A DNA stretch of 21,013 nt from Candidatus Iainarchaeum sp. GTDB taxonomy: Archaea > Iainarchaeota > Iainarchaeia > Iainarchaeales > GCA-2688035. Made by a program: the position numbers and the translations under genes. Positions within the stretch are counted from its first letter, which is position 1. Each line of letters begins with the position of its first letter. The stretch spans positions 1-21,013 of the forward strand of contig JAQTNI010000022.1 of NCBI GenBank assembly GCA_028713935.1, read 5' to 3'. The notes beneath the pieces were generated by a model. The model saw only the letters and a program-made list of their open reading frames with translations, had not been told where the DNA came from and ran no database searches. This document shows, piece after piece, positions 1 through 21,013 of the stretch.

Positions 1-959
1 CCCGCGTCAATGCCAAAAAACGGCACAGTGATGACAGAAATAATAGCCGCAAAGCCGACTACAAACATGAGTAAAAAATTTGTCAGGCCAAAATAAAGAA
101 GAAACAAGAAATTTGAGTTTTTCATTACAAACCAGAAGAGTTTTAGGTTAAGGATAATAAAAAGCAAAAGGCACGCCAAAGGCAAAAATAAAAAATAATT
201 TCCCAAAAAAGCAAACGGAATAAAAAAAACAGCGAGGAAAGCCGCAATTGCGCCGAAGCCCGCAGAAGGGGTTGTGCCGGAATTGTCAAATTTTTTTCTC
301 CCCAAAAAAAGCCGCATCCAGACAAAACACCTTTTGAAATAAAGCTTTGCGCATTTTTTGAAGGTTGGAAAGTGGTGATAAACCTGGACGTCATTCCGGA
401 TTATTATTGGGCATTTTTCAATTATTTTATAGCCAAGGACATTTTCTTCCATATGCCTGTACCTTTTGTCAAAACCGCCGATATCATCAAATACTTCCCT
501 TCTCATTGCGCCGACAGCCGGAGTGAAATAATCACAGGTCTTTATGTCCTGCACCCAGGAAAACTCCAGCAGGCCTTTATACCTCGCAAACAGCGTGGCA
601 TTTGCCGGCTCTTTGGCGTAAACGCCAATCATGCACTTGTTCGCGGGATTTTCAAAAATCTTTGCAATTTTTTCCAAAACATCCTTTTTGAGTATCACAT
701 CGGAATCAAAAAAAACAAGGATGTCTGACTTTGCCGCCTCTGCACCCGCATTCCTTGCAGCCGACTGCCCTGAATTTTTTTTAAGCCTGATGATTTTTAC
801 GGGAAAGGCTTTTATCAAATCAAGGGAATTGTCAGTGCCGCAGTCGTCAACAACAATCACTTCAAAATTGTTATGGCTTGACGCAAAAATTGATTTTACG
901 AGCTTCAAAAGCTTTTCCCCGGAATTATACGTGGGAATGACAATTGAAAGAAAAGGCAT
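1..959 (-). CDS. Family 2 glycosyltransferase with a C-terminal transmembrane region; the 3' end runs off the left edge of the window.
   Basis: This gene is absent from the supplied ORF track because it has no in-window stop. My manual minus-strand translation from the ATG at 959-957 stays open down to base 3 (319 codons). It reads MPFLSIVIPTYNSGEKLLKLVKSIFASSHNNFEVIVVDDCGTDNS...KKNSGQSAARNAGAEAAKSDILVFFDSDV...GAMRREVFDDIGGFDKRY, which is a classic GT-A/GT2 N-terminus with a DSD (DxD) motif. The last ~90 codons are hydrophobic (AIAAFLAVFFIPFAFLGNYFLFLPLACLLLFIIL and FLFLLYFGLTNFLLMFVVGFAAIISVITVPFF). The plus-strand ORFs 372-728 and 631-984 and the minus-strand ORF 143-394 are shadows of this gene. 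Confidence 0.85.
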   Translation of the reverse strand, partial: MPFLSIVIPTYNSGEKLLKLVKSIFASSHNNFEVIVVDDCGTDNSLDLIKAFPVKIIRLKKNSGQSAARNAGAEAAKSDILVFFDSDVILKKDVLEKIAKIFENPANKCMIGVYAKEPANATLFARYKGLLEFSWVQDIKTCDYFTPAVGAMRREVFDDIGGFDKRYRHMEENVLGYKIIEKCPIIIRNDVQVYHHFPTFKKCAKLYFKRCFVWMRLFLGRKKFDNSGTTPSAGFGAIAAFLAVFFIPFAFLGNYFLFLPLACLLLFIILNLKLFWFVMKNSNFLFLLYFGLTNFLLMFVVGFAAIISVITVPFFGIDA

Positions 960-984
960 TTTCCCCATGGCACCACTTAATTAG

Positions 985-994
985 GATATTATAG
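985..994 (-). promoter_or_regulatory. TATA-like box for the leftward GT2 gene.
   Basis: The minus strand reads CTATAATATC, centred about 30 nt upstream of the ATG at 959. There is no Shine-Dalgarno sequence in between. This fits an archaeal TATA box with a short or absent leader, or alternatively a bacterial -10 element. Confidence 0.3.
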
Positions 995-1060
995 CAATTA
1001 CCTTAATAGCATTTTTAAAATAATTACCAAAACCCCTGTTCGATAATTGTACAAGATGCG

Positions 1061-1076
1061 TTTATAATATTAAATA
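1061..1076 (+). promoter_or_regulatory. TATA-like box for the rmlB operon.
   Basis: TTTATAATATTAAATA lies 26-41 nt upstream of the ATG at 1102, with no purine-rich SD in the intervening sequence. It sits in the 142-nt divergent intergenic region. Confidence 0.3.
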
Positions 1077-1101
1077 ATTATGGGTTTTATACTTGGTTTG
1101 C

Positions 1102-2067
1102 ATGGAAAAAATTTTGGTAACAGGCGGCTGCGGCTTCATTGGAAGCAATTTCATACACAATTTCATGAAAAACAACCCAAATGCAAAAATAAAAAACCTT
1201 GACAAATTGACCTATGCGGGAAGGCTTGAGAATCTTGCAGATTTGGAAAAAAACAAGGATTATGAATTCATAAAAGGGGATATTTGTGATGCAGGGACAG
1301 TTGAAAAAGCAATGCAGGGCTGCGAAGCGGTTGTAAATTTTGCTGCTGAAACCCATGTTGACAGGAGCATCCAGGACAGCGATGCTTTTGTAAAAACAAA
1401 TTTTTTTGGAGTAAATGTTTTGTGTGAAGAGGCGCGAAAACAGGGAATAAAAAAATTTTGCCAAATTAGCACTGATGAAGTATACGGGCAGATTAAAAGC
1501 GGAAGCTTTACGGAAGAAAGCAAACTTAATCCGCGCAACCCGTACAGTGCTGCAAAAGCAGGCGGGGAACTGCTTGCAATGAGCTATTTTACAACTTATG
1601 GCCTGCCAGTTGTTGTGACAAGAAGCAGCAACAATTACGGGCCTTTCCAGTTTCCTGAAAAAGTAATGCCCTTGTTCATTACAAACCTTGTTTGTGGAAA
1701 AAAAGTTCCCTTGTATGGAGAGGGAAAGCAAATTCGGGACTGGCTGTATGTGGGGGACAACTGTGAGGCAATTGAATTGTGCCTCAAAAAAGGCAAAGCA
1801 GGGGAAATTTACAATATTGGGGGAGAACACGAGCTTCCCAATATTGAATTGACAAAAAAAATTTTGAAAGAAATGTCCTGCGGAGAAGAAATGATTCAGA
1901 AAGTGCCTGACAGGCTGGGCCATGATTTCAGGTACAGTTTAGACTGCAGCAAAATCAAAAAAGGGCTTGGATGGAAACAGAAAACAAAATTTGAGCAAGG
2001 CTTAAAAGAAACAGCAAAATGGTACAGGGAAAACAAAGCATGGTGGAAACCGCTGGTGAAAAAATGA
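1102..2067 (+). CDS. rmlB: dTDP-glucose 4,6-dehydratase (extended SDR).
   Basis: The product is 321 aa counted from the first ATG; the track start at 1093 is a TTG. The N-terminus has the Rossmann motif MEKILVTGGCGFIGSNF. It also carries STDEVYG and the catalytic YSAAKAGGELL (YxxxK). The C-terminal GHDFRYSLDCSKIKKGLGWKQK region is typical of RmlB/RfbB. Confidence 0.9.
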   Translation: MEKILVTGGCGFIGSNFIHNFMKNNPNAKIKNLDKLTYAGRLENLADLEKNKDYEFIKGDICDAGTVEKAMQGCEAVVNFAAETHVDRSIQDSDAFVKTNFFGVNVLCEEARKQGIKKFCQISTDEVYGQIKSGSFTEESKLNPRNPYSAAKAGGELLAMSYFTTYGLPVVVTRSSNNYGPFQFPEKVMPLFITNLVCGKKVPLYGEGKQIRDWLYVGDNCEAIELCLKKGKAGEIYNIGGEHELPNIELTKKILKEMSCGEEMIQKVPDRLGHDFRYSLDCSKIKKGLGWKQKTKFEQGLKETAKWYRENKAWWKPLVKK

Positions 2068-2462
2068 AACAAAATTTCCAGGTTATCCAAAAAGCAGAAA
2101 TAAAAAAAGGGAAAAAATTCCTTGTTATGAAAAGGGCTCCAACAGCGAGGGCTTATCCAAATCGCTGGGATTTTCCAGGAGGAAAAATGGAGCATGGAGA
2201 AAACCCGTACAAAGCAATTGAAAGAGAAATAAAAGAAGAAACAAATTTCAAGGCAAAAGCATTAAGGCCAGAATTTGTCTTTTCAGAAAAATTTTCTGAC
2301 CATTACAATGTGTTTATTTTTTACAAATGCAAACAGATTTCAGGAAAAATAAAAATAAGCGAAGAACACACGGAGCACAAATGGGCTTCAAAAAAAGAAA
2401 TAATGAAAATGAAATTGGAAACATCTTTGAGAGAATATTTAAAAATAAGGAGAGGTAATTGA
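2064..2462 (+). CDS. NUDIX hydrolase.
   Basis: The product is 132 aa from the ATG at 2064, which overlaps the rmlB TGA (ATGA). The Nudix box GKMEHGENPYKAIEREIKEETNF fits Gx5Ex7REUxEE; the final G of the consensus is N here. Confidence 0.85.
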   Translation: MKQNFQVIQKAEIKKGKKFLVMKRAPTARAYPNRWDFPGGKMEHGENPYKAIEREIKEETNFKAKALRPEFVFSEKFSDHYNVFIFYKCKQISGKIKISEEHTEHKWASKKEIMKMKLETSLREYLKIRRGN

Positions 2463-2463
2463 A

Positions 2464-3231
2464 ATGGTTTTGAAAGGAGTTATTTTGGCTGGCGGGACTG
2501 CGCAGAGTCTGAAGCCCTTGACTTCAGCTACGAACAAGCATCTTTTGCCGATTTACAACAAGCCAATGATTTTTTATCCGATTGAAATGCTGAAAAGCGC
2601 TGGCGTGAAAGACATACTGATTATTACTGGCACTTACCATGCAGGCGCAATTTTCCAGTTATTGGGAAGCGGAAAAGATTTCGGAGTAAAATTCACTTAT
2701 CGCGTGCAGGATGAGGCAGGGGGAATCCCGTCCGCAATTGCGCTTGCAGAGGAATTTGTGGGAAAAGACAAATTCGTTTCAATCAACGGAGACAACATTG
2801 TTTTTGAATCGCTCAGGCCTTTTGCGGAAGAATTTGAAAGGAACAGGGAAGAAATGCAGATACTGTTATACAAGGGAACAATTGAAGAGGCAAAAAAATC
2901 CGGAGTTGCCGTTACAAAAGGAAATTCGGTTATTGAGGTAATTGAAAAGCCAAAAGAGCCTCAGAGCAGCAATATTATTGTTGGAATTTATTTCATGAGC
3001 CCGAATGTTTTTGAAGTAATAAAAAAACTCAAGCCTTCAGGAAGAGGGGAAACTGAAATAACAGATGTGCAAAGGCATTACCTGCAAAAAAAATCCCTGC
3101 GTGCTGAATTCCTGAAGGGAAAATGGCTTGATGCGGGGGACTTTGAGGATTTAATGCATGCAAACATTGAAACATACAATTTATGCAGGGACAACGGCTC
3201 GGATGCCTATACAAAAAAAATCTGCAAATAG
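2464..3231 (+). CDS. rmlA: Sugar-1-phosphate nucleotidyltransferase, a short RmlA-like (glucose-1-phosphate thymidylyltransferase family) protein with an atypical signature loop.
   Basis: The product is 255 aa. AAGGAGAGGT lies 8 nt upstream of the ATG. The N-terminus VLKGVILAGGTAQSLKPLTSATNKHLLPIYNKPMIFYPIEML aligns to the RmlA N-terminus, and the later GDNI and WLDAGD motifs are present. The canonical GGSGTRL loop reads GGTAQSL here. Confidence 0.7.
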   Translation: MVLKGVILAGGTAQSLKPLTSATNKHLLPIYNKPMIFYPIEMLKSAGVKDILIITGTYHAGAIFQLLGSGKDFGVKFTYRVQDEAGGIPSAIALAEEFVGKDKFVSINGDNIVFESLRPFAEEFERNREEMQILLYKGTIEEAKKSGVAVTKGNSVIEVIEKPKEPQSSNIIVGIYFMSPNVFEVIKKLKPSGRGETEITDVQRHYLQKKSLRAEFLKGKWLDAGDFEDLMHANIETYNLCRDNGSDAYTKKICK

Positions 3232-3258
3232 AAAGAAAAATTTTTTTGAGTGCCGATT

Positions 3259-4701
3259 ATGCGAATTTTAATGTTAAACCCGCCTTTTATCCCGAAGTAT
3301 TCGCGTTCTTCAAGAAGCCCGGCTGTTACAAAAGGAGGCACAATTTATTACCCTTTGTGGCTTGCATATGCAACAGGAGTTCTTGAAGAAGCAGGGCATG
3401 AAGTAAAACTGATTGATGCGCCAGCAGAGCCGTTGAGTGAAGGGCAGGTGCTTGAAATTGCAAAAGAATTTTCGCCGCAGTTATGCGTGCTTGACACAAG
3501 CACTGCAAGCATTCACAATGACGTGAAAATTCTTGAGAGAATAAAAAAAGAGATTCCCTGCTTTGGAGTTTTGGTCGGGCCGCATGTAAGCGCTTTGCCT
3601 GCCGAGACAATGAAAATGAGCAATGCAATTGATGCTGTCTGTGTCCAGGAATATGATTATACCCTGAGAGAACTGGCAGAAGAGCTTGAAAAGAAAAAAG
3701 CGAATTTATTGAAAATAAGGGGCATTGTTTACAGGAACAAAAAAAAGGTCATTTCAAATAAGTTAAGGGAAAAAATAAGGAATCTTGATGAACTGCCCTT
3801 TGTCAGCAGTGTTTACAAAAAGCACTTGGATTACAAAAAATATTTTTACAGTGCGAACCGCTGGCCTGAAATAACAATTGTAACAGGCAGGGGCTGCCCT
3901 TTCAGCTGCAAGTTCTGCAATTGGACCCAAAACCTTCAAACAGGCCCTTACAGGAAAAGAAGCATCCGGAATGTAATTGAGGAATTGAAGTTTATCCAAG
4001 AAAATTTCAAGGGAGTAAAGGAAATTTTTTTGGAGGATGACACTTTTACTGCAGACCCTGCAAGGGCAGAGGAATTCTGCAGGGCAAAAATTGCAGCAAA
4101 AATCAATATTCCCTGGAGCTGCAATGCAAGGGCAGATGTAAAAAAAGAAACACTAAAATTGATGAAAAAGGCCGGGTGCAGGCTTTTGTGCGTTGGCTTT
4201 GAATCAGGCAGCCAGGGTGTGCTGAATGAAATAAGAAAAGGCACAACTCCCAATGGAATGATGGAATTTGTTGGAAATGCAAAAAAAGCCGGAATTTTGG
4301 TGCATGGCTGCTTTATGATTGGAAACCCGCTTGACAATGCTGAGACAATTGCGGCAACAATTGAGCTCGCAAAAAAGCTCAATCCTGACACTGCACAATT
4401 TTTTCCAATAATGGTTTATCCTGGAACAGCAACATATGATTATTTCAGGCAGAAAGGTTATCTTACAACAGAGGATTTCAGCAAATGGGTTGATGAAAAA
4501 GGCTGGCATAACTGCATTGTCAGCATGCCTGGCTTGTCAAACAGGGAAATGATTGCCTGGTGCGATGAAGCGAGAAAAAAATTTTATTTGCGGCCAGGGT
4601 ATGTTGCGGGCAAATTTTTTCAGGTAATAAAAAATCCCGCGGAATTTCCAAGAGTGTTGAAGGCAAGCAGGGCTTTTTTCAAATACCTGGCAAAAAAATA
4701 G
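3259..4701 (+). CDS. B12-binding-domain radical SAM protein (class B / COG1032-like), paralogue of the gene at 19183-20604.
   Basis: The product is 480 aa from the ATG at 3259; the track start at 3250 is a GTG. The N-terminus MRILMLNPPF...YPLWLAYATGVLEEAGHEVKLIDAP is typical of the cobalamin-binding Rossmann domain of this family. The radical SAM cluster motif is GRGCPFSCKFCNW (Cx3Cx2C), followed by FESGSQGVLNEIRKG. Confidence 0.85.
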   Translation: MRILMLNPPFIPKYSRSSRSPAVTKGGTIYYPLWLAYATGVLEEAGHEVKLIDAPAEPLSEGQVLEIAKEFSPQLCVLDTSTASIHNDVKILERIKKEIPCFGVLVGPHVSALPAETMKMSNAIDAVCVQEYDYTLRELAEELEKKKANLLKIRGIVYRNKKKVISNKLREKIRNLDELPFVSSVYKKHLDYKKYFYSANRWPEITIVTGRGCPFSCKFCNWTQNLQTGPYRKRSIRNVIEELKFIQENFKGVKEIFLEDDTFTADPARAEEFCRAKIAAKINIPWSCNARADVKKETLKLMKKAGCRLLCVGFESGSQGVLNEIRKGTTPNGMMEFVGNAKKAGILVHGCFMIGNPLDNAETIAATIELAKKLNPDTAQFFPIMVYPGTATYDYFRQKGYLTTEDFSKWVDEKGWHNCIVSMPGLSNREMIAWCDEARKKFYLRPGYVAGKFFQVIKNPAEFPRVLKASRAFFKYLAKK

Positions 4702-4710
4702 GTGGTTAAA

Positions 4711-5337
4711 ATGCAGGGATTCAATGCAAAGGAATTTTCAGCGCATTCGCAGATAGTGGCGCTTGCTGGCAAAAACAGGAAAATACTGGAATTTGGCTGC
4801 GGAAAAGGCTTTGTTTCGGAACAATTGCAGAAAAACTGCAACAAGGTCACTGCAATAGAAATCGACACTGAAAGCGCAGGGCAGGCTGAAAAATTCTGCG
4901 AAAAAATAATTCTGGGAAACATTGAAAAAATTGATTTTGAAAAAATCGGAAAGGATTTTGATGCCGCAATTTTTGCTGATGTCCTTGAACATTTGAAAAA
5001 TCCAGAAGAAACCATTGCAAAAACAAAAAAATTGCTTTCCCTTGAAGGAAAAATAATTGTTTCAGTGCCGAATATTGCAAACTGGAAAATCAGATTTGGA
5101 TTGCTGCTTGGAAAATTTGATTATGCAAAGCAGGGAATTCTTGACAAAACACACCTAAAATTTTTCACCTTGAAGACAATTAAAAAGGCAATTGAAAACT
5201 CTGGCTTTGAAATTGAAAAAATTTCTTCTGTGCCAAGCGCGCCAGTGCCTTCGATGGCACTGAAAAAAGCCCTGTCAAAAATTTTTCCCGGGGCGTTTTC
5301 ATTCCAGTTTATTATTCTTGCAAGGGTGAAAAAGTGA
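4711..5337 (+). CDS. Class I SAM-dependent methyltransferase.
   Basis: The product is 208 aa from the ATG at 4711, with GGTGG 5-9 nt upstream. Motif I is ILEFGCGKGFVSEQL. The acidic loop is TAIEID. The post-I/III region is DAAIFADVLEHLKNPEE...GKIIVSVPN. Confidence 0.85.
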   Translation: MQGFNAKEFSAHSQIVALAGKNRKILEFGCGKGFVSEQLQKNCNKVTAIEIDTESAGQAEKFCEKIILGNIEKIDFEKIGKDFDAAIFADVLEHLKNPEETIAKTKKLLSLEGKIIVSVPNIANWKIRFGLLLGKFDYAKQGILDKTHLKFFTLKTIKKAIENSGFEIEKISSVPSAPVPSMALKKALSKIFPGAFSFQFIILARVKK

Positions 5338-5343
5338 TTGACC

Positions 5344-5418
5344 TGTTTACCAAAGATTCAAGATTCTTTCTTTTTGGCACCCTACATTTTTCTTTCTTCC
5401 CAAGAAAGAAAAAGGCGG
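5344..5418 (+). repeat. Conserved 75-nt intergenic element, copy 1, containing Py-tract A, an 11-nt linker, Py-tract B, a CCC loop and Pu-tract C.
   Basis: A is 5364-5375 TTCTTTCTTTTT. The linker is 5376-5386 GGCACCCTACA. B is 5387-5398 TTTTTCTTTCTT. The loop is 5399-5401 CCC. C is 5402-5413 AAGAAAGAAAAA. B and C form a perfect 12-bp inverted repeat, and A is the exact mirror of B. An ungapped alignment to the reverse complement of 19089-19163 gives 54/75 identities. The element is followed by GGCGGAGGTG (SD-like, 5414-5423) and the ATG at 5429. Confidence 0.75.
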
Positions 5419-5428
5419 AGGTGCGAAA

Positions 5429-6601
5429 ATGAAAGCCAGCGTAATAATCCCAGCTTACAATGCGGAAAAAACAATCGGGCAATGCCTTGAAGCACTTGAA
5501 AAGCAGGCCTTTGGAAATTTTGAAGTTATTGTTGTTGATGATGGGAGCAAAGACAAAACAGCGGAAATAGTTGAAAAATTCAAAGGCACAAAATTGCTGC
5601 GGCAGAAAAATTCCGGGCCAGCAGCTGCAAGAAACCTCGGGGCAAAAAGCGCGAAAGGCGAAATAATTGTTTTCACTGATTCTGACTGCATTGCCGAAAA
5701 AAATTTTCTGGATGAAATTTTGGCGCCTTTTTCAGACAAAAGAGTCGCGGGAGTGCAGGGCAAATACAAAAGCAGGCAAAAAGAAGATTTCGCAGTCATA
5801 ACACAAGAAGAAATAGAGCACAGACATAAAAAAATAGAATCAAAACTCATCGACTCAATAGGGAGCTACGCTGCTGCTTACCGCAAAGATGTTTTTGAAA
5901 TGATGGGGGGTTTTGACACTAGCTTTCCAAAAGCATCTGGTGAAGATACTGATTTGAGTTATCGCATAAGTGAAGCAGGATATAAAATGGTTTTTGCAGA
6001 AAAAGCAATTGTCTGGCATACCCACCCAAACACATTACGTAAATATCTCGAAGTAAAATTTCTTAGGGCCTTTTGGAGAATCAAGGTTTATGGAAAACAT
6101 AAACAAAAAACTGTTCATGACTCGTACACATCAACAGCTATGAAGGCTCAAATTATAGCAATGGCTGGAATTTTAATCTTCAGCCTATTGACCGTGCTTG
6201 CGTTGGCGATTAAAGACACTGAACTGCTCCTTGTATTGACTATCATAATGGCAATGTTTTCAATAATATTCATTCTAAGCTTTTTCGCATTCATAATTAG
6301 ATTAGCAAAACATGAAGAAGGCAAAGCGATCCTTTTATTTGCAGTATTTTATTTTGGATTATGTGCCTGTTTGCTTAACTATTCCACAACAAATACAAGC
6401 ATATTAACACAAGTATTGTGGGTGGCAGTAGTAATCTCAATTGCTGCAATATTCGTGTCAAGCGCATCTTTCTTCTGGTACTTATGGAAAAAAAATAAGA
6501 GAATAGCCGTGATTTTCGAGTTAACGCTACTATTAAGAACAGGGGCCTTTCTAGCAGGCATTGTCGCGGGAACAATTCGGCAGGTGCGTAATTCTATATG
6601 A
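5429..6601 (+). CDS. Family 2 glycosyltransferase fused to a C-terminal polytopic membrane domain.
   Basis: The product is 390 aa. The N-terminal part reads MKASVIIPAYNAEKTIGQCLEAL...FEVIVVDDGSKDKT...NSGPAAARNLGA...IIVFTDSDC (DxD)...GEDTDLSYR. After residue ~235 there are about 5 hydrophobic helices: IIAMAGILIFSLLTVLALAI, LLLVLTIIMAMFSIIFILSFFAFII, AILLFAVFYFGLCACLL, VLWVAVVISIAAIFVSSASFFWYLW and IAVIFELTLLLRTGAFLAGIVAG. Confidence 0.85.
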   Translation: MKASVIIPAYNAEKTIGQCLEALEKQAFGNFEVIVVDDGSKDKTAEIVEKFKGTKLLRQKNSGPAAARNLGAKSAKGEIIVFTDSDCIAEKNFLDEILAPFSDKRVAGVQGKYKSRQKEDFAVITQEEIEHRHKKIESKLIDSIGSYAAAYRKDVFEMMGGFDTSFPKASGEDTDLSYRISEAGYKMVFAEKAIVWHTHPNTLRKYLEVKFLRAFWRIKVYGKHKQKTVHDSYTSTAMKAQIIAMAGILIFSLLTVLALAIKDTELLLVLTIIMAMFSIIFILSFFAFIIRLAKHEEGKAILLFAVFYFGLCACLLNYSTTNTSILTQVLWVAVVISIAAIFVSSASFFWYLWKKNKRIAVIFELTLLLRTGAFLAGIVAGTIRQVRNSI

Positions 6602-7695
6602 AAATTGTGCATGTTTCCCATCATTTTGCACCCTGCACAGGCGGAATCGAAACAGTGGTAATGCAACTGTGCAGGCAGATGCAGCCGAGGCAAGAATGCA
6701 GAGTTGCCTGCCTCAACAAATGTCCTAAGGCAGGGCAAAAACTGCCTGCAAGAGAAACAATCAATGGCATTGAAGTAACAAGGGTTCCTTTCATTGATTT
6801 TGGCTTTTACAAGTTTGCGCCGGGCATAGCCAGAAAACTCGGCAATGCGGATATAATTCATGTTCACGGCCTGAATTTTTTTTCGGATTTTTTAGCAATA
6901 ACCGCTTTTCTGCACAGGAAGCCAATGGTTCTTTCAACGCACGGGGGGGTTTTTCACACAGGCAAAAAAAGCGTTTTCAAAAAAATTTATTTTTTCTGCT
7001 GGAACAGGCTTGCGCTCAGGGCGTTCAAAAAAATTGTTTGCGTGAGCAAAAACGATTTTGAATTGTTTTCAAAAATTGTTCCAATGGAAAAGCTTGCGCT
7101 TGTTGAAAATGGAATCGAAGTTGAAAAATTCTCAAAAATCCAGAAAGAGAAAAAAGAAAACAGCTTTATTTTTGTAGGAAGAATAAGCAGGAATAAGAGA
7201 ATTGACTTGCTGATAGATGCTTTTGCGGAATTGAAAGAAAAAGAATTTAAACTGCATATTGTTGGAATGGACTTTGACAATCTCACAAATGGATTGAAAG
7301 CAAGAGCGGAAGAAAAAGGAATTGGAAAAAAAGTTTTTTTTCACGGGGAAGTTCCGGAAAAGGAATTGCTGGAATTAATGGGCTCTTCGGAATTTTTTGT
7401 TTCTGCATCAGAATATGAGGGCTTTGGAATAACCGCGCTTGAGGCAATGGCTGCGGGCTGCATCCCGATTTTGAATAACATTGTTTCTTTCAGGGAGTTT
7501 ATAAGGGGGGAAAACGGTTTCATTGCGGATTTTGGAGAAAGCAAAGTGGCTTCTGAAAAAATAATTACTGCAATCAAAATGCAAAAAAAAGAAAAAAATG
7601 CAGTAATTGAAAGTTGCATTGAATTTGCAGGAAAATTTTCCTGGGAAAAAAAGGCATTGGAATACAAAAAGGTTTACCTGGAAGTGGCAAAATGA
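6598..7695 (+). CDS. GT4 (GT-B, RfaG-like) glycosyltransferase.
   Basis: The product is 365 aa with an ATGA overlap onto the upstream stop. The N-terminus is MKIVHVSHHFAPCTGGIETVV. The C-terminal donor-binding motif is ASEYEGFGITALEAMAAGCIPI (EX7E). Confidence 0.9.
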   Translation: MKIVHVSHHFAPCTGGIETVVMQLCRQMQPRQECRVACLNKCPKAGQKLPARETINGIEVTRVPFIDFGFYKFAPGIARKLGNADIIHVHGLNFFSDFLAITAFLHRKPMVLSTHGGVFHTGKKSVFKKIYFFCWNRLALRAFKKIVCVSKNDFELFSKIVPMEKLALVENGIEVEKFSKIQKEKKENSFIFVGRISRNKRIDLLIDAFAELKEKEFKLHIVGMDFDNLTNGLKARAEEKGIGKKVFFHGEVPEKELLELMGSSEFFVSASEYEGFGITALEAMAAGCIPILNNIVSFREFIRGENGFIADFGESKVASEKIITAIKMQKKEKNAVIESCIEFAGKFSWEKKALEYKKVYLEVAK

Positions 7696-8591
7696 AGCAG
7701 CCGATTGTTTCAATAATAATGCTGAACTGGAACGGGAAAGATTATACCAGGCAGTGCATTGAATCTGTTGCGGAAAACACTGCAAGGGAAAAATATGAAT
7801 TGATTGCTGTGGACAATGGAAGCACTGACGGGAGCATTGGAATGCTTGAGGAAATGAAGCGCAAAAGGCTTGTTGATGTTGTGATTTTGAATTCAGAAAA
7901 CAGGGGCTTTGCAGGGGCAAACAACCAGGGCTTAAAGATTGCAAACTGCAAATACCTGTTTTTATTGAACAATGACACTTTGCTGGAAAAAAACTGGCTT
8001 GAAAAAATGGTTCTGGCGGCTGAAAGCAGCGAAAAAATCGGGATTGTCGGGCCAGACCTTCCTTCGGGAAAGGAAAAGAATGAAAATTTTGGCGGAGGCT
8101 ATATTGATGACAAGGGAATTGCAAGGCATTCTTACAAAAATACTGACGGGCCAGCAGAACAGGTTGGGGGGGCTGCTTTTTTCATAAAGAGAAGTGTTTT
8201 TGAAAAAATCGGGTTTTTGGATGAAGGCTTTAACCCTATTTATTTTGAGGAAAGTGATTACTGTGCAAGGGCGAGAAAAGCGGGCTTTGAAGTTTTTTTC
8301 ACTCCAAAAGTCAGGATTGTGCATTTTGGCTCTGCAATAGTGAAAAAACAGGCTTGCAAATGGAGTTACATTACCTTAAACAAAAACAGGGCAAGGTATA
8401 TGCTGCTGCATTTTTCAAAAAGCAGGCTTGCAAAAGCCTTTTTCTGGGAATTGCTGAGGATTGCAAAAAGCATTGTTACTCTGAAAATTCACTGGCTTTT
8501 TGAAGCATACTGGATTGACCTGAAAAATTTTTCTGAAATAGTTGAAAAAAGAAAAAGATATTCAAAAGGAAATCTCGCAGTGGGAATATGA
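7692..8591 (+). CDS. Family 2 glycosyltransferase (soluble, WbbL/rhamnosyltransferase-like subfamily).
   Basis: The product is 299 aa with an ATGA overlap onto the upstream stop. Motifs seen: VSIIMLNWNGKDYTRQCIESV, VDNGSTDGS, NRGFAGANNQG, LLNNDT and GGAAFFIKRSVFEKIGFLDEGFNPIYFEESDYCARARKAGFEV. Confidence 0.9.
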   Translation: MKQPIVSIIMLNWNGKDYTRQCIESVAENTAREKYELIAVDNGSTDGSIGMLEEMKRKRLVDVVILNSENRGFAGANNQGLKIANCKYLFLLNNDTLLEKNWLEKMVLAAESSEKIGIVGPDLPSGKEKNENFGGGYIDDKGIARHSYKNTDGPAEQVGGAAFFIKRSVFEKIGFLDEGFNPIYFEESDYCARARKAGFEVFFTPKVRIVHFGSAIVKKQACKWSYITLNKNRARYMLLHFSKSRLAKAFFWELLRIAKSIVTLKIHWLFEAYWIDLKNFSEIVEKRKRYSKGNLAVGI

Positions 8592-9691
8592 AAAAAATAG
8601 CAATTGTTTTTGGGACAAGGCCTGAAATAATAAAATTGGCTGAAATAATCCTGCTTTTGAAAAAAGAGAAAAGTGTGCAGGCGCTTCTTGTTTTCACTGG
8701 CCAGCATTATGATTACGGCTTGTTCGGAGTTTTCATGAAAGAGCTTGATTTGCCTGAGCCGGACATTAATCTTGGAATTGGTTCAGGAACCCAGGCATAT
8801 CAAATTGGGACAATGCTGATGAAGCTTGAAGAATATTTCCAGAAAGAAAAGCCAGACATTGTCACTGCACTGGGAGACACAAATTCTGTTTTTGGCGCTG
8901 CTCTTGCAGCGGAAAAAGCGCAAATTCCATTTGCCCATATAGAGGCGGGAATCAGGAGCTTTGACAGGAGCATGCCTGAAGAAGTAAACAGGGTTCTCAC
9001 AGACCAGATTTCAAGCTACTGTTTTGCGCCAACAAAAACAGCAGTTGAAAACCTTCACAAAAGCGAAGCATTTAAGCATAGGATTTTCCTCACTGGAAAT
9101 CCAATAGTGGAAGTGGTTGAAAAAAATCTTGAGAGGGCGGGAAAATCACAAATTCTTGGACAGCTGAACCTTGAAAAAGAAAAATTTGTTGTCCTCACAA
9201 TGCACCGCGCTGAAAATGTTGACAGCAGGGAAAAGCTTGAAAACATTGCAATTGCGCTGCAGGCAATAAAATGGCCAGTTGTGTTCCCAATGCATCCGAG
9301 GACAAAGGCCAAGATTGCGGAATTTGGCTTGAAGGAAAAATTTGAATGCATAAAAAATTTGGTTGTTGCTGAGCCCCTTGGCTATTTTGATTTTTTGCAG
9401 TTGTGCGCAAACTCGCGCTATATCCTGTCTGATTCTGGGGGGATACAGGAAGAGGCGACTGTTTACAAAAAATTTGTAATTATTCTCAGGGAGAACACTG
9501 AAAGGCCTGAGATTCTGGGAAAATTCGGGGTTTTAACCGGCTTTAATGCCAAAAAAATAATTGCGGCAGCAGGCAAAATTGAAAAGGATTATCCTGCACT
9601 GAAAAAAAAATTGGAAAAAAGGAACTGCCCCTTTGGGGACGGAAATGCAAGCAGGAGAATTGTTGAAAAGATTGCGGGGGCGGTGCAATAA
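8588..9691 (+). CDS. wecB: UDP-N-acetylglucosamine 2-epimerase (WecB/MnaA family).
   Basis: The product is 367 aa with an ATGA overlap onto the upstream stop. Motifs seen: KKIAIVFGTRPEIIKLAEI, FAHIEAGIRSFDRSMPEEVNRVLTDQIS, LTMHRAENVD and LSDSGGIQEEA. Confidence 0.9.
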   Translation: MKKIAIVFGTRPEIIKLAEIILLLKKEKSVQALLVFTGQHYDYGLFGVFMKELDLPEPDINLGIGSGTQAYQIGTMLMKLEEYFQKEKPDIVTALGDTNSVFGAALAAEKAQIPFAHIEAGIRSFDRSMPEEVNRVLTDQISSYCFAPTKTAVENLHKSEAFKHRIFLTGNPIVEVVEKNLERAGKSQILGQLNLEKEKFVVLTMHRAENVDSREKLENIAIALQAIKWPVVFPMHPRTKAKIAEFGLKEKFECIKNLVVAEPLGYFDFLQLCANSRYILSDSGGIQEEATVYKKFVIILRENTERPEILGKFGVLTGFNAKKIIAAAGKIEKDYPALKKKLEKRNCPFGDGNASRRIVEKIAGAVQ

Positions 9692-10743
9692 AAGTCCTCT
9701 TTAATACTTCGCAGGGCGCCTTCAAAAGCCCGGGAGGCGGGGAAATCCAGCTCTTAAAAACAAAGCAGGGGCTTGAAAAGCTCGGCCTGGAAATAGAAAT
9801 TTTTAACGGAACGCAAAGAATTCCTGATTTTGATTTGCTGCACAATTTCAGCATTCACAGGGACACTTTTCCAGTTGTGCAAAAAGCATTCGAGGCAAAA
9901 GTGCCTGTTGCAATTTCAACAATTTATTGGCCTTCGCTCAAGCATTCCCTGTTATGGAACAGGGGCCTTGGGAAAAAAGCAAGGGCGCTTGCCGTAGAAT
10001 TAATTAACAGGCTGGATTTTTTCGGGTTTTCAAGCGTAAAAAAAACACTGAGGCGAGCAGATTTGCTTCTTCCGAATTCAGAAACAGAGAAAAAAATTGT
10101 TTTGGATTATTTTGGCGTGAAAAAAGAGAGAATAGTTCCTATTGTAAATGGCGTTGATGAAAGATTCAAAGATGCAAATTCAAAAGAATTTGAGCAAAAA
10201 TTCGGGCTCAAGAATTTTGTTTTATATGTGGGGAGAATTGAGGAAAGAAAAAATGTGCTCTCGCTCGTGCGTGCAATGAAGGATTCAAAGGAAAAACTTG
10301 TGATTATTGGCAATGCAAAATATGGCAGTGAAAAATATGCAGAAAAATGCAGGGAAGAAGCGGGAAAAAACACTGTTTTTTTGCCTGGGATTCCGCATGA
10401 GTCAGGCCTGCTTGAAAGCGCTTATGCAGCGTGCAGGGTTTTCGCATTGCCAAGCTGGTATGAAACTCCCGGGCTTGCAGCGCTTGAAGCCGGGCTTGCA
10501 GGCGCAAACATTGTGATTACACAGGAAGGCTGCACAAAAGAGTATTTTGGCGAGTTTGCGTCTTATGTGAATCCTGCGAGCGTAAAGGACATCAGGGAAA
10601 AAATTTTTTTTGAATTTGAAAAAGCGGGAAATAAAGGGCTGCAACAGCGCATAATGAAAAATTTTTTGTGGAAAAACACTGCCCTGCGGACTTTTGAGGC
10701 CTACAAAAAAATAGCAAAAACTGAAAAAAATAGAAGCGATTGA
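9688..10743 (+). CDS. GT4 glycosyltransferase whose conserved N-terminus lacks a canonical start codon. It is either ATA-initiated or a start-codon-mutated gene.
   Basis: The track ORF starts at a TTG at 9835. The same frame is open from 9667 and encodes (I)KVLFNTSQGAFKSPGGGEIQLLKTKQGLEKLGLEIEIFNG, a typical GT4 N-terminal beta1 strand and Gly-rich loop. No ATG, GTG or TTG occurs in frame between 9667 and 9835. ATA at 9688-9690 overlaps the wecB TAA as ATAA. The C-terminal part has ETPGLAALEAGLAGANIV (EX7E). Confidence 0.7.
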   Translation: MKVLFNTSQGAFKSPGGGEIQLLKTKQGLEKLGLEIEIFNGTQRIPDFDLLHNFSIHRDTFPVVQKAFEAKVPVAISTIYWPSLKHSLLWNRGLGKKARALAVELINRLDFFGFSSVKKTLRRADLLLPNSETEKKIVLDYFGVKKERIVPIVNGVDERFKDANSKEFEQKFGLKNFVLYVGRIEERKNVLSLVRAMKDSKEKLVIIGNAKYGSEKYAEKCREEAGKNTVFLPGIPHESGLLESAYAACRVFALPSWYETPGLAALEAGLAGANIVITQEGCTKEYFGEFASYVNPASVKDIREKIFFEFEKAGNKGLQQRIMKNFLWKNTALRTFEAYKKIAKTEKNRSD

Positions 10744-10870
10744 GTGGCGGATTGCATGGCAATGAAAAAATTGGCGGGAAACCAGCTTGGACTGCCTGAA
10801 AAGCACTGGCTTGAAAATGCAATCTTTGAATTATGCACCATAAATTCTTTTATATTTTTTATCCATAGAT

Positions 10871-10882
10871 TAATTAAATAAC
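10871..10882 (+). promoter_or_regulatory. TATA-like A/T box upstream of the NeuB-family gene.
   Basis: TTAATTAAATAA lies 24-35 nt upstream of the ATG at 10906. A second A/T box, TTTATATT, lies at about 10848-10855. The 162-nt intergenic gap follows the end of the long plus-strand operon. Confidence 0.3.
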
Positions 10883-10905
10883 AAAAAATCCAAACAGCGG
10901 TAAAA

Positions 10906-11970
10906 ATGAACGAAATAAGCATAGATGGCAGAAAAATAGGCGGAAAAAACAGGTGCTTTGTCATTGCCGAGGCGGGTTCCAATTTTAGGATATCGGCAAA
11001 CGAGAAAAAAAATTTTCGCCAGGCTTTGAGGCTGATTGACATTGCCGCGGAAGCCGGCGCTGATGCAGTCAAATTTCAGCTTTACAGGGCAAAAAAACTT
11101 TATGTTGCAGATGCCGGCAGAGCGGATTATTTGAAGCAAAAAAAACCAATTAATTCAATAATAAGGGAAATGGAGCTTCCTTTTGAATGGATCCCAAGGC
11201 TTGGAAAATATTGCAAAAAAAAAGGCATTGTCTTTCTCTGCACTCCTTTTGACACAGAGGCCGTTGACGAACTTGAGAAAGCGGGAATATCCGCTTACAA
11301 GGTCGGTTCGTATGCAATAAGCCATCTGCCCCTGATAAAATACATAGCGCGCAAGGCAAAACCGGTTATTCTTTCATGCGGGGCATCTGATTATGGGAAA
11401 ATAAAAAAAGCAATAGGCACAATAAAAAGCTCTGGAAACAGCAGGATAGTGCTGATGCAGTGCACAACAAAATACCCTACTCCGCTCTCGGCAATTAATC
11501 TCAGGAGCATCCCTTACCTAAGCAAAAAGTTCAGGGTCATTGCAGGATTGTCAGACCATTCACGGGAACCCCTGATCGCCCCCCTTGGAGCTGTCGCGCT
11601 TGGGGCAAAGGCAATTGAAAAGCATTTCACCACTGATAACTCACTGCCTGGGCCTGACCATAAATTTGCAGTTCTTCCAGATGAGTTAAAGGAAATGGTT
11701 TCGGGCATAAGAAAGCTTGAAGAAGCAATGGGAAAAACCGGCAAGCAAATTCTTGACGAGGAAAAAGAGCTTTTTAATTTCTGCGACCTCGGGATTTTTG
11801 CAATAAAAAAAATTCACTCCGGAGAGATTTTTTCGGAAGGAAATATTGCGGTGTTAAGGCCGGGAAAAAATAAAAAAGGCCTTGCACCGGAATTTTTTGA
11901 TGAAGTTATTGGAAAAAAAGCAAAAAAAAACATTGGAAAAAATCAGCCATTGAAAAGAACTGATTTCTGA
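10906..11970 (+). CDS. pseI: Nonulosonic acid synthase of the NeuB/PseI/LegI family (N-acetylneuraminate or pseudaminate synthase) with a C-terminal SAF domain.
   Basis: The product is 354 aa. Motifs seen: CFVIAEAGSNF, GADAVKFQ, GLSDHS, and a C-terminal SAF-like region IKKIHSGEIFSEGNIAVLRPG. The pse assignment over neu or leg is inferred only from the neighbouring PseB-like and PseH-like genes. Confidence 0.85.
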   Translation: MNEISIDGRKIGGKNRCFVIAEAGSNFRISANEKKNFRQALRLIDIAAEAGADAVKFQLYRAKKLYVADAGRADYLKQKKPINSIIREMELPFEWIPRLGKYCKKKGIVFLCTPFDTEAVDELEKAGISAYKVGSYAISHLPLIKYIARKAKPVILSCGASDYGKIKKAIGTIKSSGNSRIVLMQCTTKYPTPLSAINLRSIPYLSKKFRVIAGLSDHSREPLIAPLGAVALGAKAIEKHFTTDNSLPGPDHKFAVLPDELKEMVSGIRKLEEAMGKTGKQILDEEKELFNFCDLGIFAIKKIHSGEIFSEGNIAVLRPGKNKKGLAPEFFDEVIGKKAKKNIGKNQPLKRTDF

Positions 11971-11983
11971 CAATAATTGGGCA

Positions 11984-13147
11984 TTAAACTTTTTCAAGGA
12001 CAATTTTCTGGATACTGAAACCGAGTTTTTTGAAAAGCCCAAGTGACTCCTTATTTTCCGGTTTTATTTCAGCAAAGCACCCATTAAGGTCGAGCTTTTT
12101 CAGGCTGTTGAAAGCAATGCCTCTGCCGCGGTATTTTTTTTCAAGCGCTATTGAAACCAATTTTTTGTCAATGCGGATCAAGCCGACAGGGCTGCTGCCT
12201 AAAATAATGGCAAAAGCGGCAAATTTTCCAGACCTAAGCTTTCTTTTCCAGTATCTTTTGTTCTGTTCTTCAGTTATTTTTTTGGGGGAAAAAGAATTGC
12301 GCCTTATGCCCGGGTCATTCATGAGGCATGCAATCCACTTGAGATCGCCATTGTTCACGCGCCTTAGGCCCGGGGCGCACTTTGCATTGGCAAAACCCTG
12401 CCTGACTTTTTTTGTATTTTGCCTGTATTTTTCCTCTTCTTCAGCACTCTGAAGCAGCAAAGCAGGGTTCTCATCAAGAAACTGTATTGCCCTTGAAACC
12501 GAAACAAAAAAACCGAATTTGGAAAAAATTTTTTTAATCAGTTCAAAATCAGTTATTGTATCAACACAAAATCTCAGTTCAGGCCTGAAAAGCCTTCCCC
12601 TGGCGGAAAAAGAACCGAGCCTAAAGCCGCTTTTTTTTCCATACATAAAATGGGTCACATGCTCCCTGTCAAAGCTGTCTTCCGCTTTTTCAAAGGCTTT
12701 CCTGAGCGCATTAAAAGAAAAAACCTCCACATCAAGGCCCCTGGGAAAACTCCGTTCTGTAATGTTGCTGGCATAATCATAATTCCCTTTATCAAAAAGT
12801 TTTACTGCCTCATCGACAGTCTTCGGGTCTATAAGCGGGCAGTCGGCTGTTATTCTTACAACAGTGCCAAGATTGAACAATTTTGCGCATTCAAAAAAAC
12901 GCCCGAGGACATCCTGCTCGGAACCAGCGAAAAATTTTATTTTATTTTTTTTGCAGTATCCTATTATTGCCCTGTCTTTTTTATTCTCTGTGGTTGCAAC
13001 AATTATTGTCCTGACGGCCCTGCATTTTTGAAGGCGCTTTACCACAATGCCCAGGACAGGGACCCCTTTTATTTTCATCAGTGATTTGCCCGGCAATCTG
13101 CTTGAACCCATTCTTGCCTGAATAATTATGCCCGCAGAATTTTTCAT
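11984..13147 (-). CDS. Fusion of an acylneuraminate-type cytidylyltransferase (SpsF/PseF-like, CTP_transf_3) with a C-terminal GNAT N-acetyltransferase (PseH-like).
   Basis: The product is 387 aa. The N-terminus GIIIQARMGSSRLPGKSLMKIKGVPVL...VRITADCPLIDP...FPRGLDVEVF is the SpsF/CMP-sugar synthetase pattern. From about residue 250, LRRVNNGDLKWIACLMNDPGIRRNSF...EEQNKRYW...YRGRGIA...NKESLGLFKKLGF is a GNAT fold of the PseH type. Confidence 0.8.
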   Translation of the reverse strand: MKNSAGIIIQARMGSSRLPGKSLMKIKGVPVLGIVVKRLQKCRAVRTIIVATTENKKDRAIIGYCKKNKIKFFAGSEQDVLGRFFECAKLFNLGTVVRITADCPLIDPKTVDEAVKLFDKGNYDYASNITERSFPRGLDVEVFSFNALRKAFEKAEDSFDREHVTHFMYGKKSGFRLGSFSARGRLFRPELRFCVDTITDFELIKKIFSKFGFFVSVSRAIQFLDENPALLLQSAEEEEKYRQNTKKVRQGFANAKCAPGLRRVNNGDLKWIACLMNDPGIRRNSFSPKKITEEQNKRYWKRKLRSGKFAAFAIILGSSPVGLIRIDKKLVSIALEKKYRGRGIAFNSLKKLDLNGCFAEIKPENKESLGLFKKLGFSIQKIVLEKV

Positions 13148-13185
13148 TTAAACCAGCCAATCCGAAGAATGTTTTCAAAGCGCGG

Positions 13186-14193
13186 CTATCCGCCAATTAT
13201 CTTCAAATCCAGAAGCATTTTTTCCAGTTCGCCTGGATTTACAAGGGAATCCTTGCTGCAGTAGGATGAAAAATCAACCTTCTTCTTTTCCTTTAAATAG
13301 GCATACTTGACATTTTGGTAACAATCAATCTGGCTTAATACTGCAAAAGCGCTTCCGAGGTCATATGCCCTTGTGCATTCATCCTCATTCATGAGAATCT
13401 CGTGGATCTTTTCTCCGGGCCTTATGCCTGTTTCCTTGACTCCGGCCCTGGAAGAATAATGCTTCTTAAGGACGCCAATGAGGTCCACAACCTTAAGGCT
13501 TTTAAGTTTTGGAACAAAAATTTCCCCGCCAACACCGTGCTTCAGGGCCATAAAAATCAGGCCTACCGCCTGTTTTGGGGTTATAATAAAGCGCGTCATC
13601 CTGTCATCAGTCAGAGGAATTTGCTCGCATTTTTTTATTTTTTCCACAAAATAAGGAATAACACTGCCTGTGCTTTCAAGCACATTGCCATATCTCACGC
13701 TGATAAAGGAGGTTTTTGATTTTCCCTTGCTGTAATTGCTCTCAATAAAAATTTTTTCGCCGAGCATTTTTGTCGCCCCATAACTGTTAATAGGGCTGCA
13801 TGCCTTGTCAGTTGAAACAAAAACTGCCTTTTCAACATTGTTCTTGAGGCAGGCATTCACAACATTCATTGTGCCCATAACATTTGTCTTTACTGCCTCC
13901 ATTACATTGTATTCAATAAGGTCAATCCTTTTCATTGCCGCAGCGTGAATTACAATATTGGCATCCTTCATTGCCCTTTCAAGCCGTTCATAATCCCTTA
14001 CGTCACCGACAAGGCACCTTATTCTTGCGTCGTTATTGAATTCTTCCTGAATCCTGTGGTGCTTGACTTCGTCCCTGCTGAAAACCCGTATGCTGTGGAC
14101 GCCCAGCGGAAGAAGCTCGCCCACAAGGCTTCTGCCAAGAAACCCTGTCCCGCCCGTAATCAGCACTGTTTTGCCCTTAAAAAAATCCTTCAT
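13186..14193 (-). CDS. pseB: UDP-N-acetylglucosamine 4,6-dehydratase, PseB/FlaA1/CapD (Polysacc_synt_2) family.
   Basis: The product is 335 aa. Motifs seen: FKGKTVLITGGTGFLGRSLV, VFSRDEVKH, VGDVRDYERL, YGATKMLGEK (YxxxK) and RYGNVLESTGSVIPYF. Confidence 0.85.
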   Translation of the reverse strand: MKDFFKGKTVLITGGTGFLGRSLVGELLPLGVHSIRVFSRDEVKHHRIQEEFNNDARIRCLVGDVRDYERLERAMKDANIVIHAAAMKRIDLIEYNVMEAVKTNVMGTMNVVNACLKNNVEKAVFVSTDKACSPINSYGATKMLGEKIFIESNYSKGKSKTSFISVRYGNVLESTGSVIPYFVEKIKKCEQIPLTDDRMTRFIITPKQAVGLIFMALKHGVGGEIFVPKLKSLKVVDLIGVLKKHYSSRAGVKETGIRPGEKIHEILMNEDECTRAYDLGSAFAVLSQIDCYQNVKYAYLKEKKKVDFSSYCSKDSLVNPGELEKMLLDLKIIGG

Positions 14194-14321
14194 TCAAATC
14201 AGCTTCAAATATAAAAAAGGTTAATTCTATTTAAATATTAAGAATTGTTAAAAACTTTTAAAATGCGCTGGTACAAGCCTCGAATGCCCTTTGAGGGAAT
14301 CTTTTTTAAAGGACTTTAAAG

Positions 14322-14336
14322 CCAGAATAATTCTGG
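14322..14336. promoter_or_regulatory. 15-bp palindrome directly upstream of the 569-aa gene.
   Basis: CCAGAATAATTCTGG has 7-bp perfect arms and a 1-nt centre. It ends 6 nt before the ATG at 14343 and lies within the 149-nt divergent intergenic region shared with pseB. Confidence 0.35.
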
Positions 14337-14342
14337 TAATTC

Positions 14343-16052
14343 ATGGCAAAACTTGTTCTCATCAGCGGAAACGAAAATCTTGATTCGCTGGGCGAAAGCA
14401 TTGGCAGGAACGCAAAAATCCTTCTCCTGAACCCTGAATTCCAAGAAATCCTGAGCGAGAAAAAATTGGAGTTTGTCACCCCTGACAAAATGGTCGGGGA
14501 AAAAATCAGGGGCAGGCTGCTTGAAAAAGCGGTTTCAATAACACAAGAACTTGAAAAAAGCGGCATTGAATACAAGGGCATTAACCTGATGCGGGCAAAG
14601 TCCTGCGAGCTCACGAGGCAGCTTTACATTTCTTTCTTCGAGGCACTTGCCCTCGCCAATGCGGTAAAAAAATTTTCCCCTGAAGAAACAATCGCTTGCA
14701 GAAACACAAAAGGCGAAGAATACCTTGCAGTGCTTGGAATAAAAAACAAAAAAATTATTTGCTGCGGAGAAAAAAAAATGGGGGGGCTTTTCCTTGACCA
14801 TGCAAAAAAACGCGCTGGCCAGATAAGCGGGAAACTTCTTGCAATAATCGCGCCTTCCCCCAAAAAAAAAGCAAATTCGATAACTGTTTTTTCAAAATCG
14901 CGGGGTTATTTTGATGAATTGCAAAACAGGCTTGCGCAAAGCAAGGGCTTCGATTTGTTTTCAACAGAAGAGGCGCTTCTGAGGCATTCACTGAACCCGA
15001 AAAACTGGCTTGAAAAAAACACAATGCCCGATGCAATAAGGAACAAAGCCGAAAAAGCGCTCCTTGAAAAATCCATAATTAAAAAATGCGTTATTGAAAA
15101 AACAGACTTTTCCGGGCTTGTCAGGAGCGCTGTGAAAAATTCAGTTGAAAGCGATTTTCCAAAATATGCGGGATTCATCAATGCAATGGAAAAGGAATTC
15201 GTGAAAAGAAAGCCCAAAATAGTGCTGTTATGGGTCGATTCAGTGCCTTTTGAAAGAATAACCGCGCTTCTTGCAAAAAAATTTTGCTCTGTTTCAGTTG
15301 TTTTGCAGCACGGCATTCCGGCTGCAGACAGGCTTCTGCTAAAAGGCTGGCTTCCTGGATTTGCCCCGCTCACTGCGGATTTCTTTTTCAGCTGGGGAAA
15401 AAACACTTCAAGGCTCATGCGTTTCCACAACGTTCCTGAAAAACGGATTTTCGAAACCGGAAACCCGAGATTTGAGGAAATAGTTACAAAAAAATTCGAA
15501 AGGCAAAAAACAATGGAAAAGCTCGGAATCAAAAAAAGCGGAAAAATAATTCTTGTGCTTACCCAGCCAATGTTCTATGGCTTCAACCCAATGGAAATGG
15601 CAAGAGCCGCAATCAATGCTGCAGAAAAGAATCCCGGTGTGAACTGTGTGATAAAAACTCACCCGGTGGAGCATTTTTCGGGATATGAAAAAAGATTCGC
15701 AAAAAGAGCCATAATAAGCAGGAAAATTTCACTGCATGAGCTCATAGATGCTGCTGATGCGGTAATAGGGAACAGCTCTACAAGCCTTATCGAGGCAATG
15801 CTCTTTGAAAAGCCAGTTATAATTTTTGACCCGGGAAAAACCGCGGGCTTTTATGAAAAAAACAGCGCAGTGCTCTATGCGGGGAATGCACGTGAACTTG
15901 AAGGCGCAGTAAGGTCTGTTTTTGAAAAACCTGAAACCCTGAAACTGCTGGGCAAAGCCAGAAAAGAATTCCTGAAAAAAGAACTGGAATTTGTTGAAAA
16001 CTCCGGCGAAAAAACAATAGGGCTTCTGAAAAAAATTGCAGGGGAAAACTAG
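14343..16052 (+). CDS. Large soluble protein with an unassigned N-terminal half and a C-terminal GT-B-like domain that resembles TagF, capsule polymerase or sialyltransferase families (HP motif).
   Basis: This is a 569-aa ORF with lysine-rich codon usage like its neighbours. The C-terminal half has ILVLTQPMFYG, VIKTHPVEH and LIDAADAVIGNSSTSLIEAMLFEKPVIIFDPG. The order and spacing of these motifs recall the PT-R / HP / D-SS-P-IIF motifs of TagF-like and capsule or sialyl-transferase GT-B enzymes. I recognise no motif in residues 1 to ~280. Confidence 0.45.
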   Translation: MAKLVLISGNENLDSLGESIGRNAKILLLNPEFQEILSEKKLEFVTPDKMVGEKIRGRLLEKAVSITQELEKSGIEYKGINLMRAKSCELTRQLYISFFEALALANAVKKFSPEETIACRNTKGEEYLAVLGIKNKKIICCGEKKMGGLFLDHAKKRAGQISGKLLAIIAPSPKKKANSITVFSKSRGYFDELQNRLAQSKGFDLFSTEEALLRHSLNPKNWLEKNTMPDAIRNKAEKALLEKSIIKKCVIEKTDFSGLVRSAVKNSVESDFPKYAGFINAMEKEFVKRKPKIVLLWVDSVPFERITALLAKKFCSVSVVLQHGIPAADRLLLKGWLPGFAPLTADFFFSWGKNTSRLMRFHNVPEKRIFETGNPRFEEIVTKKFERQKTMEKLGIKKSGKIILVLTQPMFYGFNPMEMARAAINAAEKNPGVNCVIKTHPVEHFSGYEKRFAKRAIISRKISLHELIDAADAVIGNSSTSLIEAMLFEKPVIIFDPGKTAGFYEKNSAVLYAGNARELEGAVRSVFEKPETLKLLGKARKEFLKKELEFVENSGEKTIGLLKKIAGEN

Positions 16053-17650
16053 CCATTTATTTCATAAACCTTTGAGCATTCTGACCTGAAAACAGGCACC
16101 AATAGTTTCCGGCTTTCAAGCTCTGCGAGCGCCCCTGGATTCCAGGGGTTTTTAGAACAGGTCCAGAGAAGGTAATCCACTTTCGAATTTGCCTTGAGGC
16201 CCTTCAGGACTGCATAGAGCTTTTCGGCATTCATTGCGGCATATTCGTCCCAGTCCCTGTTTGCATCATGGTTGCCGAAAAAAATTATTCCCCTTACAAG
16301 GTGCCTCTGTGCAACAAGCCTTGAATCTTCAGGCAGTGTTTTTATGAATTCATAAGCGGGCCTTGCCTCTGCAAAGGACTTTTCATAATAGAGGGCAGTG
16401 GAAACCATGAAGCCAAGGGAATAAACAACGGTAAGCAAGAACAATGCAAGCACAACTTTTCCGATGACCGGCTTTGATTCCCTAAGCCCAAGCAGGCCTC
16501 TTGCAAAAAAAATTCCAAAAAAAGGAAGCACGGGAAGCAGCATTCTCATGCTTATTATTCTCTGAAGCCTTTCTGCAAAAGGCACTGCCGCAAAAATAAA
16601 AAGCAGTAAAATCAAGAGCCAATATTTTTCCCTTTTAAACATTATTAGCAGAAAGCCGCAGATAGTTACTGCCAGAATCGGGAACGTCAGAATGGCAAAA
16701 AGCAATCTGAGTGTTTCAATTGAAAAAATTCCCATGAAAGGCACATTGCTCTGCAGCGAATACGGCAGGAAAAACCAGAAGGACTCGTTAAACTGCACAA
16801 TGAAGTCCGGAGGGCTGTTCAGGGGGGAATCAACAAGAGTGAAAGAGCCGGCTTCTGTGAGGTTTTTTATCTCGGAAGTATTAGAAGGGAAGAATTTCTG
16901 GAAAAAACTTAGTTCCGGGTGCTCAATGCTCTGCCTTTGGAAGTCTGAAAAATACCAGAAGCTTGAAAGCAGAAATGTTGCGAGCGCGATTGCGACCGCT
17001 ATTTTTTTTGCGTGCTTTACCTTTGACCTTACACTGTAAAAAACAATTGCGAGCAGGAAAACAGGAAGCAGAATCATTGCAGTCAGTTTTGAAAGTGCGG
17101 CGGCAGAAACAGCAAAAGGAAGAAGGAAAAGAAAGGCAGTGTTTTTTGTCCTTTCAAATTTGACCAGGAGGTATACTGAAAAAAGCACAAACAGCGCCGC
17201 AAAGGAATCCGGGTAATTTACTGACGAGTAAATTCCAAAAACAGGCTGAATTGCGGCAAACAGGAAGGCAATGAGCGCAAGCGAACTGCCCTTGCCGTAA
17301 CTTTCGAAAAAAAGCCTGCAGATGAGAAAAACAAGCCCGAGCTGCAGGAGCATTACTGCAAGCGGAAAAAAAGCAATCAGGTCAAAATTGAATTCAGTGC
17401 CTGAGGCTATGAAAAGATTTGCAATTGCCACGTGAAAAAACTGGGGCGGCAACTCCCCATTTATTCCCTGCCAGGCAAGTTCCTTTGCATCAGAATTAAA
17501 TGGCATTGCGCCTGTTTTTGAAATCTCCTTCGCAATTGACAGATGGTAAATGGTGTCTGTGTAGGCAGTGTCGGGAAGCATTACTGCTGTAAAAATCCTT
17601 GCAACAAGGACAATTGCAATAAGCACGAAAATAATTTTTTTTAGTTCCAT
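16049..17650 (-). CDS. Polytopic membrane protein, GT-C-fold (ArnT/PMT-like, polyprenyl-phosphate-sugar dependent) glycosyltransferase candidate.
   Basis: The product is 533 aa with about 11-13 hydrophobic helices across residues 1-400. The first extracytoplasmic loop, LPDTAYTDTIYHLSIAKEISKTG, resembles the acidic-loop/aromatic motif of ArnT/PMT_2. The C-terminal ~130 residues form a soluble domain. No WWDYG motif is present, so it is not a canonical AglB/STT3. Its ATG at 17650 directly abuts the TGA of the upstream radical SAM gene. Confidence 0.5.
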   Translation of the reverse strand: MELKKIIFVLIAIVLVARIFTAVMLPDTAYTDTIYHLSIAKEISKTGAMPFNSDAKELAWQGINGELPPQFFHVAIANLFIASGTEFNFDLIAFFPLAVMLLQLGLVFLICRLFFESYGKGSSLALIAFLFAAIQPVFGIYSSVNYPDSFAALFVLFSVYLLVKFERTKNTAFLFLLPFAVSAAALSKLTAMILLPVFLLAIVFYSVRSKVKHAKKIAVAIALATFLLSSFWYFSDFQRQSIEHPELSFFQKFFPSNTSEIKNLTEAGSFTLVDSPLNSPPDFIVQFNESFWFFLPYSLQSNVPFMGIFSIETLRLLFAILTFPILAVTICGFLLIMFKREKYWLLILLLFIFAAVPFAERLQRIISMRMLLPVLPFFGIFFARGLLGLRESKPVIGKVVLALFLLTVVYSLGFMVSTALYYEKSFAEARPAYEFIKTLPEDSRLVAQRHLVRGIIFFGNHDANRDWDEYAAMNAEKLYAVLKGLKANSKVDYLLWTCSKNPWNPGALAELESRKLLVPVFRSECSKVYEING

Positions 17651-18943
17651 TCAATCACTGTTTTTTTTGAAAAAAATATTTTTTAAATATTTAAAGCCAG
17701 CAAAAATGAGCCTCGGGTTCCGGATAATCCTTTTCAGCGCAAACCCCGGCCTGAAATAAATTTCCTTGTATGCCTTCTTGTACATTCTCTCAACGAGTTC
17801 CTTGTTCAAAGCGCCGAGCTCGTAGTAACAGGTTCCCGAGTAAGACCCGTATTTTGAAAAATCTTTTTCAAGGAATTTTCCATTTTCCTTTACCATCGAA
17901 TACAAATGGGTTCCGGGATACGGTGTTGTGATTGTAAACTGGGCAAGGTCAAGGTCAAGTGTTTTTGCAAAATTAATTGTTTCAAGCATTGTTTGCTCTG
18001 TGTCAAAAGGCAGGGCAATCATGAAAAAACCGATTGTTTCAATCCCTGTTTCTTTTGCCCATTTTGCCGCTTTCCTCACCTGTTCAAGAGTGATTTTTTT
18101 TCCAATCTTGTCAAGAACTTCCTGATTCCCAGATTCAATGCCGAAAGAAAGCTGGTAACAGCCTGCTTTTTTCATAAGTCGCAATAATTCCGGGCTTAAT
18201 GTGTCAACTCTCACGCCATTGGGGCAGTTCCATTTTATTTTCAGGCCCCTTTCAATTATGCCATGGCATATTTCCTCAACGCGCTTCCTGCTCAAGGTGA
18301 AATTGTCATCAACAAACCCTATTTCTTCAATGCCATAATTTTCAACCAAATAAGAAATTTCATCAAGGACATTTCGCGCGCTTCTTGCGCGGTAAAGCCT
18401 TCCGAAAGTGCCCTTGTAGCAATACACGCAGCCAAAAGGGCAGCCACGCGAAGTCATTATTGACAAAAATTTTTTCCTGCGCGTGGGAGAAGAATATTTT
18501 TCAAGAGGCAGCCCGCTCCAGTCCGGAAATGGCAATTCGTCAAGGTCCCCTGCCAAATCGCTTTTGAGTATTTTCTTTTTTGAAGAAAATATTTTCAGGA
18601 TGCTTTTTTCCCCTTCTCCCACAACAATCTTGTCGGCGTGCTTCAGTGATTCGCGCGGAAAAATAGTCACATGAGGTCCGCCGAGAACAACCATTACTCC
18701 CTGCTTCCTGAGCCTGTCGGCAAGCTCGAAAGCCTTTGCCGCGGTAGGAGTGTAAACGCTCAGCCCAACCCACTCAGTCCTGATTTTTTCAATTTTCTGG
18801 CCTGCGGCCTCGTCAATTACAAAAACCCTTATTCCTGAATTCTTCAGCACTGCCTGCAGATAGGCAAGCCAGAGCGGCGGAGAAGGGTGTGTTGCATAGC
18901 CTGTCCCTGAAAAATTAATCAGGGTAATTGAATGGAGTTTCAT
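17651..18943 (-). CDS. B12-binding-domain radical SAM protein (class B / COG1032-like).
   Basis: The product is 430 aa from the ATG at 18943; the track start at 18952 is a TTG. The N-terminal Rossmann-like region reads PPLWLAYLQAVLKNSGIRVFVIDE...VVLGGPHVTIFP...VVGEGE. The cluster motif is SRGCPFGCVYCYKG (Cx3Cx2C), followed by FGIESGNQEVLDKIGK. Confidence 0.85.
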   Translation of the reverse strand: MKLHSITLINFSGTGYATHPSPPLWLAYLQAVLKNSGIRVFVIDEAAGQKIEKIRTEWVGLSVYTPTAAKAFELADRLRKQGVMVVLGGPHVTIFPRESLKHADKIVVGEGEKSILKIFSSKKKILKSDLAGDLDELPFPDWSGLPLEKYSSPTRRKKFLSIMTSRGCPFGCVYCYKGTFGRLYRARSARNVLDEISYLVENYGIEEIGFVDDNFTLSRKRVEEICHGIIERGLKIKWNCPNGVRVDTLSPELLRLMKKAGCYQLSFGIESGNQEVLDKIGKKITLEQVRKAAKWAKETGIETIGFFMIALPFDTEQTMLETINFAKTLDLDLAQFTITTPYPGTHLYSMVKENGKFLEKDFSKYGSYSGTCYYELGALNKELVERMYKKAYKEIYFRPGFALKRIIRNPRLIFAGFKYLKNIFFKKNSD

Positions 18944-19088
18944 AAAAATCAATTTCAGATTTTAATTATTGAACCAGTATTGTTTAAATAACAAATCAAG
19001 CATTTAAAATTATAAATTAACATATTGCTTTAATCAAAACAGGCAAAAAAGCGGTTAAAATTCAAATTGGTTTAATCCTCGAATTATC

Positions 19089-19163
19089 CCGCCCTTCTTT
19101 TCTTTTCAAAAGAAAAGAAGTGTAGGGTGCCTAAGAAAAGAAATCTTGAATTGTTGATAAACA
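19089..19163 (-). repeat. Conserved 75-nt intergenic element, copy 2, in inverted orientation relative to copy 1.
   Basis: The minus strand reads TGTTTATCAACAATTCAAGA-TTTCTTTTCTT-A-GGCACCCTACA-CTTCTTTTCTTTT-G-AAAAGAAAAGAAG-GGCGG. In plus-strand coordinates, A' is 19143-19133, the linker is 19131-19121, B' is 19120-19108 and C' is 19106-19094. B' and C' form a 13-bp perfect inverted repeat. A' is the parallel Hoogsteen match to 11 positions of C'. The 11-nt linker is identical to copy 1. Confidence 0.75.
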
Positions 19164-19182
19164 AACGCAAAAAGTGTTACAA

Positions 19183-20604
19183 ATGAATGTCCTTTTCCTT
19201 AACCCGCCGTTTCACGATAATGCCACTTTCAACAGGGAAGTAAGGTTCCAGGCAGTTTCGCCCCAAAAAGCGCTGCACCCGCCGCTGTTGCTTGCATATG
19301 CCGCGGCTGTCTGCAAAAAAGAAGGCCACACCGTGGATTTAATCGATGCGCCCGCGCTTGAAATTTCAAGGGAAAAAACAATTGTAATGGCAAAAAAATT
19401 TTTGCCTGGGCTTATTGTAATGCTCACTTCAACAGCGTCAGTTGAATCTGACGGGGCGCTTGCAAAAGAGCTTGGAAAAGAAACAAATGCAAAAACAATT
19501 GCAGTGGGAGTGCATGCAACTGCAGTCCCTGAAGACACACTGAAAAAAGGCTTTGACATCATTGCAAGGGGGGAATATGAATACACAATCAGGGAGCTTG
19601 CAGAAAAAGCACGTTTGGAAAAAGTGCTTGGAATTTCCTACAAAAAAAACAAGAAATTCATGCATAATAAAAACCGCCCTTTGATTGAAAACCTGGATGA
19701 ACTGCCATTTCCTGCACGCGAACTCCTGCCAAATGAAAAATATTACAGCGCGCTTTACAAGAACCCTTTCACTTTTATTCTTGCAGGGAGAGGCTGCCCC
19801 CAGCAATGCATTTTCTGCGCAGGCCCGCAATTGATGTCGGGCCGCAGGTATAGATTCAGGAGCCCGCGCAACATAGTGGATGAGCTGAAGCACATTAAAA
19901 AAAATTTTCCGAAACTGAAAAGCGTTTTGTTCAATGATGATACCTTGAATGTAAACAAAAAACACATTCTTGAAACCTGCGATTTGATGATCAAGGAAAA
20001 AATAAATTTGCCATGGGCTGCCTATTCAAGGGTTGATTCTGTGGATGAGGAAATTGCGCAAAAAATGAAAAAAGCGGGCTGCTTTCTTGTAAAAGTCGGG
20101 TTTGAATCCGGCAATGACGAAATTTTAAGGTCAATGAAAAAAGGCCCGCGTGCAACAGCGGAACAGGGAAAAAAATGCGCTGAAATTTTCAGCAAGGCAG
20201 GAATACAGGTGCACGGCACCTTTGTTTTTGGAATGCCCGGGGAAACAAAAGAAACAATCCAGAAAACAATTGATTACGCAAAAAAACTTGACATTGATTT
20301 TGTGCAGTTCTCAATTGCACAGCCCTATCCTGGCACTGAATTTTTTGAAATCCTGAAAAAGCAGGGTTATCTGAAATTTGGCGATTGGTCGGAATTCCTT
20401 GACAAGGAAGGCTGCATTACGCCGATTTTTGAATACCCAAACCTGAAAGCAGGGGAAATGGAAAAATTTTTGAAAAAGGCTTACAGGCAGTATTATTTCA
20501 GGCCAAAATACATTGCAAAAGCAGTAAAACAGAGGCTCACAAACAGGGAGCTTGCAAAAACAAGCCTGCGAAGCGCCTGGAATCTTGTAAAATATTTGAA
20601 ATAA
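19183..20604 (+). CDS. B12-binding-domain radical SAM protein, paralogue of the gene at 3259-4701.
   Basis: The product is 473 aa from the ATG at 19183; the track start at 19174 is a GTG. MNVLFLNPPF...PPLLLAYAAAVCKKEGHTVDLIDAP parallels the N-terminus of the 3259 gene. The cluster motif is GRGCPQQCIFCAG (Cx3Cx2C). It shares with its paralogue FNDDTL/LEDDTF, PW(A/S), GFESG(N/S) and the C-terminal YYFRPKY/FYLRPGY. Confidence 0.85.
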   Translation: MNVLFLNPPFHDNATFNREVRFQAVSPQKALHPPLLLAYAAAVCKKEGHTVDLIDAPALEISREKTIVMAKKFLPGLIVMLTSTASVESDGALAKELGKETNAKTIAVGVHATAVPEDTLKKGFDIIARGEYEYTIRELAEKARLEKVLGISYKKNKKFMHNKNRPLIENLDELPFPARELLPNEKYYSALYKNPFTFILAGRGCPQQCIFCAGPQLMSGRRYRFRSPRNIVDELKHIKKNFPKLKSVLFNDDTLNVNKKHILETCDLMIKEKINLPWAAYSRVDSVDEEIAQKMKKAGCFLVKVGFESGNDEILRSMKKGPRATAEQGKKCAEIFSKAGIQVHGTFVFGMPGETKETIQKTIDYAKKLDIDFVQFSIAQPYPGTEFFEILKKQGYLKFGDWSEFLDKEGCITPIFEYPNLKAGEMEKFLKKAYRQYYFRPKYIAKAVKQRLTNRELAKTSLRSAWNLVKYLK

Positions 20605-20610
20605 ATAAAC

Positions 20611-21013
20611 TTATTTTTTCAGCTGAAAAACAACGCTTGAGCCGAATCTTTTCATTGCGCCCTTCCCAATCCTCAATTCCCCATTTGCAAGAAAATGCCA
20701 CAGCCTTGCAAAAACAGCCGAATTGATTTTCTTTGGAATTATGTTGCTGATCAGGGGAAGCGGAAAAACAAGAATCGAATGCATTCCAAAAATTTCAAAG
20801 CCTGTTTTTTCCAGCATTCCAAGGGTTTTTTTCCAGTGCTGTTCAGTGTGCTGCTCCCTTGAGTACTCAATCTTTGGGCAGGAATACAGTTTTGCCTTCT
20901 GGAAAAAATGCACAAGCTTCCACAAAATGCTCTGGGAATTTGGAACAGAAATAACTGCTTTTGCGTGTGCTTTCAAAACACGGAAAATTTCATCAAAGCC
21001 CTTCTGCATTTCA
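20611..21013 (-). CDS. Class I SAM-dependent methyltransferase, C-terminal part only; the 5' end lies beyond the right edge of the window.
   Basis: The frame stays open through the last full in-window codon upstream of the track's Met at 21009 (GAA at 21012-21010), so that Met is probably internal. FDEIFRVLKAHAKAVISVPN followed by LEKTGFEIFG matches the post-motif-II/III region of the methyltransferase at 4711-5337 (GKIIVSVPN...IENSGFEIEKI). The SAM-binding motif I is outside the window. Confidence 0.7.
   Translation of the reverse strand, partial: EMQKGFDEIFRVLKAHAKAVISVPNSQSILWKLVHFFQKAKLYSCPKIEYSREQHTEQHWKKTLGMLEKTGFEIFGMHSILVFPLPLISNIIPKKINSAVFARLWHFLANGELRIGKGAMKRFGSSVVFQLKK

What the first reader, a model, noticed from the sequence alone, without database searches (positions are those of the whole stretch)
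5344..5418. Intergenic element carrying all three strands of a perfect 12-triplet intramolecular triple helix next to a ribosome-binding site
The following is read directly from the sequence. A is 5364-5375 TTCTTTCTTTTT, the linker is 5376-5386 GGCACCCTACA, B is 5387-5398 TTTTTCTTTCTT, the loop is CCC, and C is 5402-5413 AAGAAAGAAAAA. B and C are perfectly complementary and form a 12-bp hairpin. A is the exact mirror image of B. Read 5'->3', A is therefore the exact pyrimidine-motif (parallel Hoogsteen) partner of purine strand C at all 12 positions, giving 10 T.A-T (U.A-U in RNA) and 2 C+.G-C triplets. One strand thus encodes a Py-linker-Py-loop-Pu arrangement, the same layout used in designed intramolecular triplex oligonucleotides. 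In duplex DNA, A and B also form a textbook H-DNA mirror repeat. The element occupies the only real gap (91 nt) in an otherwise overlapping plus-strand operon. Its purine strand ends immediately before GGCGGAGGTG (SD-like) and 15 nt before the ATG at 5429. As inference only: it could be a structured leader controlling translation or processing of the downstream GT2-GT4-GT2-wecB-GT4 genes. The C+.G-C triplets would make such a structure pH- or Mg-sensitive. Alternatively it could be a DNA-level H-DNA or protein-binding element. I do not recognise it as any named RNA family.
Basis: partly seen in the sequence, partly recalled or inferred. Interest (0 to 1): 0.8.

Follow-up and report, generated by a model that had tools for sequence, protein, structure and literature searches.

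The report
Triplex-prone repeat inserted in archaeal operon
An 80-base repeat that inserted twice into the sugar-coat gene cluster of a tiny (DPANN) archaeon has three arms that could fold into a triple helix and that change together between copies, which is uncommon comparative evidence that such folding is selected, although this kind of element is already known from bacteria.

Summary
The "operon leader" interpretation is not supported.

- **Source:** the window is a contig of a Candidatus Iainarchaeum MAG, a DPANN archaeon.
- **Element:** the three arms are the core of an ~80-nt element at 5338-5418. A second copy lies inverted at 19089-19168.
- **Conservation:** the two copies share an identical 11-nt linker, the terminal GGCGG and a 25-nt tail.
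- **Covariation:** the arms differ at 5 of 12 triplet columns. The hairpin partner compensates at 5 of 5 and the third arm at 4 of 5.
- **Insertion:** both copies are lineage-specific. Orthologous operons have the MT stop overlapping the GT2 start (ATGA) with no spacer. Relatives at 83-86% identity have an empty site where copy 2 sits.
- **Other copies:** the same Py-loop-Pu-linker-mirror-Pu architecture, with other arms and linkers, occurs elsewhere. One copy lies inside a tRNA-Leu gene, two next to another tRNA-Leu, one in a related Iainarchaeota operon, and others in IMG/VR contigs.
- **Symmetry:** the mirror match beats the direct-repeat match in 8 of 8 instances.
- **Known kind:** this matches the "potential intrastrand triplex" elements of bacteria (BoxC/PIT/TM_ECO; Holder 2015). 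Here it is A/T-rich, archaeal and has long loops.
- **Mechanism:** orientation relative to transcription varies, so a DNA-level fold is the more likely one.

The parts
5323..5337 (+). Left copy of a possible ~14-15-bp target duplication. It is the 3' end of the methyltransferase gene, AGGGTGAAAAAGTGA, including its stop codon.
   Evidence: Matches the right copy at 10/15 positions and the empty site of L005 (GGGGTGCTCAAATGA) at 10/15. Sequence; identities counted by hand from those outputs.
5338..5363 (+). Tail of element copy 1: TTGACCTGTTTACCAAAGATTCAAGA.
   Evidence: Homologous to the tail of copy 2 at 17 of 25 aligned positions, including TTCAAGA. Absent from orthologous junctions.
5364..5375 (+). 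Arm A, TTCTTTCTTTTT. This is the third (Hoogsteen, parallel) pyrimidine arm and the exact mirror of B. It contains a T5 run.
   Evidence: Mirror match 12/12 with flank-shuffle P of about 1e-5. Left unpaired in the ssDNA fold.
5376..5386 (+). Linker GGCACCCTACA.
   Evidence: 11/11 identical to the linker of copy 2, which reads TGTAGGGTGCC on the other strand. In the mRNA-sense fold it pairs with the SD region.
5387..5398 (+). Arm B, TTTTTCTTTCTT. This is the Watson-Crick pyrimidine arm of the hairpin. It contains a T5 run.
5399..5401 (+). Hairpin loop CCC.
   Evidence: The same loop occurs in L004, and it reads GGG on the other strand in L003b and L005.
5402..5413 (+). Arm C, AAGAAAGAAAAA. This is the purine arm of the hairpin.
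   Evidence: The 12-bp hairpin has about -9 kcal/mol as DNA.
5414..5418 (+). Terminal GGCGG of the element.
   Evidence: 5/5 identical to the CCGCC that begins the copy 2 insertion.
5419..5432 (+). Right copy of the possible target duplication, AGGTGCGAAAATGA. It holds the old Shine-Dalgarno-like GGTG and the ancestral ATG of GT2.
   Evidence: Counted from 5418, it matches the L005 empty site at 12/15 (hand count). The GT2 N-terminus is identical to that of orthologues from Met1.
19089..19168 (-). Element copy 2, an 80-nt insertion. Read on the plus strand it is CCGCC, Py arm 19094-19105, loop TCA, Pu arm 19109-19120, linker 19121-19131, mirror Pu arm 19132-19143 (11/12), and tail 19144-19168.
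   Evidence: Empty site in L142, L143 and L141. Flank-shuffle P = 2e-4.

Best explanation
Region 5338-5418 is one of two copies in this window of an ~80-nt repeat element that inserted recently into intergenic spots of an Iainarchaeota (DPANN archaeon) genome. Its core is an A/T-rich intrastrand-triplex motif. On one strand it reads pyrimidine arm, 3-nt loop, complementary purine arm, linker, then a second purine arm that mirrors the first. On the other strand it reads Hoogsteen pyrimidine arm, linker, pyrimidine arm, loop, purine arm.

The arms are kept, by three-way co-variation, able to fold on a single strand into a 12-bp hairpin with the third arm lying in its major groove. The triplets would be T.A-T and C+.G-C on the pyrimidine-rich strand, and A.A-T and G.G-C on the purine-rich strand.

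I infer that this fold forms in DNA rather than in mRNA. It could form when the DNA is transiently single-stranded during replication or element propagation, or as an H-DNA-like extrusion under supercoiling. The element would then behave like the bacterial BoxC/PIT/TM_ECO repeats: a selfish or neutral, insertion-polymorphic intergenic repeat.

Its effects on the glycosyltransferase operon are side effects. It broke the ATGA overlap between the methyltransferase and GT2 genes. It placed two T5 tracts, which are archaeal termination signals, and a hairpin just before GT2. GT2 probably kept its old SD and ATG through a ~14-bp target duplication.

Shown: anatomy, significance, second copy, insertion status, co-variation, recurrence elsewhere. 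Inferred: that the triplex really forms, that it forms in DNA, and how the element spreads.
For: **Anatomy and significance.**

**Second copy.** It lies inverted, with the linker 11/11 identical, GGCGG 5/5 and the tail about 17/25. Each arm is only 7/12 identical, and the changes are coordinated.

**Insertion status.**
- Orthologous MT-GT2 junctions are ...CAAATGAAGG... with no spacer, in 11 loci from several samples.
- Copy 2 is an 80-nt insertion relative to relatives at 83% and 86% identity.
- Conversely, L005, L006 and L008 carry a small three-arm element (CTTTTCTT GGG AAGAAAAG CCTTGG GAAAAGAA) at a spacer where the window has none.

**Recurrence with other arms and linkers.** L003a, L003b, L004, L137 and L140.

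**Mirror symmetry.** The mirror match exceeds the best direct-repeat match in 8 of 8 instances. Each has P between 5e-6 and 9e-4 after flank shuffling.

**Controls.**
- Of 17 viral Py/Pu hairpins with 10-nt arms, only L137 and the simple-sequence repeat L138 have a third arm.
- Weak hairpins in 73 kb of other Iainarchaeota lack a third arm.

**Orientation relative to transcription varies.**
- The pyrimidine-motif strand is sense at copy 1 and at L005.
- The purine-motif strand is sense in the two tRNA-linked copies.
- Purine-motif triplexes are reported not to form in RNA (PMC4666352).

**Folding.** ssDNA folds make the B:C hairpin and leave the third arm free.

**Precedent.** TM_ECO/BoxC has the same architecture. 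It is always intergenic, shows no strand bias, varies between strains, sometimes occurs as inverted pairs, and forms a triplex in vitro.
Against: - No experiment shows a triplex here. A/T-rich purine-motif triplexes are weak, and the 11-nt second loop exceeds the loop limits used in published searches.
- The sample is small: 8 instances.
  - Three share essentially the same arms.
  - Two (L137, L140) were found with a pattern that forced three core copies, so only their extensions are informative.
- The arm cores (AAGAAAGAA, AAGAAAAGAA) are themselves mirror-symmetric. Mirror and direct are therefore separated only by a few flanking positions.
- No transposase, terminal inverted repeats or consistent target duplication were found. 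Copy 1 has about 14 bp duplicated at 10/15 identity; copy 2 has none. The mode of spread is therefore unknown.
- At copy 1 and at L005 the pyrimidine-motif strand is the mRNA strand, so an RNA triple helix there is not excluded.
Confidence: 0.6

Rival explanations
1. RNA-level cis-regulator. In the operon mRNA the U-rich arm A clamps the B:C hairpin as a U.A-U / C+.G-C triple helix. This helix, or the extended hairpin, hides the Shine-Dalgarno sequence. It would make GT2 translation or mRNA processing depend on pH, Mg2+ or temperature.
For: - The pyrimidine-motif strand is the mRNA-sense strand at copy 1 and at L005.
- The MFE fold of 5338-5431 extends the hairpin so that the linker GCACCC pairs with GGAGGUGC. 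It has -26.1 kcal/mol and z = -2.9.
- Pyrimidine-motif intrastrand triplexes can form in RNA (PMC4666352).
Against: - The element is absent from all orthologous operons, where MT and GT2 overlap.
- The SD-proximal 10 nt lie outside the element and look like duplicated target sequence.
- Copy 2 is inverted and sits in a divergent promoter region.
- The tRNA-linked copies put the purine-motif strand in the sense orientation.
- The linker-SD pairing is not reproduced at copy 2.
- Two T5 runs would tend to terminate archaeal transcription before the hairpin is made (own knowledge of archaeal oligo-T termination).
Confidence: 0.12
2. Archaeal oligo-T terminator or insulator module. The arms matter only as T-rich tracts, two on one strand and one on the other. 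They stop transcription from both directions, and the hairpin and mirror symmetry are incidental.
For: - Each pyrimidine arm carries T5-T6.
- L003b starts immediately after the 3' end of a tRNA-Leu gene.
- The L005 copy follows a stop codon, is followed by GC TTTTTT, and then by a conserved AT-rich promoter-like stretch.
- Archaeal RNA polymerase terminates at oligo-T without needing a hairpin (own knowledge).
Against: - It does not explain why the C/G positions are mirrored in 8 of 8 instances, nor why the three arms co-vary between copies 1 and 2.
- Copy 1 sits inside an operon whose orthologues are translationally coupled.
- Copy 2 sits between divergent genes where nothing needs terminating.
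- The L004 copy is inside a tRNA gene in sense orientation, where a terminator would be harmful.
- The bacterial-style terminator scan does not flag it.
- PIT elements showed no terminator activity in E. coli.
Confidence: 0.12
3. Two-state hairpin switch. Arm B pairs either with C or with the third arm, giving alternative structures. An example would be closing the ends of the tRNA intron in L004.
For: - In the L004 pre-tRNA fold, B pairs with the third arm. This closes a rod next to a bulge-helix-bulge-like junction.
- The arm cores are self-mirror, so B can pair with 9-10 nt of either purine arm (sequence).
Against: - Alternative pairing predicts direct repeats (C equal to the third arm). 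In all 8 instances the mirror match is better than the best direct match.
- The MFE folds of both window copies use B:C and leave the third arm free.
Confidence: 0.05
4. A chance low-complexity coincidence in an A-rich genome.
For: - The genome has about 40% G+C and is A-rich on coding strands.
- Single 12-mers like arm A with one mismatch occur at chance frequency.
- Purine mirror repeats are common in some viral contigs.
Against: - 0 of 400 shuffles give even one such three-arm motif.
- A second copy shares the linker and tail.
- Third arms recur in loci that were found by the hairpin alone.
Confidence: 0.01

Closest known systems
Potential intrastrand triplex (PIT) elements, also called BoxC or TM_ECO, of E. 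coli and other bacteria (Hoyne/Maher 2000 as cited in, and Holder et al. 2015, PMC4666352)
   Same: - The three-block architecture on one strand is the same: Py stem, loop, Pu stem, loop, mirror Pu stem. That is a purine motif on one strand and a pyrimidine motif on the complement.
- It is always intergenic and is found in both orientations.
- It is present or absent between close relatives.
- It sometimes occurs as close inverted pairs; compare L003a and L003b.
- It has no associated transposase.
   Different: - TM_ECO is G/C-rich (CCCTCNCCC... GGGNGAGGG), with 9-nt stems and a 3-nt second loop. Its copies are almost identical, so it offers no co-variation.
- This element is A/T-rich with 8-14-nt stems and second loops of 5-14 nt.
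- It lies in an archaeon and in viral and metagenomic contigs.
- Its arms differ between copies while keeping triple complementarity.
- There is no sequence similarity between the two.
H-DNA (homopurine-homopyrimidine mirror repeats in duplex DNA)
   Same: Arms C and the third arm (or A and B) form a perfect 12-nt homopurine/homopyrimidine mirror repeat.
   Different: - Classical H-DNA needs only the mirror repeat. Here a third block makes an inverted repeat as well, so one strand alone carries all three strands.
- The 11-nt spacer is long for H-DNA.
- The many viral mirror repeats seen are of the plain H-DNA type and lack the hairpin arm.
ENE / MALAT1 / PAN-type RNA triple helices (U-rich motifs clamping a 3' A-rich tract)
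   Same: On the pyrimidine-rich strand the order is U-rich (Hoogsteen), U-rich (Watson-Crick), then A-rich. The triplets would be U.A-U with interspersed C+.G-C.
   Different: - There is no Rfam match.
- There is no flanking G-C clamp stem, and the A-rich arm is not known to be an RNA 3' end.
- Half of the copies are oriented so that the sense RNA would carry the purine motif.
REP/BIME and MITE-type small intergenic repeats
   Same: It is short, non-coding, intergenic and hairpin-forming, with multiple copies and insertion polymorphism between relatives.
   Different: - There are no terminal inverted repeats.
- Target duplication is seen at one copy only.
- No cognate transposase (RAYT or IS) is visible in the sequence available.
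Non-canonical bulge-helix-bulge introns of archaeal tRNA genes
   Same: The L004 copy is a 61-nt insert in the D-loop of a tRNA-Leu(CAG). Removing it restores a perfect tRNA. Its ends fold into a 5-bp helix flanked by two bulges.
   Different: - The bulges are 4 and 2 nt and the helix is 5 bp, not the canonical 3-4-3 arrangement.
- Splicing is untested.
- The window copies are not in tRNA genes.

Membership tests
Intrastrand triplex motif (PIT / ITxF class II with pyrimidine-motif complement) | Three consecutive blocks on one strand: a pyrimidine stem, an antiparallel complementary purine stem, and a third stem giving A.A-T/G.G-C triplets (T.A-T/C.G-C on the complement). | tested here: met
   Copy 1 is 12/12 in both relations and copy 2 is 12/12 hairpin with 11/12 third arm. 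Definition from PMC4666352.
Intrastrand triplex motif (PIT / ITxF class II with pyrimidine-motif complement) | Stem length 6-15 nt with at most one mismatched triplet. | tested here: met
   The stems are 12 nt, with 0 mismatches (copy 1) and 1 mismatch (copy 2). The paper reports that stems longer than 11 nt never occur in scrambled genomes.
Intrastrand triplex motif (PIT / ITxF class II with pyrimidine-motif complement) | Both loops short: 1-6 nt in ITxF, 0-10 nt in Hoyne et al. | tested here: not met
   Loop 1 is 3 nt, which fits. Loop 2 is 11 nt in both window copies, so the published searches would miss them. The copies in L004 and L005 (6 nt) and L137 (5 nt) do fit. This is a search parameter rather than a structural requirement.
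Intrastrand triplex motif (PIT / ITxF class II with pyrimidine-motif complement) | The isolated strand forms a triplex in vitro (CD, UV melting, NMR). | not testable with these tools
   Secondary-structure prediction only shows that the hairpin forms and the third arm stays unpaired.
BoxC / TM_ECO sequence family | Consensus CCCTCNCCC N3-6 GGGNGAGGG N3 GGGNGAGGG. | tested here: not met
   The arms here are A/T-rich (TTTTTCTTTCTT / AAGAAAGAAAAA), with no similarity to that consensus.
BoxC / TM_ECO genomic behaviour | Intergenic only, no strand bias, presence or absence between close relatives. | tested here: met
   Both window copies are intergenic and lie in opposite orientations. Empty sites exist in relatives for both. 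The reverse polymorphism is seen at L005 versus the window. Compare.
H-DNA-forming mirror repeat | A perfect homopurine-homopyrimidine mirror repeat in duplex DNA. | tested here: met
   A and B (or C and the third arm) form a 12-nt perfect mirror with an 11-nt spacer. Extrusion under supercoiling is not testable here.
ENE / MALAT1-type RNA triple helix or any Rfam family | A match to a curated covariance model. | tested here: not met
   There are no hits at gathering thresholds in the window. With relaxed thresholds only sub-threshold generic hairpin (miRNA-precursor) matches appear.
Conserved cis-regulatory leader of the GT operon | Presence at the orthologous position in related genomes. | tested here: not met
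   The MT-GT2 junction has no spacer in L005-L014 and L135. L001 and L002 have 4-24 nt without the element.
MITE | Terminal inverted repeats. | tested here: not met
   The ends of the two copies (TTGACC.../GCGTTT... and ...GGCGG) are not inverted repeats of each other (read directly from the sequence).
MITE | Target-site duplication of fixed length. | tested here: inconclusive
   Copy 1 is flanked by AGGGTGAAAAAGTGA and GAGGTGCGAAAATGA (10/15 identical). Copy 2 shows no duplication against its empty site.
Archaeal oligo-T terminator | A T5 or longer tract on the sense strand shortly after a stop codon, with transcript 3' ends mapping there. | tested here: inconclusive
   T5 runs at 5371-5375 and 5387-5391 lie 34-54 nt after the MT stop. 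Copy 2 lies between divergent genes. Transcript ends are not testable here.
BHB tRNA intron (L004 copy only) | A precise insert whose removal restores the tRNA, with a helix flanked by two bulges at the splice sites. | tested here: inconclusive
   Removing 61 nt gives a perfect tRNA-Leu(CAG). The fold shows a 5-bp helix with 4-nt and 2-nt bulges, which is relaxed relative to the canonical form. Splicing is untested.

The most novel reading that the evidence does not exclude
The three-arm elements are a family of small archaeal (and viral) genetic elements whose biology depends on an intramolecular triple helix. Either the folded single strand is the form recognised for copying or insertion, or the U.A-U triple helix caps and stabilises RNA 3' ends in an ENE-like manner. 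Their insertion into tRNA genes would be one route by which non-canonical tRNA introns arise.
Probability: 0.15. Interest if true: 0.8.

Novelty: new variant of a known kind. Interest (0 to 1): 0.55.

Why it matters
Intrastrand triplex repeats have been catalogued in bacteria for 25 years without a function. The best-studied family, BoxC/TM_ECO, has near-identical copies, so it gives no evolutionary evidence that the three-stranded fold is what selection sees.

Here the copies have different arm sequences. All three arms change together while the linker stays fixed. That is the kind of comparative evidence normally used to establish RNA helices, applied to a triple helix.

The element also extends the phenomenon to DPANN archaea and to A/T-rich motifs that published searches treated as near-background. 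The window copies would also have been missed because of their long second loop.

It links such motifs to clean insertion events, including one inside a tRNA gene.

For the operon itself, the practical message is that the 91-nt spacer is a recent insertion scar. It may attenuate expression of GT2 and the downstream genes. It is not a conserved regulator.

Tried and rejected
1. **Rfam.** The whole window at gathering thresholds and both copies at relaxed thresholds gave nothing but sub-threshold generic hairpin hits.
2. **Promoter and terminator scan.** The bacterial-type scan around copy 1 flagged nothing at the element. It is also of limited relevance for an archaeon.
3. **Exact look-ups.** The window GT2 protein and P0122 are not on record in the contig collection.
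4. **Conserved leader.** Rejected, because the element is absent from 14 related loci.
5. **More copies of the window's own family.** I searched about 1.5 Mb of fetched loci for the linker TGTAGGGTGCC with up to 2 mismatches. Only the two window copies carry it in this context.
6. **More distant Iainarchaeota.** 73 kb (L159-L162) held no clear three-arm element.
7. **Exact 12-nt hairpin in viral contigs.** The viral scan gave 0 hits.
8. **Purine mirror pattern alone in viral contigs.** At least 120 hits, none with the hairpin arm, so they are a different thing.
9. **tRNA detection.** ARAGORN without introns missed the interrupted tRNAs. Its intron-mode call for L004, tRNA-Arg with a 55-nt intron, was rejected in favour of tRNA-Leu(CAG) with a 61-nt D-loop insert.
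10. **Alternative-hairpin model and direct-repeat model.** Both rejected by the mirror-versus-direct comparison.
11. **Not done.**
    - I did not build a covariance model, because such models cannot represent parallel or mirror pairing. A custom scanner was used instead.
    - A scripting pitfall, alignment files overwriting locus names, was found and corrected.
Full report
**1. The observation**

- A, TTCTTTCTTTTT, at 5364-5375.
- Linker, GGCACCCTACA, at 5376-5386.
- B, TTTTTCTTTCTT, at 5387-5398.
- Loop CCC.
- C, AAGAAAGAAAAA, at 5402-5413.
- GGCGGAGGTG follows, and the ATG of a GT2 gene is at 5429.

B and C are perfectly complementary, and A is the exact mirror of B.

The arrangement is not a chance product of an A-rich genome:
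- The 27-mer has an expectation of 0.00 in shuffles.
- Three-arm motifs with arms of at least 10 nt and at least two C occur twice in the window. None appears in any of 400 dinucleotide-preserving shuffles.
- When only the 34 nt next to the hairpin are shuffled, which keeps their purine richness, a 12/12 mirror match arises with P of about 1e-5.

One detail needs correcting. The 91-nt spacer is not the only plus-strand gap.
- 10744-10905 is a real AT-rich intergenic region.
- 9692-9834 is an apparent gap that is coding, in frame back to an ATA at 9688.

**2. Where the window comes from**

The methyltransferase (MT) upstream of the element is 100% identical to an NCBI protein of a "Candidatus ainarchaeum sp." MAG, on a contig of exactly 21,013 bases. 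The nearest genome hits for GT2 are Iainarchaeota MAGs. The organism is therefore a DPANN archaeon, so archaeal rules apply: oligo-T termination, TATA/BRE promoters and BHB introns. The whole window is a surface-glycan gene cluster.

**3. A second copy, and the true extent of the element**

A scan for homopyrimidine/homopurine hairpins found a second one at 19094-19120. Read on the plus strand it is:

CCGCC CTTCTTTTCTTT TCA AAAGAAAAGAAG TGTAGGGTGCC TAAGAAAAGAAA TCTTGAATTGTTGATAAACAAACGC.

This is the reverse-complement orientation of copy 1. Aligning the two shows:
- The 11-nt linker is identical.
- The terminal GGCGG is identical.
- About 17 of 25 tail positions are identical.
- Each arm is only 7/12 identical.

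The purine arms differ at five of twelve triplet columns. The Watson-Crick pyrimidine arm compensates at all five, and the third arm compensates at four. The unit is therefore an ~80-nt element (5338-5418 and 19089-19168) with a conserved scaffold and three co-varying arms.

**4. Both copies are recent insertions**

*Copy 1.*
- In eleven loci carrying an MT at 66-70% identity, the gene order is the same: NTP-transferase, B12-radical SAM, MT, GT2, GT4, GT2, epimerase, GT4.
- In those loci the MT stop overlaps the GT2 start.
- The alignment shows ...GGGGTGCTCAAATGAAGG... in the relatives. The window has ...AGGGTGAAAAAGTGA[81 nt]AGGTGCGAAAATGAAAG....
- GT2 is 71% identical to its orthologue and colinear from Met1.
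- Two more distant Iainarchaeota loci lack both the MT gene and the element.

*Copy 2.*
- The neighbouring radical-SAM gene has relatives at 83% and 86% identity.
- Their upstream regions align to the window on both sides of a clean 80-nt gap.

*The reverse case.*
- The L005, L006 and L008 lineage carries a small three-arm element (CTTTTCTT GGG AAGAAAAG CCTTGG GAAAAGAA).
- It sits in a spacer where the window has unrelated sequence next to a conserved promoter-like stretch.

*Target duplication.*
- At copy 1 the 15 nt before the element and the 15 nt from 5418 are 10/15 identical.
- The right-hand copy matches the empty site at 12/15. The old SD-like GGTG and the ATGA appear to have been duplicated with the insertion.
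- Copy 2 shows no such duplication, so I treat this as suggestive only.

**5. The same architecture elsewhere**

- An exact search for the 27-mer in metagenome contigs gave two hits. Both also carry the mirror third arm, 13/13, with different linkers. That arm was not part of the query.
- In L003 the element begins immediately after the 3' end of a tRNA-Leu(TAA) gene, which has a 120-nt intron.
- A second, convergent element with different arms lies 32 nt away: TTTTTTCTTT ACCG AAAGAAAAAA ... AAAAAAGAAA. The pair is bracketed by a duplicated tRNA 3' end.
- In L004 the element is a 61-nt insert in the D-loop of a tRNA-Leu(CAG). Deleting it restores a perfect class II tRNA. The predicted fold has a 5-bp helix between two bulges, a relaxed bulge-helix-bulge shape.
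- Pattern scans of IMG/VR found further cases. In L137 and L140 the arms extend beyond the forced core in the mirror sense.
- Across eight instances, each mirror match has P between 5e-6 and 9e-4 after flank shuffling. In all eight it is better than the best direct-repeat match at any offset.

Controls:
- Of 17 viral hairpins with 10-nt Py/Pu arms, only L137 and the simple-sequence repeat L138 have a third arm.
- Weak Py/Pu hairpins in 73 kb of other Iainarchaeota have none.
- The third arm is therefore not an automatic by-product of low complexity.
- The element is sporadic. Most Iainarchaeota DNA examined lacks it.

**6. What constraint gives mirror symmetry**

- Antiparallel Watson-Crick pairing predicts inverted repeats.
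- Alternative hairpins (B with C, or B with the third arm) predict direct repeats.
- Dimeric DNA-binding proteins predict inverted or direct repeats.
- A mirror relation is what parallel Hoogsteen binding (pyrimidine motif) or antiparallel reverse-Hoogsteen binding (purine motif) to the purine strand of a hairpin requires.
- The geometry fits. The linker joins ends that lie at the same end of the helix, and ssDNA folds make the B:C hairpin (about -9 kcal/mol) and leave the third arm free.

I therefore accept triple-helix potential as the selected property, with moderate confidence. One caveat is that the arm cores are themselves mirror-symmetric, so only a few positions per copy discriminate. 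Another is that nothing has been measured.

**7. DNA or RNA?**

- At copy 1 and at L005 the mRNA-sense strand carries the pyrimidine motif, so an RNA triple helix is conceivable there.
- The MFE fold of the spacer does bury the SD, pairing the linker GCACCC with GGAGGUGC.
- However, the SD-proximal 10 nt are outside the element. Copy 2 is inverted in a divergent promoter region.
- The two tRNA-linked copies put the purine motif on the sense strand, and that motif is reported not to form in RNA (PMC4666352).
- From my own knowledge of archaeal termination, the T5-T6 runs would tend to stop the polymerase before an F-orientation transcript is complete.
- A function common to all copies is therefore more likely at the DNA level, either on transiently single-stranded DNA or as an H-DNA-like extrusion.
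- Effects on the GT operon are best seen as side effects of the insertion. These are the loss of translational coupling, possible attenuation at the T tracts, and SD occlusion.

**8. Comparison with what is known**

A literature search led to Holder et al. 2015 (PMC4666352). That paper, following Hoyne and Maher, describes "potential intrastrand triplex" elements. The prototype is BoxC/TM_ECO: CCCTCNCCC N3-6 GGGNGAGGG N3 GGGNGAGGG.

Shared features:
- The Py-Pu-mirror-Pu layout.
- An always-intergenic location with no strand bias.
- Variable presence between strains.
- Occasional inverted pairs.
- Triplex formation in vitro.
- No promoter or terminator activity, and no known function beyond an association with genomic rearrangement.

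Differences in the present element:
- It is A/T-rich, and it lies in an archaeon and in viral and metagenomic contigs.
- Its stems are longer, at 8-14 nt. The paper reports that stems above 11 nt never occur in scrambled genomes.
- Its second loop is 11 nt in the window, so the published finder (loops 1-6 nt) would miss it.
- Its copies differ in sequence, which gives three-way co-variation.

It has no sequence relationship to BoxC and matches no Rfam family. It lacks the terminal inverted repeats of MITEs. I file it as a new variant of a known kind.

**9. Verdict**

- The operon-leader interpretation is not supported.
- The best explanation is an inserted, triplex-prone repeat element analogous to BoxC/PIT.
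- Whether the triplex forms, in which nucleic acid, and how the element spreads remain inferences.

Interest is moderate to good. The kind is known, but the co-variation, the archaeal setting and the tRNA-intron link are new and testable.

Noticed in passing
L004 9889-10037 (metagenome contig OBEQ012648317.1): A tRNA-Leu(CAG) gene is interrupted in its D-loop by a 61-nt insert that consists of a three-arm triplex motif. Removing the insert restores a perfect tRNA. The insert ends fold into a relaxed bulge-helix-bulge shape. It is either a non-canonical intron or an element insertion tolerated as one.
   Followed up: partly
L003 13140-13320 (metagenome contig Ga0265594_1000222): Two convergent three-arm elements with different arms lie 32 nt apart. 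They are bracketed by a direct duplication of the 3' end of a tRNA-Leu(TAA) gene (GGTTGCGGGGGGAGGG..GATTTGAA), which resembles att sites of an integrated element. The tRNA itself has a 120-nt intron at position 38/39.
   Followed up: partly
IMG/VR loci L015-L134 (for example L017, L039, L046, L053, L067, L068, L088, L092; L027, L037, L078): At least 120 viral contigs carry the purine mirror repeat AAGAAAGAAAAA-N4-16-AAAAAGAAAGAA. Many carry it as part of much longer perfect purine mirror repeats, for example AAAAGAAAAGAAAGAAAAA-GGAC-AAAAAGAAAGAAAAGAAAAA, in a few recurrent sequence families. None has the pyrimidine hairpin arm. These are plain H-DNA-type repeats of unknown role.
   Followed up: no
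window 9688-9834: The GT4 gene listed as starting at TTG 9835 (302 aa) continues in frame upstream as ...IKVLFNTSQGAF.... The position where relatives have the overlapping ATGA reads ATAA here, so the expected ATG start is ATA at 9688-9690. The gene either uses a non-canonical start or has lost its start codon.
   Followed up: partly
window 5429-6601 versus L005 10624-11592: The GT2 downstream of the element is 390 aa, against 322 aa in the orthologues. Residues 1-254 align at 71% identity, and the C-terminal membrane part is about 68 aa longer and poorly conserved.
   Followed up: no
L141 6200-6218: A relative at 86% identity has an 8-bp Py/Pu hairpin (CTTTCTTT TCC AAAGAAAG) in the spacer upstream of the same radical-SAM gene. 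On the other strand a third arm matches the mirror at only 6/8. This may be a decayed element.
   Followed up: no
window 5353-5366: A tandem direct repeat AAGATTC AAGATTC runs from the tail of copy 1 into arm A. Copy 2 has a single AATTCAAGA at the corresponding place.
   Followed up: no
L001 and L002 versus the window and L005-L014: The methyltransferase gene between the B12-radical-SAM gene and GT2 is present in the window and its closer relatives. It is absent from two other Iainarchaeota, where GT2 follows the radical-SAM gene directly. The cluster is therefore mosaic at this junction, independently of the element.
   Followed up: partly

Follow-up and report, generated by a model that had tools for sequence, protein, structure and literature searches.

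A 75-nt element with co-varying tracts in a DPANN archaeon: a possible dispersed insertion element with an intrastrand-triplex fold

Two copies of a 75-nt element were found in the window, which is the whole 21-kb contig (21,013 nt) of a MAG of Candidatus Iainarchaeum, a DPANN archaeon. They lie in opposite orientations and in unrelated contexts. The three tracts of the element differ strongly between the copies while the pairing register is kept, and copy 2 is a recent, lineage-specific insertion rather than a conserved leader of the radical-SAM genes beside it. The explanation that we favour, tentatively and at slightly less than an even chance, is that of a lineage-specific, non-autonomous dispersed insertion element of about 75 nt, whose single-strand fold is an intrastrand triplex, and not that of a conserved regulator. 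Three components of this explanation are inferred: that a triplex forms, which strand is active and what kind of enzyme mobilises the element.

Anatomy and genomic position of the two copies

Read 5' to 3', each copy opens with a constant arm of 20 nt, followed by tract A (12 nt, pyrimidine) and the constant 11-nt linker GGCACCCTACA. Next comes a 12-bp hairpin whose 5' arm (B) consists of pyrimidines and whose 3' arm (C) consists of purines, and GGCGG closes the element (Table 1). In both copies A, B and C occupy alignment columns 21-32, 44-55 and 59-70. Recomputing the alignment of copy 1 with the reverse complement of copy 2 reproduced the ungapped 54/75 identities reported in an earlier note on this DNA, together with its partial counts of 17/20 in the 5' arm, 11/11 in the linker and 5/5 in GGCGG (33/36 over the constant parts), as against 21/39 in the tracts and loop (A 7/12, B 7/13, loop 0/2, C 7/12). 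The hairpin of copy 2, previously described as 13 bp long, has 12 bp and a 3-nt loop, because a T56-A58 pair would give a loop of 1 nt.

Similarity between the copies ends abruptly at TGTTTA and at GGCGG. These ends are not inverted repeats of each other, and the comparison of filled with empty sites reveals no target duplication. In an independent repeat search, no inverted repeat of the window was longer than the one formed by exactly these two copies (I1, 75 nt, 72%), and the linker has two exact matches in the whole window, one per copy.

Each copy lies in intergenic DNA, 10-20 nt from a start codon. Copy 1 is inside a co-directional gene string, where it occupies the spacer from a methyltransferase stop codon (5335-5337) to the Shine-Dalgarno sequence and ATG (5429) of a GT2 glycosyltransferase, 10 nt 5' of that ATG. 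Copy 2 lies where two B12 radical-SAM genes diverge, in a spacer that measures 239 nt (18944-19182) rather than the 230 nt first given; the distances from copy 2 to the ATGs at 18943 (about 145 nt) and 19183 (19 nt) stand. Both copies face a transcription unit that reads inwards, in each case part of one glycosylation cluster. This cluster, which is variable, lies between them.

Table 1 Features of the two copies and their immediate context. RNA folding energies are from ViennaRNA and count Watson-Crick and G.U pairs only.
Feature	Position	Strand	Remarks
Copy 1 of the 75-nt element	5344..5418	+	covariance model score 102.3 bits
Copy 1 constant 5' arm TGTTTACCAAAGATTCAAGA, columns 1-20	5344..5363	+	17/20 identical to copy 2
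Copy 1 tract A TTCTTTCTTTTT, candidate Hoogsteen strand	5364..5375	+	parallel T.A-T / C.G-C match to C 12/12
Copy 1 constant linker GGCACCCTACA	5376..5386	+	11/11 identical
Copy 1 hairpin	5387..5413	+	12 bp; RNA folding energy -9.0 kcal/mol
Copy 1 B arm TTTTTCTTTCTT	5387-5398	+	pyrimidine side of hairpin
Copy 1 loop CCC	5399-5401	+	
Copy 1 C arm AAGAAAGAAAAA	5402-5413	+	purine side of hairpin
Copy 1 constant 3' end GGCGG	5414..5418	+	5/5 identical; runs into GT2 Shine-Dalgarno GGAGGTG
Copy 2 of the element	19089..19163	-	covariance model score 103.6 bits; insertion found on this contig alone
Copy 2 constant 5' arm TGTTTATCAACAATTCAAGA	19144..19163	-	from alignment to copy 1
Copy 2 tract A TTTCTTTTCTTA	19132..19143	-	parallel match to C 11/12; last position A.G-C
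Copy 2 constant linker GGCACCCTACA	19121..19131	-	exact match
Copy 2 hairpin	19094..19120	-	12 bp; RNA folding energy -10.6 kcal/mol
Copy 2 B arm CTTCTTTTCTTT	19120-19109	-	pyrimidine side of hairpin
Copy 2 loop TGA	19108-19106	-	
Copy 2 C arm AAAGAAAAGAAG	19105-19094	-	purine side of hairpin
Copy 2 constant 3' end GGCGG	19089..19093	-	identical to copy 1
AACGC, uncertain status	19164..19168	.	extra inserted bases or diverged target DNA, from empty-site alignments
Promoter-like block TTAAAATTCAAATTGGTTTAATCCTCGAATTATC, context	19055..19088	+	conserved in all related lineages; copy 2 directly downstream

Co-variation of the three tracts

The differences between the copies are concentrated in the tracts, at 18/39 positions against 3/36 in the constant parts (Fisher p = 2.8e-4), a divergence about five times higher. 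Sixteen tract positions differ, with the hairpin and third-strand register kept and tract lengths unchanged at 12, 13 and 12 nt. The Watson-Crick register (columns summing to 114) and the parallel offset (+38) are common to both copies, as the earlier note had proposed. All hairpin pairs are Watson-Crick in each copy (12/12, 24/24 cells) and 5/12 have changed on both sides, whereas sliding the partner by 1-3 columns gives 0-1 double-changed pairs. On the pyrimidine strand A is the mirror of B in the sum-76 register, at 12/12 positions in copy 1 and 11/12 in copy 2, across a G+C-rich spacer of 11 bp. As the hairpin is intact and A stays the mirror of B, A can serve as a parallel Hoogsteen partner of C. 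The result is 12 triplets of the T.A-T or C.G-C type in copy 1, and in copy 2 the 11 correct parallel triplets counted previously plus one A.G-C at columns 32/70/44.

This triple concordance is beyond chance low complexity, as had been claimed. In addition to the five compensatory double changes, a shuffled A tract equals the observed match in just 1.5% (copy 1) and 0.5% (copy 2) of trials, and each 11-nt third-strand word turns up once when both strands (42 kb) are scanned, namely at the A tract. No other all-pyrimidine/all-purine hairpin of at least 9 bp, and no other instance of the triple motif, was found in ~240 kb of related archaeal loci.

Rival readings of A were compared by enumerating all 66 pyrimidine 12-mers with two C. 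An antiparallel A:C helix at least as long as observed is reached by 50/66 of these tracts in copy 1 and 15/66 in copy 2, a direct repeat with B at least as long as observed by 15/66 and 5/66, and the observed parallel match by 1/66 and 3/66. The exact positions of C are best explained by the Hoogsteen/mirror relation because the fewest two-C tracts reach the parallel match; after allowing for post hoc choice of register, we estimate that the parallel reading is favoured ~15-80-fold. Each tract holds two C only and the core words TTCTTTCTT and TTCTTTTCTT are mirror-symmetric, so that the evidence for a mirror over a direct relation comes from the register and a few flanking T. The earlier proposal of selection on a triplex or mirror-hairpin geometry is thus borne out in part: the five double changes support the hairpin, and the parallel reading of A is preferred to two rivals, in a data set of two copies with two C per tract.

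Class IV of the intrastrand triplexes is defined by the order Hoogsteen, pyrimidine, purine (PMC4666352), which is the order of A, B and C in both copies. The class IV triplet rule (stem of at least 8 nt, at most one mismatch) also holds, with 12/12 and 11/12 triplets. For loops, the limits cited in that source are 1-6 nt (ITxF) and 0-10 nt (Hoyne et al.) (PMC4666352); the hairpin loop of the element has 3 nt, and the 11-nt linker exceeds the short-loop rule.

Insertion site of copy 2 and searches for further copies

Five related lineages (L050/L051, L075-L084, L049, L085/L086) carry an empty site of the form ...CGAATTRT-(14-19 nt)-ATG, where the window has 94 nt. All five retain the divergent radical-SAM pair, the promoter block and spacer DNA that is ~90% identical or clearly homologous, and the element is missing from the orthologous spacer in the more distant L046 and L047 too. 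Gene order is retained on both sides of the site, with PMT_2(-) and rSAM(-) on one side and rSAM(+) on the other. Copy 2 is therefore seen as a discrete insertion in a conserved spacer, with no target duplication, terminal inverted repeat or rearrangement; as AACGC may be inserted bases or diverged target DNA, its length is 75-79 nt.

A conserved role of copy 2 as a regulatory leader for the radical-SAM genes finds no support, since five lineages have the same gene pair without the element. A long leader of the minus-strand gene is unlikely, because an AT-rich, TATA-like region lies between copy 2 and the ATG of that gene. Of the roles suggested earlier, a strand-independent one at the DNA level fared better, in that a DNA-level or mobile-element reading is the best fit.

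Loci L042/L043, whose GT2 homologues are more distant (56-60% aa), have the radical-SAM gene directly followed by GT2 with a 23-nt spacer, and lack both the element and the methyltransferase gene. No empty site for copy 1 was recovered: the L049 methyltransferase and GT2 are just 29-36% identical to those of the window and hence not orthologous. The closest relative is P0242 (87% aa). Copy 1 is flanked by TTGACC and AGGTG, copy 2 by TGCGTT and GATAAT, and no shared target motif or short target abutting one end is visible at the two sites.

Searches over all Rfam families (E <= 10), ENE models included, gave no match at either copy. A covariance model (R1), the route to further copies envisaged in the earlier note, returned the two known copies alone over ~200 kb of related loci. 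The pattern TTCAAGA-N8-16-GGCACCCTACA had 41 matches in GTDB representative genomes, all chance or coding and none with pyrimidine tracts. In the JGI metagenomes, a pattern of linker, Y9...R9 and GGC had 0 matches, and the 23 matches to a 5' arm pattern were all unrelated. Two scans of viral contigs (IMG/VR) gave 0 matches and 1 chance match, and blastn against plasmids and phages gave no meaningful match. The 21-kb contig holds no transposase, recombinase, invertase or Y1/HUH gene. The known copies number two, both on this one contig, and the existence of a 'family' is accordingly a prediction.

Proposed biology, rival explanations and known systems

In the favoured explanation, the selected unit would be the fold of a single strand. 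The element strand would form a pyrimidine-motif intrastrand triplex of class IV (T.A-T or U.A-U with two isolated C+.G-C triplets, which require protonation), and the same tracts on the complementary DNA strand would fit the purine motif of class II (A.A-T, G.G-C). Since the fold is kept in unrelated contexts and opposite orientations, and the tracts are so much more divergent than the rest, we would expect a larger family with tract-variant subfamilies elsewhere in the same genome or population. This family may spread through a single-stranded intermediate, with an enzyme encoded elsewhere, most likely a structure-specific one of the HUH/Y1 type, recognising the hairpin with its third strand, the constant arm, the linker and GGCGG. 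Local side effects would follow at both sites: copy 1 would put a stable structure right before the GT2 ribosome-binding site, and the complement strand of copy 2 would take up the short 5' UTR of the radical-SAM gene on the plus strand. In the block at 19055-19088, our assignments of a TATA box and a transcription start are putative; if the TATA-like block at 19055-19061 drives the plus-strand gene, copy 2 would be transcribed as the complement strand. A one-off duplication followed by selection in place could also have produced the two copies. The wider proposal of an unseen archaeal mobile-repeat family, whose spread or function depends on a contiguous 12-triple pyrimidine-motif intrastrand triplex in DNA or RNA, is one that we put forward as unlikely but with a real chance of being right.

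The same tracts could belong to a repeat that has a hairpin and no triplex, which we consider rather unlikely. Here A would match B as a short direct repeat of a low-complexity word, slippage or templated correction could homogenise A and B, and quasipalindrome correction could keep B:C perfect. A and B do have direct words in common, TTCTTTCTT (9 nt) and TTCTTTTCTT (10 nt), both mirror-symmetric; A can pair antiparallel with C over 9 and 11 bp (-6.6 and -8.0 kcal/mol with B blocked); and the stems are slippery, with the minimum-energy fold of copy 2 picking a shifted register. Yet among two-C tracts with a direct repeat of the observed length only 1/15 (copy 1) and 1/5 (copy 2) give the parallel match, as do 1/50 and 3/15 of those with the antiparallel pairing, and the direct offset is 26 in copy 1 but 23 in copy 2, the antiparallel sum 88 and 91, while the tract lengths and the +38 register are constant. 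An improbable reading is that of a cis-acting structured RNA, in which the element-sense transcript folds a U.A-U/C+.G-C triple helix on its own hairpin and tunes translation or stability of the downstream glycosylation genes, possibly by exchanging A as third strand for a state in which A and the linker pair with the ribosome-binding site and start codon. The position of copy 1 just ahead of the GT2 ATG in a co-directional string, the inward-reading units faced by both copies, and a tract order (Hoogsteen U, Watson-Crick U, then A) that RNA can fold are all consistent with it. Moreover, an RNA of 101 nt around copy 1 has a folding energy of -29.3 kcal/mol (z = -3.9); in this fold GCACC in the linker pairs with GGUGC in the Shine-Dalgarno sequence, and A pairs through its 3' half with AAAAUGAAAG. 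However, this ribosome-binding-site pairing is limited to copy 1, there is no Rfam match, and none of the relatives examined has the element ahead of its orthologous genes. At copy 2 the element-sense strand is ~146 nt from the minus-strand ATG with the TATA-like AT-rich region in between, has no co-oriented gene upstream to read through it, and folds no better than shuffles (z = -1.6). The likely copy-2 transcript is instead the complement strand, with the purine motif, and whereas pyrimidine-motif intrastrand triplexes occur in RNA, the purine motif does not form there (PMC4666352).

It is quite improbable that, in duplex DNA, the A/B mirror repeat (as H-DNA) and the B/C palindrome (as a cruciform) respond to supercoiling near promoters and thereby modulate transcription independently of strand or promote rearrangement of the glycosylation island. 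The mirror relation in the sum-76 register of both copies, their intergenic positions close to start codons in opposite orientations, the closeness of copy 2, a few bases further downstream, to a conserved promoter-like block and the greater rearrangement reported for E. coli triplex-repeat loci (PMC4666352) are in keeping with this reading. Against it, the synteny around copy 2 is undisturbed, C co-varies although H-DNA has no need of it, and the constancy of arm, linker and GGCGG is left unexplained. The 11-bp G+C-rich spacer between the mirror halves is also long for H-DNA. A last reading takes 5344-19163 to be a 13.8-kb mobile island with the copies as its terminal inverted repeats, or an invertible segment that recombines at them; it is scarcely credible, and the empty-site alignments already come close to refuting it. 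The copies do form the longest inverted repeat in the window, with the 5' arms outermost and the variable cluster in between; but both flanks of copy 2 are syntenic with element-free relatives, which makes copy 2 a simple insertion rather than a junction, the window has no transposase or invertase, and the arms are 72% identical with compensated differences.

Several known feature types were also set aside by eye: a sigma-54 promoter (the host is archaeal, and the TGGCAC that occurs here has no TTGC to go with it at -12); a C/D-box or H/ACA sRNA or K-turn (no box motifs, no tandem G.A pairs); an archaeal origin ORB pair (copies 13.7 kb apart, no orc1/cdc6 gene); an oligo-T or intrinsic terminator (no co-oriented gene ahead of copy 2); MALAT1-like 3'-end protection (for the same reason, and because the A tract is internal); and a composite transposon or invertible segment (copy-2 synteny intact).

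The dispersed element with a triplex fold that we favour is best read as an archaeal analogue, AT-rich and of the pyrimidine motif, of the BoxC/PIT repeats in bacteria, dispersed elements known to have the potential for intrastrand triplexes (PMC4666352). Like it, PIT repeats (BoxC/TMECO, ITxF classes; Hoyne and Maher 2000, cited in Holder et al. 2015, PMC4666352) have three consecutive same-strand tracts obeying triplet rules, are short, dispersed and intergenic, vary in presence among close relatives, show no consistent relation to gene orientation and have a coupled motif class on the complementary strand; the element strand fits PIT class IV with its 5' Hoogsteen tract. BoxC/TMECO differ in being G/C-rich, purine-motif class II repeats of proteobacteria and cyanobacteria, of the form CCCTCNCCC-N3-6-GGGNGAGGG-N3-GGGNGAGGG, with highly conserved copies. 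The tracts of our element are T/A-rich with two C/G each and do not follow that pattern; it has 12-nt stems, a conserved 11-nt first loop outside the 1-6 and 0-10 nt definitions, long constant flanks, a DPANN host and three-way compensated differences between copies. The BoxC/PIT copies are too uniform for covariation to show a use of the triplex in cells (PMC4666352).

Triple helices of an ENE with an A-rich tract (PAN, MALAT1/MENbeta, transposable-element dENEs) share with the element a U.A-U major-groove triplex with isolated C+.G-C. They also share the strand order, which in MALAT1 is Hoogsteen U-tract, Watson-Crick U-tract, A-tract. The 11-12 triples of the element are within the capability of RNA (PMC7102945; PMC4836648), an RNA triplex with 11 consecutive triples having been solved (PMC7102945), and some ENEs are part of mobile elements (PMC13541005). 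ENEs are, however, U-rich internal loops clamped by stems that capture a 3'-terminal A tract or poly(A) and shield it from 3' decay, whereas the A-rich strand here is internal, being the 3' hairpin arm joined to the U strand by a 3-nt loop and followed by GGCGG and a gene.

Among mobile elements, those related to REP/RAYT and the palindrome-associated elements derived from IS200/IS605 are, like the element, short and non-coding, with a hairpin beside conserved single-stranded bases. They move as single-stranded DNA, the hairpin being recognised by a Y1/HUH enzyme. The absence of terminal inverted repeats and target duplication and the subterminal hairpin agree with this type, but no Y1 transposase is seen in the contig, the two sites share no 4-5-nt target, a single hairpin takes the place of left and right ends, and there is a third, co-varying tract. 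MITEs (Correia, BOX and RUP of bacteria, Sulfolobus SM elements) are also insertions of small size in intergenic DNA, non-autonomous and able to be co-transcribed and to fold stably as RNA, yet are defined by the terminal inverted repeats and target-site duplications that the element lacks. H-DNA mirror repeats resemble it in the mirror images A and B on the pyrimidine strand, and differ in the G+C-rich spacer and in the palindromic partner C, which permits a single-strand fold of three tracts.

For annotation, these results mean that neither the long 5' region of the radical-SAM gene on the plus strand nor the odd spacer between methyltransferase and GT2 is a conserved leader; both are insertions. 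If no further copies exist, the element would be a one-contig curiosity. Compensated tract changes are, however, the same kind of signal that established RNA helices, and if the fold is real, co-changing tracts would be rare evolutionary evidence that triplex folds matter in cells. Should the wider proposal of an archaeal family be true, it would provide the first covariation evidence for in vivo selection of an intrastrand triplex and the first such element in archaea, and the variable tracts might define subfamilies. Confirmation by more copies would amount to direct evolutionary evidence for a selected triple helix and would offer biophysics a compact natural 12-triple scaffold, and DPANN archaea would then have a small mobile element of a new structural class.

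Concordance of the three tracts

A 75-nt element occurs twice in the window in opposite orientations, and its two copies are exactly the arms of the window's longest inverted repeat. The element strand carries, 5' to 3', a 20-nt constant arm, tract A (columns 21-32), an 11-nt linker, the B arm, a loop, the C arm and GGCGG. Recomputing the alignment gave the gap-free 54/75 identities claimed in the earlier note, with near-invariant outer parts (5' arm 17/20, linker GGCACCCTACA 11/11, GGCGG 5/5) and only 21/39 identities in the tracts and loop. Similarity ends at both edges of the 75 nt, and all three tracts keep their lengths.

Both copies share one Watson-Crick register, as proposed, columns 44-55 pairing with 59-70 (24/24 cells Watson-Crick); this stem has 12 bp and a 3-nt loop, not the 13 bp claimed for copy 2. 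Both sides have changed in 5 of the 12 pairs, against 0-1 doubly changed pairs when the partner is shifted by 1-3 columns. Read in parallel at the shared Hoogsteen offset of +38, tract A fits the purine arm with 12/12 T.A-T or C.G-C matches in copy 1 and 11 of 12 in copy 2, where the final position is A.G-C. Because A+.G-C triples are reported from Tetrahymena telomerase RNA (PMC13541005), this position (32) could also join the triplex.

That such concordance exceeds chance is borne out in several ways. Differences between the copies pile up in the tracts (18/39, versus 3/36 elsewhere; Fisher p = 2.8e-4), shuffles of tract A equal the observed match in 1.5% of trials for copy 1 and 0.5% for copy 2, and a search of the two strands of the window together finds each 11-nt third-strand word a single time, in tract A. 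Scans of both strands of ~240 kb of related archaeal loci revealed no other all-pyrimidine/all-purine hairpin of at least 9 bp, and the upstream parallel partner was present solely in the element orientation.

Since each tract has two C and the core words TTCTTTCTT and TTCTTTTCTT are mirror-symmetric, tract A doubles as a direct repeat of part of B and is able to form an antiparallel helix with C. With B blocked, the antiparallel A:C helices reach 9 and 11 bp (-6.6 and -8.0 kcal/mol), versus -9.0 (copy 1) and -10.6 kcal/mol (copy 2) for the B:C hairpins. Among all 66 pyrimidine 12-mers with two C, an antiparallel helix at least as long as that observed is formed by 50 for copy 1 and 15 for copy 2; because T can pair with A as well as with G, the C positions are scarcely fixed by this constraint. 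A direct repeat with B of at least the observed length is reached by 15/66 and 5/66, and the observed parallel match by 1/66 and 3/66, respectively. The parallel register is constant between the copies; the offset of the direct repeat shifts from 26 to 23, and the sum of the antiparallel pairing from 88 to 91. Allowing for post-hoc choice of register, and with two sequences only, this is moderate evidence for the mirror (Hoogsteen) reading, which we estimate to be favoured ~15-80-fold over either rival.

Genomic sites of the two copies

The plus-strand radical-SAM gene beside copy 2 has relatives with 78-86% amino-acid identity among the retrievable contigs. All retain a promoter-like block, ...TTWAAAWTYCAARYTGGTTTAAT..TCGAA..., and all keep the divergent radical-SAM pair except L049, a contig in which the minus-strand gene is absent and PMT_2 stands opposite. 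In L050 and L051 the spacer is ~90% identical to that of the window and reads ...GAATTATC|GAAAAGTGTTCAAAAATG, where the window has ...GAATTATC[CCGCCC...GATAAACA AACG]CAAAAAGTGTTACAAATG. The same empty site is found in the Rifle lineage (L075-L084), in L049 and in L085/L086, and no element was found at the orthologous spacer of the more distant L046 and L047. Gene order is intact on either side of copy 2 relative to these relatives, and filled and empty sites differ by neither a target duplication nor terminal inverted repeats. On these grounds, copy 2 is most parsimoniously a recent, clean 75-79-nt insertion in this lineage alone.

The empty sites exclude a conserved leader with which the radical-SAM genes would be regulated. 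A long leader is also an unlikely reading for the minus-strand gene, whose AT-rich TATA-like sequences separate the element from its ATG. The unbroken synteny at copy 2 contradicts the idea that the two copies bound a composite transposon or an invertible segment. The view that selection conserved the structure stands in part: the fold was kept while its sequence changed, and the mirror geometry is the favoured one. The element is a young insertion, not a conserved regulator. The divergent spacer itself measures 239 nt, not 230.

Lying 15-20 nt before the ATG of the plus-strand B12 radical-SAM gene, the promoter-like block is conserved in at least five Iainarchaeota lineages, much more strongly than the remaining spacer. 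The gene pair may share it as a TATA/initiation region, or a regulator of the pair may bind there. Archaeal promoters place TATA ~26 nt upstream of the start. From the TATA-like block at 19055-19061, transcription of the plus-strand gene would start near 19084, and the element would then fill its 5' UTR as the complement strand. On that strand the tracts run pyrimidine, purine, purine, a purine-motif arrangement; purine-motif triplexes form in DNA, not in RNA (PMC4666352).

Copy 1, which lies between a stop codon and the ribosome-binding site of GT2, is probably read in the element sense as part of the surrounding transcript. Its RNA is predicted to fold so that the Shine-Dalgarno sequence and AUG are hidden (-29.3 kcal/mol, z = -3.9), a pairing limited to this copy. 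The constant linker includes CACC(C)U, resembling the anti-Shine-Dalgarno end of 16S rRNA, and its predicted pairing partner in copy 1 is the GT2 Shine-Dalgarno sequence; the constant GGCGG is Shine-Dalgarno-like in its own right. At two loci with more distant GT2 homologues (L042/L043; 56-60% amino-acid identity), GT2 directly follows a radical-SAM gene across a 23-nt spacer, with neither methyltransferase gene nor element; no true empty site for copy 1 was recovered among the related loci examined. The GT2 of the window has 390 aa, versus 317-349 aa in nearly all of its 120 best homologues, and appears to hold ~65 aa of additional sequence.

An 8-mer lies 10 nt and 5 nt beyond the 5' ends of copies 1 and 2, on the plus strand at both, so that its polarity with respect to the element differs between the copies. 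The L050 empty site has GAAAAGTG, which makes the 8-mer part of the target; it could reflect a preferred target sequence or chance in A-rich DNA.

Positions of features in the window and in related contigs
Feature	Position	Remark
Copy 1	5344-5418 (+)	methyltransferase stop codon to GT2 ATG (5429)
Copy 2	19089-19163 (-)	between B12 radical-SAM ATGs 18943 (-) and 19183 (+)
8-mer AAAAAGTG	5326-5333; 19169-19176	
Linker, copy 1	5376-5386	
GT2 Shine-Dalgarno GGAGGUGC	5417-5424	
GT2 after copy 1	5429-6601	
Promoter-like block, window	19055-19088	conserved
Promoter-like block, L050	1738-1774	conserved
Promoter-like block, L075	~9950-9985	conserved
Promoter-like block, L049	~6305-6340	conserved
Promoter-like block, L085	~462-497	conserved
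B12 radical-SAM paralogues	3250-4701; 17651-18943; 19183-20604	
Contig-start gene	1-985 (-)	GT2 glycosyltransferase (MGKMPFLSIVIPTYNSG...FEVIVVDD...)
Contig-end gene	20611-21013 (-)	resembles methyltransferase
Inverted repeat I2	829-869 / 5516-5556	common GT2 'EVIVVDDGS' coding motif
Hairpin, L049	6200-6218	CTTTCTTT-TCC-AAAGAAAG

A surface-glycosylation cluster

The window, a whole contig of a DPANN (Iainarchaeota/Diapherotrites) MAG, is a surface-glycosylation cluster, with GT2 and GT4 transferases, two epimerases, NeuB, a cytidylyltransferase, a PseB-like dehydratase, PMT_2, methyltransferases and three B12-binding radical-SAM paralogues. Several Iainarchaeota contigs share the divergent radical-SAM pair flanked by PMT_2 and, at its other end, by GT2, suggesting a conserved, uncharacterised module for the modification of sugars or glycans. 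Both contig ends cut genes absent from the ORF list; at the far end, a shorter ORF (20611-21009) lacks a Pfam match. As the minus-strand gene at the contig start is real, the plus-strand ORFs 372-728 and 631-984 are probably spurious.

Affinities and origin of the element

No real third copy emerged when GTDB genomes, JGI metagenomes and IMG/VR were searched by pattern, blastn against plasmids and phages gave no real match, and a covariance model applied to 200 kb of related loci recovered solely the two known copies. A smaller hairpin of the same style, 8 bp with all-pyrimidine and all-purine arms, lies ~45 nt upstream of PMT_2 in L049; it has no third tract or constant parts and scores 12 bits with the covariance model.

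The nearest known kind are the bacterial potential intrastrand triplex (PIT) repeats BoxC/PIT/TMECO and the ITxF motif classes (PMC4666352). BoxC/PIT/TMECO share with the element its three-tract logic, dispersed intergenic habit and presence or absence between relatives (PMC4666352), but are purine-motif and G/C-rich, whereas the element is pyrimidine-motif and A/T-rich. Its stem length of 12, an 11-nt conserved linker outside their search definitions, its constant flanks, host domain and compensated variation also set it apart. ENE/MALAT1 triple helices are alike in U.A-U/C+.G-C chemistry and strand order; an ENE is ruled out, as the element has no internal-loop clamp or 3'-terminal A tract, and neither copy matches Rfam. 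An RNA triplex with 11 consecutive triples has been solved (PMC7102945). The lack of terminal inverted repeats and target duplication places the element outside the definition of a MITE.

Our tentative best explanation, at slightly less than an even chance, is a lineage-specific dispersed insertion element selected for its single-strand fold. The element strand would form a class IV pyrimidine-motif intrastrand triplex of ten T.A-T (U.A-U) and two isolated C+.G-C triplets; on the complementary DNA strand, the class II purine motif is satisfied at all 12 positions; the constant arm, linker and GGCGG would be recognition or scaffold parts. The tracts have diverged ~5x as much as the constant parts, every difference being compensated. 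As independent neutral decay after insertion would have broken the pairing, each copy most likely traces back to its own tract-variant member of a larger, unseen family. Single-stranded DNA elements moved by HUH/Y1 enzymes leave no target duplication, lack terminal inverted repeats and carry a hairpin beside conserved single-stranded bases. The element has these same traits, so the most likely route would be mobilisation as single-stranded DNA by an HUH/Y1-type enzyme; neither a target motif shared by both sites nor a gene for such an enzyme was found in the window.

The insertion, the element's boundaries and the concordance of the three tracts are shown directly; triplex folding, the family, the strand and the enzyme are inferred. 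All the evidence comes from two copies, and the importance of the element would rise sharply if further copies extended the three-way covariation.
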